A DNA stretch of 64,000 nt, taken from NCBI GenBank assembly GCA_018304465.1, contig JAGVWC010000010.1:64001-128000 (forward strand). The letters run 5' to 3'. The DNA comes from Candidatus Iainarchaeum sp. (GTDB taxonomy: Archaea; Iainarchaeota; Iainarchaeia; Iainarchaeales; JAGVWC01). Made by a program: the position numbers and the translations under genes. Below the pieces are notes generated by a model. That model had not been told where the DNA came from and ran no database searches. It worked only from the letters and a program-made list of their open reading frames with translations. Below are positions 1-64,000 of the stretch, piece after piece. Each line of letters opens with the position of its first letter. Within the stretch, counting starts at the first letter, position 1.

Positions 1-96
1 CGATCGATTTAAATATCGCCAAACGTTTCACCGGCAATCCCCCTCGCCACGGTTTATTAATCGTTTTCTGCACGCAATCAAACAAACAACGGAGGA

Positions 97-324
97 ATGA
101 TAATGGCAGATACGTACATCGACAAGAAAGGATACCGGCGATTTTCAGATAGCAGTAACCTTGTACATCAATGGGTTGCAGAACAAAAAGTGGGTGGGCC
201 ACTTCGACCTGGAAGCGTTGTACACCACAAAGATCGAGACAAACTCAACAACGATCCAGATAACCTTTGGGTGTTCAAGAGCCAGAAAAAACACTGGAAA
301 ACACATCAGAAAGACGGGCATTAA
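97..324 (+). CDS. Small HNH endonuclease-like protein
   Basis: Motif VH-x-W...VVHHKDRDKLNNDPDNL typical of HNH_3 domains; GGAGG RBS upstream. Confidence 0.75.
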   Translation: MIMADTYIDKKGYRRFSDSSNLVHQWVAEQKVGGPLRPGSVVHHKDRDKLNNDPDNLWVFKSQKKHWKTHQKDGH

Positions 325-392
325 ACTGAGTGAAGATACACTTGCCAAGATTTATCAATAATAACCATGCACACATTTGAACGGGACCAGCG

Positions 393-773
393 ATGACTAC
401 TCACAATAAAAAAGAACCAGAATCCGACAAACCCTTAGAAGCACTCTCATTAAAGCAAGTGCATGAACTTGGAAAAGAATGGGAACTCGCAGCTATACAA
501 GACAAAAAAAATGCAAGCAATTTGGTATATCTACTCATCGGAATACTTGTTGGACTATTGGCAAATATATGGACAAATTTGTTGTTTTTTTATATTGAAA
601 AGCACGTCCAGTCTAAAGATATTCTTTTACAGAATTCTACGATTTTTACGCTTGTATTAACAGGCGTTATTTTCTTCATAGCTTGGAGAATCTCATCAAT
701 GGTCGATGAACTTCAAAATAAAGCACAATACAAACAGTTTTATTCAAAACTATTCAAAAATGCAAAAAAGTAA
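393..773 (+). CDS. Hypothetical membrane protein (2 TM), AT-rich
   Basis: 126-aa ORF with two hydrophobic segments; composition differs from core genes. Confidence 0.6.
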   Translation: MTTHNKKEPESDKPLEALSLKQVHELGKEWELAAIQDKKNASNLVYLLIGILVGLLANIWTNLLFFYIEKHVQSKDILLQNSTIFTLVLTGVIFFIAWRISSMVDELQNKAQYKQFYSKLFKNAKK

Positions 774-830
774 TTAAAGAGCTATCCGCATCCCCGTCTT
801 TTGCTTGCAGGGGCGAACCATAACAGAGCA

Positions 831-1436
831 TTAAACGATCGAAGCGGTTTGGACGTCTCCGGCGCGTTCGTAGTTCGCGAATATCACGCCCAACGGGGAA
901 ATGTTGGATTTCTTTAATTTGAACGCCGCGGGAATCGCGCCGCCGTCAAACAAGCGTTTTCCTTTTCCAAGCGTGATCGGAAAAATTTTGAGCCACAATT
1001 CGTCCACCAAATCGTTTTTCAACAAGGTTTGAATGAAATTCGCGCTGCCATGTACTTGCAGATCCGGACCGTTCGAAGATTTTAGTTTTTTAAGTTCGTC
1101 CAATAGGTTGCCTTTCAAAAACACCGTGTTTTTCCACACGGATTTCGAAAGCGACTTCGAGGCCACGAATTTTGTTTTTTCATTGATGCCCGGCCATTGA
1201 TCCGCGTGATCCGGCCAATACGCCGCAAAAATATCAAACGTTTTGCGACCCAACAGCAAGTCAGAGGGACCCATTTGTTTTTCCATTTCTTTTCCCGAAA
1301 AATCGTCAAAATACAGTGTCACCCATCCGCCGAATTTGAATCCGCCGGACGAATCCTCTGTCGGACCCCCGGGCGCTTGCACGACACCGTCAAGCGTGAC
1401 GAACTGCAACACAATGATTTTTCGCATTCGAATCAA
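831..1436 (-). CDS. Dihydrofolate reductase / RibD C-terminal domain family protein
   Basis: FVTLDGVVQAPGG, LLLGRKTF, VHGSANFIQTLL, LVDEL..IFPITLGKGKRLF motifs. Confidence 0.9.
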   Translation of the reverse strand: MIRMRKIIVLQFVTLDGVVQAPGGPTEDSSGGFKFGGWVTLYFDDFSGKEMEKQMGPSDLLLGRKTFDIFAAYWPDHADQWPGINEKTKFVASKSLSKSVWKNTVFLKGNLLDELKKLKSSNGPDLQVHGSANFIQTLLKNDLVDELWLKIFPITLGKGKRLFDGGAIPAAFKLKKSNISPLGVIFANYERAGDVQTASIV

Positions 1437-1921
1437 CCCCTTTTTCCCTTGGCGGCTTTTTCCAAGTCCATTACATTAATCCGTTTCATGTCCAGCAATG
1501 CTTTCATGGCGTTTTTCTTTTTTTCGGAATCCGCGGTTTTCATCCAGGCGTCAAAGTCTTTTGGAATCAATTGCCACGAAATCCCGAATTTGTCTTTTAA
1601 CCATCCGCACATTTCCGCGTTGGGGTCCGCGGATAGCTTGGCATAGTAGTAATCGATTTCTTTTTGGTCTTTGCACGGAATCATCAGCGAAATCGCTTCA
1701 TTGAACTTGAAATAGGGTCCGCCGTTTAACGCCAAGAATTCGTTTCCGTCCAATTCGAACGAAACCGTCATGACGCTTCCAACGGGTTTGTTCGAAGGCG
1801 TTTCTGTGACATATTTTTCGATTTGCGTTATTTTTGAATTCGGAAACACCGAAACATAGAATCGGCTGGCTTCTTCGGCTTGGCCGTCAAACCACAAACA
1901 AGGCGAAATTTTTCGAGACAT
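1433..1921 (-). CDS. VOC family protein (PhnB / 3-demethylubiquinone-9 3-methyltransferase-like)
   Basis: ISPCLWFDGQAEEA..FY, ALNGGPYFKFNEAISL, CGWLKDKFGISWQ; start moved to ATG 1921 behind GGAGG. Confidence 0.9.
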   Translation of the reverse strand: MSRKISPCLWFDGQAEEASRFYVSVFPNSKITQIEKYVTETPSNKPVGSVMTVSFELDGNEFLALNGGPYFKFNEAISLMIPCKDQKEIDYYYAKLSADPNAEMCGWLKDKFGISWQLIPKDFDAWMKTADSEKKKNAMKALLDMKRINVMDLEKAAKGKRG

Positions 1922-1935
1922 GCTTTTTCCTCCCT

Positions 1936-2034
1936 TTACATGGACTCCGGTTGCATCAAACCCGCGCGGTTTCCTTCGGAACGTTTTCGGTCTGTTGCCG
2001 GCATTTCGAAATGAATCACGGGATTCATTGTCAT
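1936..2034 (-). pseudogene. VOC family gene remnant with large in-frame internal deletion
   Basis: Reads MTMNPVIHFEMPATDRKR-SEGNRAGLMQPESM: VOC N-terminal motif joined directly to the C-terminal EGNR..LMQP motif. Confidence 0.7.
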
Positions 2035-2062
2035 GTACCAATACTCCATTTTTTTCTTTTTT

Positions 2063-2452
2063 TTACATTTGATAGATTTGAATCAGGTTTCCGCAAGTAT
2101 CATCAAACACCGCTTGAATGGTCGGGCCCTGATGCGCGGGTTTTTGGTGAAATTTGACTCCGAGTCGGGTTAAACGCTCGAATTCTTTCTGCACATCCGC
2201 CACCCAAAACGCCGTAAAAGGAATACCGTCGCGTTTAAGCGATTCTTTCAAGGCTTTCATCGCGGGATACCGGCCATTGGGTTCCAGCACGAGTTCCACG
2301 CCGTCGGGATCTTCCGGTGACACTACCGTGATCCACCGTTCTTGGGCGCCTAAAGGAATATCCCGTTTCTTGACAAACCCCAAGACCTCGGTGTAAAACA
2401 ACAAGGCTTGATCATAGTCTTCGATTGGAATACTAGTGAGCTTGATCCGCAT
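2063..2452 (-). CDS. VOC/glyoxalase family protein
   Basis: FYTEVLGF, RWITVVSPEDPDGVELVLEP, FDDTCGNLIQI. Confidence 0.9.
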   Translation of the reverse strand: MRIKLTSIPIEDYDQALLFYTEVLGFVKKRDIPLGAQERWITVVSPEDPDGVELVLEPNGRYPAMKALKESLKRDGIPFTAFWVADVQKEFERLTRLGVKFHQKPAHQGPTIQAVFDDTCGNLIQIYQM

Positions 2453-2475
2453 GACAAACCGCCTCTAAGCGAAAT

Positions 2476-2841
2476 TTACCATTCCACCAAAGCCTTGAAT
2501 CCGCCGTACGCCATGCGTTTGGGATCAAAGGGCATCACCATGTTTTTCATTTTGGGATCGTTCATCACTGGGTCCGACATGACTTTCTTGTTCACGCTAT
2601 CGCGGTGCTTGCGGGATTTATACACGATAAACGAAAACACGACGGTTTCGCCGGATTTTGTTTTGGCAAGTTTTGGAAAACGCGTCACGGTTCCTTTCGG
2701 CGCCAAATCATCCCCGATGGCTTCCGTGTATTGCAATGCACCGTATTTTTTCCAAAGCTTGGCGCCTAATTGAGCCATTTTTTTATACGATTGAACATTT
2801 TTCTTTGAAATCGGGATTACAAATCCGTCCACATACGTCAA
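2476..2841 (-). CDS. DUF1428 (YbaA-like) protein
   Basis: YVDGFVIP, YGALQY.E..GDD, ETVVFSFI.YKSR.HRD, MPFDPKRMAYGGF. Confidence 0.9.
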   Translation of the reverse strand: MTYVDGFVIPISKKNVQSYKKMAQLGAKLWKKYGALQYTEAIGDDLAPKGTVTRFPKLAKTKSGETVVFSFIVYKSRKHRDSVNKKVMSDPVMNDPKMKNMVMPFDPKRMAYGGFKALVEW

Positions 2842-2910
2842 AACAAAAACCCCCTTGGTTTAGTTCAAACTCCGAAAAGTTTATAACTTAATTGAATTAT
2901 AAAAATTTGC

Positions 2911-3321
2911 ATGATCAAACAAATATTCGTGAATCTTCCCGTGGAAAACCTCGAGCGATCCATCGCTTTTTTTTCCAAAATGGGTTTTTCATTCAATCCC
3001 CAGTTTACCGATGAAAACGCGACGTGCATGATCATCGGCGAAAACATGTTCGCCATGCTCTTGGTCAAACCGTTTTTCAAATCGTTTATCCAAAAAGAAA
3101 TTTCAAACGCCAAAAAAACCAGCGAAGTGATTCTTGCGATTTCCCTCGAAAACCGATTCGAAGTCGACGAACTCATGGTCAAAGCGATTTCCGCCGGCGC
3201 CAAAGAACCGCGAAAACCCCAGGACCTGGGCTGGATGTATCAACGCGGTTTTGAAGACCCGGACGGACACCTCTGGGAAGTATTCTTCATGGATCCCGCC
3301 AAAGCGGGTTCGAATCCCTAA
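2911..3321 (+). CDS. VOC/glyoxalase family protein
   Basis: QIFVNLPV..L.RS..FF..GFSFNPQFTDE, WMY.RGFEDPDGHLWE. Confidence 0.9.
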   Translation: MIKQIFVNLPVENLERSIAFFSKMGFSFNPQFTDENATCMIIGENMFAMLLVKPFFKSFIQKEISNAKKTSEVILAISLENRFEVDELMVKAISAGAKEPRKPQDLGWMYQRGFEDPDGHLWEVFFMDPAKAGSNP

Positions 3322-3387
3322 AATCCAAACCGCTTTCGCTTTTTTCTTTTTTTGGGGGTTAATAAACACTACGCACTACTAGTATGT

Positions 3388-3660
3388 ATGGACAACCGAT
3401 TAGACAACCGAGTTTATTACACCCGACCCAATAAAGAAAAAGCGGCCACCGAAGACGAAATCATACGATTCGAAAAATTCGTTCTTGCGGATATTCACCG
3501 TGGAAAACAATTCTTCATCATCGAAGAATTTCCAATCAAATTTTTCGGTTACGCCACCAAAATCCGGCTTCAAAAAGTCATGGAACCCGTAGAAACCCTT
3601 TCCGAAGAATCCAACGGCCGCTTATACAAAGTCGTTTCCACCAGCAGCATTTACGAATAA
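3388..3660 (+). CDS. Hypothetical protein
   Basis: ORF with core-like codon usage; ATG at 3388 downstream of an AT-rich promoter-like stretch. Confidence 0.55.
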   Translation: MDNRLDNRVYYTRPNKEKAATEDEIIRFEKFVLADIHRGKQFFIIEEFPIKFFGYATKIRLQKVMEPVETLSEESNGRLYKVVSTSSIYE

Positions 3661-3939
3661 TTTATTCGGGCGGAAACTATTTTTTTCTTCTTGGACCAGC
3701 GCTACATACCATGACATGCTTTGGCCTCGGGATTTTTCTCGGTTAGGTTTCGCCGTCCGCTCTACAACTGTTTTCATTCATTGATGTTCGGCAAAAAAAA
3801 TGCCGCCCACCCGTTCCAACAAGCCCGATTCGTTTTTCATCCAAAAACCCCTCTTAATCGCCGTTAACCCCCCCCCAACATATAAGTCGGTTATAGTTTT
3901 ATTATGAACGGTCGTCTTTACTATCCAGGAGGTGTTTTA

Positions 3940-4401
3940 ATGAAACGGGAACCAATGGATTTCAGCCGGTTATCCGAAACCATTAAAGCAAAGGAACTGG
4001 TCGGTAAAAAAGTCATGTCGGACACCGGCAAAGAAATCGGAAAAGTCAACGCCGTTCACCTCGACAAAGAGTCCCTGGCCATGGCCGGCATCGAAGTCGA
4101 CCGCGGACTCCTCGAAGTGGATTCCTTCATCGGAAAAGACTACATCTCTTCCATCGGAAACGAAGGAATCTTCCTTAACATCACGCCTGTCAGCGAATAC
4201 AAAGGCGCCAAAGTCCTTGACGCCGACGGTCACAACGTCGGACACGTCAAAGAAGTGCAGCGGGTGGGCGCCACCAACCAGCTCGAATCCATCGTCATCG
4301 ACCGCGGACTTGGAAAAGGCGACTTGGTCGTTGCCCGAAACGACATCCAGGTATTTGGCGACCGCATCATTTTAGGTCACCGCGTCAAATCCGTGGACTA
4401 A
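3940..4401 (+). CDS. Tandem PRC-barrel domain protein
   Basis: Two repeats of L/YxGxKV...G..IG.V; GGAGGTG RBS before ATG 3940. Confidence 0.85.
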   Translation: MKREPMDFSRLSETIKAKELVGKKVMSDTGKEIGKVNAVHLDKESLAMAGIEVDRGLLEVDSFIGKDYISSIGNEGIFLNITPVSEYKGAKVLDADGHNVGHVKEVQRVGATNQLESIVIDRGLGKGDLVVARNDIQVFGDRIILGHRVKSVD

Positions 4402-4533
4402 ACGGAAAGGCCCCTCCTTTCCATTCTCTTTTTCCACGACCCAGTCAAACCAAACGAAAAACAGAGTTGGAAAAGAAAACGAAGAATCCCAAAAGATTAA
4501 AAAGAACAAAAAAGAACTCTCTTTTTGAAGAAC

Positions 4534-4992
4534 ATGAAATGGGATCGACTCTTCATTGCGATCGGACTATGCGAACTCGCCGGATTCATCGGCGCGATTT
4601 TCACGTTACCCGCCTTGATCGATTGGTACCCCCGCCTCCAAAAACCGTTTTTTAACCCGCCCAACTGGGTGTTCGCCCCCGTGTGGATTCTGTTGTACGC
4701 GTCCATGGGAATCGCGGTGTACTGGGCGTCCGAAAAAGGACTCACCCAAAAAGCCAAGGTCTTGTTTGGAATTCAATTGGGATTAAACGTTTTATGGACG
4801 ATCTTGTTTTTCGGACTCAAAAACCCAGCCCTCGGATTTGTCGGAATCCTATTGCTTTGGATATCCATTATGGCCACCATGCTTGAATTTCGAAAAATCG
4901 AACCCAAAGCCGCCGCGATTCTGATACCCTATTTGTTGTGGACGACGTTTGCGGGAATCCTCAATTTTTACGTGATGATCCTAAATCCCTAA
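4534..4992 (+). CDS. tspO: TspO/MBR tryptophan-rich sensory protein
   Basis: WY..L.KPFFNPPNWVFAPVW.LLY..MG, LN.LW..LFFG, LIPYLLW..FA..LN. Confidence 0.92.
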   Translation: MKWDRLFIAIGLCELAGFIGAIFTLPALIDWYPRLQKPFFNPPNWVFAPVWILLYASMGIAVYWASEKGLTQKAKVLFGIQLGLNVLWTILFFGLKNPALGFVGILLLWISIMATMLEFRKIEPKAAAILIPYLLWTTFAGILNFYVMILNP

Positions 4993-5052
4993 AAAAAACC
5001 TTTCTTTGGCCCCCGATTTTGTTTATAATGCTTTCGGGCTTAGCACATAGAA

Positions 5053-5520
5053 ATGGAAACCCTCTTGGCCAACCCCGACTTGGTGCTTAAACTCGGTTTA
5101 TCCGTCATCATCGGTGCCTTGATCGGACTTGAACGCGAACTCGACGCCATGCCCGCGGGGTTTCGAACCCACATGCTGGTGTGTCTTGGCGCCACGTTGT
5201 TTACGATTCTTTCGATTGCGTATCCCGGCGGAGACCCGACCCGCATCGCGTCCCAAATCGTCGTTGGAATCGGGTTTTTAGGTGCCGGCGCGATCTTTAA
5301 AGCCGAAGGATCCACGCGCGGACTCACCACCGCAGCGGACTTATGGGCGTTGGCGGCCATCGGAATGGCCATTGGATTCGGCGAATACGTTCTGGCCTTG
5401 GTGGCAACGATCGTGGTATTGCTCATGCTGATGCTCAAAAAAATGCCTTTTTTCAAGAATTTCGTGCAAAAACACCACTTGTTCCAAAAACGCATTGAAA
5501 AAGAAGCGCCACCCCAGTAA
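5053..5520 (+). CDS. MgtC/SapB family membrane protein
   Basis: IGLERE...PAGFRTHMLV, DPTRIASQIV.GIGFLGAGAI, GLTTAA.LW. Confidence 0.92.
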   Translation: METLLANPDLVLKLGLSVIIGALIGLERELDAMPAGFRTHMLVCLGATLFTILSIAYPGGDPTRIASQIVVGIGFLGAGAIFKAEGSTRGLTTAADLWALAAIGMAIGFGEYVLALVATIVVLLMLMLKKMPFFKNFVQKHHLFQKRIEKEAPPQ

Positions 5521-5567
5521 ACGCATGTATCCAAAACCCCTAAAAGAACAATCCTCCTTTTTCTTAC

Positions 5568-6122
5568 ATGGCCAATTATTACCTGGACATCGAAACCACG
5601 GGACTGGATCCTCAAAAAGACAAAGTCATTACGATTCAATTCCAGGAACTCGACCGATCCAGCGGCGAACCCATCGGAAAACTCGTGATTCTAAAAGAAT
5701 GGGAATCCAACGAAAAAAAAATCCTGGAACAATTCATCGACGAATGCCACCTCAAAGACCCGTACCCCTTCACGTTTGTTCCCATCGGAAACAATTTTAA
5801 TTTCAAACACAATTTTTTGCTTGAAAAAACCAAACACTACGGCCTTCCCCCTATCGACATTTTGTCGCGTCCCTTCATTGACTTGCGCAGCTTTACCATT
5901 ATCATGAACAAAGGCGAATTCAAAGGAAGCGGCCTTGACAAAATCACGGGAAAAAACCTGGACGGAAACAAAGTTCCGCACTGGTACTATCACCAGGAAT
6001 TCGACACGATTGAAATATACATCAAAGACAAAACCCACGAATTCGTCAAACTCACCACCTGGTTGTACCGCGAAATGCCCAAGTTTTTGGAACGATTCCA
6101 AATCGAAAACCGGGTTCGCTAA
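5568..6122 (+). CDS. RNase H-like / DEDD 3'-5' exonuclease domain protein
   Basis: YYLDIETTGLDP ExoI motif; E..IL..F; IG.N..F. Confidence 0.75.
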   Translation: MANYYLDIETTGLDPQKDKVITIQFQELDRSSGEPIGKLVILKEWESNEKKILEQFIDECHLKDPYPFTFVPIGNNFNFKHNFLLEKTKHYGLPPIDILSRPFIDLRSFTIIMNKGEFKGSGLDKITGKNLDGNKVPHWYYHQEFDTIEIYIKDKTHEFVKLTTWLYREMPKFLERFQIENRVR

Positions 6123-6156
6123 CCGGTTTATAATGCGTTTATCCCATTGAACGTAT

Positions 6157-7086
6157 ATGGCGCCAACCACAGAACATTTCTTAGCCGTATCCGACGGACA
6201 CCAATTACACTTTCAAACCCGCGGAAAACCGAACGGAAAACCCGTGTTGTTTTTGCACGGCGGCCCCGGCGGCGGTTGCTCCAAAAAAGACCAGCGATTC
6301 TTCAATTACAAACACTTAAACGTCACGTTTTTGGATCAGCGCGGAAGCGGCAAAAGCACGCCGTACGCCAGCACCCACGCCAACACCACCCAGCATTTGG
6401 TCGAAGACATCGACGTGTTGCTTGACCACCAAGGCATTGACCAGGTTTTTTTGTTTGGCGGCAGCTGGGGAAGCACCCTGGCACTCTGTTACGCCATCGC
6501 GAATCCCGATCGCGTCGCCGGAATGCTCTTACGCGGAATATTCTTTGGCAACGCCCCCGAAATCAAATACATTTTTGACGGTCCCGCCAAACACTTGTTT
6601 CCCAACGCCCGCGCCCGATTGTATTCACTGGTGCCCAAAGACCAGCACCACCGGATCGCCGAATACTATTACGAACAAATCAATTCCCAAAACAAAGCCA
6701 AAGCCCTCGAATACGCGTTCGAATGGGAATTATACGAACAATCCTTGCTCAAACTCGAACCCAATGAAAAACACACGGAAAAAAAAATGAAAGTCTGGAA
6801 TCCGCTGGCCATCGCACGCTTGGAAACCCATTACTTTGTCAACAATTGTTTTTTACCCAACAATTACATTCTCAACCACATTTTTTCCATCGAAGACATT
6901 CCGCTTTCCATCGTGCACGGCCGCTACGACATGATTTGTCCCCCCCAAAGCGCGGTGTCATTGCACGAAAAACACGGCAAAAGTAAACTGTTTTTGACCA
7001 CCGCCGGCCACGCGAGTTCGGATCCGGCCACCGAAAAACGCCTCAAAGCCGAAATGGAATCCATGCGAAAAAAAATCAAATGGTAA
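6157..7086 (+). CDS. pip: Prolyl aminopeptidase (proline iminopeptidase)
   Basis: FLHGGPGGG, DQRG.GKS.P, FGGSWGSTLAL, VHGRYDMICP, AGH. Confidence 0.92.
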   Translation: MAPTTEHFLAVSDGHQLHFQTRGKPNGKPVLFLHGGPGGGCSKKDQRFFNYKHLNVTFLDQRGSGKSTPYASTHANTTQHLVEDIDVLLDHQGIDQVFLFGGSWGSTLALCYAIANPDRVAGMLLRGIFFGNAPEIKYIFDGPAKHLFPNARARLYSLVPKDQHHRIAEYYYEQINSQNKAKALEYAFEWELYEQSLLKLEPNEKHTEKKMKVWNPLAIARLETHYFVNNCFLPNNYILNHIFSIEDIPLSIVHGRYDMICPPQSAVSLHEKHGKSKLFLTTAGHASSDPATEKRLKAEMESMRKKIKW

Positions 7087-7179
7087 ACGAATTCATTCAA
7101 AAAAAAAGTTTTTAATTGTCTTCATGCCACAAGGGGCGTTGAAGAAAAGAAAAAAAATAGAAAAAGAAACCTGCGGGTT

Positions 7180-8013
7180 TTATCGCAGGTATTTGAGGGT
7201 GTTTTCAAACACGCCTTTGGTTGCGCCGGGATCGTAATTGAAATAAATTACTTTTCCGATGCCAAACCAGGTTTTTTCAACGACCGCGGGATACCAGGCC
7301 GGCGTCGTGACATTTTGAATGTACGCGACTTGGTTTCCGATCGGAGTCACATTGAAGGTTTCAAGGAACAACACCGCGTCCGGATCGGCGGGTGCGACTT
7401 CGATTCCTTCCATGATCTTGTGTTTGAAATCCTGTTGGAAAATCTTGGCGGTGACATGCACGGGTCGCGTACAGGTGGCCACGAAATCCTTTTCGTAATT
7501 GCATTCGACGGGCATGATGTCACCGAACGTGGCTTTCCAACCGATTACGTCGGACGCGCCATCGCGGTAAATACCCGAATCTTTGACGACGATCAGTTTT
7601 CCGCCGGTTTTGACCCAATCCTGAATCGCGTCACCTAAAACGCGCGGAACGGATTTATCGGCTTGTTTGGACTGGTCCAATAAAACGATTTTGTATTGCG
7701 CTAACTGGTCTTTGGGAGAAACCGATAACGAGCGCGCATCCCGAATCGTATAGCGCACCAAATCGCGGTCCTCGTCGAGAATCGCTTTCAATGTGGGCGA
7801 AGGCTCGCCGATGATCAACATGCGAACGGGTTCCGTTCCCAAACCGGGCAACGGCAAACTAAAAAAGCCAAATCGCGCTCCGGCATACACTGCGATAATG
7901 AGAATGATGATTAATGGAATCATGCTTTCGATATTGCTGGCCCGACTGCGAAAGCCCGTATCCGCGGGATAATCCTCGGCAGGTGCGGCACCGCCACCTT
8001 GTTCTGGATACAT
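7180..8013 (-). CDS. Membrane-anchored protein, class I glutamine amidotransferase-like fold
   Basis: N-terminal TM; L.QY.IVLL...WVKTGGKLIV; C-terminal GKVIYF; paralog of next ORF. Confidence 0.6.
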   Translation of the reverse strand: MYPEQGGGAAPAEDYPADTGFRSRASNIESMIPLIIILIIAVYAGARFGFFSLPLPGLGTEPVRMLIIGEPSPTLKAILDEDRDLVRYTIRDARSLSVSPKDQLAQYKIVLLDQSKQADKSVPRVLGDAIQDWVKTGGKLIVVKDSGIYRDGASDVIGWKATFGDIMPVECNYEKDFVATCTRPVHVTAKIFQQDFKHKIMEGIEVAPADPDAVLFLETFNVTPIGNQVAYIQNVTTPAWYPAVVEKTWFGIGKVIYFNYDPGATKGVFENTLKYLR

Positions 8014-8151
8014 CTTTTATTCACCCACTCCAATTACTCTGTTAATATCGTGTGTTGTTTGGTTTAAATAATTTTGCTTTATTAAAGCACAGAATAAAGG
8101 TTTTCAGTATATATAAATGTTGCTTTCGCCGCTAAACGCCCTGGAAGCCGT

Positions 8152-9078
8152 TTATTTGATCATTCCAAAATACATCTGTTCGACAATCGTCCAGTATTTT
8201 TCAGGCAAATCCGGCGCCACGAACTGTTCCGGCGGCACCGCATAATAGACCACCCGGTCTCCCACGCCACCGGTTTGAATCATCGGAAACGAATTCCCCA
8301 AATTCCGGTTGTCTTGGGTAATCAAATTGCCTTCCCAATCAAGCGTTAACACCCGCGTCGACGGCACATCATCAATCGGGCGCACAATCGCATAATCCCC
8401 GCGCAACACCAATCCTTCGCGCAAACCATACACCAAGGGATGATCGCGCTCTTGATCCAACCGCAAAATTCCCTGCCAAGGCCGTGTCTGCGAACACGCT
8501 TTGACTTCACAAAACCGGGCCACGTATCCGACGGACAAAAACTGGTCAAACGCCACGATCCGATCATATTCTTTGCGACGCCACGGATTAATCGGAACCG
8601 GGTTCGTCGAATTCAAATCCGGATCCTCGCTTTCAAGCAACAACGCGTCTCCCGGCGCAATTTGGGTTCCTGCGTCGCCGGTCCACACCAATCGTCCGCC
8701 TGAATTCACGTACTCCATAAACATCTTGAGTTTGCCCGTACTCATGGTCCGCGACCGTTCCACAATCACCAAATCATACCGCTTGATATTCCCCAGATTC
8801 ACCAAATCCAACCGCGACATCGCGGCTTGCACGCCGGCATGCTGCGGATCCCCCAAGGCTTGCCGCAACAAGTCCGGATCTCCCATGCCCTGGCCGCCGT
8901 CAATAATCAATACGCGCGGAGGCCCTCCGCGGGTAATCAACCAATACGCGTCACACCAACCCGGCACCGCGGCACAACGCAAAACCCCGGTCCACGTCAA
9001 CAAATACAATAACCCCAACACCAAGCCCACGAGCACGACGAGATGAAAAAGATCCTTGGTTGTTTGGCGATAATCCAT
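8152..9078 (-). CDS. Membrane-anchored protein, class I glutamine amidotransferase-like fold (paralog)
   Basis: N-terminal TM; YDLVIV...YVNSGGRLVW; HPLV.GL; RVVYY. Confidence 0.6.
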   Translation of the reverse strand: MDYRQTTKDLFHLVVLVGLVLGLLYLLTWTGVLRCAAVPGWCDAYWLITRGGPPRVLIIDGGQGMGDPDLLRQALGDPQHAGVQAAMSRLDLVNLGNIKRYDLVIVERSRTMSTGKLKMFMEYVNSGGRLVWTGDAGTQIAPGDALLLESEDPDLNSTNPVPINPWRRKEYDRIVAFDQFLSVGYVARFCEVKACSQTRPWQGILRLDQERDHPLVYGLREGLVLRGDYAIVRPIDDVPSTRVLTLDWEGNLITQDNRNLGNSFPMIQTGGVGDRVVYYAVPPEQFVAPDLPEKYWTIVEQMYFGMIK

Positions 9079-9171
9079 ATTCAAAACACCGGGAAAAGCG
9101 TTCCAATACCTTTTTATGGTTTTCAATATAATAAACTTATTGGAAACAAAACCACTATTTGGAGAAAAAAC

Positions 9172-9348
9172 ATGGTTAAACTACAACAAAACCAAGGTGC
9201 CGGAGGACCCAGTTCCTCGCTTGGGATCATGCGATTTTTCGACGTGGAAACCGGCGGACCCAAATTGTCCCCGCAATTCGTCGTCGGACTCAGCGTCGCG
9301 TTCGTGATTCTCATTATGGTACTACGCATCACGATTTTTAAGAGTTGA
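9172..9348 (+). CDS. secG: Preprotein translocase subunit Sec61beta
   Basis: PSSSLGIMRFFD.E..GPKLSPQFVV followed by a TM helix; ATG 9172. Confidence 0.88.
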   Translation: MVKLQQNQGAGGPSSSLGIMRFFDVETGGPKLSPQFVVGLSVAFVILIMVLRITIFKS

Positions 9349-10213
9349 ATCCGTTTTTTGTTCCGCCGCCGCCCCGACGCTTAAATCGGCGGCCCATCGG
9401 TTCAAACGACGGATCAACATCCGCTTCTTCGATCGCCATTTTCGCGCGACTCGCTTCAAGAACCTTGCGAGAATACACCATCCGACTCGCGAACGGCTGA
9501 AGCAACACCGGTTTTTTCGGATCCATTTTTTTTCCGAGCGCGATGCGATCCATCTGTTCATGATTAATCACCCACGCCTGCAAATCCCCATGCCGGTTCA
9601 CCATCAGTCCCGCCGCCACGAGATCCTTGATTGTCAAGGTCGCGCGCAAACGCGCGTCTCCGCGAACCTCTTTGGGAGAAAGTTTCGAATAATTCTTCTG
9701 AACGAATTCGCGAAGTTTGTCGGCAGGACACAAATACACGTGCGTAGGCGTGATGAACAAAAATTCCGTGGCGACATTGTTCATCAGCGCTCTGTTCAAC
9801 ACCTTGATATTCGAAAAAGTTCCCATGTTGGCGCCGTTAAGCGTTCCCTTGACTTCGACAAAATGCTGACCGTCACGGGAAACAAAATCGACCCCCATGT
9901 TGTTTTTGGGAGTTCGATGAAAATCCGCCAAAATCCGCGCGGCAAGTTCTTCATACTCCGCCCCATGCCGATGGGCCATCAACGCAAAAGACTCTTTTTT
10001 AAGCGACCGCTTTTTTCGCACGGGTTTTCCCTGATGCGCTTCATGCTGTTGTAGCGGCGGCTTTTGCTTTGAAAACGAAAGATTGTTCCGAATATCATGA
10101 GTCAGTTGTCTCATACCCGACGAAAACGGGACTTTTCCCTTGAACCTGCCTTTTTTTCGGGGACCAAACCCGCGTTCCGGCCCGCCGCCAGAAGAACTGC
10201 GTCCTTTGCCCAT
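9338..10213 (-). CDS. Basic orphan protein with PD-(D/E)XK nuclease-like motif
   Basis: G.EYEELAA...GVDF.SRDG..FVEVKG; Arg/Lys-rich N- and C-termini. Confidence 0.6.
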   Translation of the reverse strand: MGKGRSSSGGGPERGFGPRKKGRFKGKVPFSSGMRQLTHDIRNNLSFSKQKPPLQQHEAHQGKPVRKKRSLKKESFALMAHRHGAEYEELAARILADFHRTPKNNMGVDFVSRDGQHFVEVKGTLNGANMGTFSNIKVLNRALMNNVATEFLFITPTHVYLCPADKLREFVQKNYSKLSPKEVRGDARLRATLTIKDLVAAGLMVNRHGDLQAWVINHEQMDRIALGKKMDPKKPVLLQPFASRMVYSRKVLEASRAKMAIEEADVDPSFEPMGRRFKRRGGGGTKNGFNS

Positions 10214-10220
10214 ATAATGG

Positions 10221-13088
10221 TTATTTATCACTCAAGCGAATAAAAAAGCTTCGTTTGATCAGGAGTTTCAATTCGCCAGTACCAGGAACGATTTTGACGC
10301 GCGCGTCCGATTCCAATTGTTTTGAAAAACGCTTCACGAAACCCGCATCCGTGGAACCCAGTTCCAGAACCGCCAAGGCGTCTTGCTGGAGTTTGGCGGC
10401 TTTCCGGGCGTCCTGAACCAATCGACGCAATTCCATGTATTCCCATTCGTCTTCAAGGTTCGCGTCCGCGGACACGTCCAAAAACACGGTAAACCCGTCT
10501 CCTTGTTTTGAAGCAAAAATTCCTTTCGGAGGAAACTTTGATTCTGACGCTTTTTTCACGTTGGCCTGGCTTTCAAGCACCGGCAACACCCGACCAAACG
10601 TTTTTCCGGTTTTCGTCACGACCACGAGTTCACGCAATGGCCAGCGCAATTTTTTCTTTTGTTCTTCGCGCAAAGCAAGCGAAATCTGAACGACTTCCGA
10701 CAATTTTCCAAACGCGGACTCAAGCTCCAAATCCTGATGCTTGGAGTCGAACACCGGAAGCAAATTCAAATGCACGCTTTTGAACATCTTTTCGCTTTTT
10801 CCGTGCAAATAAAAATGCTCGGACACATGCGGACACAACGGAGAAAGCAACCGGATCACGGAAAACAAAGCAAAACTCATGACCCGCGAAAGATCCGACG
10901 AATCGCCCACTTTTGCGCGATCGCGAATCAATTTGATGTAGGTACGCGACAAATCATTGATCACGAATGCTTCCAGCACATTGGCGACCCGGAAAAACTC
11001 GTACTTGTTATACGCCTCCGAACACGCTTTGATGACCGAATGCGTGCGGCTTAAAAGCCACCGGTCTTCCAGGCCAGACACTTTGGGCGCGGATTCATTG
11101 GACGCAAAATCCAAGTCCAAATACAACGCCGCGTAATTATAACTGTTCCAAAGAATCGAAAAAAACTTGTGAATCTCCGAAAACGCTTCCCAGTCAAACA
11201 CGATGTCGTCTCCGCCGCTGACTTGCGACAAATAAAACCGCAAATAATCCCGCGAATATTTTTCAATGACTTCACCGGGAGACACGATGTTTCCCTGGGA
11301 CTTGGACATTTTTTTCTTGGCCAAATCCAAGACCATGCCATGCACGGCCACGGCTTTGAAGGGTTTTTGGTCAAAACAAATCTGGGAACAAATCAATTCG
11401 CTGTTCCACCAGCCGCGAAACTGATCCGTGGCCTCGATATTCAAATCCGCCGGCCAGAACTTCTTGAACAAATCGGTTTTCGCCGGATACCCCAAGGCCG
11501 CCCAGCTTGAAACCCCCGAATCAAACCATACATCCAGCACATGGGAAACGCGTTTTTGGACACCACCGCATGTTTTGCATTTAATCGTAATCTGGTCGAT
11601 CCACGGCTTGTGCAAATCCATGTCTTTGGGCAATTTCGTCAACGATTCCAATTCTTTTTTGCTTCCCACCACTGTTTTTTCATCGCATTTTTCACACACC
11701 CAAATCGGCAACGGCGTTCCCCAATACCGGCTGCGCGACACCGGCCAATCGCTTAATCCTTCCAACCACCCATTCATGCGCCCCTTCATTCTGGCCGGAA
11801 CCCACTCCACGGACTGGTTTTCCTTAACCAAATCGCTTCGGAATTTTGAAATCCGAAAAAACCACTGGGGCACCGACATCTGCAACAACGGGGATTTATC
11901 GCGCCAGCACACGGGATAATCATGCGAATACGGATGCTCCAGCACCAACGCGTTCAAATCTTTCAAATCATCGATGATTTCGCGGTCCACCACCCGCGCT
12001 TTTTTTCCAGCGTATTTACCCGTTTCGGGTTTTAGATTCCCGTTTAATTCCACTGGCGAAATCGCGGGCAGACCCGCTTTGGTTCCCGCGTCAAAATCTT
12101 CTTTTCCGTGACCGGGCGCCGTATGCACCAAACCGGTTCCGTCTTCCACCGTCACATACCGATCCGATAAAATCACGCGATAAGCGTTCTCGAGTTTTCC
12201 CAGTTTCAGATGATTCGAAAGCGGGTTTTCGTACTTTGTTCCTTCCAGTTCTTTTCCCGGAAACGTTTTCAAAATCACATACCCCGCTTCCAAGGCGTCC
12301 ATCAACGGCACTAACCGATCCTTGGCCACAATCCAAATCTCGGCGCCAACCTGGGCTTCAACGTATTCGTATTTCGGATGCACCATAACCCCTGTGTTTC
12401 CCGGCAATGTCCACGGTGTCGTGGTCCAAATCACCAAAAACCGATTGTCGCTTTCCTTGACCTTGAACTTGACATAAATCGACGAATCGGTTTGCTTAAC
12501 GTATTCAATTTCATTGAACGCGACCGCGGTTTCACAATGCGGACACACGTGCACGGGATACAACCCCAAATACAACAAATTTTTTTCATGGGCTTTTTTG
12601 AAGGTCCACCACACGGCTTCAATATACTCGTTTTTGTACGTAATATACGGATTATCCCAATCCATCCACACGCCCAAGTCCTCAAACTGTTGGTTCATCA
12701 CGGGAATAAACTGCGACGCGAAAAGACGGCATTCTTCAATGAATTTTTCAACCCCAAAAGACTCGATATCGGTTTTGGATTTGAACCCCAATTTTTGTTC
12801 CACTTTGAATTCAATCGGAACCCCATGGGTATCATACCCCGGGCGATCAAACACGTCAAACCCTTGCATGCGCTTGGACCGCATCGCGATGTCTTTCAGG
12901 GTTTTGTTTAACGCCGTGCCCATATGAATGTTTCCCGTTGCGTACGGAGGCCCATCCATGAAATAAAACTTTTTCTCGGATTTTTTGTACTGCGCCCGCG
13001 CTTCGGAGGACACGTTGTTTTTTTTCCAGTACGCCGCAACAGCTTCTTCGCTTTGATGCGAAAACGGTCCCAATTGTTTTTTTGGCAT
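10221..13088 (-). CDS. ileS: Isoleucyl-tRNA synthetase
   Basis: DGPPYATG.IHMG, PGYDTHG.PIE, WTTTPWTLP, GTGLVHTAPGHG, SR.RYWGTP.P, DVWFDSG, KMSKS. Confidence 0.97.
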   Translation of the reverse strand: MPKKQLGPFSHQSEEAVAAYWKKNNVSSEARAQYKKSEKKFYFMDGPPYATGNIHMGTALNKTLKDIAMRSKRMQGFDVFDRPGYDTHGVPIEFKVEQKLGFKSKTDIESFGVEKFIEECRLFASQFIPVMNQQFEDLGVWMDWDNPYITYKNEYIEAVWWTFKKAHEKNLLYLGLYPVHVCPHCETAVAFNEIEYVKQTDSSIYVKFKVKESDNRFLVIWTTTPWTLPGNTGVMVHPKYEYVEAQVGAEIWIVAKDRLVPLMDALEAGYVILKTFPGKELEGTKYENPLSNHLKLGKLENAYRVILSDRYVTVEDGTGLVHTAPGHGKEDFDAGTKAGLPAISPVELNGNLKPETGKYAGKKARVVDREIIDDLKDLNALVLEHPYSHDYPVCWRDKSPLLQMSVPQWFFRISKFRSDLVKENQSVEWVPARMKGRMNGWLEGLSDWPVSRSRYWGTPLPIWVCEKCDEKTVVGSKKELESLTKLPKDMDLHKPWIDQITIKCKTCGGVQKRVSHVLDVWFDSGVSSWAALGYPAKTDLFKKFWPADLNIEATDQFRGWWNSELICSQICFDQKPFKAVAVHGMVLDLAKKKMSKSQGNIVSPGEVIEKYSRDYLRFYLSQVSGGDDIVFDWEAFSEIHKFFSILWNSYNYAALYLDLDFASNESAPKVSGLEDRWLLSRTHSVIKACSEAYNKYEFFRVANVLEAFVINDLSRTYIKLIRDRAKVGDSSDLSRVMSFALFSVIRLLSPLCPHVSEHFYLHGKSEKMFKSVHLNLLPVFDSKHQDLELESAFGKLSEVVQISLALREEQKKKLRWPLRELVVVTKTGKTFGRVLPVLESQANVKKASESKFPPKGIFASKQGDGFTVFLDVSADANLEDEWEYMELRRLVQDARKAAKLQQDALAVLELGSTDAGFVKRFSKQLESDARVKIVPGTGELKLLIKRSFFIRLSDK

Positions 13089-13117
13089 ACTTATCAACAC
13101 ATAGAGTTGTTTTTTAT

Positions 13118-13399
13118 TCAATTCTTGTACACATCATCGTGATGCCTGAAACGGTCAAAAAGAATATGCTGCTCTTTTTTGAATACTCTGAATATCAAAA
13201 CGAAATTCCGGTTCACATGAACCCGCTTATAATCTGAGAAATCATACCGAAGGTTCTTATAATGCTCGATCGTGTGCAAATCACACGAAACAATTTGCTT
13301 TATTTTTTTCTGCAATGCTTCCGCTGTGACTTTGTCCTTCTTCGCCAGCACCCCGATGGTTGCTTTCAATTCATCGGACAAGTCGTAGGAAAACGTCAT
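13118..13399 (-). CDS. RelE/YafQ-family mRNA interferase toxin
   Basis: HYKNLR......KRVH...FVL.F.......FDRF.HHD..Y. Confidence 0.8.
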   Translation of the reverse strand: MTFSYDLSDELKATIGVLAKKDKVTAEALQKKIKQIVSCDLHTIEHYKNLRYDFSDYKRVHVNRNFVLIFRVFKKEQHILFDRFRHHDDVYKN

Positions 13400-13672
13400 T
13401 TAGCGGCCTTCAAAAAGTGCATCAAGTTCTTTTTCGGACATTTTGCGTAAGCCGTATTTCTTAACGTGTTGCTCCGTGGAATTAATAACTTCTCGGATCA
13501 CTTCATCACGTACCTCGCGGTCTATAAATTCAGACCCATACATTTCCGCGAATTTGTCCAAGGCTTCTCCTTTGTCGGTCAACCCGTATTTTTCCTTAAC
13601 AACACCCAAGACCCGACTGGTATACTCCTTGACCTTTAGATTCATGGTCACTTCCTTCTTCAATAATACCAC
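13400..13672 (-). CDS. Antitoxin (DUF2683-like) of the adjacent toxin
   Basis: Y..RVL.VVK.KYGL.DK.EA; directly upstream of RelE-like gene. Confidence 0.7.
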   Translation of the reverse strand: MVLLKKEVTMNLKVKEYTSRVLGVVKEKYGLTDKGEALDKFAEMYGSEFIDREVRDEVIREVINSTEQHVKKYGLRKMSEKELDALFEGR

Positions 13673-13727
13673 CTAACATAAAATAAGTTAAAATAATTTA
13701 TAAACGCACACGTGAATTCATCCGAAA

Positions 13728-13802
13728 TGGACGGGGCGGGATTCGGACCCGCGACCTTTGGCTTATAAGACCAATGCTCTAGCCAGGCTGAGCTACCTGT
13801 CC
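13728..13802 (-). tRNA. tRNA-Ile, anticodon UAU, no intron, CCA not encoded
   Basis: GGACAGG-TA-GCTC AGCCTGGCTA GAGC-A-TTGGT CTTATAA GCCAA-AGGTC-GCGGG TCCGAAT CCCGC-CCCGTCC-A folds as a cloverleaf; anticodon at 13767-13765. Confidence 0.92.
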
Positions 13803-13932
13803 CACGGCTTTTTTTGAAAAGGCCGGCGAAAAACAACCGAAGAAAAAAACACGGTTGTTTCAAGTGAAAAAAAAGACGTTGTTTGGAAATTTAATAACGA
13901 GGGATCACTCAACGAATCAGCATTACAGGAAA

Positions 13933-13970
13933 ATTTCTGAATCCCTTCTGCGTATTTCTAAATCCCTTCT
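13933..13970. repeat. 17-bp direct repeat (1 mismatch), 21-bp period
   Basis: ATTTCTGAATCCCTTCT 13933-13949 and ATTTCTAAATCCCTTCT 13954-13970. Confidence 0.8.
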
Positions 13971-14102
13971 CATACCCAAAACACGCAATAAACGCTTTTA
14001 AAAGGCATCGATTGGCATCGTGGCCCAACCAAGAAAACGAATTCGCAAGGAAAAAAGGTTTTCCACAGACTTTAAATACAAAAAAGCCCCCTAGTGTTTT
14101 TC

Positions 14103-14826
14103 ATGAAAAACCAGTGGAAAAGCCTCGCCGAAATTCCGGCGTCGGAATGGATCCAATTACAACGCCGGGTGGAAAAAGCGAACGGCAGAGTGGTGGTGCT
14201 CGTGCACCCGTTTTTTGGCGACGTCAAAAATTTAACGGGACCGGAAAAATACGAACGATACCGGCAAGCGGTTTCGGCGCTTTTACATCAATCCAAAGTA
14301 CCGGTAGTGATTCTGGAAGAATACAAAAAAACCGGCAGACTCGCGTCGGAACTGAAAGCGCGAAACGAACACGTGCTGATACTGCCAACCAACACCAATG
14401 AACCTCATTTGGTCCTCAGCTTTGACAAAGACCAAGAACCGCTTCCGGATGAAGCGTACAAGGAACTATCCAAACACCTGCGTTTTGCGGGCGCAAAATT
14501 CGTTTCCATCGGAGGATGTATACGGATAAATGGCTGTTTCGATCCGATGTGATCCGGTTCCACGAACAAAAATGGCTTCCGAAAAACCGGCGGCCAGAAG
14601 GCCGCTATTGGAGTTCATGTGCCGGCGATGTTTACATCGGGCTGATTCAATCGGGAAAAATCGAAAAAGTCCGCCTGATTCCCAAAGCCGTGTACCCGTA
14701 CAAACCCAGGTATACGATTCGACCCAAACCCAAGCCGATCAAACGATTCATTCGAAAACAAACCCGACGCATCCGAAAATATTTTTGCGGATCGGAAAAA
14801 AATAGAAAAAAAAGAAGAGGATACCT
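14103..14826 (+). pseudogene. Hypothetical protein split by a frameshift near 14515 (3' end approximate)
   Basis: Frame 14103-14552 (VVLVHPFF...VSIGG) continues plausibly in frame 14516 (MYTDKW...CAGDVY..L) with a basic tail. Confidence 0.5.
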
Positions 14827-15592
14827 AGTACCCTTCTTCATCTTCGCGATCATTGCGCGAACCGCGGTTTTGACCGCCGCGACCGCCCGGCATCGGGCGC
14901 TGTTTGAATTCTTTTTGGCTCATCGCGTTTTCTTCATTGACGTTATCGACTTCTTCGTCCGCCGGATCCAGGGTTCCGTTTCGGCCGAGATTCAACCGCA
15001 ACGATTTTTGGAACAACGACGTGAACGCGTTTCCGATTTTATAGGATTTTCCGACTTCGACTTTTTCGATGCCCTCATCCCAGAGCGTCAAGAGAATCGT
15101 TCCCGAATCGTCTCCGATCAACGCTTCCGTGACGCGATGCGTGGAATTATCGTTTTTGCTCGATACTTCGCGCACCTCGTTTTTGGACAAGGCTTTCACG
15201 ATCACATCGACTTTGCGCAAATACGGTTTCAAATCACCGATTTTTAGGAGCGGAACCTGCGCTTCGCTCACATTGGTTTCCTCGTTCACGACGACTTCTT
15301 CGTCGGTTTCCTCAATCGAACCGTTTCGACCCAGATTCAACCGAAGCGACTTTTGGAACAAGGACGTGAAGGCGTTTTGGATGCGATACGCTTTTCCCGA
15401 AGCAATCCGGTCAATGCCGTCGTCCCACAACGTGAGCAACACGGTTCCGGAATCGTCCCCAACCAGGGCCTCCGTCACGCGATGACGGGACCCGTCTTGC
15501 TTGGACGCGACTTCCCGCACTTCGTTTAACGAAAGCACCTTGACCAAAAGGTCGACGTTTTTTGCGAATGGACGCAGATCAGCTATTTTCAT
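14825..15592 (-). CDS. ssb: Single-stranded DNA-binding protein with two tandem OB folds
   Basis: Twice KI.DL.P....V...VK.LS.NEVREV...HRVTEAL.GDDSGT.LLTLWD; Gly/Arg then acidic tail. Confidence 0.9.
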   Translation of the reverse strand: MKIADLRPFAKNVDLLVKVLSLNEVREVASKQDGSRHRVTEALVGDDSGTVLLTLWDDGIDRIASGKAYRIQNAFTSLFQKSLRLNLGRNGSIEETDEEVVVNEETNVSEAQVPLLKIGDLKPYLRKVDVIVKALSKNEVREVSSKNDNSTHRVTEALIGDDSGTILLTLWDEGIEKVEVGKSYKIGNAFTSLFQKSLRLNLGRNGTLDPADEEVDNVNEENAMSQKEFKQRPMPGGRGGQNRGSRNDREDEEGY

Positions 15593-15731
15593 GTGAATTT
15601 CCTCCGAAGTGAATTGTTAATCATACTGGCTAACCGATCCATTTGAATCAATTAAGTCAGGAATATGTGCACAAAAGTTTATTTAAAAAGGATGTGAAAA
15701 AAACAAAAAAAGGAAAAAAAGTGTGGGAGAA

Positions 15732-16421
15732 TTACTTTCCCACTTCTTTTCGAAGATCGTTAGCCAATTGAACAATGTCCTTGCGAAACGCAAGCACAAA
15801 GACCAAACCAGCCAAAATCGCCAAACCGAACACCATTGCCGAAAACCCGACAATGAACGCATCGGTCAAAATCTTGGTATTGATTCCCACGGTCTGCAGC
15901 GAAATAACCGCCGAGACGTAGATGATCATTACTTCGATTACCACTGCGATGGTCTTCTTGTACTGATATTCCGTTGATTCCACAACGTTTCGCACATAGC
16001 GCGCCAACAGCAATCCGCCGACCAGAATAATCATCGCCGCAATCAGCGAGTTGATGAAACTGATCAGGAATTCGGTGAAGCTACGCAATACGCGCATCTG
16101 GATCAAATCCAGCGACTGCGCCAAAAAGATCACGATCACATACCACTTGGCAAAGCTTCCGAAAATCGACGACAATTCGCGGTTGCCGAGCGCGTCATGC
16201 AATTTTTTTTCGCGCAACCAGTCATCGGCTTTCGTGCTCTGAATGACACCCGTAACGAATTTCTTGACGTATTTTCCGATGAACACACCGACCGTCAACA
16301 AAACCGCGGCACCAATCAGGCCCGGAATGACCCGGATCACATCGGAGACAATATTGGTTGTGGCTGAAACCAAATTCGCTCCCACCTGGCGCAAATACTC
16401 CTGTAAAAAGTCCACAGCCAT
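15732..16421 (-). CDS. Conserved TM-helix repeat membrane protein (MscS/CmpX N-terminal-like)
   Basis: IPGLIGA.VLL.VG..IG repeat, multiple TM segments. Confidence 0.75.
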   Translation of the reverse strand: MAVDFLQEYLRQVGANLVSATTNIVSDVIRVIPGLIGAAVLLTVGVFIGKYVKKFVTGVIQSTKADDWLREKKLHDALGNRELSSIFGSFAKWYVIVIFLAQSLDLIQMRVLRSFTEFLISFINSLIAAMIILVGGLLLARYVRNVVESTEYQYKKTIAVVIEVMIIYVSAVISLQTVGINTKILTDAFIVGFSAMVFGLAILAGLVFVLAFRKDIVQLANDLRKEVGK

Positions 16422-16558
16422 GAATTAAATCACCTGTACACATAATTATTTCCCAGTTTATAAACGTTTATGTAGCCGCGACCCAAAACAGGTGAATCCG
16501 AAAAAGAGTGTTGGAAAAACAGCGATGATTTCCGATCGCCCAGTACAAATTAAAAAAT

Positions 16559-17068
16559 TCATTGCTTCAGCACTTGAGGACTTGGATCTGATTGGGCGGA
16601 GGATTCCAACACCTCACCGAACAATTTAGAATATGTTTTTGGATACGCCAGCGCCATACTTGCGCAGATAAAATAAAAAACAGGAAAAAGAGTAAGAAAA
16701 AAACTAAGGATTGTTCCTGCAATTACATTAAACCACATCGCAACTGCGATGACCCAACCGAGCGCCGACGCGATCGGAATGATAAAAATTGAAAATAAAA
16801 CGGCTTGCTGCAACGTCCAAAATGGAAAACGCCAAAACCGAATTTTAAATGAACCACCCGGATGCGATCGATCCAGCGCAAGCAAAGTAAAACAATAAAG
16901 GAATACACAACCAAGGCCGATGCCAACGATGGCCCCCCAAAAATACATGACGCCGATAATCCCAGAAATTTTTTCTGTTTGCGTTATCGCAAAAAAAAGT
17001 GCTCCGGCGATAACGGCTAAAAGTAGACCTAAAAGATGGATCCAAAAAACTCTTTCTTGTATATCCAT
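16559..17068 (-). CDS. Hypothetical membrane protein (4 TM)
   Basis: 169-aa hydrophobic ORF. Confidence 0.6.
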   Translation of the reverse strand: MDIQERVFWIHLLGLLLAVIAGALFFAITQTEKISGIIGVMYFWGAIVGIGLGCVFLYCFTLLALDRSHPGGSFKIRFWRFPFWTLQQAVLFSIFIIPIASALGWVIAVAMWFNVIAGTILSFFLTLFPVFYFICASMALAYPKTYSKLFGEVLESSAQSDPSPQVLKQ

Positions 17069-17134
17069 GGTTTCGAAACCAAAATGGAGAGTTGTCCAAT
17101 AGGCTTTTACGCCTACTGGACGGTTGGGTTCTCC

Positions 17135-18787
17135 TTACATGTCCATTCCATCCATTCCGCCCATTCCGCCGCCCATTCCACCGGGTGGCATTTTGGATTT
17201 GCTGGAACCGGCGATGATGTCGTCGATACGCAGAATCATTTCCGCGACTTCGGACGCACTCGTGATCGCTTGAATCTTGATGGCTAATGGTTCGAGCACT
17301 TTTTTGGCCGCCATGTCCGCGACTTTCGAATCGAACACGTCGACTCCGAACGCTTTTCCGTCTTTTGCCGCGTGCTTTGAACGCAACGCGACCAAGGTGT
17401 CGATCGGATCCATTCCCGCGGATTCGGCAAGGGTTCGCGGAATCACTTCGAGGGCTTCGGCAAAGGCTTCGATCGCGAGTTGTTCGCGTCCGCCAATGGT
17501 TTTTGCGAATTCGCGTAGTTTCATCGCGACTTCCATTTCCGCGGCGCCTCCGCCGACCACGACTTTTCCGACGCGAATCGAACTTGAGACGGCTCCGATC
17601 GCATCGTGCACCGCGCGTTCGGCTTCATCCACGACGTGTTCCGATCCGCCGCGCACCAACAACGAAACCGATTTCGGGTTCTTGCATTCGTATACGAAAA
17701 CCATGTTGTCGCCCGCGATTTTGCGTTCTTCAACGATTCCCGCGTACCCCAAATCATTCGGCGTCAAATCCTTGATACGCGAAACGATTTTGGCGCCGGT
17801 GGCTTTAACCATGGCATCCATGTCGGATTTTTTCACGCGGCGAACCGCGGCGATTCCTTCTTTGGCTAAAAAATGCTGGGCCAAATCGTCGATTCCTTTC
17901 TGGCAAAACACGACGGTGGCACCGGATTTCTTGATTTGCTCCACCATGTTGCGCAGAAATCCTTCTTCCTGATCCAAAAACGCCTGTAATTGGTCCGGAG
18001 AATTGATTTCGATTTTGGCGTCGTTTTCAGGCTCCTTGATTTCCATGGCGGCGTCCACCAACGCGATTTTCGCTTTTTCAACGCGTTTTGGCATTCCCGA
18101 GTGAACGATTTCCTTGTCAACGACCACGCCTTTGACGAGTTCCGAATCCGTCAATGACGCACCGACTTTTTTTTCGACCTTGATCTGGTCCAAATCAATC
18201 ACGGTTTTTCCGTCTTTTTCTTCCGCGACTTGCTTGACCGCGGTGACGACCAAATTCCCAAGTTCGCTGGCACCTTCCGCGCTTTTTCCAGTCATGGCCA
18301 CCATCGCGATGTCTTTGAGCATGGCCGTGTCTTTGACCGAAATTTCGTTTCCGGTAATATCGTATTCTTCTTTGGCTTTCTTGGCCGCCATGCGATAACC
18401 CTTGATGATGACGGACGAATGAATCTCGTCATCCAATAATTTTTCGGCTTTTTCAAGCAATGTTCCGGCCAGAACGGTTGCGGTCGTGGTTCCGTCGCCG
18501 ACTTCGTTGTCCTGGGTCTTTGCGACTTCCACCATCATTTTTCCCGCGGGATGTTCAATCGACATTTCCTGCAAAATCGTGGCGCCGTCGTTTGAAATCG
18601 TCACGTCGCCGAGTTCGTCGACAATCATTTTGTCCATTCCTTTCGGACCCAAGGTGGAGCGCACCGCGTTCGCGACGGCTTTGGCCACCAGAATGTTAAT
18701 GCGCTGCGCATCCCGACCCCGGGTTCTTTTCGCGCCTTCGCCCAAAAAAATGACTTGTTGGTTGTTTGGATCGACTCCATTTGCCAT
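17135..18787 (-). CDS. thsA: Thermosome (group II chaperonin) subunit
   Basis: [42 protein letters not shown] tail. Confidence 0.97.
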
Positions 18788-19017
18788 AGATGAATTCCTC
18801 CTAAAGAAAACAAAACGCGTTCAAAACCGCCCAAAACAGACGGAAAACGCCCTATGCATTATTGATGGATATAAATGTTAAAAAACCTTGGTGTACGGCT
18901 TTTTCACGGAAAACAAAAATTCAATCGCTTGGGGCGGCAATCCGCAGGACAGGGCTAAAAAAAACGCCGGAATGACTTTAAACAGAATGGACGATAAACC
19001 CAGGAAGGCAACGAGAT

Positions 19018-19647
19018 ATGAGAGGATCAAAAGTTCCAACGCCCCGAGAAAGAAGAAAAAAATCAAAACCATCCGCGTTTTTCCGGGGACAACGCGTGAA
19101 GATCCCGCGAGAAAGCAAGACCATTCCCGCCACGGTATTGAGAACCAAACGACGCGGAAAAGTGGTCATCGTTGGCCGCAAAGAACGAATCGAACCCAAA
19201 CGCGTCGTAAAAACCACATTGCTCGGACTTCAACGCAAAGCCGAAGCCCTGCAAGCCCGCAGTCGCAAAGGAACGCTCTCCATCGAAGAATGGAATGAAC
19301 TCCACAGTTTGTGGCAGACGCTCGCGAACACGCAATACCGCCGCCTAAAACCAATCATCCACACCAAGATTGAACGCGTCAACGCAAAACAAGTCGTGAT
19401 TCCGACTTCACAACAACCCGTTCGACAACACGTCTCCGACATTACGCGCCGACAAAACCGGGAAAAAGCACACATCACAAAAGCGGTGATCGAGCTAAAG
19501 CAAAGACGAAAATTCCGACGAAACAGCAAACGAATCCTTCGCGAGTTGGCACGAAAAGGAATCAACCCCGCCCGCCTAAAACAAAATTCAACACGAAAAA
19601 GGAAAAAAAAAGCCAAACAAAAAAAGAATGTCTCCGATTTCTTCTGA
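19018..19647 (+). CDS. Highly basic orphan protein
   Basis: 209-aa Arg/Lys-rich ORF filling the intergenic gap. Confidence 0.55.
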   Translation: MRGSKVPTPRERRKKSKPSAFFRGQRVKIPRESKTIPATVLRTKRRGKVVIVGRKERIEPKRVVKTTLLGLQRKAEALQARSRKGTLSIEEWNELHSLWQTLANTQYRRLKPIIHTKIERVNAKQVVIPTSQQPVRQHVSDITRRQNREKAHITKAVIELKQRRKFRRNSKRILRELARKGINPARLKQNSTRKRKKKAKQKKNVSDFF

Positions 19648-19735
19648 TGCCAAACTCGTTTGCCAAGCGCACACCAGATATTTTTGAACTCGCAAAAAAA
19701 GGGTTTCCCGAAAGCCCGAAACAATAACAAAACTT

Positions 19736-20011
19736 CTACTTCGACCAGGTCATGGTCAACAGCATCTTGAACCGCGTTTTCGCATTCACGGCGTGCGGTT
19801 TTTTCGCGGGCAACAAAATCCATTCGCCCGCGTTCACCAAAAAAACTTCTTTTGCAATCGAAACTTTAGCGGTTCCATCCAGCACCCAAAGCAACGCGTC
19901 AAACGGTTCGGATAACCCTTGATTCTGATCAAACGCGGCATGATCCCCGATTAATCCGTTTTGCAAAAAAAATTGATTCGTGTCTTTTTCGCCAAAAAAC
20001 GATTCCGGCAT
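19736..20011 (-). pseudogene. Degraded cupin domain gene
   Basis: AFD..QGLSE-PFDA...VLDG...L.AGE.I.LPA..PHAV.A.TRFKMLL; conserved HTA after LSE missing and N-terminus unrecognisable. Confidence 0.65.
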
Positions 20012-20091
20012 GCCTTGGGGGGAAAATGCGTTCCCAACACGTCTTTGGACAACCCATAACGACCATACTCCGGCACAGGACCCACATTTGG

Positions 20092-20154
20092 CTACGAGCA
20101 CCCGGCTAAAAACACGGCACCGAGCAGCAAAACCGCGGCTAATGAACGATTCAG
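20092..20154 (-). pseudogene. Lipoprotein signal peptide remnant
   Basis: Reads LNRSLAAVLLLGAVFLAGCS then TAG; lipobox LAGC, no ATG start. Confidence 0.45.
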
Positions 20155-20219
20155 GCATATACAAACACAGGTTCAATTTTTATTCTGTTGGGCTTTTTCT
20201 CTTGTTGGTGAACCCCCAT

Positions 20220-20573
20220 ATGAGCAAATCCAAAAAAACTTCCTCTCCACAAAAACACGAACACGAATCGCAACACCCGGATTACAAGGAATGCCCTGAT
20301 TGCGAAGACTGTCAAGGCTGCGACTGCGAATGCCACCAAGCCGAATCCGATGACTGCCAAGATGACTGCTGCTGCGACACAGGCCCCGGAAAACTCTCGC
20401 CAGAAATGACCAACGCCATGCTCGAAAACACGGCAAGCCAAGTCTGGATAAAACTGTTCATGGACGAATGCGAAAAAGAATGGAAACGCGTGTCCGGAAA
20501 ACAAATCTCCAAAAAAGCAAAAGAAGCCGTTGCCAAAGCCAAAAAAGATTGGGACGAACGCCTCAAACCGTAA
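20220..20573 (+). CDS. Small Cys/Asp/His-rich protein with helical C-terminus
   Basis: CPDCEDCQGCDCECH...CQDDCCC cluster; ATG 20220. Confidence 0.7.
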   Translation: MSKSKKTSSPQKHEHESQHPDYKECPDCEDCQGCDCECHQAESDDCQDDCCCDTGPGKLSPEMTNAMLENTASQVWIKLFMDECEKEWKRVSGKQISKKAKEAVAKAKKDWDERLKP

Positions 20574-20710
20574 TTCCAATCACGTAAAAGCGCCGAACGC
20601 TTTTACGAAAACTTCTTTTTTGACCAGAGCTTTTTCCCGAAACAAAAAAAACCTTTTAAAAGCCGATTCAACCTTCATTCTAGAAAAAACTACCAAGAGG
20701 GATTCAACCA

Positions 20711-21579
20711 ATGGAAACAACCAGCAAAACCAACAATTCTTGGCTCGTTCCCCTGGGTGTCATCGCCATCGCATTCGTATTGGTCGCCGGCGTCACGATG
20801 TGGCTGCCCAAAACCAATGCACCAGACACAACAAACTTTAATGGTGCCGTGGCCGTGATTCCAGGCGCGTACGCCAAAGGCATCAACACGACTTCCACCG
20901 GAAACGCCGCAAACTTTCCAAGCGACGGCATCCGACTCGCCGCCGACGACGCGGAAAACTCCAAACGACTCATTTCCGTCACCGGAAAAGTCATCAAAAA
21001 CGTTTCACCCGACCAAGCGATTCTCGTGCTGGCCGTCGAAACCACAAATAAAAGCGCAAGCCAAAGCCAATCCGAAAACGCGCAAAAAACAACCGATGTC
21101 ATCAACGCGTTAAAAACCGCCGGAGTACCGGAAAAAGACATCAAAACCGTTGGATACACGCTCAACGAACAATGGGAATGGAATCGAACAACCGAAAAAT
21201 CCGAATCCACGGGATACGTCACGACCAACCGCATTCAGATCACCTTGCACGACTTGACTACCACCGGAAAAGTCATTGACGCGGCCGCACAAGCCGGCGC
21301 CAACCGCATTGATTCGGTTTCGTTCTCGCTTTCGCAAGCCAAAGAAGACCAACTCCGCGTCGAAGCGCTTTTTGAAGCCGCGCAAAACGCAAAAACCCGC
21401 GCGCAAAGCATCGCGACCGGACTTGGAATAAACCTTGGAACCGTTCACTCGGCCAGCGAAAACGCGGATTACTCGATTCCGTACTACTACAAAAACGAAA
21501 CCATGGCCCGAGAACACCGATCATTTCGGGAGACGTGGAATACACGGCAACCGTCAGTGTACAATTCGAAATCCAGTAA
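20711..21579 (+). CDS. SIMPL (DUF541) domain protein, frameshifted near its 3' end
   Basis: ISVTG......PDQA, G.....IKT..Y.L, AGANRIDSVSFSLS; normal ending TPIISGDVEYTATVSVQFEIQ* is in another frame after about 21510. Confidence 0.85.
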
Positions 21580-21630
21580 ACCCAAACAAGCGGCTTTGAA
21601 AAACCAAAGCCGTTTCTTTTTTATTTTTTT

Positions 21631-22398
21631 TTAAGCGCTTGGAACACCGAAATACGCGCCAACCAAAAAACCCGCAAACGCGGCCAGCAATCCAACCACC
21701 AGAATTTCCAAACCGCTTTTCCACATGTCTTGCGCCGTCAGTTTTCCCTTGACCGCACCCATAATAAACAACGCCAATCCCGCCAAACCAAGGCTTAGCA
21801 TCATCGCTTGGGCAATCGAAATCGACGGAACCAAAAAAAACGGGACCAACGGAACGAACGATCCCACAATCGCCGACAACCCCACGATAAAACCCTGCTT
21901 GACCGGATCATGCGCTTCCTGTGACAAATGCAATTCATCCACCATCATGGTATCCGCCCACACGTTTTTGTCCGACGTGATTTTTTCGACGACATCGTCC
22001 AGCAGTTTTCCCGAAAAACCCTTTTTTTCGTAAATCGATCGGATCTCCTGTTTTTCGATTTCGGGAATCACTTCAATCTCGTGCAATTCTTGCTGTCGCT
22101 GACGATCGAAAAAATCCGCGGAAGATTTCGAAGACGTGTACGCCACCGCGGCCATGGAAATGCTTTCGGCAAACGTCGCGGCCAACCCGGCCAAAATTGT
22201 GATCGGCGCGCTTTGAGTCCCCATCGCCACTCCGAGCACGATGCCCGACACATTCACGACGCCGTCTTGACAACCCAAAATAAACTCGCGTAACCAGGAC
22301 CCCGCTTCGATGTCATGGTTTTCTTTATGCCATTTTTCGGCTTCCGCCGCCGTCATTTTGATTTTTGTTGCCTGAGATTCCAACGCCATACTTTTCAA
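21631..22398 (-). CDS. VIT1/CCC1 family Fe/Mn transporter
   Basis: LREFILG.QDG.V, AGLA...AESISMA..AY.S, E...E.QE...IY..KG, VGSFVPLVPF. Confidence 0.92.
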   Translation of the reverse strand: MKSMALESQATKIKMTAAEAEKWHKENHDIEAGSWLREFILGCQDGVVNVSGIVLGVAMGTQSAPITILAGLAATFAESISMAAVAYTSSKSSADFFDRQRQQELHEIEVIPEIEKQEIRSIYEKKGFSGKLLDDVVEKITSDKNVWADTMMVDELHLSQEAHDPVKQGFIVGLSAIVGSFVPLVPFFLVPSISIAQAMMLSLGLAGLALFIMGAVKGKLTAQDMWKSGLEILVVGLLAAFAGFLVGAYFGVPSA

Positions 22399-22458
22399 AC
22401 AACCGAATGATTTAAAATCCCAATAACAATACTAAGAATACCAGCGAGGGAATACGAC

Positions 22459-23190
22459 ATGGTGGAACGAATTCCGTTAGGAATCAAAAACTTCGATCGA
22501 TTGGTGGAAGGCGGATTGCCCAAAGGAAGCGCCACCCTGATCGCCGGAACCCCCGGAACCGGAAAAAGCATTTTTTGCTTACAGGCACTTTACTATAACG
22601 CCATGAAAGGACGCACCTGTTTATACGTTTCTTTCGAACAAAGCGCCGAAGAAATCAAGGAACAAATGCGCCAATTCGGATGGGAATTCGAAAAATCCCA
22701 ACCGCATTTCAAACTGCTGGCCACCGATTACAACGACCCCACGTTTTTCACGCAACTGATGACCGAAGTCAAAGTCCGAAAATTCGACATGATCGCGATC
22801 GATTCCCTTGCCTCCGTCATCATTGACCCGTTCGAAGTATTCGGTTCCCCCGACTTTGGAATGGCCAAACTCCTCAAAGCGGGAAACATTCTTCCGATGG
22901 ACATGTCCACCTTGGGCCGCTTGAAAGTCAAAAAAATCATTGAACTCGTCAAAGCCAGCGGCGCCACCACGTTGCTTGTCGGCGAAGTCGTCAAAGACCA
23001 AACCGGACGCAGTATGTCACGCGACCAGGTATCCGACTTTTTATCCGACGCCGTCATACTGCTCCAGCACAACCCCACGGCAGGCGCCACCAACCGGACA
23101 CTCACGCTCGAAAAAATGCGCTTAACCAGCATCGACGACTTGATTCATCCGATGCAAATCACGCAAAACGGAATCGAAATCAAGGGATAA
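22459..23190 (+). CDS. KaiC/RAD55-like RecA-family ATPase
   Basis: GI..FD.L.EGGLP, GTPGTGKS, YVSFEQ, AIDSL, L.D.VI.L, KMR.T. Confidence 0.9.
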   Translation: MVERIPLGIKNFDRLVEGGLPKGSATLIAGTPGTGKSIFCLQALYYNAMKGRTCLYVSFEQSAEEIKEQMRQFGWEFEKSQPHFKLLATDYNDPTFFTQLMTEVKVRKFDMIAIDSLASVIIDPFEVFGSPDFGMAKLLKAGNILPMDMSTLGRLKVKKIIELVKASGATTLLVGEVVKDQTGRSMSRDQVSDFLSDAVILLQHNPTAGATNRTLTLEKMRLTSIDDLIHPMQITQNGIEIKG

Positions 23191-23231
23191 CACCACCGAA
23201 ATTAAAACCCCTTTGTCCGGACAAACTCCTT

Positions 23232-23807
23232 ATGCCGCTTGCTTTAAGACTGGAAACGTACCTCGCGAAAAAAAAACTCACGGCAGTGGAAAAAATCAGC
23301 CGCGGATTTAGTGCCGAAATCTATCTGGTCCAAACCCAAACTGGAAAAAAACGCGCCCTTAAAATCGAACGCGACGACTCGCCGCGACGCGACTTCATTT
23401 ACAAAGAAAGCGAATACCTCAAAATGGCCAACCACGTTCAGGTAGGTCCAAAATTAATCGACGCGGATTATGAAAACCGCGTGGTCCTCATGACATTCGT
23501 GGACGGAATTCCTTTTGGCAAGTGGGCCTTGGAAAAAACCACCACCAAAACCAAACTCAACCGGTGCATCCAATCGCTTTTGAAACAAGCCGACCAATTG
23601 GACCGGATCGGACTCGACCACGGACAACTCGCGGGAAAAGGAAAAAACATTCTGGTGACCAAAACAGGACAACCCGTCATCATTGATTTTGAAAAAGCCT
23701 CACCGGTCCGAAAACCGCATAACCGCGGACAAATTGAAAGCTTTTTATTCAAAAATCCCCATTCTTTCTTGGTCAAAACCGTGAAAGAAAAAACAGGCCG
23801 TGAATGA
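23232..23807 (+). CDS. Archaeal RIO-like Ser/Thr protein kinase
   Basis: RG.SA..Y, ALKIER.DS, VGPKL, LD.IGLDHGQL, VIIDFEKAS. Confidence 0.8.
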   Translation: MPLALRLETYLAKKKLTAVEKISRGFSAEIYLVQTQTGKKRALKIERDDSPRRDFIYKESEYLKMANHVQVGPKLIDADYENRVVLMTFVDGIPFGKWALEKTTTKTKLNRCIQSLLKQADQLDRIGLDHGQLAGKGKNILVTKTGQPVIIDFEKASPVRKPHNRGQIESFLFKNPHSFLVKTVKEKTGRE

Positions 23808-24514
23808 AAATGCCCCAGCGCTTACGAAAAATCGCCGCCAAAGTAAAAAAAATCGTTTCCACCGCGGTCAAAACACAACGCTTAAAATCCAGGCTTAACC
23901 GCGAAATTCGCGCCCTGCAATCAAACCGCAGGACCCATGAAAAAAGAGTCCTTGGCGACATGAACCAGCGCGTCCAACTTATTCACAAAATAAAAAACAC
24001 AGAACCCGGTTTAAAACAGGAAAAATTACGCCGCCGTTTACGAGAAGTATTAACTCAATCGAACCCCGAACACGAAATCGAAAAAATAAACGAGCACTTG
24101 GCCAAAACCGAATCGCAACGCCGAAGACTCAAAAGCGTTTTGCGCGAAAAAAGATTCGGAGGACATCCAAGACGCGATATTCGAGTGCTCAAAGACCGGT
24201 TTCGCACGCGACCCCGGCTTGTTGGCGAACAACTGCGACTCGCGCGGCGCAGGGAAGAATTAAAAGCATGGGAAAAACTTTACCAAGCCCTGCGGGAAGG
24301 CGACATCCAAACGGTTCAAATGCAAAAAACCCAAGAAACGCAAACACGGCAGTCCGAAGAAAAAAAAGGCCGAAGACTCCTCAGTCAATTGGCCGCAAAG
24401 ATGCAAGCCGACATGGCCAGCAAACAGGTGGACGCCCAAACCCAACGAATAATCATTTCAAGGCGCCTCGCCGAATTACGCGTTGCAATTCAAAGAAAAA
24501 AAAGAAAAAAGTGA
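23804..24514 (+). CDS. Highly basic coiled-coil orphan protein
   Basis: 236 aa Arg/Lys-rich; start overlaps kinase stop. Confidence 0.6.
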   Translation: MKMPQRLRKIAAKVKKIVSTAVKTQRLKSRLNREIRALQSNRRTHEKRVLGDMNQRVQLIHKIKNTEPGLKQEKLRRRLREVLTQSNPEHEIEKINEHLAKTESQRRRLKSVLREKRFGGHPRRDIRVLKDRFRTRPRLVGEQLRLARRREELKAWEKLYQALREGDIQTVQMQKTQETQTRQSEEKKGRRLLSQLAAKMQADMASKQVDAQTQRIIISRRLAELRVAIQRKKRKK

Positions 24515-24520
24515 CCGTTT

Positions 24521-24958
24521 TTATTTTCTGAATTTCCGGTCGACTTCGTTGATCAAAACATCACACGCGGCTTTCACGGCTTCCAGCTGCAGGATGATCC
24601 GCTTTCGCTCGTTTTCAATGTCAAGAACGTTTTCGTAGGTTTCGATCGCTTCGCGAAACATTCCACCGTCGACATATGAATACGGATGCTCGTTCATTTT
24701 GGACGTGGTCCGTTCAATCATTTTTCCAAGCCAAATATTCATTTCGTCTTTGACTTGTCCTTTGATTTGTTTTCCCGAATCCAGGTACTTTCGCATCTGG
24801 TTGACCACGGTTGCGCGGGGAAACGGAAGTTTGTCCTCGGGTAATTCCTCGGGAGACGCTTCCACCGATTCGACGGTTTGGCCTACTTCTTCGCTTTCAG
24901 CGGCGTTTTCGGCCGTTTGAACCGCGACTCCATTTGATTTTGCTTCTTTTGCCAACAT
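24521..24958 (-). CDS. Histone-fold protein with acidic N-terminal tail and C-terminal helix
   Basis: LPFPRATVVN.MRK.L...KQI...VK..MN.WL.....R.......Y.YVD...F..AI; GGTGA RBS before ATG 24958. Confidence 0.7.
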   Translation of the reverse strand: MLAKEAKSNGVAVQTAENAAESEEVGQTVESVEASPEELPEDKLPFPRATVVNQMRKYLDSGKQIKGQVKDEMNIWLGKMIERTTSKMNEHPYSYVDGGMFREAIETYENVLDIENERKRIILQLEAVKAACDVLINEVDRKFRK

Positions 24959-25084
24959 ATCACCTTCAAGAAAAACGCATACAAGTAGCATTTTTATATA
25001 CAAAACAAGTGTTACATTCACAATTTAAAGGTGTCGGAGCCCCAAAAAGGCCCTTCCTTTATAAAGAAAAAGGAATTGGAGAAA

Positions 25085-25834
25085 TTATCTCCAATCCTGC
25101 GGAATCGCATATACCGGCAAAAACGTCTTATTCACGTTCGAATCCGGCCAAAACGATTCAATCCGCACATCATCATTTACCGGAAACCAAATGGTTTTGG
25201 TTTCATTCGCGTCCAAATACACGTCTCCGATCAACGGATGCCTAAAAATCAATCCGCCTTCGGCCACGTTAAACGTCCGCACTTTGAGGGTCAACACCAA
25301 AATGCTTCCTTTCGGAACCTGCACTTGCAACGGATAAAACTCCGAATCATCCGCTTGCACGGTTCGCGCCGTGGTTCTGGATCCCGATGGCGGACGCGCC
25401 CACCTTTTTTCCGTCAACACGAACGAAACAAATTCGTTTCCATCCACCGTCACCTGTTGAGACGCGGATTCGAACACAGAATCGTTTTGGTCGCCCACCA
25501 AAACATTCACGTCCAAAAACGCAAAATCCGAAAACAAACCAAACCCGTTTTGATCCGTTACCAGTTGAGCAATTTCTTGGGAATCATTGGCATCCAACAG
25601 GCGAACCAAAGCACCAGTAACCGGAGATTGGTTTTCGTCCACGACCCGCACCGAAACAAAACCCGTTAACGAAACGTTTTGATCCTGATTTTGATCCACC
25701 GGCACGTTAACATCCGGATTTCCCGGCGAATTCGAATCCGAATTCAAATCATCAGGGTTCTGCGGATTCTGCGACTGGGTACACCCAAGCAACAGCAATA
25801 CAATCGCCGCCAAAGCAAGCCATTTCAAATTCAT
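25085..25834 (-). CDS. Lipoprotein with Ig-like (carboxypeptidase regulatory-like) and possible cupredoxin-like domains
   Basis: Lipobox LLLGC, N/P/D linker, V.VVDE...PV.GALV.L...TD.NG. Confidence 0.7.
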   Translation of the reverse strand: MNLKWLALAAIVLLLLGCTQSQNPQNPDDLNSDSNSPGNPDVNVPVDQNQDQNVSLTGFVSVRVVDENQSPVTGALVRLLDANDSQEIAQLVTDQNGFGLFSDFAFLDVNVLVGDQNDSVFESASQQVTVDGNEFVSFVLTEKRWARPPSGSRTTARTVQADDSEFYPLQVQVPKGSILVLTLKVRTFNVAEGGLIFRHPLIGDVYLDANETKTIWFPVNDDVRIESFWPDSNVNKTFLPVYAIPQDWR

Positions 25835-25910
25835 TTTCTATTCCTCCGTTATGCAGACAAAAATTTCTTTCGGCAAATCCTTTTTTAACCAAACGAAATT
25901 GAAAACAATT

Positions 25911-25975
25911 GGCCTCAGTTCGCCCATCTCTCCTCACCCCTTGCGGTCAGAGTCATCGTCAGTTCGTCATCGGCC
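25911..25975 (-). ncRNA. Box C/D-type small RNA
   Basis: GGCC-G-ATGACGA(C)-13 nt-CTGA(D')-CCGCAAGGGG-TGAGGA(C')-12 nt-CTGA(D)-GGCC; terminal stem; TTAAAAA box 29 nt upstream. Confidence 0.7.
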
Positions 25976-26202
25976 ATCAGAATAACTGGATAAAAGGTTT
26001 TTAACTGGGCGAGAAGCGGTGTTAGCGCTGGAATCGTGCCGCCCAAAAACAAGCAATTTCAATCATTTTTACCGCCCAAAGCCACCCCTGTTTCAAAATA
26101 AACCTATATTATTGATTTAATGGCTAATTTAATGGCCTTTGTTGATTTTAATTTGCCGCCCAAATGCATACAAATAAATACTATTTCGCGCATATTCTTC
26201 GT

Positions 26203-27156
26203 ATGAGTTATCTGGAAATAAAAAGACGCAATAATGAACGGTACGCGTATTTTGTCAAGAAATGGTCGCTTCAAGGAAAACGCTTTGTGTTGCGACGGTA
26301 TATCGGGAAAGCGACCAGCATGGTTTCCAAAGAGAGTTTTCTATCTAAAAACATGGGCTCATTGGTCGATGAAGAACTCAATTTACGAAAACCGATTTGG
26401 GAAAAAGCAATTTCCATATCGCATGATCCAAGGCAAATCGAGAAAGTCGAAAAAAAAGCGGTCCTGTTAAACGACCTTGTTGACGCTCAAAACGCTCAGC
26501 AACTTGTACGGGCGGAATTCGCCAAGGAATTCATTTATAATTCGAATAACATCGAGGGATCGCGTATACCAAAAGAAAAACTGGTTGAATTGTTCGAAAA
26601 AGGAACAACGTCCTACAAAAACCAAAATGAAGTGACCGAAGTAACGAATTCAATTCGGACTTTCGAGTACTTGGAAAACGATTTTGCATTCACGCTCAAA
26701 AACATCAAGCGTCTTTATTCGATTCTTACGAAAGGACTGTATCTGGAAAATCAAAACCCGTACCCGCGCGGATTCAAAAAAATCGAAATCGTGGTCGGTG
26801 AATCCAGAACCACTGCGCCTGAAGACGTTGAAGAGGAACTCAAAACCCTATTGGCCTGGAACAAAGCAAACGCCAAAACAATGTATCCCCCGCAACGCGC
26901 ATTCGAATTCCACGCACGCTATGAGCACATCCATCCATTCCAAGACGCCAACGGCCGAACCGGAAGACTTCTCCTGAACAAAATCCTGCTGCAAAACAAC
27001 TATCCGCCGATCATTGTCTATAAAGACAACAAGACGGCCTATTTCAATTCCATCAAGGAAACACAAGAAGGAAACAAAAGCAAATACTATCAATTCATGC
27101 TCGAACAAACCGAGAAGACCTACGACCAAATGATCGGCATCCTGAAAAAATACTAA
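26203..27156 (+). CDS. Fic family protein
   Basis: HPFQDANGRTGR catalytic motif and SNNIEG inhibitory motif. Confidence 0.92.
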   Translation: MSYLEIKRRNNERYAYFVKKWSLQGKRFVLRRYIGKATSMVSKESFLSKNMGSLVDEELNLRKPIWEKAISISHDPRQIEKVEKKAVLLNDLVDAQNAQQLVRAEFAKEFIYNSNNIEGSRIPKEKLVELFEKGTTSYKNQNEVTEVTNSIRTFEYLENDFAFTLKNIKRLYSILTKGLYLENQNPYPRGFKKIEIVVGESRTTAPEDVEEELKTLLAWNKANAKTMYPPQRAFEFHARYEHIHPFQDANGRTGRLLLNKILLQNNYPPIIVYKDNKTAYFNSIKETQEGNKSKYYQFMLEQTEKTYDQMIGILKKY

Positions 27157-27162
27157 AAAGAG

Positions 27163-27206
27163 ATTATCAGAAGTAGATAGCGGTAATAGTCAGTTCGTCA
27201 TCGGCC
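27163..27206 (-). repeat. Island repeat copy (core plus TTANC-N13-GATAA arm)
   Basis: GGCCGATGACGAACTGACTATTACCGCTATCTACTTCTGATAAT. Confidence 0.85.
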
Positions 27207-27277
27207 AACAAAGACGTGCAGGCAGGATTGTTTAAACAGAATTAAATTCCTAATTTCCCCTATCGAATATTGTCTCG

Positions 27278-27670
27278 TTAAATCGACTCTTGTTCGACAC
27301 CAGCATTCATTCGCCATTTGTATAAGGCTAATCCAAGTAGGTATGGCACTCCAAGAGCCCCATAATACAATCCGGCCACTTGCCATAACCCGTAATAGAA
27401 CTCCAATGTACGCGCAATGGCAATTCCTTGCGTGAGAATTACACTGATTCCAAATACAACGGAAAAAACAATTCCGACCCACTTGAAAACTTCCGATAGT
27501 TTTTCAGCAGACGGCGGCCTCCCTTTGCTTTTTACCCCCGCATGAAAAAAGCCGATGGTGATTAATGGCGCGGGAACAAGCAGCACAGCAGAATTCATCC
27601 ACACCTGAAAAGGAGGAAGAATCAAGAAAAATAATTCCGCAACAATAAGCACCACAAGTTCTTGTTTCAT
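27278..27670 (-). CDS. Hypothetical membrane protein (4 TM)
   Basis: Hydrophobic ORF with GGTGA RBS, downstream of MNT. Confidence 0.65.
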   Translation of the reverse strand: MKQELVVLIVAELFFLILPPFQVWMNSAVLLVPAPLITIGFFHAGVKSKGRPPSAEKLSEVFKWVGIVFSVVFGISVILTQGIAIARTLEFYYGLWQVAGLYYGALGVPYLLGLALYKWRMNAGVEQESI

Positions 27671-27682
27671 GTTTGGGTCACC

Positions 27683-28012
27683 CTATGCTATCTTGGTCCC
27701 CGTGTCGAGGGCTGTTTTGACGATTCCGAGCTGGGTTTTTCGTTGCTCGATTTCTTTTGGAGTGTAGCAAAAAGGCTCGATGTCTTGGCCGATGGGTTCG
27801 GTGGATAATTGCAGTATTTGGTCGATTCGGTTTCGAAAGGTTATTCCTTCGAATTGATTAGAGATAATCAGGATATCCCAGTCGCTGTCGTTGCGTTCTT
27901 CTCCTCTGGCTCTCGAACCGAATAGAATGATTTGTGCCGGAAGAAACCGTTGTTTGATTCGAGCCACCAGTTTTTGGACTGGTTCGCTTATTCTAATTTT
28001 TTTTCCAACCAT
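27683..28012 (-). CDS. Minimal nucleotidyltransferase (MNT antitoxin)
   Basis: IILFGSRARG....DSDWDILII...YTP.E. Confidence 0.9.
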   Translation of the reverse strand: MVGKKIRISEPVQKLVARIKQRFLPAQIILFGSRARGEERNDSDWDILIISNQFEGITFRNRIDQILQLSTEPIGQDIEPFCYTPKEIEQRKTQLGIVKTALDTGTKIA

Positions 28013-28368
28013 GTAATCAACTCTTTGGCGTCCATCAAAATTTCTTTGGTGATTTTTTCGTCGTAAGTTTTGGCGGGCAAATCGCCAGCCGCATCAGGAT
28101 AGCGGCTGATGATGAAATCACGGGATAGTTTGCGCGCTTTGGAAAGAAGGTTTTCGGGGACTCCGATGAGTTCTCCGAGTTCGCGCAAGTTATGAAGGTT
28201 TGGCGGGCTTTGGTTTTTTTGGAACATGAAAACGGCTTTCATGGCTTTTTCGACAGCTTGCTGGCAGAGAAAAGCGCAGACATAATAGTATTTGGTTTTG
28301 TAGTTGGATTCCGCAGCCTGCAGGTCGATTTGGGCTTGTTCCATCCATATTTCGATTTCCCGACGCAT
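27988..28368 (-). CDS. HEPN domain protein
   Basis: W..QA..DL..A, F.CQQAVEKA.KA, HNL..L, SRYPD. Confidence 0.9.
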   Translation of the reverse strand: MRREIEIWMEQAQIDLQAAESNYKTKYYYVCAFLCQQAVEKAMKAVFMFQKNQSPPNLHNLRELGELIGVPENLLSKARKLSRDFIISRYPDAAGDLPAKTYDEKITKEILMDAKELITWLEKKLE

Positions 28369-28427
28369 ACAAGAGTTCTCGTTTAAAGTTGTTTTAAACC
28401 TTTGGAAAAAGATATGACACTGACTAC

Positions 28428-28455
28428 TTCACGGTCATTGTGAGTTGAACATCAA
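28428..28455 (-). repeat. Degenerate island repeat copy
   Basis: GTTGATGTTCAACTCACAATGACCGTGA vs GCCGATGACGAACTGACGATGACTCTGA (about 19/28 by eye), at a module boundary. Confidence 0.4.
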
Positions 28456-28560
28456 CACCCGTTATTGGTGTTACTCACTTTCATGGGCAAAACTTGCCAA
28501 TAACAAAACAATCATGCGGCGAAGTGGTTAAAATTCGGTCGCTAAACCGAGAGTGGCGGT

Positions 28561-29136
28561 TCATTCCCTGTGTTTGAACACTAGCCCGTAGTGGTGCGGG
28601 GGTAAATCGTATTTTTTGTGGAGTGTTAGCCCTGCTTTTTTTGCCCATTGTATTATTTGTTCTGGTTTTGGTCGGATTTGCATTGGTGGGCCTCTTGGCG
28701 TGGTGGGGTCGTAATTCCAGTGTATTACTGCAACAGTTCCGTTTGGGTTCAGTATTCTGCTGGCTTCGACTAGCAAGCCAACGGGGTTTTCGCCGTGCAG
28801 GATGTTGAATAGTAAGACATGCTGGACTGAATTGTCTTTGAGGCCAGTGCCGTTTCTTGAAACATCTCTTTTGAGCGTTTTAATGTTTTTCAGGTTTTTT
28901 TGTCTTGCTTGCGCTTTTAGGCGTTCAATCATTTCTGGGTCTATCTCGATTGCGAACACCGTTTCCTTAGTTCTTCTTGCTGCTGGAATGGTGAAGGTTC
29001 CATAGCCACTTCCGACATCGACTATGTGGCCTTCTTTTACCCCCAAAGTTTCAAGTATTTTTCGGGGTTTGAAGAATTTTTTCCAATGGTGTTCTTGCGG
29101 CATTCCGCTTTCTCTATACTTTGGGATTATGATCAC
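28561..29136 (-). CDS. Class I SAM-dependent methyltransferase
   Basis: VDVGSGYGTF, FAIEID, LFNILHGE, IHW....TPRGP. Confidence 0.88.
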   Translation of the reverse strand: MIIIPKYRESGMPQEHHWKKFFKPRKILETLGVKEGHIVDVGSGYGTFTIPAARRTKETVFAIEIDPEMIERLKAQARQKNLKNIKTLKRDVSRNGTGLKDNSVQHVLLFNILHGENPVGLLVEASRILNPNGTVAVIHWNYDPTTPRGPPMQIRPKPEQIIQWAKKAGLTLHKKYDLPPHHYGLVFKHRE

Positions 29137-29456
29137 CCGACTGTGAGTATTTTGTCTGAGTCTTCAACCAGATTAAGCAAATCTTTCATTGTTGAAATCG
29201 GGCAGACATTGCTTCCTTCCTTGTGCCTTGACTGGAGGCAGGTGCCGCAGGCCAATATTTTGCCCTTGTTCTGGATGAATGCGGTAATTTGTTCTTTCAC
29301 ACCATATTTTTCGTTTTCGGTATCTTCGGCTTCAACGCCCTCGTTTATGAGAAAAACCGTTACGCCATGATTTGCTTTGAGGGCAGTCACTCCGAACCTG
29401 AACGCGTTCCAGGCTTTTTCAGGTTCTTTAGTGCTTAAAACAATGCCAACTTTCAT
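29133..29456 (-). CDS. DsrE family protein
   Basis: EPEKAWNAFRF, VFL..EGVE, ILACGTCL..R, CPISTM.DL. Confidence 0.88.
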   Translation of the reverse strand: MKVGIVLSTKEPEKAWNAFRFGVTALKANHGVTVFLINEGVEAEDTENEKYGVKEQITAFIQNKGKILACGTCLQSRHKEGSNVCPISTMKDLLNLVEDSDKILTVG

Positions 29457-29953
29457 TTTTTCCCATCCTTTCTTTTGAATAGCAAATAAATGTTGAGCGC
29501 AATTGACGCCACCAGCAGCAACCAAAAAACAAGGTTATCCAAATAAAACGGGTTTTGCCAATAGCCTCCCAGCCCTGTTGCCCATTGCATCATCCAAGGC
29601 CCCATCATTCCCGGCCCCGTTGAGCCTATGCTTGAGCCATTGAAGCAGTGCAAATAGCTCTTGCCCATAGAAATATGCACGGCTTGCAAGGATTCAGACC
29701 CCTCGCCACCAAGCATAGCATCCATTGTTTCATGCGCCGCACCTGGATGCATTTGCTCCATTAAAGAATCTCCCAATTCTTCAAACTGAAGGTCGCTTAC
29801 CTTGCCGCAATTGATTTGACTGGCATTTGATATTCCTTGCGTGGACATTATTTCCGAGAAAACGGTTTCAACGCTTGGAATGCTTTCCGCGGCAAAAACG
29901 CCTAAAGAAAACAACAACAAAAACAACAAATTGGCAGCAGCCAACTTTTTCAT
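29453..29953 (-). CDS. Secreted/membrane protein with Met/His-rich segments
   Basis: Signal peptide, E.LGD..ME.MHPG..HE.MD.M.GGEGS, GMMG, C-terminal TM. Confidence 0.7.
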   Translation of the reverse strand: MKKLAAANLLFLLLFSLGVFAAESIPSVETVFSEIMSTQGISNASQINCGKVSDLQFEELGDSLMEQMHPGAAHETMDAMLGGEGSESLQAVHISMGKSYLHCFNGSSIGSTGPGMMGPWMMQWATGLGGYWQNPFYLDNLVFWLLLVASIALNIYLLFKRKDGKK

Positions 29954-30273
29954 TTTACCACCCCGCGAACCATTTTCTGCCTGCTTTGAATCTGTTCAAG
30001 CAAAACCTCGCGAATCAGGTTGCACGCCTTCACCATTTTGGGAAAAGCGATTTTGTAATAAACCGCAGTGCCGTCTTTCCTGCTTGCAATAACCTCTTTC
30101 AGTCTCAGGATGGCGAGATGCTGCGAAAGATTCGCCTGCCTCAGGCCAGTTTGTTTGGCAAGCTCGGAAACAGATTTCTCGCCCTCGCCAAGCAAATAAA
30201 GGATTTTCAAGCGTTTTTTATCCGCCAGCGTCTTGCACAACTCTGCATGCATGCCAAATAAATCGTCATTCAT
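29950..30273 (-). CDS. ArsR/SmtB family transcriptional regulator
   Basis: KTLA..KRL.IL.LL..GEKSV.EL....Q.NLSQHLA.LR....V.Y. Confidence 0.92.
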   Translation of the reverse strand: MNDDLFGMHAELCKTLADKKRLKILYLLGEGEKSVSELAKQTGLRQANLSQHLAILRLKEVIASRKDGTAVYYKIAFPKMVKACNLIREVLLEQIQSRQKMVRGVVK

Positions 30274-30322
30274 ATATTCAAATATACGAATACAACAATA
30301 TTTAAAACATAATGTGTGCGGA

Positions 30323-30334
30323 TCAGTTCGCCCA
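30323..30334 (-). repeat. 3' fragment of the C/D RNA (TGGGCGAACTGA)
   Basis: 12 bp identical to 25915-25926, located between ArsR and SBP modules. Confidence 0.55.
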
Positions 30335-30398
30335 ACTGCTCCGAAAGACGAAGAATTATTTACATTTCTTAAGTTCTTGAGAATGCGCTTTTGGGCAG

Positions 30399-31478
30399 TT
30401 AAGGAAAATTTACTGGTGTACGATATCCTGCCGTGACAAAGACAAGTTCTATTTGTGCCTCACCGTATTGGTTAAACACAATTGGCCCGGCAACTCCATT
30501 TATTTTCAGTTCCTGAACAGTGCCCTTTGTTATCTGCTTTTTGACAAGTGCATCCAAAACTAACATAAGATCATAGCCATAATGCGCAACAAAATCCGGC
30601 TCCGAGCCGTATTGGCTTTTGAAAGCAGCCCTAAATTGCTCCGCTTTTCCAGATTCAACTAATGCAGATGGAACCAACGAATAAACTTCTCCAAGCAGCC
30701 CCTTGGCGTTTTCCTGGACAAAGTTGCTTTGAATATCTTCTGTGGAAACCACCGGAATATTTTCCATTCCCAATTCTGACCTTTGCTTTAAAAAATTCAA
30801 AGCATGCGGAGGATAACCCAGAAAAAAGATTGCGTCCGGGTTTGTGGCTTTTATTTTGCTAAGTGTTGTTCTAAAATCAGTTTGTGATAACTGGTAATTT
30901 TCTTGAATAAGAATCTCTCCCCTGAATTCATCTTTAAACTTTTTTTGCATTGCCTGACCAAACTCATCCTGAATTATCAGAAGCGCAACTTTTTGATATT
31001 GTTTTTTATCCAAAAAATTAACAATTTTGGAAATCTGGTCACTTGGAAGCGGATACATCAGGAAGGCATATTCGCTCTTTCGCGTGTATTCAGATGGATC
31101 CAAGGAAGTCAAAGCTGCAAATACCGGAATGCTGTGCTGTTCCGCAATCGGAAGAATCGGGGAAACATGAAGCGCCTGGATTGTCAATATGACACCGGCT
31201 TGATTTGAGTCAATAAGATTGTTCAATGCAGTAACAGCTTCTTTTGGGTCTGTTTTTGTGTCTTCAATATGCAAAGCCAAATCTGAATTGTTTAAATCTT
31301 TCTGGGCAAGTTCCATTCCTCGAAAAAAATCCTGCCCAAGCGAAGCAGCGGGTCCAGTCTGTGGAATCAAGACAGCAATATTTAATTTTTCCTGCGAATC
31401 AGGTTCATTATTTTGGACACATCCGCTAAAAGCAACTATTGCCACAGTCAATACAAGCAGTAGAAAACCTGTTTTCAT
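30399..31478 (-). CDS. ABC transporter substrate-binding lipoprotein (LivJ-like), stand-alone
   Basis: Lipobox FSGC, IAVL.P.TG..A.LG, EDT..DPK.A, DFRT.L.KIK..NPD, YGYD. Confidence 0.88.
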   Translation of the reverse strand: MKTGFLLLVLTVAIVAFSGCVQNNEPDSQEKLNIAVLIPQTGPAASLGQDFFRGMELAQKDLNNSDLALHIEDTKTDPKEAVTALNNLIDSNQAGVILTIQALHVSPILPIAEQHSIPVFAALTSLDPSEYTRKSEYAFLMYPLPSDQISKIVNFLDKKQYQKVALLIIQDEFGQAMQKKFKDEFRGEILIQENYQLSQTDFRTTLSKIKATNPDAIFFLGYPPHALNFLKQRSELGMENIPVVSTEDIQSNFVQENAKGLLGEVYSLVPSALVESGKAEQFRAAFKSQYGSEPDFVAHYGYDLMLVLDALVKKQITKGTVQELKINGVAGPIVFNQYGEAQIELVFVTAGYRTPVNFP

Positions 31479-31511
31479 GCATTTACAATATTATTTTTTA
31501 AATTTAAAAAT

Positions 31512-31641
31512 CCCTCGGTGCGCCCAGCTTTCGTCATCGCCGTCACGTCCGGCGCGTACGGGCACTAGCGCACTACGTTCGATAGGGCTGCTTGCTGCGC
31601 CTTTAGACCGACTCAGAGTCATCCTCAGTTCATCATCGGCC
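31512..31641 (-). ncRNA. Second box C/D-like RNA copy with long structured insert
   Basis: GGCCG-ATGATGA-ACTGAGGATGACT-CTGA-about 75 nt-ATGACGA-AAGCTGGGCGCA-CCGA; TTTAAA about 33 nt upstream. Confidence 0.55.
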
Positions 31642-31694
31642 AGTAGTCTATAGGTAATACAAAAGGAATTTAAAGAAACAAACAGAAAATGGGT

Positions 31695-32639
31695 TCATGC
31701 TATTTCGGCGGGTACTCTTTTGGGAACGCCAGATGGGCGAATTCTTTCTCGTGTTTCGATGGATGCAAGCAGAGAGTCCAGTGCTTGTTGTCCTTGGGCC
31801 GTTTTTCCTTTGAAGAACTTGTGATATGCGTGTCTGGCAAAAAAGTAGGTGTCCCAAAACTCTTTGTTTCGTAAAAAAGACTGAACTATTTCTCTGTCGG
31901 GATATGCCCGCAAAAAGTAGTATGGGTTTTGGGTGAATCGAATGAATTTTCCCAAATCCATTTCCGCAATTCCCAATTTTATTGTAAGGTCGTCAATCAT
32001 GATTATTCTTCCGTTGGGAGTTCGAACGATATTTTGGGGGGCAAAATCGTCATGAATATAACGAATGTTAAACTGTCGGGGGAATGCAGCTGAAAATCTT
32101 CCCCTTATCGCTCTGCCTTGCTTGGCTGAAAGTATCTTTTTTTGTTCGAGGAAAGAAATATATGCGTTAAATTCTTTTCGGAGGCTCCGGCGCATAAGAA
32201 GGTTTTGAAATATTTTTTTCTGTGGTGAAACCCCGTGGAGGGAATGAAGGGCTTTGCTGATTTTTCGGGTATCCGCAATTGTTTCTGATTCTCGAAGGTC
32301 GTTTCCGGGCGTGAATTCGGAAAAAACAACGTTCTTGTACCTCCCAATGACCGGTCTCACTGCCGCCCCCTGTGATTGCATCTGGTCGTGCAATCGTACC
32401 CGTTGGCGAGGGCTTGCTTCTCGTCCGTAGCGATTTTGAAGCAAACGTGCACTAATCCTTCTGCCATCTGGAAATTGCAGGACAAAAACGTGCCCTTTTG
32501 GAGAAAGCGGTTCAACAGAAACGGGCCGTTCTCCAAGGCTAATTTGTGCGATGTCCGAAAAGAAAGTGAGAGGACTCGTTATATCGCTTTTTTTGAATGC
32601 ACGCTTCAGTGCATATTGAAGTCGTTTTCCCGCTTTCAT
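31695..32639 (-). CDS. Aminoglycoside phosphotransferase/kinase-like protein with basic N-terminus
   Basis: L..LH, YIHDDFAPQNI, IMIDD, EMDLG. Confidence 0.75.
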   Translation of the reverse strand: MKAGKRLQYALKRAFKKSDITSPLTFFSDIAQISLGERPVSVEPLSPKGHVFVLQFPDGRRISARLLQNRYGREASPRQRVRLHDQMQSQGAAVRPVIGRYKNVVFSEFTPGNDLRESETIADTRKISKALHSLHGVSPQKKIFQNLLMRRSLRKEFNAYISFLEQKKILSAKQGRAIRGRFSAAFPRQFNIRYIHDDFAPQNIVRTPNGRIIMIDDLTIKLGIAEMDLGKFIRFTQNPYYFLRAYPDREIVQSFLRNKEFWDTYFFARHAYHKFFKGKTAQGQQALDSLLASIETRERIRPSGVPKRVPAEIA

Positions 32640-32706
32640 GCTCACAACTAGACATACTTTTATGAATAAAATCTTTTCTTTGCGGAAACGGCGGTCCAAT
32701 CGGCAT

Positions 32707-32750
32707 ATTATCTAGACGTGTTCTGGTTAATCGTCAGTTCATCATCGGCC
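32707..32750 (-). repeat. Island repeat copy (core plus TTANC-N13-GATAA arm)
   Basis: GGCCGATGATGAACTGACGATTAACCAGAACACGTCTAGATAAT. Confidence 0.85.
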
Positions 32751-32789
32751 GTTCAATGTTGTATGCAAAGGAATTTTAACAACTATTTT

Positions 32790-33014
32790 TCATTCAAGCA
32801 GCCTAAAGAATTCGTCTTTGTTCATACGCAAGTCTTCTTTAATGATTTTGGTCAGCAAATGGGGGCCGATGGGTTCGTTTCCATGCACAGGAACTGACGT
32901 CTTGCGTCCATCCGGATGCTCGAACCGATAATGGCTTCCACGTGAACGCGTTTCGACAAAACCAAGTTTTTTGAGTGCACGAAACAAATCGCGTGGCGAC
33001 AAGGTTTGGGTCAA
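32790..33014 (-). CDS. hicA: HicA toxin
   Basis: L.KLGF...R.RGSH....HPDGR.T.VP.H. Confidence 0.9.
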   Translation of the reverse strand: MTQTLSPRDLFRALKKLGFVETRSRGSHYRFEHPDGRKTSVPVHGNEPIGPHLLTKIIKEDLRMNKDEFFRLLE

Positions 33015-33017
33015 AAA

Positions 33018-33227
33018 TTACACCCGAACGATCTGGATTCCCACAAAATCAGTTTTAACATCGACAGGCGCGTCTTCAAGGCACAACAAGATGACTTCCT
33101 TGACGCGTTCAATAAGCGCATCCATGGTTTTGGCTTGGGTATGGCAACCCTGTAATTCAGGAACATCGGCTACGAGCCAACCCGCTTCATCCTGCTCGAT
33201 AATGACTTTAAATTCCCTCGACATCAT
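33018..33227 (-). CDS. hicB: HicB antitoxin
   Basis: F.VIIEQDE.G..VA.VPEL.GCHTQAKT...L..R.KE.I.LCLE. Confidence 0.9.
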   Translation of the reverse strand: MMSREFKVIIEQDEAGWLVADVPELQGCHTQAKTMDALIERVKEVILLCLEDAPVDVKTDFVGIQIVRV

Positions 33228-33451
33228 TTCACATTAAAAATAACCCCAAAACAATATAAAAACGGCTCTTTTTCGGCAAACAACGACTATGAATATTTGC
33301 CCAGATTAAAAGAAAAAAGTATTACAGAGAATCACCGGTGTTCTCGGACTATTTCGACCACTGAATTAGTCAAACAAAGAAAACCCAATGATTCTTTTAT
33401 GAATAATAGGAATCTCCATTGCATATGCCGGCATTTAACTTGCCGGTCGCT

Positions 33452-33586
33452 TTAAATCTTGTCAGGAGCATTTTGGAGCGATTTCGCACACTTTTCTTTC
33501 CAGTATACGCGTTCTTCCAGAATCCACTGTTTTTCTTTTTCCAGTTCCGCCAAATCAATCTTCAAAAGCTTCAACCCTTCTTGCAT
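33452..33586 (-). CDS. Short hypothetical ORF or gene remnant (44 aa)
   Basis: MQEGLKLLKIDLAELEKEKQWILEERVYW...; below ORF-track cutoff. Confidence 0.35.
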   Translation of the reverse strand: MQEGLKLLKIDLAELEKEKQWILEERVYWKEKCAKSLQNAPDKI

Positions 33587-33718
33587 AACAGCACTCTGCA
33601 TCAACAATATCTACAAACGAAGTTTAACCTTTGTGTGATTACAAAAGAAATGGAGCGGATGAGCAAACGAATCTAACACCCCATCGTTTACCCAATTATG
33701 GTAAAAAAGAAAATAAGA

Positions 33719-34396
33719 TTATTTTTTTCGTAGATGAAAAAATTTACAGATCAGTTGGTTACCGACCCCCATACCTAAGAACGCCCCCTTGAGCACTTCA
33801 AATCCCAGTTCTTCTAGCCTCTTTTTTTGTTGGTTAAGAAGATCGAAATCCGATCCTCGCAGACCGTACAAGTTACCCACTTCTTGATTGACCAACAATT
33901 CGCCTCCCGACAGGAGAATTCGATGCGCTTCTTTGACAGAAGATTCAAAATCACTGTGTGTCAATCCAAAGTACGAGTAAATCAAATCGAAATGATTGGC
34001 TGGAAAACGGGTTTTTTCCGCATGAGCGACGCGAAAGGCGACCGTCCGGTATTTTTTCCAAGAATCCAATCGCTTCAAACTCAATCCATGCGCCTTAATA
34101 TTCGGAAAATCTGCGGCCAGTTGGGAAATCGCTTCTCCGTCCAAACAACCGAGATCCAAGACGCGAATTTGGCGTGTTCCCGCGCACATTTGAAGGTTTT
34201 GAACTATTGAGGAAAACTTTGCTCGAAAATCCGATTCGATAGCCCGAAGCGGGGTTCTTCTGACACTCCACAAATCAGACGGCGAACCACCATAACGAAG
34301 CGATTGCCAATCTTTCTTCCGGTCTTGGCGAAGTCGTTTCCCCAATCGTCGCCGCTTTAAAGCGTCTTCAGGACTACGTGGCTTTCGGAAATTCAT
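33719..34396 (-). CDS. Class I SAM-dependent methyltransferase with basic N-terminus
   Basis: VLDLGC.DG, FP.N.FDLIYS, E..RIL..GG. Confidence 0.82.
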   Translation of the reverse strand: MNFRKPRSPEDALKRRRLGKRLRQDRKKDWQSLRYGGSPSDLWSVRRTPLRAIESDFRAKFSSIVQNLQMCAGTRQIRVLDLGCLDGEAISQLAADFPNIKAHGLSLKRLDSWKKYRTVAFRVAHAEKTRFPANHFDLIYSYFGLTHSDFESSVKEAHRILLSGGELLVNQEVGNLYGLRGSDFDLLNQQKKRLEELGFEVLKGAFLGMGVGNQLICKFFHLRKK

Positions 34397-34467
34397 GCAG
34401 AAAAAAGAAGACAAGAGAAATTATAAAACCAGAAGAGTACTGGATGAGCACAGAACCGAATTTTATG

Positions 34468-34510
34468 TTATCAAGAGTAGTTCTCGATAATAGTCAGTTC
34501 GTCATCGGCC
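34468..34510 (-). repeat. Island repeat copy at right border (core plus near-palindromic arm)
   Basis: GGCCGATGACGAACTGACTATTATCGAGAACTACTCTTGATAA. Confidence 0.85.
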
Positions 34511-34536
34511 ACAACCAAAGTTATCGGAAAAAAAAA

Positions 34537-34935
34537 TTACTGCGATCCGGCCGGAAAATCAATCCGCAATTCCTGGGCGATGTTTTGAAATCCCATTCCC
34601 TTGTACCAAGCATGCGCGCGGGTTTCGGGATGCTTACTCGTGCAAATCAGTTTGTAACACCCGTGTTCGGCCGCGCCTTCGATGACCCTTTTTACGATGG
34701 CGGTTCCATACCCTTTTCCGCGAAAGTCGTCATGGACAAACACGTCTTCCATGAAACCCCACGGTTCGGAATGCAAATCGTTTTTGAGCACGTACAGATA
34801 CGCGCGCGCGATTTCGATTCCATCCGAAGCGATCACGTACTTGATTCCTTTGGCCGGAGCCGCATAGTCGGTGATTTCAACGGACACATTTTCCAGGGTA
34901 TATAATTTAGTTATAATATTTATATTTGTTTTCAT
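34537..34935 (-). CDS. GNAT family N-acetyltransferase
   Basis: MEDVFV....RGKGYG..IV, GCYKLI, WY..MGF. Confidence 0.88.
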   Translation of the reverse strand: MKTNINIITKLYTLENVSVEITDYAAPAKGIKYVIASDGIEIARAYLYVLKNDLHSEPWGFMEDVFVHDDFRGKGYGTAIVKRVIEGAAEHGCYKLICTSKHPETRAHAWYKGMGFQNIAQELRIDFPAGSQ

Positions 34936-36023
34936 TTCCACTTTAAACGCTGGCGAAAACGCGAAAACGAACCCGATTCGATCTCTTCGCGGATACGTGT
35001 CATCAAGTGCTGGATGAAAAAAAGATTGTGAAACGACAAGTACTTCATGCCGTTTTCCTCCCCCGTCCGAAACAAATGATGCACATACGCGCGCGAATGC
35101 GATTCGCACACAAAACACGCGCACTCGGAATCAATCGGCGACAAATCAAACCGATGCGACCTGTTCGCCAAATTAATCCGGCCTTTACGGGTAAACGCCA
35201 AGCCATGCCGGCCGGTTTGCGTCGGAAACGCGGAATCAAAACAATCCACTCCCAGCGAAACCGCCATGACCAATTGCTCCGGCGTGCCAACTCCCATCAA
35301 ATACCGCATTTTTTCCGGATCCATCTCTTTCGTGTCGATCGGAACCATTTTTTCCACCCAATGACTCGGCTCGCCGATCGCAAGCCCCCCCAAGGCCAAA
35401 CCGTCAAACGGAAGCGAATTCATCAATTCCGCGGATTTCTTTCTGAGTTTCGCGTTTGTTCCGCCTTGCGCGATTCCAAACAACAACTGCCGCTTGTTTT
35501 CATGCGCATCCAAACACCGTTTTCCCCATTCAAACGTCCGGTGCATGGATTCGGTCAACCGCGCGATCGATGAACCCGGAAGCGGCATGTCATCCAAACA
35601 CATCGCCACATCGCTTTTCAACCGGTTCTGAATCACCATGGCTTTTTCCGGCGTTAACACATCCAATGCCTGATCAAACGGATTTCGAAACGTCACGCCG
35701 CGATCATCGATCTTTTGAAAAAACTCGGGGCGAATCACCTGAAAACCCCCGGAATCCGTGAAAATTCCGCGATCCCAGCCCACGAACTTGTGCAATCCCC
35801 CCGCTTTTTTCACCACGTCTAAACCCGGGCGCAAAGAAAACACGTAACTATTCGAAATAAACGCTTCGATTCCAATGGATCGCAATTCTTCCATCGAAAC
35901 CAGTTTCACGGAACCCTTGGTCGCCACCGGCATGAAAAAAGGCGTTTTGATTTTGCCATGCGCCGTGGTTAACGTTCCCACGCGGGCGTCTTTGTCCGAC
36001 ACGCCCAGCGAAAACGCGTTCAT
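34932..36023 (-). CDS. tgt: tRNA-guanine transglycosylase, queuosine (G34) type
   Basis: TPFFMPVAT.G.VK, TDSGGFQV, FGIAQGG, GGLAIGE, RYLMGVG, GVDCFDS, CxCxxC...H zinc site. Confidence 0.93.
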   Translation of the reverse strand: MNAFSLGVSDKDARVGTLTTAHGKIKTPFFMPVATKGSVKLVSMEELRSIGIEAFISNSYVFSLRPGLDVVKKAGGLHKFVGWDRGIFTDSGGFQVIRPEFFQKIDDRGVTFRNPFDQALDVLTPEKAMVIQNRLKSDVAMCLDDMPLPGSSIARLTESMHRTFEWGKRCLDAHENKRQLLFGIAQGGTNAKLRKKSAELMNSLPFDGLALGGLAIGEPSHWVEKMVPIDTKEMDPEKMRYLMGVGTPEQLVMAVSLGVDCFDSAFPTQTGRHGLAFTRKGRINLANRSHRFDLSPIDSECACFVCESHSRAYVHHLFRTGEENGMKYLSFHNLFFIQHLMTRIREEIESGSFSRFRQRLKWK

Positions 36024-36538
36024 TTAAGCGACCCCAAAAACCGCTTTAAACTACTCAACCACACCCGGCCATAATGATCCGGCAACAAATACCGCTGGCC
36101 AACCAACTGCCCGACTTTTTTCTCGGAAATTCCCAACGCCAAACCCACGGCTTTTCGGCTCAACACCGCAGACGCGGCTTTCGGAACCGCGGACGCGACA
36201 TTTTCCCGCGCTTGTGCGATCGAAACCCGCGGATTCAAATCCGAAAAAAAAACCAATTTTCGAACTGGGGCCTTCAGCGTGCCTTTTCGCAGAAAACTAA
36301 CAAACTCGTTTGCAACGGAAGACGGAACCAATAACCGGTGGTTTGTTCCCCTTTTTTCCGAATATGAACCCAAAACGGTTCTTGGAAGACGCGGGTTCTG
36401 CATTTTTTTCCGGATAAACGCTTCGATATGCGCGGCACGCACGCGAAAATTGATTTTTTGAGCCGCTTGCAGGATCTGTGGAAGCGAGCGAAAACCCGCA
36501 GGCGTTTTTCGCGGCCCCTTCAATTCGAAAGCCTCCAA
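36020..36538 (-). CDS. Basic orphan protein, possible C-terminal HTH
   Basis: Coupled between alaX and tgt; LSRK.V..ALGISEKKV.QLV. Confidence 0.55.
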   Translation of the reverse strand: MEAFELKGPRKTPAGFRSLPQILQAAQKINFRVRAAHIEAFIRKKMQNPRLPRTVLGSYSEKRGTNHRLLVPSSVANEFVSFLRKGTLKAPVRKLVFFSDLNPRVSIAQARENVASAVPKAASAVLSRKAVGLALGISEKKVGQLVGQRYLLPDHYGRVWLSSLKRFLGSLK

Positions 36539-37230
36539 TAAATTCGCCGGTTCTCCGCGCCTTTGTTCTTCAAATCAAAAATCTCGATTCCGCCCACTTC
36601 CTTGGTGAAGGCGACATGGGTTCCGCCATCCGCTTGAACATCCACGTCGCCGATCGAAACGATCCGAAGCACCGGCAGATTCTTCGGCAACACGTCTTTT
36701 AAGCGAAACAATTCCGGACGCTTGACTGCATCCTCGAATTTTTCAAACGAAGTCGAAACCGCCAGATTCCGCGCGATCAAATCGTTTGTTTTTTGCTCAA
36801 AATCCTTTAATCGCTCGCGCCCCACGTCTTGCGACGAAAAATCCATCCGACACTGATCCAAATCCAGCTGATTCCCCGTAATCAACGCACCGGTTTCGGA
36901 AAACAACACATGGGCCAGCAAATGCGCCGAGGTATGCGAACGCATCAAGCGATGACGACGATCCCAATCAATCGTTCCTTTCACGTAATCGCCGATCCTT
37001 AAACCCGGTTTATCGACCACGTGAACGATTTCCGCGCCGTTGCGCCGACACCCCGACACAAAAAACGACTCGTTTTCTCGCGTTAAAACGCCCGTATCCG
37101 ACGGTTGTCCACCGCCTTGCGGATAAAACACGGTTTGATCCAACACCACGGATTTTTCATCGATCAAACCCGTCACCATCGCGTCGCATTGACGCAAATA
37201 ATGGTCTTTTAGAAACAATTCCACTGTCAA
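36520..37230 (-). CDS. alaX: Alanyl-tRNA editing protein (AlaX-M type)
   Basis: LDQTVFYPQGGGQPSDTG, MR.HT.AHLL, GNQL.....RMDF, DGGTHV..T.E.G. Confidence 0.92.
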   Translation of the reverse strand: MTVELFLKDHYLRQCDAMVTGLIDEKSVVLDQTVFYPQGGGQPSDTGVLTRENESFFVSGCRRNGAEIVHVVDKPGLRIGDYVKGTIDWDRRHRLMRSHTSAHLLAHVLFSETGALITGNQLDLDQCRMDFSSQDVGRERLKDFEQKTNDLIARNLAVSTSFEKFEDAVKRPELFRLKDVLPKNLPVLRIVSIGDVDVQADGGTHVAFTKEVGGIEIFDLKNKGAENRRIYWRLSN

Positions 37231-37394
37231 ACCAGATTCCTCACTTCAAAAAACAAAGCAGAGTTTTTTTAAAAAACCCCTCGTATTAGCGATTTTAAGC
37301 CATTTTTAAGGGTTTTTTGGATTTGCCTTTATAAAGTTTATTGCGTTTTATAGTAAATGCTTCAATAACCGGCTTATAACGCCGAAACGAGGCA

Positions 37395-37424
37395 GAGGAA
37401 AAAAGGAGGAAGTTCGATGGCAGA
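37395..37424 (+). repeat. 30-bp direct repeat, copy 1 (RBS and start of histone gene)
   Basis: GAGGAAAAAAGGAGGAAGTTCGATGGCAGA. Confidence 0.9.
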
Positions 37425-37590
37425 TTTGGTAGTCAAATCAAAAGTCGCAGAAGTAATCCGAGGAAACGGAATGAACATGGCAGGAGACACGGTTGCTGCG
37501 CTCGACGGCGTTGTCGCGGACCTGTTGGCCAAAGCCGTTCAACGCGCCAAAGACAATGGACGCAAAACCGTTCGCCCAAGCGACTTGTAA
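37417..37590 (+). CDS. Short histone-fold protein (truncated alpha3, DUF1931/face-to-face type), 57 aa
   Basis: MADLVVKSKVAEVIRGNGMNMAGDTVAALDGVVADLLAKAVQRAKDNGRKTVRPSDL; GGAGG RBS; missed by ORF track. Confidence 0.88.
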   Translation: MADLVVKSKVAEVIRGNGMNMAGDTVAALDGVVADLLAKAVQRAKDNGRKTVRPSDL

Positions 37591-37719
37591 AACAAAGCGA
37601 TTCAAGACAAAGAAAGCCAACAGGCTTTCTTTTCCTATTTCTTTTTCTTTAATCGATCAACCGTCACCGGCCGCAGGCATTCGAAAAACCATATTAACCC
37701 GTTATCTCTTTTTGATTAC

Positions 37720-38439
37720 ATGAAAAGAATCCTCCGGGTAAAAGCGGATCTGCACACTCCAAAAACCGTGAGCTATAACCTACACTCAAAACGAGGCTAT
37801 GAACCACAAGGAACCAAAGCGTTTGTTCCGTTGGGCACCCGTTTAACCAAAGGCCTGAGTCGCCCAGAAAAAGCCCATCAACTACGCGAACTTGCCGCCA
37901 ATTCAGACTATTTCATCAAACCCGTTAGCAAACGAAATCAAGAAATTCGGAAGTTTTTGACGCAACACGGAGTCCGGGTCGAAAAAATCATTGAAGACCT
38001 CAAAAACGGAACCAGCCTTTTTGAAAAAGAAGGCGCCGAACTGGGTTCCGCCGAAGGAATCCGGTTCTTTAAACGAAACCCAGTCCAATACACCCAAAAA
38101 ATCATCGACTTGGTCGCGCGGCTCATCGTACTCGAAGTCTCCCACACGCATTTGCACGTGGGCAACATTGCCATCACGGAAAAAGGAGACGTCATTTTAT
38201 TGGACTTAAGCCGCGCAACCCTTGCCGGCACCGGAAAACACCGGAAATCCCTTCGAAAAATCGTTGAAAAAATTCACCAGGAAAAAACCACGTTTATCCA
38301 AAGCTTCGTGCTATACGCTTTTCGAACACAACACGACCGTAATCCAACCGAATCCGAGTACATTGAAAAGGCCCGACAAATCGAAGACCAAATCCAAGAA
38401 CGAATGTTCGGGCTTGCCAAAGAATGGAAACTCGCCTAA
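37720..38439 (+). CDS. Basic orphan protein with kinase-like motifs
   Basis: YFIK, V.HTHLH.GNIAI...GDVILLDL. Confidence 0.6.
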   Translation: MKRILRVKADLHTPKTVSYNLHSKRGYEPQGTKAFVPLGTRLTKGLSRPEKAHQLRELAANSDYFIKPVSKRNQEIRKFLTQHGVRVEKIIEDLKNGTSLFEKEGAELGSAEGIRFFKRNPVQYTQKIIDLVARLIVLEVSHTHLHVGNIAITEKGDVILLDLSRATLAGTGKHRKSLRKIVEKIHQEKTTFIQSFVLYAFRTQHDRNPTESEYIEKARQIEDQIQERMFGLAKEWKLA

Positions 38440-38449
38440 TTCGCACGAG

Positions 38450-38479
38450 GAGGAAAAAAGGAGGAAGTTCGATGGCAGA
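38450..38479 (+). repeat. 30-bp direct repeat, copy 2
   Basis: Identical to 37395-37424. Confidence 0.9.
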
Positions 38480-38577
38480 AATGCCTTCGATTCTATTTCT
38501 TTTCACTGCAGATTGTTCGTGTGCCCGCGTTGGCATTTTTATTTTTTTTGTCTGAAAATTATTGAATGACTGGTTCG

Positions 38578-38742
38578 TTAGTCCGACTTTGAAGTAAGCA
38601 TAATCAGCCCCACAAAAATCAATACCAGGCCCAGATATAGTGCGACTATCGCGCTCTTGTCCGTAAATAGTATTGTTTCAAGGCCGATACCAATCGTAGT
38701 TAATGCGCTTCCAATTATCCGATTAGTGATTCCTTGTTTCAT
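38578..38742 (-). CDS. Small membrane protein (2 TM)
   Basis: MKQGITNRIIGSAL...; GGGGTG RBS. Confidence 0.55.
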   Translation of the reverse strand: MKQGITNRIIGSALTTIGIGLETILFTDKSAIVALYLGLVLIFVGLIMLTSKSD

Positions 38743-38806
38743 TAAAATACACCCCGATGTATACATTGATTTTACCTTTATAAGCTTATATTCAGAACCA
38801 AAAAAG

Positions 38807-40636
38807 TCATTCTAAAATGCTTGTCAATTTTTGCGTAAAATATGCTGCCTCAATTGGGCACAAAGGAGTATCTTGTGTGAAGGGTTGGTTGGTCATTAAT
38901 TTGCAGTCCCCCAAGAGGTAATTTCTAGCATTCACGCCATCGTTTGCGTAAAAATCAGGCGATCCGAACGAATGCATCATTTCATGCAGCAACACAGGCC
39001 ATAATCGAAATGGTCTTGGTTCGTTGTATTCGGTATATTCTGCGTTAATCACTTGCCCCAAATTTATTTGGGATACAATTACCCCATCTCCCAAATAGAC
39101 TCCCGCAGCGACAACGTTTCTCATAATATTTTTTGTTGTAAGTGATTCGTCTTCCTGACTTATACCATCGGTGGATACTGCAATTACTGTATGAGTATAA
39201 TTGTAATCAGCAATATCGCAAAAATCGAGTATGGTCGATTTGAATGCGGCTGTATCTGAATCGCCAAGCGCGGGGAGAAAGGTTCTTATTTCAGGGGGGG
39301 ATTTGCTGCATCGAACAGCTGTCGTATCGATTTCTATTGGTTTGTTTAAATCCTTGCCTAAAGATAAAATTTTTGTTTTTAACTTACCAATCTGTTCATT
39401 TAACCCCGTCTGAATATGTTCATTCAATGAAGTATTATCGCTCATGTAGACGCCCACGGCTAACAAATTGATGTGTTCAGAGGCACTATTTGGATCGTCA
39501 TTAAAACAGGTGTTTGCTACACACTGCTTGCCTATGCAATCTTCATCGCTTGTACAACCATTGCGACCTAAAGGGACAAACACATTGGGATTGCATATAA
39601 ACATCTGATCGAAATTCTCTAAACCACCAGATTCGGTGATATATGGCCTGTTCGCTATATAGGTTCCACACGAAAAAGTTGGTCGTAGTGAATCAACTAT
39701 CGAAAATGATTGTGAATAATACGGATAAGAAACACCAATCCCGATATTTGAATCAATAATTATTTGCACTAATGAGTTCAAAGTAGCTTTTTCCGTGGGT
39801 AACTGAATATCAACAGCTTTTTTTTCACTGTTTTTTACAAAAATATCTTTTGTGATCAACAAGTATTCCCCATTGTAGGAATGTTGCCCATATTCAATCA
39901 TTGATACCGGATAAAAATAGAATTTCATAGTCAAACCTAAATCTATTCCAAAGTTGTTCACGAGGTTAAATGTTTTTTTCGAGTCGGAGCCTTTGGAGTA
40001 CCACGTTTGGGGATCTATTTCCTCCACATACACGCTATTGCTTTTAGAATAAATTTTTTGTTGGGCAACGTTGTCCACGCAGTTTAAATAATCCGCATTA
40101 TAACATAAACCACCACATACAAGTTTGCAAGATATTGGACTAGAAAAATCGCTTTTTGTAAAAATGTGTAAATCTTCGTCATAGGTATACGTTTTTGGAA
40201 CTGCACACGAAGTGTCAAAGCATACCTCGTTATCCAAACATTGATGCAGAGTTTTTGGCGGATAACCCCGGGTGGTTGCATCGCTACACACGAATGCTTT
40301 TTTTAATCCAGAACACTGGTCTTGACAAGGATTTTGCAAACTAGAATCGTTTTGGTCGGAGTCGACGGACGTTTGGTCATCTATCGCGTCTGGTGCGGTA
40401 GAACTACAAGCACTTATATCGAAATATTTACAATTAGAAGCGCAGCCTAATGTTCCGCCAGAAAAGTTAAAATCAAGGCAATTCCTGCCAGCCAAAAAAT
40501 TTCCGTCACACACTTCACTCCCATCCAGTTCACTATTTCCACAAAGTGACTCTGGCACAGGAGAAAATCCTACTCGGGTACATCCGACTAGAAAGAGAAG
40601 TATTACAATTAGAGCAAAGAAAACAACTTTTTGCAT
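38807..40636 (-). CDS. Cys-rich lipoprotein with C-terminal HExxH metallopeptidase motif
   Basis: Lipobox LVGC, CGN..LDG.EVCDG repeat, LLHEMMHSFG.PDFY; AT-rich. Confidence 0.75.
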   Translation of the reverse strand: MQKVVFFALIVILLFLVGCTRVGFSPVPESLCGNSELDGSEVCDGNFLAGRNCLDFNFSGGTLGCASNCKYFDISACSSTAPDAIDDQTSVDSDQNDSSLQNPCQDQCSGLKKAFVCSDATTRGYPPKTLHQCLDNEVCFDTSCAVPKTYTYDEDLHIFTKSDFSSPISCKLVCGGLCYNADYLNCVDNVAQQKIYSKSNSVYVEEIDPQTWYSKGSDSKKTFNLVNNFGIDLGLTMKFYFYPVSMIEYGQHSYNGEYLLITKDIFVKNSEKKAVDIQLPTEKATLNSLVQIIIDSNIGIGVSYPYYSQSFSIVDSLRPTFSCGTYIANRPYITESGGLENFDQMFICNPNVFVPLGRNGCTSDEDCIGKQCVANTCFNDDPNSASEHINLLAVGVYMSDNTSLNEHIQTGLNEQIGKLKTKILSLGKDLNKPIEIDTTAVRCSKSPPEIRTFLPALGDSDTAAFKSTILDFCDIADYNYTHTVIAVSTDGISQEDESLTTKNIMRNVVAAGVYLGDGVIVSQINLGQVINAEYTEYNEPRPFRLWPVLLHEMMHSFGSPDFYANDGVNARNYLLGDCKLMTNQPFTQDTPLCPIEAAYFTQKLTSILE

Positions 40637-40797
40637 TACCTTACTGCGCAGACTATCAATAAAAAGCTGTTGTCTTTTCCGCAATGAGGAGGTCAACTTC
40701 TTATTTTACTTGTTCGTTTTTATCCCAACGCATAAAAATGCGCTCCCAAAAAAATTAATTACTTTTGCCACAAGACAAATTATTTCAAAAAGACAAT

Positions 40798-41340
40798 TCA
40801 CAAAACAAGCCTAGCCAAGGAATAGTAATTGATCTCGTTTTCCGAATCCACGACCGCTTGCAAACAAACCGTGTGCAGATTCTGACTTAAACGCACCATG
40901 CGCGACAACTGCGGCATCGACAGTTTTTCGTTTTGGGTTTTCACGTCCACGACAAACTGCGAATGCGCTTCTCCGGGCTTTTTTCCCCGCGGATACACGC
41001 GAAAATCAAAACCGAACTTGAAACCCGTCTTGATCACGAAACCTTTTTCGCGAAAATCACAATACACCACGAATTTCTTGTAAAAATGCGGTTCGAGTTT
41101 TTCAGCCAACAAAAGCAACTGCCGCGCCGACACCGCTTTGCCGGCTTTTTCGATCTTTAATCGCTCGCGTTCCAGCAAAAACAAGGCCTCGTTCAAATCC
41201 AATACGAGTTCACGGCCTTTGCGTTCCCCGAATCCTTTTTGAAACAACCGATCCAACTCAGACTGGGAACGAACCAACACCTTGTTACCCGTCAATTCGA
41301 TCAAGGCAAGCTTTTTCGAACGCGTTTTCTTTGCGGCCAT
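40798..41340 (-). CDS. endA: tRNA splicing endonuclease subunit
   Basis: L.L.EA.FL, F.VY.D.R.KG..IKTGFKFG.DFRVY, H, AVVD.E..I.YY. Confidence 0.9.
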   Translation of the reverse strand: MAAKKTRSKKLALIELTGNKVLVRSQSELDRLFQKGFGERKGRELVLDLNEALFLLERERLKIEKAGKAVSARQLLLLAEKLEPHFYKKFVVYCDFREKGFVIKTGFKFGFDFRVYPRGKKPGEAHSQFVVDVKTQNEKLSMPQLSRMVRLSQNLHTVCLQAVVDSENEINYYSLARLVL

Positions 41341-41415
41341 CCTATATAGCAACTTCAATTGAACCTTAAAAACCCATGCGTTTTAAAAAACCTCGATTCC
41401 TTGAATAGTCCTATC

Positions 41416-42513
41416 ATGAAACCCGAAGAAAACGCGATTGACGCGTGGAGCAACCAAGCCATCACCGATTACGACCACGTCTTCAAAGAATTCGGATTAA
41501 AACCGTTTCCAAAAACAATGGCAACCGAACTAAACCATTATTTGTTTGAACGCGGCATCATTATCGCGCACCGCGACTTTGACAAGATATTCGAACGCAT
41601 CCAGAAAAAAAAGCCGTTCATCAACATTACGGGCATCGCGTCCAGCGGACCCTATCACCTCGGGCACAAAGTCGACATCGATTTGTTCGCTTTTTTGAAA
41701 AAAAAAGGAGCCAAAAACTATTTTGCGGTCTGTGACATCGACGGATACGTTTCGCGAAGCGACGCCAAAGTGCCTTCGATGAAAGCCGCCAAGGAATTCG
41801 CGGTTCAAAACACGGCGGACGCGCTGGCCCTGGGACTCGACCCCGAAGACATTTACGTGCAATCCAAAAAACCCAGCCGGTACTACGAGTTTTCGTTTGA
41901 AATCAGCAAAAAAATCACGACCTCGACTTTCGAAGCCATTTACGGACACTTGGACATGGGAAAAATATCCGCGAACTTATTGCAATACGCCGATATTTTG
42001 CACGGACAACTCCCCGAATTCGAAGGAAAAATGCCTTCGGTCACCGGAATCGGCTTGGACCAAGACCCCCATGCCCGCGCGACCCGCGACTTTGTCGAAC
42101 GCCTGCCCTATGAAATGGAAAAACCCTCGTTTTTGTATTTTAAACACCAATCCGGACTCAAGGAAGGAAGCAAAATGAGCGCGTCCGAACCCGACACCGC
42201 GATTTTCCTAAACGATCCCCCCAAAGAAATCGAGCGAAAAATCCAGCGCGCGTTTACGGGCGGAAGACCCACATTGGAAGAACACCGAAAACTCGGCGGC
42301 GTCCTTGAAATCGACAAAGTATTCGAAATGCTCTGGTTCCATTATCCGAACACCAAAGAACTCTTGGCCATCGCCGACGAATTCAAAAGCGGAAAAATGC
42401 TTTCGCGCGAAATGAAACAAATCGCGATCGACTATTTCGTGCCGATGCTTTTAGAACACCAGAAAAAAGCGAAAGAAAACCTCGCCAAAGCCAAAAAAAT
42501 CGTGTACGGATAA
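41416..42513 (+). CDS. trpS: Tryptophanyl-tRNA synthetase
   Basis: RGIIIAHRD, SG.YHLGH, Q.ADIL, G.DQDPH, KMSAS, AFTGGR.T.EEHRKLGG. Confidence 0.93.
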   Translation: MKPEENAIDAWSNQAITDYDHVFKEFGLKPFPKTMATELNHYLFERGIIIAHRDFDKIFERIQKKKPFINITGIASSGPYHLGHKVDIDLFAFLKKKGAKNYFAVCDIDGYVSRSDAKVPSMKAAKEFAVQNTADALALGLDPEDIYVQSKKPSRYYEFSFEISKKITTSTFEAIYGHLDMGKISANLLQYADILHGQLPEFEGKMPSVTGIGLDQDPHARATRDFVERLPYEMEKPSFLYFKHQSGLKEGSKMSASEPDTAIFLNDPPKEIERKIQRAFTGGRPTLEEHRKLGGVLEIDKVFEMLWFHYPNTKELLAIADEFKSGKMLSREMKQIAIDYFVPMLLEHQKKAKENLAKAKKIVYG

Positions 42514-42951
42514 TTATTTTTTCGTTTCGTGCGGAACAATGAGTTCTTCCACTTCGATTTGAGTGGACAACCGCACCTGTTGCACCAGATTCTTGTAATA
42601 TTCGTTTTGCTGACGCACCAAAAAAATATGGCTACAGCGGTTTAATTCCGCCAACTGAACGATTTTCTGGGGAACCCCGCCCCATTCCAAAACGGATTCG
42701 ACTTGTTTTCCCTGAACCGACAAAAACGTGGAAATCTGCTGCATCAACTGGTTCGCGACCCGGATTTCGTTCGTGGTAAACCCGAACGGCCCCACAGATT
42801 CTTTCTGGTCAATCACGGACAATAACACCACACGATCGGCGTCACGACTGGCCTGAACCAAAAAATCAGGCGTATTCTCAAACTTGGACAAAATCGGAAT
42901 CAACACAGAACGCAAATTCGGTTTGGCCATATGCAGCATCCTTTCAATCAA
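42514..42951 (-). CDS. Universal stress protein-like protein
   Basis: SVLIP, V.LLSVID, LEWG....KIV.LA. Confidence 0.55.
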   Translation of the reverse strand: MIERMLHMAKPNLRSVLIPILSKFENTPDFLVQASRDADRVVLLSVIDQKESVGPFGFTTNEIRVANQLMQQISTFLSVQGKQVESVLEWGGVPQKIVQLAELNRCSHIFLVRQQNEYYKNLVQQVRLSTQIEVEELIVPHETKK

Positions 42952-43765
42952 TCAGTTTATACAACCCTTTCTTCTTTTCAAACACGAAACCATCGTCTTT
43001 TAGAAACTCGCACAGCGTTCTCGCGAAAAAAACACCGGTCTTTACACCCGCCGCCAACTCTTCCACGGTCGCGGTGGGATGATCGCGGAAAAAATCCATC
43101 GCCAACGGATTAAAATCGCGGTACAAACGGGTTTCGATCACGTAAAACGACCCGTCAAAACTCTTGATGCCCCGCACTTCCCCCGCCTTGATGCGCACAT
43201 ACAATTGCGAACTCGCATCCTTTGCTTCTTTTTCGTTCCGAATAATCACGAAACCGTTTTTGGTCATGGACAAATCATCCGCTGACTTCGGATCCGACAA
43301 ATCTTTTTTCGTTGTAACCTGCGATTCTTTTTTTTCCGGCAACGATCCGGGAGAAACGCGATAAATCTCGTTTTTGTACTTTTCATTCAAACGAAACGGT
43401 TCCACGACGCCTTCCTTTAACAATTCCCGAAACCGCTTCAATTCTTCGGCGGATAACTGCCGCTCAAAAGATCCCACAATGCGCTTGGGAAGAAGCGTCT
43501 TGTCGGAAAGCATCCCCAAAAGCTTTTCATCCAGCGGATTTCCAAAAGAAGACGGTTGCAGCGACAACGAAACGGAAGAATCCAATGGCACCGCCTCAAA
43601 ACCAGGCGCGTTTTTTTCTTTTGCGGCGTCCGAAAACAACACGATAAACCCTTTTTGAGTTGAAACCACTTCAAACGACAAGTAATCGGAAAAACCCAAT
43701 TTTTCCTGATCCTCCAACGAGAAGACCAACACGAACTCTTTTCCACGGCGTTCCAGACGAGCCAT
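42944..43765 (-). CDS. Hypothetical protein, possible C-terminal winged helix
   Basis: ORF with core codon usage; T..EL.....L...G...EKKKG.Y. Confidence 0.6.
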   Translation of the reverse strand: MARLERRGKEFVLVFSLEDQEKLGFSDYLSFEVVSTQKGFIVLFSDAAKEKNAPGFEAVPLDSSVSLSLQPSSFGNPLDEKLLGMLSDKTLLPKRIVGSFERQLSAEELKRFRELLKEGVVEPFRLNEKYKNEIYRVSPGSLPEKKESQVTTKKDLSDPKSADDLSMTKNGFVIIRNEKEAKDASSQLYVRIKAGEVRGIKSFDGSFYVIETRLYRDFNPLAMDFFRDHPTATVEELAAGVKTGVFFARTLCEFLKDDGFVFEKKKGLYKLID

Positions 43766-43844
43766 CAACACTACTAGTAATAGCCACAAAAAGGATTTAT
43801 AAAGCCGGTTTTTCTTCGCAAACAAATAAAACCACGAAACATCC

Positions 43845-44744
43845 ATGTTTTTCATGCCCCCCAGGTACATGACCCAAAAGTTTCGAAACCACGCGCGTGA
43901 AATCATCGAACAAAGCCGGCGCACCGGCGAAAACGCGTTCCAACAACTCTTCGGAAACGAACACGCCTCCAAAACCCCACATGGAATGTACAAGCAACTA
44001 AAATTACCTCAACACCAAATCGAATTGCTCGAACAAGACCGATTACGACACACCGAATACCCGGACAAAACACGGGAATGGCTCACCTGGATCGCCCGCA
44101 AGCGACTCGAACAAAGAAACGCCGCTTTGAAAAAACAACAACGAACCAAAAAAACAAAAACCCAAAAACAGGGCAAAACCCTGCCACCCAACACCAGGGC
44201 CCCGCGTCGAACCCCTTCGTCCAAAACACCGATTCCAACCGCGCGCATTTCGACTCCCAAAGAACACGCCTTGGACGGTCTTCAAACCGCGCTTGCGGCG
44301 TATAACAAGAATCCCACGCCGGAAAATTTTCGCGCCTTAAACAGTCACCTCACCCACATGCGATCCCACGACCAAGCAGTCGCGGCCACATACGAAGAAC
44401 TTATGGATGAAATTTATCGGCGCGCACATCCGGCGCCCGAAAAGAAAACGGTTTCAAAACCCGTGCAACCCACCCCCAGCCCACGACCTTTCACACCCGT
44501 GGCCGCCCAACAAACTCAACCGGCCCTGTCACCGGTGCGAACACCCGAGGACACCCTGCGCGAAAAATGCAGCGGGGCCATCAGCGCTTTTTTGAAAAAC
44601 CCGAATCTTGACGCTTACGCCGCGATTCAACAAGCCATTGCCACCTTGGCCGCCACCAACCCCACCCAAGCCCAGGCATACCAGACCTACATTGGAAAAG
44701 AAATGTGGCGCCGCGGATGGCTCGAAAGAGATTATAAAAGATAA
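43845..44744 (+). CDS. Orphan protein, basic and Pro/Thr-rich with internal helical repeat
   Basis: AL.AY.KNP..E and AI.AF.KNP..D repeats; divergent promoter region. Confidence 0.6.
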   Translation: MFFMPPRYMTQKFRNHAREIIEQSRRTGENAFQQLFGNEHASKTPHGMYKQLKLPQHQIELLEQDRLRHTEYPDKTREWLTWIARKRLEQRNAALKKQQRTKKTKTQKQGKTLPPNTRAPRRTPSSKTPIPTARISTPKEHALDGLQTALAAYNKNPTPENFRALNSHLTHMRSHDQAVAATYEELMDEIYRRAHPAPEKKTVSKPVQPTPSPRPFTPVAAQQTQPALSPVRTPEDTLREKCSGAISAFLKNPNLDAYAAIQQAIATLAATNPTQAQAYQTYIGKEMWRRGWLERDYKR

Positions 44745-44774
44745 AAAAAATAGAAAAAAAAAGAATCGTGGGTT

Positions 44775-45683
44775 TTACGCCACGACTTCGATGTTCAAAC
44801 GCTTTTTGAGTTCGCGGTAACGATTTCGGATCGTGACTTCGGTCACTCCCGCGACGTTTGCGACTTCTTTTTGCGTTCGGCGCTCTCCTTTCAAAAGGCT
44901 TGCGATGTACACGGCGGCTGCCGCAACACCGGTCGGACCGCGGCCTGAAATCAAACCGTTTCCGATGGCCTTTTCAAGGATCTTTCGGCCTTCTTCCTGC
45001 ACTTCTCCCGACAAGTTCAATTCCGACGCGAAACGCGGAATGTAATAAATCGGGTTGGTCAACGGAACTTCGAGTTTTAACTCGCGCACCAAAAACCGGT
45101 AGGTTCGGCCGATTTCTTTTTTCGTCAAACCGCTTGCTTCCGCCATTTCGTTTAACGTACGCGGAACGTTATACGTCCGGCACACAGTGTACAAAACAGC
45201 CGCAACAACGGCTTCGATGAGTCGACCGCGAATCAAACCTTTCTTGACGGTTTTACGGTACAAGAGCGCGGCCGCTTCGATCAAAGACTCCGGAATATTC
45301 AAGTACGACGCCACACGACGCAACTCCGTCAATGCAATGGAGAGGTTTCGCTGCATGCTCGAACTGATCGACGCGCGTTTATGCCACTTGATCAAGCGAT
45401 ACATCTGCGCCCGGCTTTTGGTCGAAAGCTTGTTTCCGCGAAGATCGGTTCCGCGACGGTCAATCATCGTGACAAGCCCTTTGTTAAGCTTGACGTATTT
45501 CATCGGCGAACCACTGCGCGCGACTTCGTCGAATTGATTCGAATTGAAACTGCGCCACTCTTTTCCGAAATCCACCATGTCGTCGTTGATCACCAGACCG
45601 CAGCTTTGGCAAATCATTTCTCCGCGTTCCTGGTCTCGGACGATCTTGGTGCTTCCGCAATCTGGACACTTTTCTTCTGTCAT
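44775..45683 (-). CDS. tfb: Transcription initiation factor IIB
   Basis: CPDCGS...D..RGE.IC..CGLV zinc ribbon, EWRSF, RGR.IE, GRGPTG.AAA, VTEVTIRNRY. Confidence 0.97.
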   Translation of the reverse strand: MTEEKCPDCGSTKIVRDQERGEMICQSCGLVINDDMVDFGKEWRSFNSNQFDEVARSGSPMKYVKLNKGLVTMIDRRGTDLRGNKLSTKSRAQMYRLIKWHKRASISSSMQRNLSIALTELRRVASYLNIPESLIEAAALLYRKTVKKGLIRGRLIEAVVAAVLYTVCRTYNVPRTLNEMAEASGLTKKEIGRTYRFLVRELKLEVPLTNPIYYIPRFASELNLSGEVQEEGRKILEKAIGNGLISGRGPTGVAAAAVYIASLLKGERRTQKEVANVAGVTEVTIRNRYRELKKRLNIEVVA

Positions 45684-45845
45684 AAATTACTTCCCCCTAT
45701 CGCCCAAATTTTACCAAACCCAACGGCGACGGCTGTGAAACGACGTCACCGTAAAAAAAGGGCATTCTATATAAATAGGTGCCTCTGAACTATTTAAACC
45801 TATCGGAAACCGGATAACCGAGGAATAGACCTAAAACGCCCCAGT

Positions 45846-46352
45846 TCACTTCTTTTCGGAAGCGGGCTTTTTGGGTTTGGGGGTTTCCTTTTTGGCTTCT
45901 TTTTTTGCAGCTTTGGATGCTTTGGGTTCCGAAAACGCCTTTTCTTCCGAAGCGGCCAATAAAACGGCATTCACGCCACCGGAATGGCCCGGTCGCGAGG
46001 TAATCCTGACCATGCGAGTTGCGTTCCCCAGTTCGACTTCGACAATGGCGCCACGGGTTAAAATGTTTCGGCGGGCGTATTGACGGTTCGCGTCATTTTG
46101 CCGAACCGTTATAAGGGATCCGACCACGTTTTTCTTGGTTTGGGAATCGGTCACCGTGACTTTGTTGGCCAATAAATGCTTGATTTTGGTGTTTCCACCG
46201 AGCGAAGAAAGGGTTTTTTTGCGGTCTTGGGGAGCGATTTTGGTTTCGGAAAAAACGCCGCCTTTTTCGGATTCTTTCTTATCGCGTGCGTTCACGCTGT
46301 TGTTTAGTCCGCCGCTGGGCTTGCGAAGAGACGGTTTATCCCAATTAACCAT
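45846..46352 (-). CDS. rps8e: 30S ribosomal protein S8e
   Basis: S.RKPSGG, GGN.K, N.ANRQY.RRNILTRGA, ITSRPG.SG.VNAV. Confidence 0.93.
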   Translation of the reverse strand: MVNWDKPSLRKPSGGLNNSVNARDKKESEKGGVFSETKIAPQDRKKTLSSLGGNTKIKHLLANKVTVTDSQTKKNVVGSLITVRQNDANRQYARRNILTRGAIVEVELGNATRMVRITSRPGHSGGVNAVLLAASEEKAFSEPKASKAAKKEAKKETPKPKKPASEKK

Positions 46353-46400
46353 TCCATTTCCTCCAAAAACGCTTTTTAATCCATTATTCTGTCAATTAAT

Positions 46401-46964
46401 ATGATGAAAATCCAAAAACTGGAAAACGGGTTTCTCGGCATTGAAACCGGAACCACTACTATTAAAGAACCTGACAGCGTTCTTAAAAAGCTTTCTTTGA
46501 TTAAAGGCGCTTCAGACGCCTGGATTCAGGGGTTTTCGACCCGCCGGGTACTAAACGAGATCCATATCGGATTTGCCGCATATCAAACCAACGTGGCCAT
46601 TTGGCGGAAACGCTGTTTTTCTCCGGTTCCGGCATTGGATTTTTTGATTCGCTTGTCTGGACAAAAACAAGTCACCCACGCGATACGGGATTTTGGAATC
46701 AAAGAAGGCGCGCGACAACCCACGGGAATCGTGGCGTTTGCACTGGACAAAACCGATTGCCGACGCATGATCAACGAAGGGATTGTCGCCTTGGATTTGA
46801 AACCGGAAAAAAGACACGTTCCTTCGAAAGAACAATTGGAAGAAATCCGGCAATACTTCTACATAACTCGTTTTGCCTCGGAACGTTTTCCCCCCTCCGC
46901 AAAAACCCGTTTCACCGAATCCACGATCCTCGAAAAAATCGCTTTGCTGGAACTGGAGCACTAA
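46401..46964 (+). CDS. cgi121: KEOPS complex subunit Cgi121
   Basis: Q......H...A, FL.RLSG.KQV..AI..FGIK.G, ILEKIAL. Confidence 0.75.
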   Translation: MMKIQKLENGFLGIETGTTTIKEPDSVLKKLSLIKGASDAWIQGFSTRRVLNEIHIGFAAYQTNVAIWRKRCFSPVPALDFLIRLSGQKQVTHAIRDFGIKEGARQPTGIVAFALDKTDCRRMINEGIVALDLKPEKRHVPSKEQLEEIRQYFYITRFASERFPPSAKTRFTESTILEKIALLELEH

Positions 46965-46968
46965 CCCC

Positions 46969-47718
46969 ATGACACGGTCCATTTTCAAAAAAATCATCGC
47001 TTTGCGCACACCGCTTCGCGGAATGGTTCCAAAAATCCGAATCCAATACCTCGTCCCGGCCAAAACCGCGTTTGGAAGACGAATTCGTCGCCTGGACCGA
47101 TCACAGCCATCGCATAGCCGCGAACTGGCCACCCGAAAAATCGTGTTGCCGATGGCCAAAACCATTTTGGGTTCGTACATGGCGGGATTATTGTTGGTCG
47201 GAAGCGCGCAAACCAGCATCCGCGCGGCGCAACACAATCCGATTCTTCGCTTGTCCAAAAAAGAAGAAAGCGACGTCGACTTGGTCGTTGTGTCCCCTCA
47301 CCGATGCGACTCCTTCGAATTCTTGAATCGATTCCACCGGTTTTCAAAAGCGGTTCACGAAACGTTTTTGCAACACGGAATTCCGTTCGAACCCCACGTC
47401 ATGTACCGGTTGCTTCGACACCCGCCGCGCTCAATTGAAGCGGTCCGGCAGCTCGAGCTCGTGCCGCCCGACGGACCGCGGTTGAAAAACCGCCTCAAAA
47501 GCCCGTTTCAAATTATTTACGGAAAAGAACTTCAGCTTGCCGTAAACGAATTTTTTTCGACCGAAGAACAAGACGAGGTTCGATTGCAGATGATCCAGCG
47601 AAAAATGAAAAAACTTCCGTTCAAAGTCAAACGACGCGCCAAGCGCAAGGCCCTAAACGAAGCCGTCCGAAAAATCCAGAACCGAAGACGCGTCCAACGC
47701 GCAAACGGCGAACAATAA
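46969..47718 (+). CDS. Basic orphan protein with internal hydrophobic segment
   Basis: Arg/Lys-rich ends; ATG 46969 just after cgi121 stop. Confidence 0.55.
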   Translation: MTRSIFKKIIALRTPLRGMVPKIRIQYLVPAKTAFGRRIRRLDRSQPSHSRELATRKIVLPMAKTILGSYMAGLLLVGSAQTSIRAAQHNPILRLSKKEESDVDLVVVSPHRCDSFEFLNRFHRFSKAVHETFLQHGIPFEPHVMYRLLRHPPRSIEAVRQLELVPPDGPRLKNRLKSPFQIIYGKELQLAVNEFFSTEEQDEVRLQMIQRKMKKLPFKVKRRAKRKALNEAVRKIQNRRRVQRANGEQ

Positions 47719-47737
47719 ATCACGATTCGTCTTCAAC

Positions 47738-50065
47738 CTATTCTTCGGCCGCATCGTCCGGCGTGTCGGATTCGGTTTTTTCTTCCGCAGGGCTTTCCAC
47801 GGAAACGGTTTTTTCCGCGCCTGTTTCCTCCGAAAACTTCGCGTTTATGAGTTTGACGATTTTTTTCGCTTTTTTTTCACCCATGTTGTCGACGGCCTGC
47901 AATTCTTTTTCGGACGCGTTCACGATGGACTTGATGGATTTGAAATGACCAAGCAAAGATTTGGCCATGGTGGGACCCACCATTGGAAACGATTCCACGA
48001 CGAACTGCTGGAGTTCGGGCGTGGTAAGGCCTTTGCGGCCGGTGCGGATGCGGAGGTCTTTTTCTTTGCCGTGCTGCTCGCGCTTCGCGGTTATGTATAC
48101 GATTTCAGCGGTTTCTTTCGCGCTTCGCGACAACAAAATCGGCACGCGATAATTGACCGCGATCGAAGACAACGCCCCCATGATCGCGTTCTTGTGAATG
48201 TTTCGAAGCGAATACAAATCGTCAATGTTTCCTTCCAGAATCAAAAACGAACTTCGGTACGATTCGAGCATTGACACCAACTGGCCAAACAACCGCCCGT
48301 CAATCATGCTTTCCAAAAAATCTTCCACGGTTTTGCGCTCGATGCACACTTCGTCCGACACGACATAATCCCCGACTTCCAATTGTTTTGCCGTGATCAA
48401 TGCGCCCAGTTCCACGAGTTCGCGAATCACGGAGCTTGCTTGTTCGCGATGATCCACAAACACCAACACCTTGTCCGAGGCGCCACTTGCGAATTTGTGC
48501 AACGTGGTTTGCTTTTCGCCTTGCGGAAGAATCGAATCCTTTGTTTTTTTCATGGACTTTAACGTGGCCAGCATTTGTTTTTCCTTGGCTTGGCTTGACC
48601 AGTAATACGCTTCGTCCCGCACGCATTTTCCGTCCTGGATTCTTCCCGTGCGGCCGCGACGCTGAATCATCCGAATTTCGCTTGGAACGGGTTCGTAAAA
48701 CACCACCAAATCCACGCTGGGGATATCCAACCCTTCTTCCGCGACACTGGACCCAACAAGCACGTTAAATCCCCCGTTCCGAAACTGGTCAATGGCCGCG
48801 ATCTGTTCTTTTTGCGTCATCCCTTTTTCGTTTTCGCGCGCGGCTTGACCCACGAACCGCATGGGTTTCAATCCGTTCGAACGCGATTCGATCAGGCGAA
48901 CCAATCCGCGCACGGAATCGCGGTAATGATTGAACACGATGATTTTCGAATCCGGTTTTTCCGCCAACTGGTTTTCCAGCACCTCGATCAGACGGGTTTG
49001 TTTGGGATGCTCAATGTTTTCCGCCAAGAGTTTTTCCACCAACGACTGCGATTTTTGAATGCGCTCATCGTTTAACAGACTCTTTAACGCTTTCGACGCG
49101 CCGCTGTGCGTGGCTTCGATCCGCATTTTTTCAAAATACTCGTGCACCGCCGCCACGCCTTGGGTTTCGAGCAAGGTTTCCGCGTGACCGACTTTAAGCA
49201 ACGCCGCGAGTTTTGAAATCGCGGAAAACAACGCGGGGTTCCGACCCGGGTTTTTCGACAAATCGTTTCGAATCTGGGACTGCAAACCCAACAACTCGGT
49301 TCGACGCAAGACATTGGGCGCCATGTTTCTGGCCAACCCCAGTTTTTTCAAAAACAACAACTGGTCTTTTTGAAATTCCCGCAACAAGCCCTTGATCGTC
49401 AAAAACGATTCCGGCAAATCCACCATGATCCAATCCATGTGAATCTGATTCGAATGGGCGACTACGTCGGCATCGCCGCGCGTCTTGATCTCCACGTTTT
49501 TGATGAAAAGATTCCGGCATACGTCCTGTATTTTTTCGGAGTTTCCGCCCGGAGACGCGGTTAACCCCAAAATAATGCCGTGTTCGTTTTGCTTGACGAA
49601 TTGTTTGGCCAAAAAAACGTAACTGTATTCGCCGACCGCGCGATGACACTCGTCAAACACCACCAAGGAAAAATTTTTGAGCGAACAGTGGCCATTGATC
49701 ACGTCGTTTTCAATGACTTGCGGCGTCGCGGAAACAATCACGGACAAATCAATGATTTTTTTTCGTTTTTCCGGCGGAGTCGAGCCCGTCAACAACCCGA
49801 TTTGGTCCGACGGCAAGTCCATGACGCGCAAAAACGTTTCCTGATGCTGAACCGCCAATGGTTTGGTGGGCGAAACAATCAAAATTTTTTGCAAGGGCTT
49901 TGATTTTAACAGTTCATTGGCAACCAGGGCCGCGACAATGGTTTTTCCTAACGCGGTCGGTGCGACCACGAGCGAGTTTCCTTTTTCCAACACTTGCGCG
50001 GCCAGCACCTGCTGGTACAACCGCGGTTCAATGGCGCCTGCTTTCAAAAACGTGGCCTGGGTCAT
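47738..50065 (-). CDS. hef: Hef helicase-nuclease (DEAH helicase plus ERCC4/XPF nuclease)
   Basis: PR.YQ, PT.LGKT, DECHRA.G.Y.Y, GLTASPG, EEGLDIP, QR.GRTGR, VD.RE, GDY, ERKT..DF, HhH. Confidence 0.95.
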   Translation of the reverse strand: MTQATFLKAGAIEPRLYQQVLAAQVLEKGNSLVVAPTALGKTIVAALVANELLKSKPLQKILIVSPTKPLAVQHQETFLRVMDLPSDQIGLLTGSTPPEKRKKIIDLSVIVSATPQVIENDVINGHCSLKNFSLVVFDECHRAVGEYSYVFLAKQFVKQNEHGIILGLTASPGGNSEKIQDVCRNLFIKNVEIKTRGDADVVAHSNQIHMDWIMVDLPESFLTIKGLLREFQKDQLLFLKKLGLARNMAPNVLRRTELLGLQSQIRNDLSKNPGRNPALFSAISKLAALLKVGHAETLLETQGVAAVHEYFEKMRIEATHSGASKALKSLLNDERIQKSQSLVEKLLAENIEHPKQTRLIEVLENQLAEKPDSKIIVFNHYRDSVRGLVRLIESRSNGLKPMRFVGQAARENEKGMTQKEQIAAIDQFRNGGFNVLVGSSVAEEGLDIPSVDLVVFYEPVPSEIRMIQRRGRTGRIQDGKCVRDEAYYWSSQAKEKQMLATLKSMKKTKDSILPQGEKQTTLHKFASGASDKVLVFVDHREQASSVIRELVELGALITAKQLEVGDYVVSDEVCIERKTVEDFLESMIDGRLFGQLVSMLESYRSSFLILEGNIDDLYSLRNIHKNAIMGALSSIAVNYRVPILLSRSAKETAEIVYITAKREQHGKEKDLRIRTGRKGLTTPELQQFVVESFPMVGPTMAKSLLGHFKSIKSIVNASEKELQAVDNMGEKKAKKIVKLINAKFSEETGAEKTVSVESPAEEKTESDTPDDAAEE

Positions 50066-50209
50066 TCTACAAAGAGGATTCAAAAAATGCTTATTAAATG
50101 GAACTTGGGAATCTTGCCGGTAAAAAAGGGTTTTACAGCCTTTTCAGACCAAAAGCAACGATTCTTAAGCGTTTTGATCCAAAATAAGTAACAAAGGGGG
50201 AATTTTTTC

Positions 50210-50419
50210 GTGGGAGAACTACCTATCGCCGCGGTTGACCGTATCATCCGCAAAGCAGGGGCCGATCGGGTCAGCGAAGACGCCGCCGCCGCACTGGCCG
50301 AAATTCTCGAAGAACGCGGAATCGAAATCGGAAAACAAGCCGTGCAACTCGCCAATCACGCCAATCGCAAAACCATTACGGACGCCGATATTCGCCTTGC
50401 GGTCAAGGGAATGCATTAA
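50210..50419 (+). CDS. Archaeal histone (HMf type)
   Basis: MGELPIAAVDRIIRKAGA.RVS.DA...A.HA.RKTI...DI.LA. Confidence 0.96.
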   Translation: MGELPIAAVDRIIRKAGADRVSEDAAAALAEILEERGIEIGKQAVQLANHANRKTITDADIRLAVKGMH

Positions 50420-50443
50420 TTCCGAACAAAACCAAGTTTGATG

Positions 50444-51160
50444 CTATCGCGTACTCAGGCTTTGCCACAGAATCTCGTCCTTGTTTTTGACGACAATCCC
50501 GTCTTCCGTGATTTCCAACGGATGCACTTTTTTGGAATGATTGGTTCCACGCATTTTTCGCACGAAAATTCCGCGGTTAGGCGGAACGAAATACAACGCG
50601 ATGATTCCATCCGCCACGTATTGTTCCACGTTAAACGAACCGAATTCGTTTTTATCGCCGCTGGTTTCCGCGGTCAACAAGGTGGTGCAACCGAGTTTTT
50701 TGACTTCGGACAAAAACTGGAAAATCGTGTTCCGCAAAGTTCCGCGGTCGTCGATCCACATGCCCATGGCCGTTACCGAATCGATCACGAGGCGCTTGGC
50801 ACCGATTTCCTTGACCATGTTTCCGATTAACGTCAGTTGTTCTTCGACTTGCATGGAAACATCGGCTTTGGTATCGAATTGCACGCGTTCAATGCGCACC
50901 AGATTCTTGTCTTGCAGCGCTTTGAAATTCCATTTGAAATTCTGCATGTCCCAGACAATGTTTTGAATGTCGGTCTGCGCGGTAATGAAAATACCCGGTT
51001 CGCGCAACTGCGCGGCGCCGTTGTAAATGAACTGCTGGGCCAGAATCGTTTTTCCACACCCCGGTCCGCCCGCCAACACGACGCTGGCATTACGCGGAAT
51101 TCCACCGTCCAAAATTTCGTCTAATCCCGGAATCCCGGTTTTAACCCGATCAATCACCAT
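50444..51160 (-). CDS. KaiC/RAD55-like RecA-family ATPase
   Basis: TGIPGLD..L.GGIP, GGPGCGKT, RLVIDS, ADGII.L, KMRGT.H. Confidence 0.92.
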   Translation of the reverse strand: MVIDRVKTGIPGLDEILDGGIPRNASVVLAGGPGCGKTILAQQFIYNGAAQLREPGIFITAQTDIQNIVWDMQNFKWNFKALQDKNLVRIERVQFDTKADVSMQVEEQLTLIGNMVKEIGAKRLVIDSVTAMGMWIDDRGTLRNTIFQFLSEVKKLGCTTLLTAETSGDKNEFGSFNVEQYVADGIIALYFVPPNRGIFVRKMRGTNHSKKVHPLEITEDGIVVKNKDEILWQSLSTR

Positions 51161-51306
51161 TTCATCACCCGTTTCCTGTTAACAATAATCGTTCGAAATA
51201 TAAAAACCTTTTTAATGGCGAAAAAAACCGTTTTTCGAAAACACGAAGTAAACATTTTTATATTCGAAACCCCTTATTTTGGTCAATTCAAAGAGAGGGA
51301 CTTGGA

Positions 51307-51885
51307 ATGAATAAGAAAGGAATGGACATGGCAATCCAGATTTTTGTCGTTTTATTCGTACTCTTGGCGGTCGCCATGCTGGTACTACGACTGGTTTCGG
51401 AACAAACCCAGTCCCAAATCAAAGTCATCAACGAAGAAGCCAAAAAAGCCGAAATGTCCAAGATCAAAGCCGAATGCGACCAAGCCTGCGTCAATTGTGA
51501 CAGCCCCCAGGCCCAAGTGGGGTTTTGTCTAAAACTCATTCAATCCAGTTTATTCGAAGCCAAAGGCGCCATGGATTTTGACGGCGACGGCTTTGCCAAC
51601 GCGTACGTGGAAGAACAAGTCGGACAATACACCGGCGGACTCTACGGATTATGCGAAGACCAGATTTACTGCTCGCAAATTTCGCCCTGTAAATGCGGAA
51701 ACCGCACCTTGGACATGCGCAATTGCTTTAACGTGATCTGCGACTATTGGGAAAAACAAGGCGCGGACATTCCGATGCTGATGCAAAAATTCTTTCCGGC
51801 CCCCACCTGTGATATGAGCGACGAGGAACTCCAACGCCACTGGATCGTGAATTACCAGCAACTTATGTCCTGCGGAAGCGCGTAA
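51307..51885 (+). CDS. Type IV pilin-like protein with class III signal peptide, Cys-rich
   Basis: MNKKG/MDMAIQIFVVLFVLLAV. Confidence 0.75.
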   Translation: MNKKGMDMAIQIFVVLFVLLAVAMLVLRLVSEQTQSQIKVINEEAKKAEMSKIKAECDQACVNCDSPQAQVGFCLKLIQSSLFEAKGAMDFDGDGFANAYVEEQVGQYTGGLYGLCEDQIYCSQISPCKCGNRTLDMRNCFNVICDYWEKQGADIPMLMQKFFPAPTCDMSDEELQRHWIVNYQQLMSCGSA

Positions 51886-51900
51886 TGATTCCTTGATTTT

Positions 51901-52320
51901 ATGGAACAAGCCATTTGGTTTTATGTGGGCATCATCGGAGCCATTGTCGGACTCGGATTACTGGCCTCGGTCGTTTTGATCAACGAAAACGCGTCCAAAC
52001 ACCAAGTCGCCCAGAACAGCATCCGGTTGCTCGAACAAAAATGCAATTTCGTCTGCAGTTCCGATTTAGATACCTTGCAATCGGTCGATGTCGAATTGTC
52101 CAGCGGAATGGTCATGTACAGCAATCAAACCGCGCTTTGCATCGCGCTTCAGGACAAGCAATACTGCCGCCCGTGCAACTGCAAAATAACCGATTCCAAC
52201 AACGCGAATTTTCGATTCGATTTGAACACGAGCGAAGCCGTCGAATTGTTTTCCACCCACACCTTCAACTGCAGCTTTGAAAAAAACATAGGCGGGGTTT
52301 TGCTTGCGTGCGCGGGGTAG
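51901..52320 (+). CDS. Pilin-like protein
   Basis: N-terminal hydrophobic helix, CxxxC, operon context. Confidence 0.6.
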   Translation: MEQAIWFYVGIIGAIVGLGLLASVVLINENASKHQVAQNSIRLLEQKCNFVCSSDLDTLQSVDVELSSGMVMYSNQTALCIALQDKQYCRPCNCKITDSNNANFRFDLNTSEAVELFSTHTFNCSFEKNIGGVLLACAG

Positions 52321-52693
52321 CTCGGTCATCCCGGTGTTCGTCTGGATCACGATCCTCATTGTCACGATCGCGGCAAGCTACTGGTACTTATCCAAATTTT
52401 CAAGCGAAAAAAACGATTTCGAAAAAATCCAAAACGATTTGACGATTTTACGCAAAATGGTGGACGACGGATGCCAATCCGTTTACTATCAAGTCAGCTT
52501 TAACCCCGTGACGGAAACCGGCGACTTGAACATCACCAAAAACGCGATCTGCATGAATCTTCGTACATTATCGCGCTGTCAAACCCCCGTGTGCGTACAC
52601 CCGCTCACCGATGCGAATATCAACCTTTCCGACATTCGACAAATCACCGTGATCAAAAATGACACCAACACGATTACCATCACCGCAAAATAA
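52304..52693 (+). CDS. Pilin-like protein with class III signal peptide
   Basis: MRARG/SSVIPVFVWITILIV. Confidence 0.65.
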   Translation: MRARGSSVIPVFVWITILIVTIAASYWYLSKFSSEKNDFEKIQNDLTILRKMVDDGCQSVYYQVSFNPVTETGDLNITKNAICMNLRTLSRCQTPVCVHPLTDANINLSDIRQITVIKNDTNTITITAK

Positions 52694-53141
52694 GGGAATC
52701 TTCGAAATTCTCTCCACATTTTTCCTAGTCATCACCATTCTCGTCGTGGTCATCGGACTGTTGTTCGTGAACGCGTTTGTCATCGGAAACGAAAACGAAG
52801 TATACCGAAAACTCGAAGTCCTCGACATCGCCAACGACGTCAAAAAAAGCGTCGCGGAATGCTTCGGCCCCATCACCCCCGCGAAAATGACGGACACCGC
52901 CTTAGGGGAACGCTGCTTGAACGCGATCAAAGCCGATGGCAAAAACCGCCTAAAAGGAATCAAAATCGAGGAACTAGAATTTCTTTCCTGCACCGCCCGA
53001 ACCGCGGAATTCGGATCCGCGACCAACTGCGCGCCGGACGGCGACCGATACGTTTTTTTGGTGCGCGTGGAAGAAGGCGCGATGTCGTGCGCCGCACGAC
53101 TCGAATTGTGTCTTCATAAAACCGGGGGGGTTCGTTCTTGA
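52659..53141 (+). CDS. Pilin-like protein with class III signal peptide
   Basis: QNKG/IFEILSTFFLVITILVV. Confidence 0.65.
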   Translation: MTPTRLPSPQNKGIFEILSTFFLVITILVVVIGLLFVNAFVIGNENEVYRKLEVLDIANDVKKSVAECFGPITPAKMTDTALGERCLNAIKADGKNRLKGIKIEELEFLSCTARTAEFGSATNCAPDGDRYVFLVRVEEGAMSCAARLELCLHKTGGVRS

Positions 53142-55075
53142 CGATGATATCCGACGTGATGTCCACCTTGGTGCTCGTGATATTGTTTTTGCTTGCCAGC
53201 GGCATCATTTTAAGCCAGAACACGACGTTTCTGCAAAACAACGCCCAGAATTCGTTTTCCGAATACCAATCCGAAAAATTATCCGCGGATTTTGAATCGA
53301 TTCTTGGAATCGACGAACCCGTTTCCCAAAAAAGCCTGGCGACGCTTTTGGGCGACGCCGTGTATTACCGAAAAATCAGTTTCAGTTATCACAACCCGAC
53401 GATCATCCCGAACGCCGACATCAATTCCTACTACAACGCGGACTCGAACCAGCTCAATATCCGGTCCGCGCTCGAAACCGTCATGGACAAGCTGTACGGA
53501 AAAAACAATTATTACCTTGAAATTTCCCCGAAACTGTTGGATCTGAGATTGTTTTTCGTGATCGACGGAAGCCCCAGTTTAAACAACGAAGCGGTGCAAC
53601 TCGTGGATTACGCCACGGGAATTCCGCGCATCGTCCGCCAATTCAAAGATTTGAACTACGGAGTGCACCCCAAAGTATTCATCATGGCCGGAGAACTGAT
53701 GCAATCCAATCCATGCCAGACATTCGAAGACAACAACATCAGCTGCGAATACGTGTACAAAGAACAGCTTTACAAAGGCGTCGCGACCCCCGGTTGGCTC
53801 GCGAAAAAAGTTGCCAACGGAAATTTTCTTTCCCAAGGAGACCAGTTCGCGGACCTCAATTTCGTTCATCCGATCGCGGCTAGCAACTGGACCGTGTCCA
53901 ACGACGAGTTCTTATCGGACGATCCGAACGCGACCACGAATCCCAACACGTTGTTTTACTGCACCTGGAAATACCTCGATTCGGTTCCCGGTCACATGGA
54001 TTTCAATTTTTCGTTCGCGCAAACCAACAGCACGAATAATTCGTACAAATCCGCAGTGTGGTTTTGGGTCAACGACCATCGATTCTCCAACGTGACCAAA
54101 GACCTCAATGTCGAGCGAAAACTCGTGTCGGGCTGGAACAAATTTTGCGTGGGATATTACACCGGCCGATCCGATTTGGGCGGAACACTCACCCCGTTTG
54201 TGCCGCGCGTCGATTACTCGGTTTCCGAAGAACGCCGCCAATCCAGCGTGTTTCCATTAAACGACTTGTACGCGTTTTTGGCGGGACCCACGTCTCCGGA
54301 CGCGAATCCAAGCCAAGCCATCGCACCGGATTTTAACGGATCGTTTTACGAAGACTGGGCATCCGGAAGCGCTTTTGCCGCCGCGAACGCCGCGCCCCAA
54401 AACCAGGCCACCATGACCATGATCATTCCCATCAGCGACGAATTATCCACGGGAAGCGAATCCGAAGAATGCCAAAACATCACGGATTTCGTCGAAAAAG
54501 GATTCTGCGAAGCCTGCAACAAGAATTATGCGTCCAGCGCCAACTACGGTTGTCCCGTGAACCGTTCCCAAAAAACCGTGGACTTCGCGGTTTCCGTGAT
54601 TCAACCCACGGGTTACTACGTGTTCCCGATTCTTGCCGACACCTGTGATATTCCCGCCTGGAAACCCGATGGACGCAACTGGTTTTGCAAGAAAAAAGGA
54701 TTCAATCCGTACGGCGGACAATGCGGAACCGATCCGTTGTGCGGCGAATGCTACGGACCCGATCCCCTGCAATGCCCGGGCCTTACCTTGAATTCCAGTT
54801 CGGTCGGATGCGACAAACTCGAATGCCGTGACGCCATCAAAACCCAAATGACGCAGTTAGCCACGGAAACCGGCGGCGAAATGATCGAACTCTCAAACCT
54901 AAACGAATTATCCGGAAAAATCGACACCAATATCCGCGGCTTGCTCGACAAATTCACGATCAAAATCGGGGTCCAGCGCCCCGATTCCGAACGATACAGT
55001 TATCACCGATTAATCCCCTTAAGCAACCGCTTATTCGCATCCGTCACGTTTTGGGTATACAACGAGCGCGAATAA
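53138..55075 (+). CDS. Large membrane-anchored surface protein with vWA-like domain and Cys-rich inserts
   Basis: N-terminal TM, FFVIDGSPSL (MIDAS DxSxS), IIPISDE, LA.ETGG. Confidence 0.7.
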   Translation: MTMISDVMSTLVLVILFLLASGIILSQNTTFLQNNAQNSFSEYQSEKLSADFESILGIDEPVSQKSLATLLGDAVYYRKISFSYHNPTIIPNADINSYYNADSNQLNIRSALETVMDKLYGKNNYYLEISPKLLDLRLFFVIDGSPSLNNEAVQLVDYATGIPRIVRQFKDLNYGVHPKVFIMAGELMQSNPCQTFEDNNISCEYVYKEQLYKGVATPGWLAKKVANGNFLSQGDQFADLNFVHPIAASNWTVSNDEFLSDDPNATTNPNTLFYCTWKYLDSVPGHMDFNFSFAQTNSTNNSYKSAVWFWVNDHRFSNVTKDLNVERKLVSGWNKFCVGYYTGRSDLGGTLTPFVPRVDYSVSEERRQSSVFPLNDLYAFLAGPTSPDANPSQAIAPDFNGSFYEDWASGSAFAAANAAPQNQATMTMIIPISDELSTGSESEECQNITDFVEKGFCEACNKNYASSANYGCPVNRSQKTVDFAVSVIQPTGYYVFPILADTCDIPAWKPDGRNWFCKKKGFNPYGGQCGTDPLCGECYGPDPLQCPGLTLNSSSVGCDKLECRDAIKTQMTQLATETGGEMIELSNLNELSGKIDTNIRGLLDKFTIKIGVQRPDSERYSYHRLIPLSNRLFASVTFWVYNERE

Positions 55076-55120
55076 ACCCCTGACCAAAAGTATTTTAATC
55101 GGAAAGAACAGAAAGTAGCC

Positions 55121-57196
55121 ATGAGGGAAAAGAAACCTTTTTTTTCCAGGGGAAACATGGTTCCGGTCGTCATGATCGGCGTGTTGGTACTGGCATCCAT
55201 CTCGTTTTACATGGTTTCGTTTCCCCAAGTGCGCCCGCCGGTGTTACCCATTGACACCAGCCAAAACGAAACCCAAATCGCCCTTGAAAAAGCCGTGGAT
55301 TTGGGACTCATCAACTGGATGGAAAACGGGTTTGCTCCCCGCGAATCCCGCTGGTACAACAACGGCAGCTTTCCACCCGATTTAAACGAAGCCAAAGCCG
55401 GTGCCAGATCCTTTATCTCCACTGAAATCAACCTGATTTTACAAGAACTTGAATCCCAACGCGGATACAAATACATCGGAACCCCCGTGCTTGAATTCGA
55501 TTTTGATTCGGCCGTCACCACCACTGACTTGAACAAACGCGGCGTTCGCTTGACCGTATCCGGATTACGCATCATCAACGAATTAAAAGACGCGCAAGGC
55601 AACCTCAGCAAAAGCGAAAACGACGTGCACATCGTGATTTCACGCGATTACCCCGTCTGGGAAATGTACACGCAGTCATTGGAATGGAGCAAACTCGACT
55701 CCGGAAGCTTCAGCGCGAATCTCCAAGGCGAATTCGACAAAAAACCGTTTCAATCCCGCGCATGCAGCTGTAATACCGTGAGCATTCCCATCGCCGAAAA
55801 AATAAAGGAAAAATTAACCATCGACTGGGTTGACATCGACGCCAACGTCATCAAACCCGCGGTCCGCGAACTCCAACAAAAAATCGGACCCAATTTCGAC
55901 TGCAATTACACCGTTGAAGACAACAAAATTGAAAACATTCCCACCGTGGTCTCGAATTCCACTGCCACCTGCGATTGCCCCGGCGGCGAAACCGGCACCT
56001 GGATTGCCAACGGACAAAACTTCAATATTTTAGCGGCCTGGGACACCCCCGACATCGGTGCCAACGACATCCAATACGGACTCTACAACCATGTTTTTAT
56101 TCCCCGTGCGAGCACGGATCCCACCAAAGGATTCTCCGTGGTTCAAAACCTGATCTTTGAAGCCGACGCGAATCCCATAACGCCGCCTGCCGGCAACGGA
56201 ATCGCGATTGTTCAAGGAATGACCCGAAAAGTCGCGGGATTACTCGTGGTTTACTGCGAAGACCCCTCGATTCAGATTCCCGGCGAAGACACGTTTCGAC
56301 CCTTGTCCGCCAAATTCCGCATGCGATTCGCGGTTCAAAAAGGCGTGAAACCGCCAGACTTTTGCACCGATCTGGCCAACCAAGATATCTGCGGTGGCGG
56401 CGACGACAGCGGTGGCGGCGGAACCTTATGCGTCCCCTATACCCAATGCGGTTCCGACCCGAACTGTAATCGCTGCGAATGCCTGCGCGTCAACGGAACC
56501 GACGTTACCGTGATTCCCGAAGGCACGGTGCGCGGCGGCGGAAGCGACTTGGTCGCATCTTGCCGCGCCTTAGGCGGCGACTTCCAATGTCCGATTAATG
56601 TCCAGCGCAAATTCGTGTGCGATTACACCCACGACCAGCCGTGCTTTACCAAAAAATGCGATATTGTCGCGGGACAAGTCGTGGATGTCTGCATTCCGAT
56701 TCCAGACAAACGCTGCGACCCATTCTGCAATTCGTGTCAAGACAACGGAAGCGGAAGCTTCGTGTGTCAGCCCGACGATCGACTCGCCGGAATGACCTGC
56801 AAACCCGACAGCGACGCTTCCAAATCCAAGAACTGCTTTACCTGTCAACCCGGCGGCGTTTGCTCTGCGCGCGCGAATCTCGGAAACATCGTGTGTTCCA
56901 GCAATTCCGGTTGCCAAACATTCTGCAACGACACGCCGGAACAAGAAGGAAGATGCAACGTTCCAAACCAAACCCAAGTCGGAATCGTTTGCCCCAGTTA
57001 CGCGACCGGCGGCTACGATAACGAATGCCGTACCTGCGGAATCCAAAACGGAGTATTGATCTGTAAATCCGCAAACGACACCTGTGCCTTGGGATGCTGT
57101 TCCACGTCGGACGCCAAATGGGGCCGATGCATTGCATCCGGCGGCGCGTGTTGTCCGGCACTCAAAGAACTCACGGTGTGTCCCACCCCCACATAA
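55121..57196 (+). CDS. Large pilin-like adhesin with Cys-rich repeat C-terminus
   Basis: FSRG/NMVPVVMIGVLVL; many CxxC...G.C repeats. Confidence 0.7.
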   Translation: MREKKPFFSRGNMVPVVMIGVLVLASISFYMVSFPQVRPPVLPIDTSQNETQIALEKAVDLGLINWMENGFAPRESRWYNNGSFPPDLNEAKAGARSFISTEINLILQELESQRGYKYIGTPVLEFDFDSAVTTTDLNKRGVRLTVSGLRIINELKDAQGNLSKSENDVHIVISRDYPVWEMYTQSLEWSKLDSGSFSANLQGEFDKKPFQSRACSCNTVSIPIAEKIKEKLTIDWVDIDANVIKPAVRELQQKIGPNFDCNYTVEDNKIENIPTVVSNSTATCDCPGGETGTWIANGQNFNILAAWDTPDIGANDIQYGLYNHVFIPRASTDPTKGFSVVQNLIFEADANPITPPAGNGIAIVQGMTRKVAGLLVVYCEDPSIQIPGEDTFRPLSAKFRMRFAVQKGVKPPDFCTDLANQDICGGGDDSGGGGTLCVPYTQCGSDPNCNRCECLRVNGTDVTVIPEGTVRGGGSDLVASCRALGGDFQCPINVQRKFVCDYTHDQPCFTKKCDIVAGQVVDVCIPIPDKRCDPFCNSCQDNGSGSFVCQPDDRLAGMTCKPDSDASKSKNCFTCQPGGVCSARANLGNIVCSSNSGCQTFCNDTPEQEGRCNVPNQTQVGIVCPSYATGGYDNECRTCGIQNGVLICKSANDTCALGCCSTSDAKWGRCIASGGACCPALKELTVCPTPT

Positions 57197-57311
57197 ACAA
57201 ACGAACATGGTCGCCCATTTTTTTCGTTTTTTTCCGAATCATTTTTCTTCGTTGAAAACACAAAACTTTTTTTCCGCAAACCTTTATATAGTACCGATTC
57301 GTTACTCATAA

Positions 57312-57671
57312 ATGGTTGAAGACTCATTGGTTCAAAACGTCCGTGAGCTACTCGTGGCCAGCGGATCCGAAAAAGCCGCGATTTTGCACCTGATGGACAT
57401 GGGATTTAGCGCGCCGGAAGCCGACGACTTGATCAACAAAGCCAAACAAGGCATGGCCAACTACGAAGACTGGAAAAAAATCATGACGATTGCCCAAAAC
57501 GCGGAAGCCTCCGCCAAAGGAAACAACGACGAATTCATTGAAAAATCCGGCGAAAAAAAACGCGAAGTTCAAGGCCAGATATCCGAACTACGCACCATGA
57601 TGTCCTCGCTTAACAGTGAACTTGACACCCAAAAACCAAAAACCGAAACCAAAAAAACAAAACAACCATAA
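57312..57671 (+). CDS. Hypothetical protein with coiled coil
   Basis: I..L.DMG.S..EA..LI motif, TTTATA box upstream. Confidence 0.65.
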   Translation: MVEDSLVQNVRELLVASGSEKAAILHLMDMGFSAPEADDLINKAKQGMANYEDWKKIMTIAQNAEASAKGNNDEFIEKSGEKKREVQGQISELRTMMSSLNSELDTQKPKTETKKTKQP

Positions 57672-57674
57672 GAC

Positions 57675-60600
57675 TCATTCTTTTTTCCGCACCACCGCGA
57701 TCACCCGAACAATCAGCAGCACCACCACAATCCCGCCGACCAATGGCACGACTCCCATCGAAAACAAGTCATCCGCAGGAGTGTTCGGATCCCGTGTCGA
57801 ATTTTGATCCGGATTCGTTCCGCCGGATTTGGGAAACACGGAGACCGATGATTTGGCGTTTCCTTTGGATGCCGACAACAACACCACGTTTTTTTGACCG
57901 GTCAAAAGCGCAATCCCCGCGGCGTCCGTTGCCACAGTTTCGTTTCCGTACACGATCTTGACGTCGGTCACCGGCAACCCGTTCGAATCCGAAACCATCA
58001 CCGAAAACGGTTTTCCAACGAACACATTTCCGTCATCCAAGGAAATCTGCAATGCCCCCGAAAGCGTGATCGAAGAAGCAGGCGTCGAACCCGTTGTGCG
58101 AACGAACTTGCGTAATTTGATCGATTGAAAACCGGGTTTGGATATTTCAACAAAAACCGCTTTGACATCCGCGACAAACGAAACGATTCCGTCCGGATTC
58201 GTGTCCTTATTGACATCAAAATACGTGACCCGAGCATCCGACAAGGGTTTTCCGGAAATATCCAGAACCGAAACCTCGAATGTTTTTCCGTGAACCAAAA
58301 ACGAGGGAAGAACCGCTTTTAGCGACAAGAGGGGAATCTTGGAGCAATACGCGGAACACTCGCCTTGATCCATGCATTCGAAACCCGCGCCACACGACGC
58401 ATCCGAAGCGCACAAAGGCTGTTTGCAGGCAAAAGAACAGCACAACGAACCCGCAGAACAATCCGAAGCCGCGGAACACGCCGTCGAATTCGGGGTCCCG
58501 CATTGAGCTGAACACGAATTCGGGTTGAAACAGGTTTGTCCCGACGAACAATCCGAATTGGTTTTGCAAGCCGGGGCCTTACACGCGTTTTGACAGCAAA
58601 AAAAACCCGAAGAACAATTTCCATCGCCCGTACACGCCGAAGCGGGTGGACACGAAACCGCCGACGCGACTCCGTTGCAACAAAAACCGCTTGAAACCGT
58701 CGCGGAACCGCATTGACAGGGCGACGAAACCGGACCCGAAGGACAAGCTGAATTGTTTTGACAAACCGCCGAACACGAATTGGGGTTTCCACACGAAAGA
58801 CCCGTCGGACAATCGGGATTTCCCGTGCAAACAGCCCGAAGTGCAAATACGCCGCTACAGCAAATGCCGCTTGTGCGTTCGTTTCCGCCGCACAAACATT
58901 TTCCGTTAATAGGGCCATCGGGACACAATGCCGTCATGTTTCGATACGCCGTCCACATTTCCCCGAAAAAAGCCGAACCATGATATCCCTGATCCTTGTT
59001 TGATCCGTGATACGTTGGAAAACGCCCGATGCCATCCGCCGCGTTGGTATCCAAAATACAGCTGCCCGCCGGATTCGGTCCGAATGTTTTTCCGTAATTG
59101 TCCCGGCTGTACACGCAAAACCCGCCCGCGCACGCACTGGCTTCGGTTGCCGGAGTACACGATTGACCCGGATTCGTTCCCCCCGAACACGTGCCTTTGT
59201 CCGGAGGCGCGCATACATCCGGCTGGCTCCAGCCGCCGACACTCACCCAACGATCGACAAAATCAAGAAACTCTTCGTCGTTCCAAGCCTGACGAAGCAA
59301 AGGAATGGATCGAACCGCAAGCGCGGTTCCTTTCCAATTCTGGGAATTAGCGGAAAACAAGTAACCGCCGCCCGGATGCCTTCCGCCATCCACGTATCCA
59401 TACGGATCCCGACAGGTACGGCTGCCGGTATCCTCAATGACATTGTTCCAGTACTGGGTTTCCGAACACCCCGGTTGTCCGTACAACGGACGATTGGCCA
59501 CCGGGCTGAAAAACACGCTTCCGTTTTCCGAAAACACGTCTTCTCCCGCGGTCGCCGAAAGCAACCGCATCGCGTTGTTATCCAACAACACGCCGGCAAA
59601 CGCGATCGCTAATTTGCGGCCGTCGCTATGGCCTCCGTTCGGCGGCCATTTTCCGTTGTTTTGCGCCACGTGAAACAAATCGATTCCGTTTTGTAAAAAA
59701 TTGATGGTTGCCTGTCGCTTGGCGGAAACCGGATCATTTAACATCAATCGTAACACCGTTACCGCGCTTTGCGTGGCAATATCCGAACCATAATCCGGCA
59801 TGTTGTCGGCGGGATGCATGACACGACCCATCCAATTGGTTTTGTGATCCAATTGAACGCGGTTATACCAGCCTTCAAGGGTTGAAAGCGACGGGGGATT
59901 TGCGGTCGGCGCCAAGGAAGGCAAGCGATCAAACCGAATGTCATTGACCGAATACAATGGTTTTTGGGAACCGAAATACGGCGGACGAAACAAACTCTGG
60001 CCTTGATCCACGGGAACCGCATCCAGCACGGTTAACACTACCGCGGTTTTCAGGCACGGTCTACAATCCGCATCGTTTAAGGGTTCACTCGAAACGCTTT
60101 TGACGATTGATTTTCCGCCGGTAACCGTTAACGGCAACGATGGAACCAGACTTGGTTTGAATGCTCCGATGCGCGCGTCAAATCCCTGATCGTCGATGCT
60201 CGACGGATTGATTTCGAACCCGTGATGACTGCCATCAAAACCCGGTGACACTAAAACCAACGAAACGGGTCCACGCACCCAAAAATCGCCGTTGGCAAAT
60301 TGTCCGACCCGATATCCCTTGTCGAAATTAAACGTCACGCCATGCTGGGAAACACTCGATTGACACGCGGGACAATTGCCTCCGCAATCGATTCCGGTTT
60401 CGGGCGCGTCCAGCAAATTATTCGAACACACGCCTGCCGCCAAGTCAATCGAATACAAATGCACCGCCAGCTGGGAAAAATCATCCGAAAAAGAACCGTT
60501 CGAAAACGCAATGGATCGGTTTTCATCGATCACGCCAATCGTGCCGGTTGAAATAGGCAAACCAGAAAACGAAAACGTGACTCGTCCGGTTTTTCTAGTA

Positions 60601-61616
60601 GCGGGATTGTAATTCTTATCGCCTTCCACCGCGAAAACGTACAATACATTTCCTTTTTGCCGGATCATGACCTGCATGTTCAAATCATTCGTGACCGCGG
60701 TTGAAACCGAGACCCCCGCGACTTCGGGTGATAGAATCGCTTCCGATAACTGCGTGATTTGACGGTTCGTGCGAACCATTTCGTCTTTGATGCTTTGCGT
60801 CAGGTTAATGTATCGAAACGGATTGAAAGAAATCGTAAAGTATCCGAGGCCTTTGGCGCCATGAACGATGGATAACCATGCTTCCGCCCGCATTTCATAA
60901 TCCAAGGGCCCCCGGGTTGCAGGAATCGTCCAGGAAAGGCCTTGATCCGAGGCTTCGATAATGGGCCAGACGGGTTTTGAGCGGCCCACATACTCGTCAT
61001 ACATGACCCGCGTCATGTCCCCCAATTCGTAAATGCGATGATACGCGTTGTTCCAGCCGGTAACCGGGTAATGATCATATGAAATAATCGAACCGTTTTC
61101 CGTATAGCGGTTAAACCATGCGAAATTGCCATCCATCCATTTTCCGCAACTCGCCCGATAATACGAGTAAAAACTCGCGGTCATCAGGTTCACCGAAAAC
61201 GCGTTGGGATACTGGGCTTTGTATTGGGCTTCTCGACTAGCGATCGCAGCCGCGGTTTCTTTGGGGGCCGTGGTTCCGCATTCTTGTTCATGCACCAGCA
61301 AATACACCAAAAACGCCGGATGATTCACGGTTTGCTCCGACAAATACTGATAGCCCGGAATCATGAACAAACCGTATTCCTGACCCTTGTTCAGCCAGTT
61401 AACCACGTCCCCATCGCTGCCATCATACCCCATAATGGTGTTGACGCCTAACACCGCATGATCATCCACATAGTTTCCCGGTTCATCCCAAGCAAAAATC
61501 GGAAAAAACGGTTTTCCATCCACAATCAATTCGTTGTTCGGACCCATCGAAACGGTTTTGGCCGAAACCGCCGACAAAACCAACACAAAAACGGCGATCC
61601 AAATCAAAAAATTCAA
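57675..61616 (-). CDS. Large secreted multidomain protein (glycoside hydrolase-like N-terminus, Cys-rich repeats, Ig-like domains, C-terminal TM anchor)
   Basis: Signal peptide, LIVDGKPFFPI, SYD.YPV, W.SI.HGAKG..YF, ETGIDCGG.C..C, TM plus RKKE. Confidence 0.75.
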   Translation of the reverse strand: MNFLIWIAVFVLVLSAVSAKTVSMGPNNELIVDGKPFFPIFAWDEPGNYVDDHAVLGVNTIMGYDGSDGDVVNWLNKGQEYGLFMIPGYQYLSEQTVNHPAFLVYLLVHEQECGTTAPKETAAAIASREAQYKAQYPNAFSVNLMTASFYSYYRASCGKWMDGNFAWFNRYTENGSIISYDHYPVTGWNNAYHRIYELGDMTRVMYDEYVGRSKPVWPIIEASDQGLSWTIPATRGPLDYEMRAEAWLSIVHGAKGLGYFTISFNPFRYINLTQSIKDEMVRTNRQITQLSEAILSPEVAGVSVSTAVTNDLNMQVMIRQKGNVLYVFAVEGDKNYNPATRKTGRVTFSFSGLPISTGTIGVIDENRSIAFSNGSFSDDFSQLAVHLYSIDLAAGVCSNNLLDAPETGIDCGGNCPACQSSVSQHGVTFNFDKGYRVGQFANGDFWVRGPVSLVLVSPGFDGSHHGFEINPSSIDDQGFDARIGAFKPSLVPSLPLTVTGGKSIVKSVSSEPLNDADCRPCLKTAVVLTVLDAVPVDQGQSLFRPPYFGSQKPLYSVNDIRFDRLPSLAPTANPPSLSTLEGWYNRVQLDHKTNWMGRVMHPADNMPDYGSDIATQSAVTVLRLMLNDPVSAKRQATINFLQNGIDLFHVAQNNGKWPPNGGHSDGRKLAIAFAGVLLDNNAMRLLSATAGEDVFSENGSVFFSPVANRPLYGQPGCSETQYWNNVIEDTGSRTCRDPYGYVDGGRHPGGGYLFSANSQNWKGTALAVRSIPLLRQAWNDEEFLDFVDRWVSVGGWSQPDVCAPPDKGTCSGGTNPGQSCTPATEASACAGGFCVYSRDNYGKTFGPNPAGSCILDTNAADGIGRFPTYHGSNKDQGYHGSAFFGEMWTAYRNMTALCPDGPINGKCLCGGNERTSGICCSGVFALRAVCTGNPDCPTGLSCGNPNSCSAVCQNNSACPSGPVSSPCQCGSATVSSGFCCNGVASAVSCPPASACTGDGNCSSGFFCCQNACKAPACKTNSDCSSGQTCFNPNSCSAQCGTPNSTACSAASDCSAGSLCCSFACKQPLCASDASCGAGFECMDQGECSAYCSKIPLLSLKAVLPSFLVHGKTFEVSVLDISGKPLSDARVTYFDVNKDTNPDGIVSFVADVKAVFVEISKPGFQSIKLRKFVRTTGSTPASSITLSGALQISLDDGNVFVGKPFSVMVSDSNGLPVTDVKIVYGNETVATDAAGIALLTGQKNVVLLSASKGNAKSSVSVFPKSGGTNPDQNSTRDPNTPADDLFSMGVVPLVGGIVVVLLIVRVIAVVRKKE

Positions 61617-61819
61617 ACAGCGGATTTTGGATACCCCCGATTCATCCAGCGCAAAAACAAAATCAACCCCAACAACCCGACCGCCAAACTTCCGGCAACA
61701 AACACCCAGTCAATTCCGTCCGCGGGTGAAACAATCGGATCGGAACCGGAATTGGTTTCTCCGCCCGAGGTCTTCGGAAAAACCGTCAATAAGGGGAGAA
61801 TACGGTTCATTTCATCCAA
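61613..61819 (-). pseudogene. Orphan C-terminal linker plus TM anchor, probable remnant of a paralogous surface protein
   Basis: VFPKTSGGETN...PAD...TM resembles VFPKSGGTNP...PADD...TM of the downstream protein. Confidence 0.5.
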
Positions 61820-61849
61820 TAGGACGCCGGAATTATTAATAATTTCGAA

Positions 61850-62245
61850 TTATCCGGTCACGAATACTTTTTGGGTTTTTTCGCTGAAAAACACGTACAA
61901 GGATTTACCCGGGTTCGAAAGATCCGTCAAAGCCGGATCCAGATTTTCGGGGTTGATATCTTGAATCGGGTTTCCTTCAATCGGACCATGCAAAATATAG
62001 CATAACCGGTCGCCTTCGTATTTTCCCAGGTTATTCTGATAACACAAATCCGCGAGATTCGCGACTTCGGACGGCGAAATACTCGAGATATCCACGAAAA
62101 AATCCATGTCTTTTTCGCACGCGAGCGAAAACTGTTTCAACTGGACATTTCCCTGGTTAATGATGCCCGACGAAAAATTAATGACCAACAACGCCACGGC
62201 GATTCCCACAAACAACGTGATTACGATAGCAATCGGCATTTCCAT
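61850..62245 (-). CDS. Pilin-like protein
   Basis: MEMPIAIVITLFVGIAVALLVI, C...C pair. Confidence 0.65.
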   Translation of the reverse strand: MEMPIAIVITLFVGIAVALLVINFSSGIINQGNVQLKQFSLACEKDMDFFVDISSISPSEVANLADLCYQNNLGKYEGDRLCYILHGPIEGNPIQDINPENLDPALTDLSNPGKSLYVFFSEKTQKVFVTG

Positions 62246-62291
62246 AAACTAAAACCCTCGAAATACTATCACAGTTGGAATATTAAAAGGT

Positions 62292-62702
62292 TTACGGCTC
62301 GACCACGATTTGTTTTCCCTCGCAATGCAGGCCCACGACCGCCGGAATTTGGATTCCAACGTCCAGTTTGATGTTGCAATCCGTGCAATAATTGTACTTG
62401 GCGAACAAATTCATCAAAAAATCCTTGTTCAAATCGCCTTTTGGTTCTGTAATGTAATACGAACCGCAATTCGCGTCCAGGTTGCCGAACTGGCAGGTTT
62501 CCCAGCAATGCTCGAGTTCGCCCGCAAACCGCGTCAAGGTCACCCGGTTCAATTGGCTTGGATCCGGCGCGCGGTTTGGAAAAATCAGACTCGATATCGT
62601 ATCGTAAATCTCACCGGGTTTTAAGCCGCCCAAAAACATGAGCATGAGGCTCCCGACCACGATCGCGGACATCAAAAAAATAACCAGTTCAATCGCCTGC
62701 AT
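62292..62702 (-). CDS. Pilin-like protein
   Basis: MQAIELVIFL..IVVG.L.L.F, CW..C. Confidence 0.65.
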   Translation of the reverse strand: MQAIELVIFLMSAIVVGSLMLMFLGGLKPGEIYDTISSLIFPNRAPDPSQLNRVTLTRFAGELEHCWETCQFGNLDANCGSYYITEPKGDLNKDFLMNLFAKYNYCTDCNIKLDVGIQIPAVVGLHCEGKQIVVEP

Positions 62703-62714
62703 ACCATCAACCCT

Positions 62715-62807
62715 TCATTTGAGTTTCTCGAAAACAAACAAAATCACAAACGTGACAAACGCAAGCCCGATCATGACTTCGACTGCCAGCCAAAGCGCCC
62801 GGTTCAA
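62715..62807 (-). CDS. 30-aa single-helix pilin-like peptide
   Basis: TTG start overlapping upstream TGA; MNRALWLAVEVMIGLAFVTFVILFVFEKLK. Confidence 0.5.
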   Translation of the reverse strand: MNRALWLAVEVMIGLAFVTFVILFVFEKLK

Positions 62808-64000
62808 CTGGCCGCCCCCAGAATCTGAACGAACACGAATTCACGGAACACGAAATAACCGATCAACAACAAGGACGAATAAATGATGAACGCCATCACG
62901 GTGTTGGTCAACACGCTTTCGGCGATCTTGAACTTGTCGGTTCCATGTTTGACGTTCGAAAGAAACAACGACAAAATCAACACCATTTCCAAAAAATAAA
63001 TTCCGACCACGAATTCAAGAATCGTCGGCGGAATGATTTTGTCCACCTTGATCAAACCCAGTTCAAAATGACCTCCGAACAATTCGAAAATCGCGGCCAA
63101 TTTGTCCTCGATAAACGTCAAACTCATGACGATCGCCATAGTCATGATCACGGAAGCGCTGGCCAACAATGGAATCAAAATCGTGATGGTTCCCTGAACC
63201 AAGGACCCCGTATCCGCAAGCAACGTCTGGATATAATCGTCCAGTTTGTAAATGCTGATGGTTTGTTCGCGAATCAGTTTCGCGGATTTCGCGGCGCTGG
63301 CCTGGTCAATGTCCGAAAAACTGACGATTTTGTCAAACACGCTCGTGACGCGTTTGGACGGACAAATCGTGGGCAATACGTTTTTGACGATTTCCATCAT
63401 GGTATCCTTGGTGCGGTACAAGCGTTCGCGCATTTCCGAAAACATTCCCGTGACCGGATGATTCTGCAATCCGTGTTTTTTGTAATCGTCAATCACGTCG
63501 TCCATGATGCTTTCGACCGACCGGTTCAAGGAAAGATACGTCGCGAACACCTGCAGTAAGTGCGGCAAATCCGCTTCGATATCGTGAATCCGCTGCCAGA
63601 GTTTCTTGTGCGTGTTTACGTACATCCAAGAAATGATTCCGACTCCGATCGTGATTCCAAGCGTACTGGTCCAGATCTTGACGACGTTTTCAAACGAATA
63701 CTCCTTGTTGATCACGAGGACTTGGGACAACGACAAAAAATGAAGAATCGTGGGAATCAAAAAAATTCCGACGATCACCACCGGAATCGCGTAAAAACTC
63801 GTGGGAATCCGGCGGTAATCCGGGCTTCGGTCCAATTGAATCGCGCTGATCTGCACGCGGTTGGCCGCAAACTGCATCGCCATCATGAGCAGAATCGTCG
63901 GAAAAAAGATGTTGAAAATGAAAATAAGCATGGGCAACGTGATGAAATCCGGCATGAAAATCGAAATCATCGGGGTTAACATGAGCATCATGATCGGAAA
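62804..64000 (-). CDS. TadC/ArlJ-like pilus assembly membrane platform protein (5' partial)
   Basis: Multiple TMs, IE.DLP..L......L......E, upstream of pilin-like genes. Confidence 0.65.
   Translation of the reverse strand, partial: FPIMMLMLTPMISIFMPDFITLPMLIFIFNIFFPTILLMMAMQFAANRVQISAIQLDRSPDYRRIPTSFYAIPVVIVGIFLIPTILHFLSLSQVLVINKEYSFENVVKIWTSTLGITIGVGIISWMYVNTHKKLWQRIHDIEADLPHLLQVFATYLSLNRSVESIMDDVIDDYKKHGLQNHPVTGMFSEMRERLYRTKDTMMEIVKNVLPTICPSKRVTSVFDKIVSFSDIDQASAAKSAKLIREQTISIYKLDDYIQTLLADTGSLVQGTITILIPLLASASVIMTMAIVMSLTFIEDKLAAIFELFGGHFELGLIKVDKIIPPTILEFVVGIYFLEMVLILSLFLSNVKHGTDKFKIAESVLTNTVMAFIIYSSLLLIGYFVFREFVFVQILGAAS

Follow-up and report, generated by a model that had tools for sequence, protein, structure and literature searches.

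A probable array of small accessory-gene cassettes upstream of a predicted box C/D sRNA gene in a DPANN archaeon

Introduction

How do unrelated gene modules come to lie between copies of the same small-RNA sequence? The question is raised by an island in a 64,000-nucleotide stretch of archaeal DNA (the window), in which short direct repeats separate toxin-antitoxin (TA), methyltransferase, and other genes. The original prediction described the island as a hotspot where modules are added by recombination at a small RNA gene. Positions 25911–34545 of the window probably form an array in which six small cassettes of accessory genes lie directly upstream of an sRNA gene (Table 1).

Table 1. Features of the putative cassette array and its flanks.
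Feature	Position	Strand	Details
Left flank: GNAT acetyltransferase and tRNA-guanine transglycosylase (TGT)	34537–36023	−	Pfam
First P′ unit, left edge of island	34458–34545	−	core 34510–34494; R1 65.8 bits
Cassette 1: SAM methyltransferase (33719–34414), HicB (33018–33227), HicA (32790–33014)	32786–34457	−	Pfam
P′ unit	32698–32785	−	core 32750–32734; R1 66.3 bits
Cassette 2: APH-like kinase fold, ORF 31695–32699	31679–32697	−	Pfam APH, E 6e-4, sub-cut-off
sRNA*: second sRNA copy and promoter	31510–31678	−	R1 33.2 bits
Cassette 3: periplasmic solute-binding protein (30399–31478)	30343–31509	−	Pfam Peripla_BP_6, E 7e-39
3′ remnant of sRNA copy (D guide and box D)	30323–30342	−	12 nt TGGGCGAACTGA identical to canonical gene
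Cassette 4: ArsR (29950–30273), DsrE-like (29133–29525), SAM methyltransferase (28561–29136)	28490–30322	−	Pfam
Cassette 4: 166-aa protein, no family match	29453–29953	−	Pfam
Degenerate P′ unit	28405–28489	−	core decayed, inverted repeat ATGAC..GTCAT retained; R1 22.7 bits
Cassette 5: HEPN (27988–28368), MNT nucleotidyltransferase (27683–28012)	27242–28404	−	Pfam
Cassette 5: 130-aa protein, no family match	27278–27670	−	Pfam
P′ unit, then T5 and T6 runs	27154–27241	−	core 27206–27190; R1 61.1 bits
Cassette 6: Fic-domain protein (26164–27156)	26011–27153	+	Pfam Fic, E 8.6e-16
Promoter-like region of sRNA	25976–26010	−	TTAAAA ~24–29 nt before first G; R1 alignment 26010–25948
Canonical box C/D sRNA, array anchor	25911–25975	−	direct reading, orthologue alignment
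Right flank: 166-aa protein (24521–25021, −), RIO-like kinase (23232–23807, +)	23232–25021		tblastn

Results

A pattern search of the window returns five matches to GGCCGATGAYGAACTGASKAT without mismatches, all on the minus strand, with 5′ ends at 25975, 27206, 31641, 32750, and 34510. None of 100 shuffled controls gave any match, and the five cores in one orientation that had been reported are thus reproduced. The length of the repeat core is 17–21 nt. When up to two substitutions are allowed, the 17-mer core occurs only at the same five sites in the genome of 1,246,008 bases in 15 contigs. The motif is therefore confined to the island, as had been claimed from the window, and is not scattered regardless of accessory genes. 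The degenerate copy noted at 28455 is real (covariance model R1, E 7e-4), and the reported 12-bp 3′ fragment has two matches in the window, one within the sRNA (25926–25915) and one at 30334–30323 of the minus strand, whereas chance would give none. All copies are intergenic in the ORF map, and Pfam agrees with the module names given earlier. The G+C content of the island is 0.40–0.45, compared with 0.47–0.51 in the flanks.

The core corresponds to the 5′ end of a true box C/D guide RNA, which is conserved across an Iainarchaeales-like DPANN order. In order, the sRNA is composed of a GGCC stem, box C GATGACGA, the D′ guide ACUGACGAUGACU, a D′ box CUGA, a short stem-loop, a C′-like GUGAGGA, the D guide, a D box CUGA, and the closing GGCC stem. 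In an alignment of 18–19 orthologues, the guides do not vary and the terminal stem covaries (GGCC/GGCC, TGCC/GGCA, and GTCT/AGAC), and 13 of 14 positions of the D′ guide, 12 of them Watson–Crick, pair with 16S rRNA of the same genome. These observations agree with the box C/D identity proposed originally, and the RNA is predicted to guide 16S rRNA methylation in Iainarchaeales-like DPANN archaea. The match of Rfam sR2 CD-box to the sRNA is weak (22 bits, E 0.18, under the gathering score). Its position and conservation in A2 and A3 suggest that the TTAAAA preceding the sRNA is a TATA box.

The earlier description of the repeat as the 5′ end of a box C/D RNA holds for the core; however, the repeats are longer than first seen. 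The copies at 34510, 32750, 27206, and 28455 share ~30 nt beyond the core, which form an imperfect inverted repeat, and the repeat unit, here called P′, is therefore ~48 nt long with a TATA-like box in addition. In a P′ unit, the TATA-like box lies at about −27 and is followed by the core and by a diverged D′ guide with its D′ box, and the imperfect inverted repeat (10 bp, 5-nt spacer) ends in TAATATA. It carries the first 17–18 nt of the sRNA, which include the terminal stem, box C, and the start of the D′ guide, and the left arm of the inverted repeat is the diverged rest of the D′ guide with the D′ box. Judged from these parts, the P′ unit is half a copy of the sRNA, equipped with a putative promoter and an inverted repeat. 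The units in the window share 17–21 identical nucleotides and are 55–71% identical over ~48 nt. In P′ cores generally, the 4-nt stem goes with that of the resident sRNA. The inverted repeat folds weakly: only one of the four units in the window does better than shuffled sequences (z −3.3; the others −0.97, +0.90, and 0.00). Covariation is modest, with 81% of cells paired compared with 76% after shuffling, and with double changes in three of nine pairs.

The copy at 31641 had been counted among the 5′-end repeats. It has the core but is not merely a 5′ end: it belongs to a second whole sRNA, sRNA* (31641–~31510), with a ~70-nt G+C-rich insert between D′ and C′. The core of sRNA* is followed by a D′ guide with one change (GAGGAUGAC), a D′ box CUGA, the insert, C′ GAUGACGA, a diverged D guide, a D box CCGA, and a T run. 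The 16S rRNA site is no longer found with the altered D′ guide. The sole sRNA copy of genome G026 has a long insert resembling that of sRNA*. Cassette 3 lies between the 3′ end of sRNA* and the 3′ remnant, which suggests an insertion at a 3′ end; at least one further kind of insertion, at the 3′ end of the sRNA, seems to be mixed into the island.

The upstream part of the first P′ unit consists of the GNAT stop codon and a T9 run, which replace the usual TTTAAA. Cassette 1 contains 490 nt without a called family besides its three genes and may be two fused cassettes; HicBA by itself forms a 0.6-kb cassette in G115, and no decayed site was detected inside cassette 1 by R1 with filters off. The kinase of cassette 2 matches the NCBIfam thiamine-kinase model with E 8e-4, far under the cut-off. 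The Fic gene is the only plus-strand gene among the 13 genes of the island. Homologues of the right-flank genes adjoin the sRNA in G119, G026, G057, and G037 (55–75% identity, tblastn), and synteny is thus kept in other families.

The core with up to two mismatches is present in 58 of 196 genomes, and most of the matching relatives have a single copy; R1 at E ≤ 1e-3 matches 42 of 151 genomes of the order. In ~10 families, P′ units border small cassettes upstream of the orthologous sRNA. Full units, with sequences read by eye, were recognized in families f1, f11, f12, f16, f20, f23, f24, f26, f27, and f28, and the P′ alignment (n = 30) comprises the window, nine genomes, and six further contigs, two of them from G105 and G107. 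On contigs that carry both P′ units and an sRNA-type copy, the sRNA lies downstream in the same orientation (G000, G026, G100, G115, G028, and G105). The same polarity is found in L077, G060, G043:C10, G013, and G059, with L067 as the sole exception. The 45 intervals between units measure 337–4304 bp (median 800 bp), 23 of them being at most 800 bp and six longer than 2 kb. They encode PIN, DUF2204 nucleotidyltransferase, HicAB, HEPN/MNT, ArsP, MntP, and thioredoxin/DsbD proteins and methyltransferases. Such cargo, in which TA modules, methyltransferases, and metal genes are represented, is what accessory cassettes typically carry. The genes in the cassettes have no preferred orientation (39 co-oriented and 55 opposite among 94 crude ORFs); therefore, the P′ units are not a common cassette promoter, unlike that of an integron.

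Gene content at orthologous loci is not identical among relatives, as the cassettes of genus g42 demonstrate. The left-flank ABC-F gene is common to G105, G043, and G107 (79–82% nucleotide identity), and G105 and G043 additionally share the right-side sRNA; between the flank points, only P′ units match in the three genomes. Loci G043:C17 and G106:C95 have both flanks and one cassette in common, and the former has two additional cassettes and the latter one other. Homology between G043 and G106 extends from the first base of a core to ~33 nt inside the next unit. The breakpoints of gain and loss thus map to the repeats, within P′ units, as had been anticipated. Junction positions deduced from comparisons of loci span −5 to +29, counted from the first base of the core. 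Homologues of a cassette encoding proteins of 55 aa and 203 aa (DUF2204-like) are found in the arrays of G043, G106, and metagenome contig L077, and also adjoin P′ units in G118 and G121; HicBA cassettes are present in G000, G115, and G179. Together with the restriction of the repeat to the island, this turnover and its breakpoints support the predicted hotspot. The nearest relative, G002 of the same family, has a TGT homologue 8.4 kb upstream of its single sRNA; the genes upstream of that sRNA are larger and different, and no P′ unit is present, so that this lineage provides no clean empty site.

The sRNA is used by at least two additional types of insert. Two genomes of one genus, G128 and G129, share the upstream region and core; these run into the sRNA in G129 but into another arm in G128, where NUDIX and TraG/HerA-like ATPase genes come next. 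In G044, an sRNA copy is followed ~45 nt on by a tyrosine integrase, the layout that this integrase family has at tRNA genes.

As predicted, no recombinase is encoded at the locus: none was found in or beside any array examined, namely in the 45 intervals or their 4-kb flanks, as judged from the best 25 of 45 families. Recurrent flank families are tRNA-splicing endonuclease, class I aaRS, ABC-F ATPase, and Fic. By a rough count, the tRNA-type integrase family is present in 12 of 21 P′-bearing genomes and in 73 of 175 others, and its occurrence does not follow that of P′ units. No gene of the genome scores above the cut-off for an integron integrase (best 116.5 bits versus 265, on an intein-bearing XerA-like gene), and the repeats lack attC architecture, in line with the expectation that they are not attC sites. 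No P′ unit or sRNA copy was found on circular, plasmid, or virus sequences in IMG/VR, where 9 and 64 pattern matches were all judged to be chance or coding.

Discussion

In this small groundwater archaeon, six modules are bounded by copies of the front end of a putative ribosome-modifying sRNA gene, and other modules occupy the same repeats in relatives, which points to a gene-capture site of an undescribed kind. Serial recombination at the 5′ end of the sRNA by an enzyme acting in trans is the best reading of the repeats, the sRNA identity, the conservation of P′ across families, and the turnover within units, and it is considered rather probable. Repeated conservative recombination would yield the observed layout. 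One partner would be a cassette with one attP-like P′ unit, and the other the attB-like 5′ end of the resident sRNA gene. The P′ arm of the incoming cassette would stay on the upstream copy, and the sRNA would receive a new promoter and 5′ end from the cassette, so that the housekeeping RNA would remain intact and still be a target for the next event. The exchange would be site-specific, with a crossover presumably inside the first ~18 nt and a recombinase that may recognize the inverted repeat. Since none is encoded in or adjoining any array examined, the enzyme would be encoded elsewhere.

Alternatively, P′ units could be decayed half-copies of the sRNA without a dedicated recombinase, and ordinary homologous recombination or gene conversion between repeats of 50–90 nt, for example with DNA taken up from relatives, could exchange the cassettes. 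The spread of the junctions is as compatible with such exchange as with a fixed crossover, the units of g42 are ~85% alike over ~90 nt, a sufficient length, the terminal site of G043 is a hybrid joined past the D′ box, and no array has a recombinase nearby. However, the identical stretches and the region of overall similarity in the window units are short for homologous exchange, and this alternative does not account for the origin of an initial half-copy, with a new promoter, in front of an intact sRNA. Across ten families, the inverted repeat and TAATATA persist despite different cargo, which favours selection acting on the site itself. Exchange by homology alone is considered unlikely. A role of the P′ units as functional small-RNA genes or 5′ leaders that regulate or insulate the adjacent accessory genes, each with a promoter, box C half-RNA, hairpin, and often a T run, is improbable; on that view, the array would stem from a regulatory module duplicated locally rather than from a recombination site. 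The adjacent genes are unrelated to one another and occur in both orientations, the presence or absence of a cassette is coupled to one unit, the same cassettes recur in different arrays, and units are restricted to polar arrays terminating in an sRNA copy. These properties have to be set against the TATA-like box at a fixed distance in every unit, the archaeal-terminator-like T5–T9 runs after the hairpin (f20, 27206, and 28455), and some old units that keep the hairpin without the core (L087:5049, L035:2926, and L091:4429).

Two further explanations carry very little weight. Repeats similar to sRNAs and with an inverted repeat are known from Pyrobaculum calidifontis (PMC6009581), and an sRNA-derived MITE-like element of the kind described there could have inserted between the genes of an older island. 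This is very improbable: the genome has no copies outside the island, the units lack terminal inverted repeats at both ends and target duplications, and orthologous loci differ by whole gene modules rather than by ~90-bp insertions. That the array is a classical integron or CALIN whose attC sites are unusual is scarcely credible, even though it has small, TA-rich cassettes and sites of one genome resemble each other more than those of different genomes, a trend also reported for attCs of archaea (PMC9668308). Besides the integrase score under the cut-off and the two orientations of cassette genes, the A2 consensus has no GTTRRRY/RYYYAAC boxes and the repeat is 25 nt long, compared with 55–140 nt for attC.

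The locus resembles tRNA and tmRNA islands at the att sites of tyrosine integrases in that partial direct repeats of a small RNA gene border each insert, the intact gene is at one end, and inserts are stacked in one orientation; moreover, the tRNA-type integrase family of these archaea adjoins the sRNA copy in G044. By contrast, the target here is a predicted box C/D guide RNA, its 5′ end with a new promoter is duplicated rather than, as usual there, the 3′ end, the inserts are mostly shorter than 2 kb and without an integrase, and the arm on the side of the element consists of an inverted repeat that is conserved. The pdif modules or IMEX are recombinase-free, often carry TA or resistance genes between short inverted-arm sites, and presumably use host Xer in trans. 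The cassettes described here are likewise recombinase-free between short inverted-arm sites, with a presumed host enzyme in trans; however, the sites are direct repeats instead of alternating. Sites of the dif type have 11-bp arms and a 6-bp spacer (PMC2958812), whereas the arms here are 10 bp, the spacer is 5 nt, and the region shared with the target is outside the inverted repeat. In Pyrobaculum, duplicated, composite, and MITE-like C/D box sRNA genes have been described (PMC6009581, the main text of which does not contain the word "integration"), and partial or rearranged copies, including half-copies, shape local genome structure as they do here; however, those copies are dispersed, without gene cassettes between them. 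Integron arrays and CALINs, which have been reported from archaeal metagenome-assembled genomes as well (PMC9668308), also have cassettes of one or two genes, often TA, with one recombination site each, a fixed platform site, contents that differ between close relatives, and greater similarity of sites within a genome. The array described here differs from them in having no IntI, attC architecture, or common Pc promoter logic, in carrying genes in both orientations, and in its site, which appears to be a half-copy of a functional RNA gene with its own promoter.

Organization of the island

The island is an array of accessory-gene cassettes that lack a recombinase and are anchored on a box C/D sRNA gene; such arrays are widespread in one order of DPANN archaea. 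In what follows, G denotes a genome (G000 is the source genome and the others are relatives), C a contig of a genome, L a fetched locus or contig, f a family, g a genus, and X a sequencing run. The core repeat, GGCCGATGAYGAACTGASKAT, has five exact copies in the window, all on the minus strand, and 100 dinucleotide-preserving shuffles gave no match. The original prediction that the repeat is restricted to the island holds for the whole assembly of 15 contigs and 1,246,008 bases, in which the window corresponds to C15:64001-128000: even with two substitutions allowed, the 17-mer matches nowhere but at the same five places. The degenerate copy at 28455 and the 12-nt fragment are also real, and every copy is intergenic in the map of open reading frames. 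Pfam upheld the gene names first given to the island, whose 13 genes all lie on the minus strand except one; no match in Pfam or NCBIfam was obtained for the 166-aa synteny partner or the other unassigned proteins. The G+C content of the island is 0.40-0.45, compared with 0.47-0.51 on either side. One other kilobase of low G+C content occurs in the window, and a tRNA gene is the sole Rfam match at gathering score there.

Coordinates of features in the window, the source genome, and related genomes
Feature	Sequence	Coordinates	Strand	Remarks
Island	window	25911-34545		bordered by GNAT and TGT and, at the opposite edge, by a 249-aa protein
Core copies (5' ends)	window	25975, 27206, 31641, 32750, 34510	-
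Box C/D sRNA gene	window	25975-25911	-	65 nt, begins with the core
sRNA*	window	31641 (5' end)	-	second, insert-bearing sRNA copy
sRNA 3' remnant	window	30334-30323	-	12 nt
Decayed P' unit	window	28489-28405	-	22.7 bits with R1
Methyltransferase (cassette 1)	window	within 32786-34457	-	Pfam
HicA + HicB (cassette 1)	window	within 32786-34457	-	Pfam
APH-like kinase	window		-	weak Pfam match
Periplasmic binding protein (cassette 3)	window	30343-31509	-	Pfam
Methyltransferase + DsrE + 166-aa protein without family match + ArsR	window		-	Pfam
130-aa protein without family match + MNT + HEPN	window		-	Pfam
Fic	window		+	Pfam
Weak R1 match	window	26338-26414	+	18 bits, E 0.016
Coiled-coil-like open frame	window	33453-33587	-	~44 aa
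Low-G+C kilobase	window	39000-40000		G+C 0.375
tRNA gene	window	13728-13802	-	Rfam
16S rRNA	G000	C14:7126-8619
D' guide target in 16S rRNA	G000	C14:7612-7599
XerA-like gene	G000	C6:162321-164450		710-aa open frame
tRNA-adjacent integrase	G000	C7:683-2053/2260		beside intron-bearing tRNA
tRNA-adjacent integrase	G000	C15:2596-4143
tRNA-adjacent integrase	G000	C13:90486-91425		beside tRNA-Ile; broken by two TGA codons
tRNA-adjacent integrase	G045			beside tRNA-Gln
tRNA-adjacent integrase	G001			beside tRNA-Ser
sRNA copy before 414-aa integrase	G044:C15 (L102)	1964-3344		3.4-kb contig
Truncated-sRNA array ends	G043, G106	L038:6613-6707, L087:7505-7607, L088:884-975, L037:2467-2555
Third arm type and insert	G128:C1 (L045)	2918-5693
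Third arm type	G047:C77 (L040)	1-146
Paired sRNA copies	G021:C4 (L033)	5334-7146		1.7 kb apart
Conserved left flank	L017	7975-8502		also L097, L100, L031

The box C/D sRNA gene

The RNA that begins with the copy at 25975 is opened and closed by a GGCC stem. Between the two strands of the stem lie, from 5' to 3', box C GAUGACGA, a D' guide of 13 nt, the D' box CUGA, a small stem-loop, GUGAGGA as a C'-like box, a D guide of 12 nt, and box D CUGA. Box C near the 5' end and box D near the 3' end are thus joined by a short terminal stem. The RNA has the architecture of its class but falls in no curated Rfam family; the only match, to sR2 (RF01139, CD-box), scores 22 bits against a gathering score of 42. 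In an alignment of 19 sRNA copies, the guide segments CTGACGATGA and GATGGGC are invariant, the internal stem-loop is variable, and the terminal stem covaries (GGCC/GGCC, TGCC/GGCA, GTCT/AGAC). The D' guide pairs with the 16S rRNA of the same genome at 13 of 14 positions, 12 of them Watson-Crick, in what we take to be the conserved GUCGUCAGC stretch of helix 34. The predicted methylation would fall on the 16S nucleotide paired to the fifth base of the guide counted upstream from D'. A search for a target of the D guide gave no convincing one. Because of its box C/D layout, conserved guides, covarying stem, and complementarity to 16S rRNA, the gene is predicted to encode a housekeeping guide RNA. 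The core occurs with at most one mismatch in 11 of 61 genomes and with at most two in 58 of 196, and most of the matching relatives, which belong to other families of the same order, have one copy. By analogy with tRNA genes, the sRNA gene would offer a stable and conserved target for insertion.

In the second copy, sRNA*, a G+C-rich insert of ~70 nt separates D' from C', box D reads CCGA, and a T run is present; the D' guide of this copy is changed and the match to 16S rRNA is lost. A similar long insert is present in the sole sRNA of the relative G026.

Structure of the P' unit

The copies at 34510, 32750, and 27206 continue past GGCCGATGAYGAACTGAC with xATTAxCxxGA-N5-TCxxGxTAAT(ATA), a continuation that also adjoins the sRNA in many other genomes. 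Together with the core, it forms the P' unit that bounds the cassettes. In an alignment of 30 P' units, the near-invariant elements are the core, a TATA-like TTTAAA/TTAAAA located ~27 nt upstream, the sequences CAATTA and TAATATA, and an imperfect inverted repeat of 10 bp with a spacer of 5 nt. Of the inverted-repeat cells of the alignment, 81% are paired, compared with 76% in shuffles and at most 52% when the partner is slid. Changes on both sides affect three of the nine pairs, and the 19 double-changed cells compare with 8.6 in shuffles, none of 500 of which reached 19. Folded as RNA, the four units of the window form weak hairpins, one of which beats shuffles.

The left arm of the inverted repeat, ATTAxCCTGA, is a diverged form of the D' guide and D' box of the sRNA (ATGACTCTGA), and the arms in family f16, ACGACGCTGA/TCAGCGTCAT, are near the sRNA sequence of that family. 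This derivation of the left arm indicates that the P' unit is probably a promoter-bearing half-copy of the sRNA gene, the 3' part of which has been replaced. Cores have a similarity of 0.92 within genomes and 0.83 between them, and arms 0.86 and 0.66, respectively. The units of the window are alike in core and arm only, with a similarity of ~0.3 in the promoter region.

The covariance model of the P' unit, R1, recovered three full units in the window at 61-66 bits, the decayed unit, in which the inverted repeat is kept as ATGAC..GTCAT, and both sRNA-type copies. A weak match inside the Fic gene, on the strand opposite to all units, is probably due to chance. Between the methyltransferase and HicB of cassette 1, R1 with filters off found no decayed unit; a short open frame was read by eye in this 490-nt gap.

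Arrays in other genomes

R1 matched 42 of 151 genomes of the order at E <= 1e-3, and the 45 fetched loci contain 86 matches at E <= 0.05. By reading of the sequences, full P' units are present in ten families. Where P' units share a contig with an sRNA-type copy, they lie upstream of it in the same orientation (G026, G100, G115, G028, G105, L077, G060, G043:C10, G013, G059, and the window), with locus L067 as the sole exception to this polarity. The 45 intervals between neighboring co-oriented units are 337-4304 bp long, with a median of 800 bp. Crude open reading frames in these intervals are co-oriented with the units in 39 cases and opposite in 55; therefore, the orientation bias of the window is not general. 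Pfam matched 45 families among 80 open reading frames from loci other than the window; the best 25 include PIN (6), DUF2204 nucleotidyltransferase (5), peptidase S51, HAD, ArsP, MntP, amino-acid kinase, thioredoxin/DsbD, NYN, radical SAM, ArsR, and methyltransferases.

The arrays are flanked by housekeeping genes for tRNA-splicing endonuclease, an aminoacyl-tRNA synthetase, and an ABC-F ATPase. Genes of a tRNA-splicing endonuclease and a class I aminoacyl-tRNA synthetase form a conserved left flank in families f24 and f16. In genus g42, secondary arrays at other loci (G043, G106) end not in a full gene but in a truncated sRNA that stops after the first ~40 nt, the internal stem-loop included. 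About 40 nt beyond these truncated sRNAs is a second promoter-like sequence, TTTATAAAGGGTTTTTGCA.

A scan of public genome contigs gave 11 matching stretches, eight of which are on contigs already in the comparison set; one, L056, looks like a chance match. Several of the public-collection bins with matching contigs are mislabeled as Chloroflexi, Thaumarchaeota, or Falkowbacteria. In a metagenome scan, seven of 19 stretches are true units (L067, L069, L074, L076, L077, L081, L084) and 12 are chance matches.

Turnover of the cassettes

As predicted, the content of the arrays differs among relatives. At the canonical locus of genus g42, G105, G043, and G107 share the ABC-F left flank and hold different cassettes. 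G105 and G043 are 81.5% identical over 1656 nt of the left-hand ABC-F gene and 79% identical in the sRNA to the right; from one flank to the other, only 42-67-nt pieces of units match. The breakpoints of gain and loss map to the repeats, which was also foreseen. At a second g42 locus (G043:C17 and G106:C95), the flanks are 75-84% identical, and a shared cassette encoding proteins of 90 and 80 aa is 88.5% identical; the shared block starts at the first base of a core and stops ~33 nt into the next unit. G043:C17 has two extra cassettes upstream of it, and G106:C95 has one different cassette downstream. The terminal site of G043 is a hybrid, in which a P'-type left arm is joined to the truncated-sRNA tail just past the D' box. 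Two other array contigs of G106 carry homologues (77-83%) of a cassette that G106:C95 lacks.

Related cassettes recur across genomes. DUF2204-like proteins are found in five: G043, G106, and L077 have them in arrays, and G118 and G121 next to P' units; PIN cassettes are found in four; and HicBA cassettes with 52-54% amino-acid identity are present in G000, G115, and G179. G026 and G179, of the same genus, share one cassette at 89%, which precedes the sRNA in G026 and a further unit and cassette in G179. In one metagenome, contigs of 1.2 kb and 39 kb share the P' unit and arm to 5 nt upstream of the core and then diverge. G129 and G128, also congeneric, have the upstream 40 nt and core in common, after which G129 continues with the sRNA. 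In G128, the core leads into a third arm type and then into genes for a protein of 135 aa, NUDIX, and a TraG/HerA-like ATPase; this may be a plasmid-like insert of larger size at the shared site. The third arm type, …ATCTATAGxTTCTATGT…, is common to two families. In the relative G021, two sRNA copies have their first 57 nt in common, and the upstream copy has the canonical promoter and lacks the last ~14 nt. The topology is that of P' units with a much longer shared segment; the two open reading frames between the copies have no family match. The nearest relative, G002, was rejected as an empty site: it has one sRNA, TGT 8.4 kb upstream, unrelated larger genes between them, and no units, and is too distant.

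Contigs assembled from reads of four runs at 2-5x depth contain no core-to-core joint. In three runs (X6, X8, X10), contigs join window position 32757 to 31478 with 16 other letters between, at a depth of 5.5-8.6. On the minus strand, the joint reads as sRNA* and 34 nt, then the 32750 P' unit and the kinase, and is not core-to-core; it could stem from a segment duplicated in tandem, a circle of ~1.3 kb, or a co-occurring strain with its cassettes in another order. Loose ends of single contigs of low depth were also observed: at 31492-31498, with three kinds of foreign sequence (four runs) directly 3' of sRNA*; at 32737, with foreign sequence inside the core of the 32750 unit; and at 33712 (the methyltransferase stop) and 29472 (inside the overlap of DsrE and the 166-aa protein).

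Search for an enzyme and a carrier

In agreement with the original prediction, Pfam identified no recombinase encoded in the island, and none is among the best 25 of the 45 families matched in arrays elsewhere. Neither in the island nor, among the families listed, in the other arrays is an integrase encoded next to an att site. The source genome encodes an XerA-like tyrosine recombinase, the catalytic domain of which is split by an insert of ~400 aa that ends in ...VVHNS and looks like an intein. It also encodes three members of a tyrosine integrase family of ~410-460 aa with an N-terminal FDPH motif, located directly downstream of tRNA genes (L106, L107). Searches for a resolvase and a Y1 transposase in the genome found none. 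R1 detected no P' unit near the XerA-like gene or the tRNA-type integrases, and none of these enzymes is near the island.

The integrase family is present in 74 or 85 of 196 genomes, depending on the search. It occurs in 12 of 21 genomes with P' units and in 73 of 175 others, a rough count that gives no clear link. The metagenome-assembled genomes are incomplete and interrelated, and the P' list is from the 151-genome sample and G106. ARAGORN identified a tRNA in ten of 30 integrase loci of the order. At one of the 30, in G044, a full but diverged sRNA copy precedes the integrase by ~45 nt; the canonical sRNA of this genome is on C5. The position of this copy directly before the integrase suggests that the sRNA is also a target, on its 3' side, of an element of the ordinary kind with its own integrase. 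IMG/VR yielded no episomal carrier: nine stretches from a scan for the P' junction were all in unrelated or coding sequence without a P' arm, and of 64 from a scan for the sRNA guides, four passed a loose box-C filter and none had a stem, promoter, or D box.

Proposed mechanism and alternatives

Starting at the flank, the array has a core, a P' arm, and genes; the set of promoter, core, P' arm, and genes then recurs until a last promoter and core lead into the remainder of the sRNA. This topology most likely results from conservative recombination, as would occur if a circle with promoter, core, and P' arm recombined at the 5' end of the sRNA gene. The crossover would fall within the first ~18 nt, because the units part from the sRNA at position 19 onward (AATTA instead of GATGA in the guide) and the guide must stay intact. 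Although the segment in common with the target does not include the inverted repeat, the repeat is conserved, which suggests that it is a putative binding site of an enzyme or has a structural role, as in attC. The binding-protein module, with the diverged 3' end of sRNA* on one side and the 3' remnant on the other, is possibly what is left of a 3'-side insertion.

Homologous exchange between sRNA-derived repeats, without a dedicated enzyme, would explain why junctions spread from -5 to +29 and why the arrays contain no enzyme; however, identity between units is short in the source genome, and a conserved inverted repeat fits poorly with such exchange. If the P' units were purely regulatory small RNAs, their promoters and the T runs after many of them would be expected, but cassette-wise turnover and the polarity of the arrays would be left unexplained. 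A MITE-like sRNA element was rejected, as the copies are confined to the island, not dispersed, and the inverted repeat is internal to one side. A classical integron or CALIN was likewise rejected for want of IntI, attC boxes, and a uniform cassette orientation. The best score of the integron integrase model TIGR02249 in the source genome (92% complete) is 116.5 bits, against a cut-off of 265, and is on the XerA-like gene. The prediction that the sites are not attC is borne out by the 30-unit consensus, which has no R''-L''...L'-R'/GTTRRRY boxes, and by a repeat of 25 nt instead of 55-140 nt.

The reading of the locus as an accretion hotspot withstood its own tests, and the observation behind it is confirmed and extended. 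We tentatively put forward, as a less likely but real possibility, that Iainarchaeales own an integron-like capture platform. In it, the sRNA gene would be the fixed site, and integrase-free cassettes with a promoter-bearing mimic of the sRNA 5' half and a hairpin site would be inserted, excised, and shuffled by a putative enzyme, possibly a host recombinase or one recruited via the RNA-gene mimic. If so, cassette arrays would have been invented a second time, independently, in archaea with reduced genomes.

DPANN archaea, whose genomes are very small, are believed to rely on hosts; to our knowledge, the acquisition and turnover of their accessory genes are poorly known. The locus is a defined and recurrent place for the exchange of toxin-antitoxin, defense-like, metal, and transport genes in at least ten families of one order, recognizable from sequence alone by a ~50-nt site. 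The P' unit can serve as a search key for mining cassettes from metagenomes and as a substrate for finding the enzyme. The RNA-gene targets of insertion in archaea would extend from tRNAs to a box C/D guide RNA, and integrons would be joined by a second case of recombinase-free cassettes on a platform.

Comparison with known systems

Archaeal integrons use IntI and attC, and Iainarchaeota do not appear in the main text describing them (PMC9668308). Duplicated, composite, and MITE-like C/D sRNA genes are described in Pyrobaculum, with no integration in the main text of that report (PMC6009581). A full-text search of the literature on archaeal C/D box sRNAs with an integration site or integrase yielded no description of such a system, and among the papers listed as mentioning Iainarchaeota with mobile genetic elements, none concerns sRNA-anchored arrays.

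In integrons and CALINs, cassettes are co-oriented and served by one platform promoter, unlike the mixed orientation of the arrays described here, among which the window is nearly uniform. The sites of Xer-dependent modules (IMEX/pdif) resemble the dif of the host. In archaea, published Xer/dif sites consist of two 11-bp arms around a spacer of 6 bp (PMC2958812), compared with 10/5/10 in the P' unit; the dif of the source organism may differ from the published ones. The locus resembles an integrative element of the tyrosine-integrase type at a small-RNA gene in that part of the RNA gene is directly repeated at both ends and the intact gene is kept. However, such an element carries an integrase by its att site, which only the 3'-side element of G044 does here. 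We rate the locus as belonging with RNA-gene integration hotspots and cassette arrays.

Follow-up and report, generated by a model that had tools for sequence, protein, structure and literature searches.

In archaeal box C/D ribonucleoproteins (RNPs), L7Ae recognizes two elements of a small RNA (sRNA), the C/D kink-turn and the C'/D' kink-loop; a Nop5 dimer serves as the bridge between them, and two fibrillarins are placed over the guide-target duplexes. Fibrillarin methylates the ribose opposite the fifth guide nucleotide upstream of the box, and kink-turn formation in these particles needs the G-A positions of the C and C' boxes. Genes for tRNA and tmRNA, in turn, are where genomic islands and integrase-less cassette arrays stack.

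The archaeal sR families, such as sR2 (RF01139), snoPyro_CD (RF00095), and sR1 (RF01152), have the same C/D'/C'/D layout as the sRNA family analyzed here and likewise share with it spacers of 12-13 nt, a short terminal stem, and L7Ae, Nop5, and fibrillarin as partners. Unlike the Pyrococcus sR families, the present family carries different guides and, in many members, a small linker hairpin; its C-D' spacer measures 13 nt in 26 of 35 aligned members. Our literature search found no work on an sRNA of Iainarchaeota.

One of the two 16S rRNA sites considered below is the equivalent of E. coli C1402. Table 2 of PMC11542601 gives a ribose-methylated cytidine (Cm) at this site as Cm1369 in P. abyssi, Cm1639 in yeast, Cm1703 in human, and Cm1645 in plants, where the guide is AtU43, and as Cm1402 in E. 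coli, where it is made by RsmI. Predictions for archaeal helix 44 are called sparse in the accessible part of Dennis et al. 2015 (PMC4644070), which makes no mention of the C1402 site, and our literature search found no work joining box C/D, archaea, and C1402.

Architecture and conservation of the sRNA gene

The host is a DPANN archaeon of the order Iainarchaeales with a 1.25-Mb genome, assembled into 15 contigs (91.9% complete, GC about 0.48), and its DNA occurs in metagenome runs from groundwater and soil; the 12 runs listed for positions 24500-27500 are DNA metagenomes throughout. The window, that is, the whole stretch of 64,000 nucleotides that was analyzed, corresponds to C15:64001-128000. 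At 25911..25975 on the minus strand lies a 65-nt box C/D sRNA gene with a dual-guide layout. Its 5' stem GGCC (25975-25972) is followed by a G, the C box AUGACGA (25970-25964), the 13-nt D' guide ACTGACGATGACT (25963-25951), and an exact D' box CUGA (25950-25947). The linker CCGCAAGGGG (25946-25937), made up of a CC-GCAA-GG hairpin plus GG, leads to the C' box UGAGGA (25936-25931), the 12-nt D guide GAGATGGGCGAA (25930-25919), an exact D box CUGA (25918-25915), and the 3' stem GGCC (25914-25911). The stem, boxes, guides, and hairpin that the earlier note had described from the sequence are all present.

The C box agrees with the consensus RUGAUGA at 6 of 7 positions, with C at position 5, and the C' box at 5 of 6, again deviating at position 5; the GA dinucleotides are intact in both. 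The spacers (C-D', 13 nt; C'-D, 12 nt) lie at or near the norm of about 12 nt for box C/D sRNAs. In stability, the predicted fold does not exceed that of shuffled sequences (z -0.56), which is normal for guide RNAs and weighs neither way.

The TATA-like box that the earlier note had placed 29 nt upstream is there as well: TTAAAAA at 26004..25998 on the minus strand, or -29 to -23 from the first G of the 5' stem. From its sequence and position it is likely the promoter of an independent transcript, and a similarly spaced A/T box also precedes those orthologues described below whose upstream sequence was inspected. On the same strand, the T-rich run TTGTTTT (25908..25902), 3 nt behind the 3' stem, is likely an archaeal termination signal. 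Together, box and T-run suggest a primary transcript near the mature size.

To assess chance occurrence, we used a relaxed dual-box pattern (RTGANGA, 10-14 nt, NTGA, 2-14 nt, TGANGA, 10-14 nt, CTGA), which was composed after the element had been seen. Its single match in the 1,246,008-base genome was the sRNA locus, and it matched in none of 30 genomes simulated with a second-order Markov model. Reversed-pattern controls were also empty in both sets searched (41 and 196 genomes). The architecture is not attributable to chance.

A pattern search of 40 relatives revealed clear orthologues in eight (G035, G023, G009, G022, G030, G020, G028, and G027), each with the canonical C box ATGATGA and the same two guides. 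With a strict pattern, 41 of the 196 genomes of the order were matched, with no control matches. We aligned 35 distinct orthologues (alignment A1) and built from them a covariance model, R1, which gives the present sRNA 70.2 bits (E 3.2e-15). At E <= 0.001, R1 recovered members from 126 of 151 Iainarchaeales genomes and from 48 of the 53 high-quality ones, indicating that the family is nearly universal in the order. Matches were mostly one per genome, and the genome studied here has one full-length copy.

The terminal stem varies in a compensatory manner among the 35 orthologues. Paired cells amounted to 84.6% versus 51.3% in shuffles, double-change cells to 57 versus 18.8, and the covariation score to 0.834 versus 0.20, with none of 500 shuffles reaching the observed value. 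Kinship inflates these figures, but controls in which the stem was slid along the alignment retain that kinship and scored at most 0.24. In the same alignment, whose rows were chosen by a pattern demanding RTGANGA, the C box reads ATGATGA in 29 orthologues, GTGATGA in 3, and ATGAAGA in 2, while ATGACGA occurs in this genome alone (1 of 35). For the C' box, 13 of the 35 show one of the variants TGACGA, TGAGGA, and TGAAGA. Besides the 26 members with a 13-nt C-D' spacer, 5 have 14 nt, 3 have 12 nt, and 1 has 11 nt; the C'-D spacer was preset at 12 nt by the search pattern. The linkers between D' and C' vary in length, with 4, 5, 6, 8, 9, 10, 11, 12, 15, and 16 nt represented.

All three partner proteins whose genes the earlier note had proposed to look for are encoded in the genome, with scores above the Pfam cut-offs: fibrillarin (230 bits) and, directly upstream of it, Nop5 (200 bits), both on C15, and L7Ae (98 bits). 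These genes and the compensatory changes in the stem bear out the archaeal dual-guide box C/D architecture named in that note. FtsJ/RlmE yielded only a borderline match of 24 bits (C6:51955-52392).

In an Rfam scan of the window at gathering thresholds, only a tRNA was reported, and no family was reached for the sRNA. The top sub-threshold match was sR2 (RF01139; 22 bits against a threshold of 42), and the remaining ones were mostly other archaeal C/D families. Ten relatives from other lineages also fell below gathering (33-41.8 bits against 42-45). By every sequence test applied, this RNA is an archaeal box C/D sRNA, and it stands outside the curated Rfam families.

Predicted targets in 16S rRNA

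The genome has one 16S and one 23S rRNA gene, both on C14, and these, together with 23 tRNAs predicted by ARAGORN, formed the target search set; E. coli numbering was obtained by alignment with the RefSeq E. coli 16S rRNA. The D' guide pairs with 16S positions 1008-1019 (GGTCATCGTCAG) in a contiguous duplex of 12 bp, comprising 11 Watson-Crick pairs and one G-U pair, and a run of this length was reached by 1 of 300 shuffled D' guides. The segment corresponds to E. coli 1057-1068 in helix 34, which is where the earlier note had expected the D' guide to pair, and its 12 pairs exceed the complementarity of at least 9 nt to the organism's own stable RNAs that the note had asked for. The fifth guide nucleotide lies opposite A1012, equivalent to E. 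coli G1061.

Guide and target also agree across lineages. The D' guide matches the lineage-specific sequence GGTCATCG, for which the E. coli counterpart is GGCTGTCG. In all six genomes with this D' guide and an assembled 16S rRNA gene (G000, the present genome, and G028, G035, G020, G009, and G027), the 16S reads GGTCATCGTCAGC; the D' guides of G005, G036, and G033 are different, and the 16S of these three reads GGCCATCGTCAGC. That of G010 reads GGCCACCGCCAGCC at this segment. Orthologous D' guides vary solely at positions 1-2, beside the box. From this pairing we hold with high confidence that the D' guide would direct 2'-O-methylation at A1012 (E. coli 1061) in helix 34.

For the D guide, the earlier note had proposed the A loop of 23S rRNA, and this assignment does not hold: the organism's own A loop (GGAGGTGTTAACTCATTAAAG), in which U2630 corresponds to E. 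coli U2552 by alignment with the E. coli 23S rRNA, is not complementary to the D guide. Within the organism's own rRNAs, the sole all-Watson-Crick match of D-guide positions 3-10 is 16S 1357-1364 (CGCCCATC), which places the fifth nucleotide opposite C1359, a residue at the top of helix 44 that corresponds to E. coli C1402. Other candidate sites in the large-subunit rRNA (619-630, 650, 1578, and 1872) were rejected, each requiring 2-4 G-U pairs. The duplex at 1357-1364 has 8 bp with mismatches at positions 1-2, and because 203 of 300 shuffled guides equal this length, the C1402 assignment draws on comparison with other genomes and not on this sequence alone.

This comparison begins within the order. 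The D guide of relatives, GATGGGCGG, forms 9 bp with 16S rRNA, and all 10 Iainarchaeales 16S sequences examined read CCGCCCATCAAGCC. Since these have an A in the target helix where E. coli has G1405, guide U8 forms a Watson-Crick U-A pair here and not a U-G pair. The D guides of G010 (GATGAGCGG) and G033 (GATTGGCGG), however, contain an internal mismatch in the duplex, with the 16S unchanged.

The comparison extends to distant archaea. Scanning dual-box RNAs for the core of the D guide with one genome per species, we found at least 120 loci, in records of Methanobrevibacter, Methanobacterium, Methanosphaera, Thermoplasmata, Methanomassiliicoccales, Methanofastidiosum, Thermococci, Altiarchaeota, and Iainarchaeum. 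Every lineage combines the core with its own D' guide. The conservation of the core GATGGGCG is partly by construction, because it was preset in the search patterns. Position 11 was left free, and it is T in 67 of the 72 non-Iainarchaeal loci among the matches listed, which fits A1408; position 2 is A in 66 of these 72 loci, a conserved mismatch to C1399. On this comparative evidence, the D guide probably directs 2'-O-methylation of C1359.

The predicted product is the same as in eukaryotes, where guides such as AtU43 act: Cm at the P-site cytidine, made under the direction of an RNA. In bacteria, by contrast, the protein-only enzyme RsmI acts at C1402, while an RNA guide is predicted here. 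Pyrococcus Cm1369 occupies the same site, which implies no homology of the guides. Given that the same D-guide core occurs in methanogens, Thermoplasmata, and Altiarchaeota, guidance of Cm1402 by RNA may be ancient and widely retained among archaea, a trait on which the consulted surveys of hyperthermophiles are silent.

The A loop itself appears to be served by a different RNA. Relatives carry a second C/D family whose guide, GTTAACACCT, pairs with the 23S A loop. Its member in the present genome is a second sRNA outside the window (G000:C15:164092-164167, minus strand), for which the fifth-nucleotide target is U2630, the equivalent of E. coli U2552. This gene shows a 7-bp stem, a TTAAAAA box, a T8 run, and good C' and D boxes; its C box, AUGCGGA, and its D' box, UGGA, are degenerate. 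G005 and its relatives have a D' guide of the A-loop type in the same RNA as the C1402 guide, suggesting that guide combinations have been reshuffled between lineages, a phenomenon described in general terms in the accessible part of PMC7994747. Targeted scans thus put the number of C/D sRNAs in this genome at two or more, and the reduced genomes of Iainarchaeales appear to keep a very small C/D repertoire. Both sRNAs aim at nucleotides, C1402 and U2552, that bacteria methylate by means of stand-alone enzymes.

Proposed function and alternative readings

The architecture, conservation, stem covariation, protein partners, and D' complementarity are direct observations, and we consider it quite likely overall that the gene is functional, is transcribed from its own TATA-type promoter, and yields an archaeal box C/D sRNA that would direct methylation of A1012 and C1359. 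Expression, RNP assembly, the two methylations, and the D-guide assignment are the predicted parts of this reading. The GGCC/GGCC stem would close a terminal C/D kink-turn and the small hairpin an internal C'/D' kink-loop, and, going by the established architecture of archaeal C/D RNPs, the RNA would bind L7Ae, Nop5, and fibrillarin. The D' guide would then pair with helix 34 for 2'-O-methylation of A1012, and the D guide with the top of helix 44 for 2'-O-methylation of C1359. Because both targets lie in the decoding region, one may speculate that the sRNA bridges two segments of 16S rRNA during 30S assembly.

Such a gene is of an ordinary kind, with its D-guide target corrected here from the A loop to the C1402 equivalent. 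The DPANN lineage Iainarchaeales gains a defined, nearly universal methylation-guide RNA.

An alternative, which we regard as unlikely, is that the RNA is a genuine C/D sRNA in which the D' guide alone directs methylation, whereas the D guide is an orphan, serves another RNA, or acts as a chaperone or scaffold arm. The 8-bp run, which most shuffled guides can equal, speaks for this view, and the mismatch at position 2 in most lineages among the matches listed, as well as the internal mismatches of G010 and G033 against an unchanged 16S, point the same way. The target search, moreover, covered the rRNAs and the 23 tRNAs predicted by ARAGORN, so that an intron-bearing tRNA or another RNA could be the target. 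Against an orphan guide stand the recurrence of the core in C/D RNAs of distant archaea and the suitability of the free position 11 for A1408 in 67 of 72 loci among the matches listed; the predicted site, furthermore, falls exactly on a nucleotide for which Table 2 of PMC11542601 gives ribose methylation in all three domains. These comparisons favor C1359 as the target of the D guide.

The deviations in the boxes raise the question of whether the gene is decaying or weakened, with substitutions in the C box (U to C) and the C' box (U to G) impairing the kink-turn and recombination scrambling the locus. Given a C box that is unique among the 35 aligned orthologues and a non-consensus C' box, the activity of the sRNA could be reduced. 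Four truncated copies lie nearby, and the second sRNA of the genome has degenerate C and D' boxes too. A decaying or weakened copy is nevertheless very unlikely in our view, since the sheared G-A positions are unbroken in all four boxes and position 5 varies elsewhere (C box ATGAAGA in 2 of 35, C' variants in 13 of 35). In this sole full copy in the genome, moreover, no damage is seen in either guide, the 4-bp stem, the promoter box, or the T-run. Still less credible, to the point of being negligible, is a short peptide in place of an RNA. A minus-strand frame of 45 aa is open at 25915..26052, with 20 aa (MADDELTMTLTARGEERWAN) counted from an ATG, and the five copies of the gene start differ by synonymous-looking changes (GAC/GAT and ACT/ACG). 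Yet the linkers of the orthologues, at 4 to 16 nt and not in multiples of three, break the reading frame, which excludes the 45-aa ORF as a conserved feature; conservation falls on the boxes and guides, the flanks change by compensatory base-pairing, and what looks like a stop codon is the UGA of the D box. A functional methylation-guide RNA with two targets is therefore the reading we prefer.

Fragments of the sRNA gene and the adjacent accessory island

The first approximately 27 nt of the gene, (T/C)GGCCGATGAYGAACTGA..AT.A, preceded each time by an A/T box, occur in five copies that were found only here in the whole genome. All are on the minus strand, starting at 25975 (the full gene), 27207, 31641, 32751, and 34511. 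Partial copy 2 (27164..27207), recovered by the repeat search and included in alignment A2, consists of a promoter-like box, GGCCGATGACGAACTGAC, and unrelated sequence, and is flanked by a membrane-protein gene and the end of a Fic gene. Partial copy 3 (31604..31641; R1 28.4 bits, E 8.5e-4) has the 5' stem, a C box AUGAUGA, the guide with one change, CUGA, and GTCGG; it is located 126 nt upstream of a gene for a periplasmic binding protein. Partial copy 4 (32708..32751; R1 E 0.87) retains the 5' stem and C box along with 9 nt from the start of the guide, directly past the stop codon of HicA and upstream of a gene for an APH-like kinase. The outermost 5' fragment, partial copy 5 (34468..34511), lies 26 nt past the stop codon of a GNAT gene, where GC content is back at genome level.

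The 5' fragments split the adjacent 8.5-kb low-GC stretch, which harbors toxin-antitoxin genes, into four modules, and GC content is 0.39-0.45 across about 25.5 to 34.5 kb compared with 0.47-0.51 on both sides. Between successive copies are found, as module 1, Fic; as module 2, a membrane protein, MNT, HEPN, a SAM methyltransferase, DsrE, a hypothetical protein, ArsR, and the periplasmic binding protein; as module 3, the APH-like kinase; and as module 4, HicA, HicB, and a methyltransferase. GNAT and a tRNA-guanine transglycosylase (TGT) lie past the last copy. The array of sRNA fragments is real, and the claim that the sRNA anchors an island stands to the extent that four 5' fragments partition the accessory stretch beside it.

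Sequencing data point to variation within the array. The four DNA runs used for this purpose yielded short contigs of low depth. In contigs from three of them, X6, X8, and X9 (depths 8.3, 8.6, and 5.5; two studies), position 32757 connects to 31478 through 16 different letters. We attribute this joint to a co-occurring strain that would have these letters in place of the core of copy 4, the APH-like gene, copy 3, and the leader of the binding-protein gene. A further joint, from 32215 to 24492 in X10, was single and of depth 2.4, and was left unused.

In eight other genomes of the order, the gene is duplicated or accompanied by a 5'-truncated copy, at spacings between 40 nt and 5 kb, and copies far enough apart to hold genes enclose toxin-antitoxin and other accessory genes. 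In G018, two full-length copies 4.1 kb apart enclose radical-SAM, methyltransferase, AsnC, and ParE genes, and in G038, two intact copies lie on opposite strands about 2 kb apart. An intact copy is followed 40 nt to 5 kb on by one lacking its 5' part in G011, G173, G120, G135, G107, and G099, and in three of these (G173, G120, and G135) the truncated copy begins at the D' guide, right after a shared CATCATACATAGAG..CT motif. The longer intervals carry HEPN/MNT, MqsA-like, RHH/UPF0175, HNH, and plasmid-type genes.

We searched for a recombinase and found none beside any copy examined. A PF00589 search detected no gene between the copies in this genome or in G018, G173, G099, G107, and G135, and across 151 genomes none of the hits listed lay beside an R1 match. 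Unfiltered R1 searches of 50 kb around nine long integrase genes gave a best E value of 0.14, and three integrase-like ORFs from the present genome had no tblastn match among 75 sRNA-flank loci (353 kb). Matches to a 17-base core in viral contigs (37 loci) and metagenome contigs (at least 119) all look like chance, given that none of the 117 examined was sRNA-like or fragment-like.

Site-specific or homologous recombination may have given rise to the array. We raise, tentatively and with somewhat less than even confidence, the idea that integrase-less accessory modules in Iainarchaeales are stacked at a recombination or attachment site formed by the approximately 27-nt 5' part of the gene (the stem, the C box, and the start of the D' guide). 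As in islands at tRNA and tmRNA genes, low-GC modules are bordered by direct repeats that match one terminus of a gene for a small stable RNA, and the intact RNA gene is found at one end. What differs from those islands is the anchor, here a box C/D sRNA gene, and the origin of the repeat, which comes from the 5' part of that gene and takes in the C box. Our literature search did not find a box sRNA gene described as an integration site, and the sRNA-bounded cassette array is the part of this locus that could be new. If the idea is true, a box C/D sRNA gene plays the role for genomic islands that tRNA and tmRNA genes play elsewhere, and the fragments, if confirmed as recombination sites, would represent a new class of island anchor.

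The surroundings of the sRNA are partly shared among relatives. In G002, which belongs to the same family, the TGT gene lies 8.4 kb upstream of the sRNA, and none of the island genes was found in the interval between them; a weak Fic match lies downstream of its sRNA. On the downstream side in the present genome, the sRNA is followed in order by a lipoprotein gene, a conserved hypothetical gene, and a RIO-type kinase gene, and homologues of the latter two occur 1-9 kb from the sRNA in G018, G020, G028, G027, and G035.

Partial copies and modules of the island

The 8.5-kb low-GC stretch beside the main sRNA gene is split into modules by four partial copies of that gene, all lying on the minus strand and all derived from the promoter-proximal 5' part of the main sRNA: copy 2 (window positions 27164-27207), copy 3 (31604-31641), copy 4 (32708-32751), and copy 5 (34468-34511). 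Copies 2, 4, and 5 have about 25 nt of further sequence in common (ACTGACKATTAYC...TGATAA), which the sRNA itself lacks. These modules contain accessory and toxin-antitoxin genes. Toxin-antitoxin-type genes within the island include a Fic-domain protein (26164-27156, plus strand), MNT/HEPN (27683-28368, minus strand), and HicA/HicB (32790-33227, minus strand).

In contigs from three DNA metagenome runs of two studies, window position 32757 was joined to position 31478 via 16 other letters, and across the three runs the depth of this junction form was above that of the reference form. The junction form appears to represent a variant strain that lacks copy 3, the APH-like kinase gene, and the core of copy 4.

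Among other Iainarchaeales, the motif CATCATACATAGAGRGYCTRARTAATC was found immediately upstream of 5'-truncated sRNA copies in three genomes representing two families, at loci L364 (G173:C54), L367 (G135:C42), and L368 (G120:C1). This motif may mark where either a mobile module or a conserved gene ends.

A second box C/D sRNA and the 16S rRNA

The source genome, G000, encodes a second box C/D sRNA outside the window (which spans C15:64001-128000), recognized from its sequence on the minus strand of the same contig (C15:164092-164167). Its gene has a 7-bp terminal stem (GCGGGCC/GGCCCGC), a TTAAAAA box upstream, and a T8 run behind it. Of its four boxes, C' (UGACGA) and D are good, and C (AUGCGGA) and D' (UGGA) are degenerate; orthologues occur in many relatives, where the boxes are canonical. 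The D' guide, CGTTAACACCTT, shows sequence complementarity to the 23S A loop, and the target predicted from its fifth nucleotide is U2630 (E. coli U2552).

The 16S rRNA of G000 is located at C14:7126-8619 on the minus strand. Its decoding site (own positions 1355-1370) is unusual, reading CACACCGCCCATCAAGCC compared to CACACCGCCCGTCACACC in E. coli, with an A at E. coli position 1405; this decoding-site feature is common to each of the 10 16S sequences available from Iainarchaeales. Helix 34 (own positions 1005-1020) reads GGTCATCG, compared to GGCTGTCG in E. coli.

The D-guide core in other archaea

A pattern scan of genome contigs, in which part of the main sRNA's D guide was fixed, identified C/D sRNAs with this D-guide core in other archaea (loci L068-L147), and their D' guides were lineage-specific. 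Among the matches listed, 36 of the 80 loci invariably carried the D' guide ACCCTATGAGCT, nearly all of them under record titles of Methanobacteriales type (Methanobrevibacter, Methanobacterium, and Methanosphaera).
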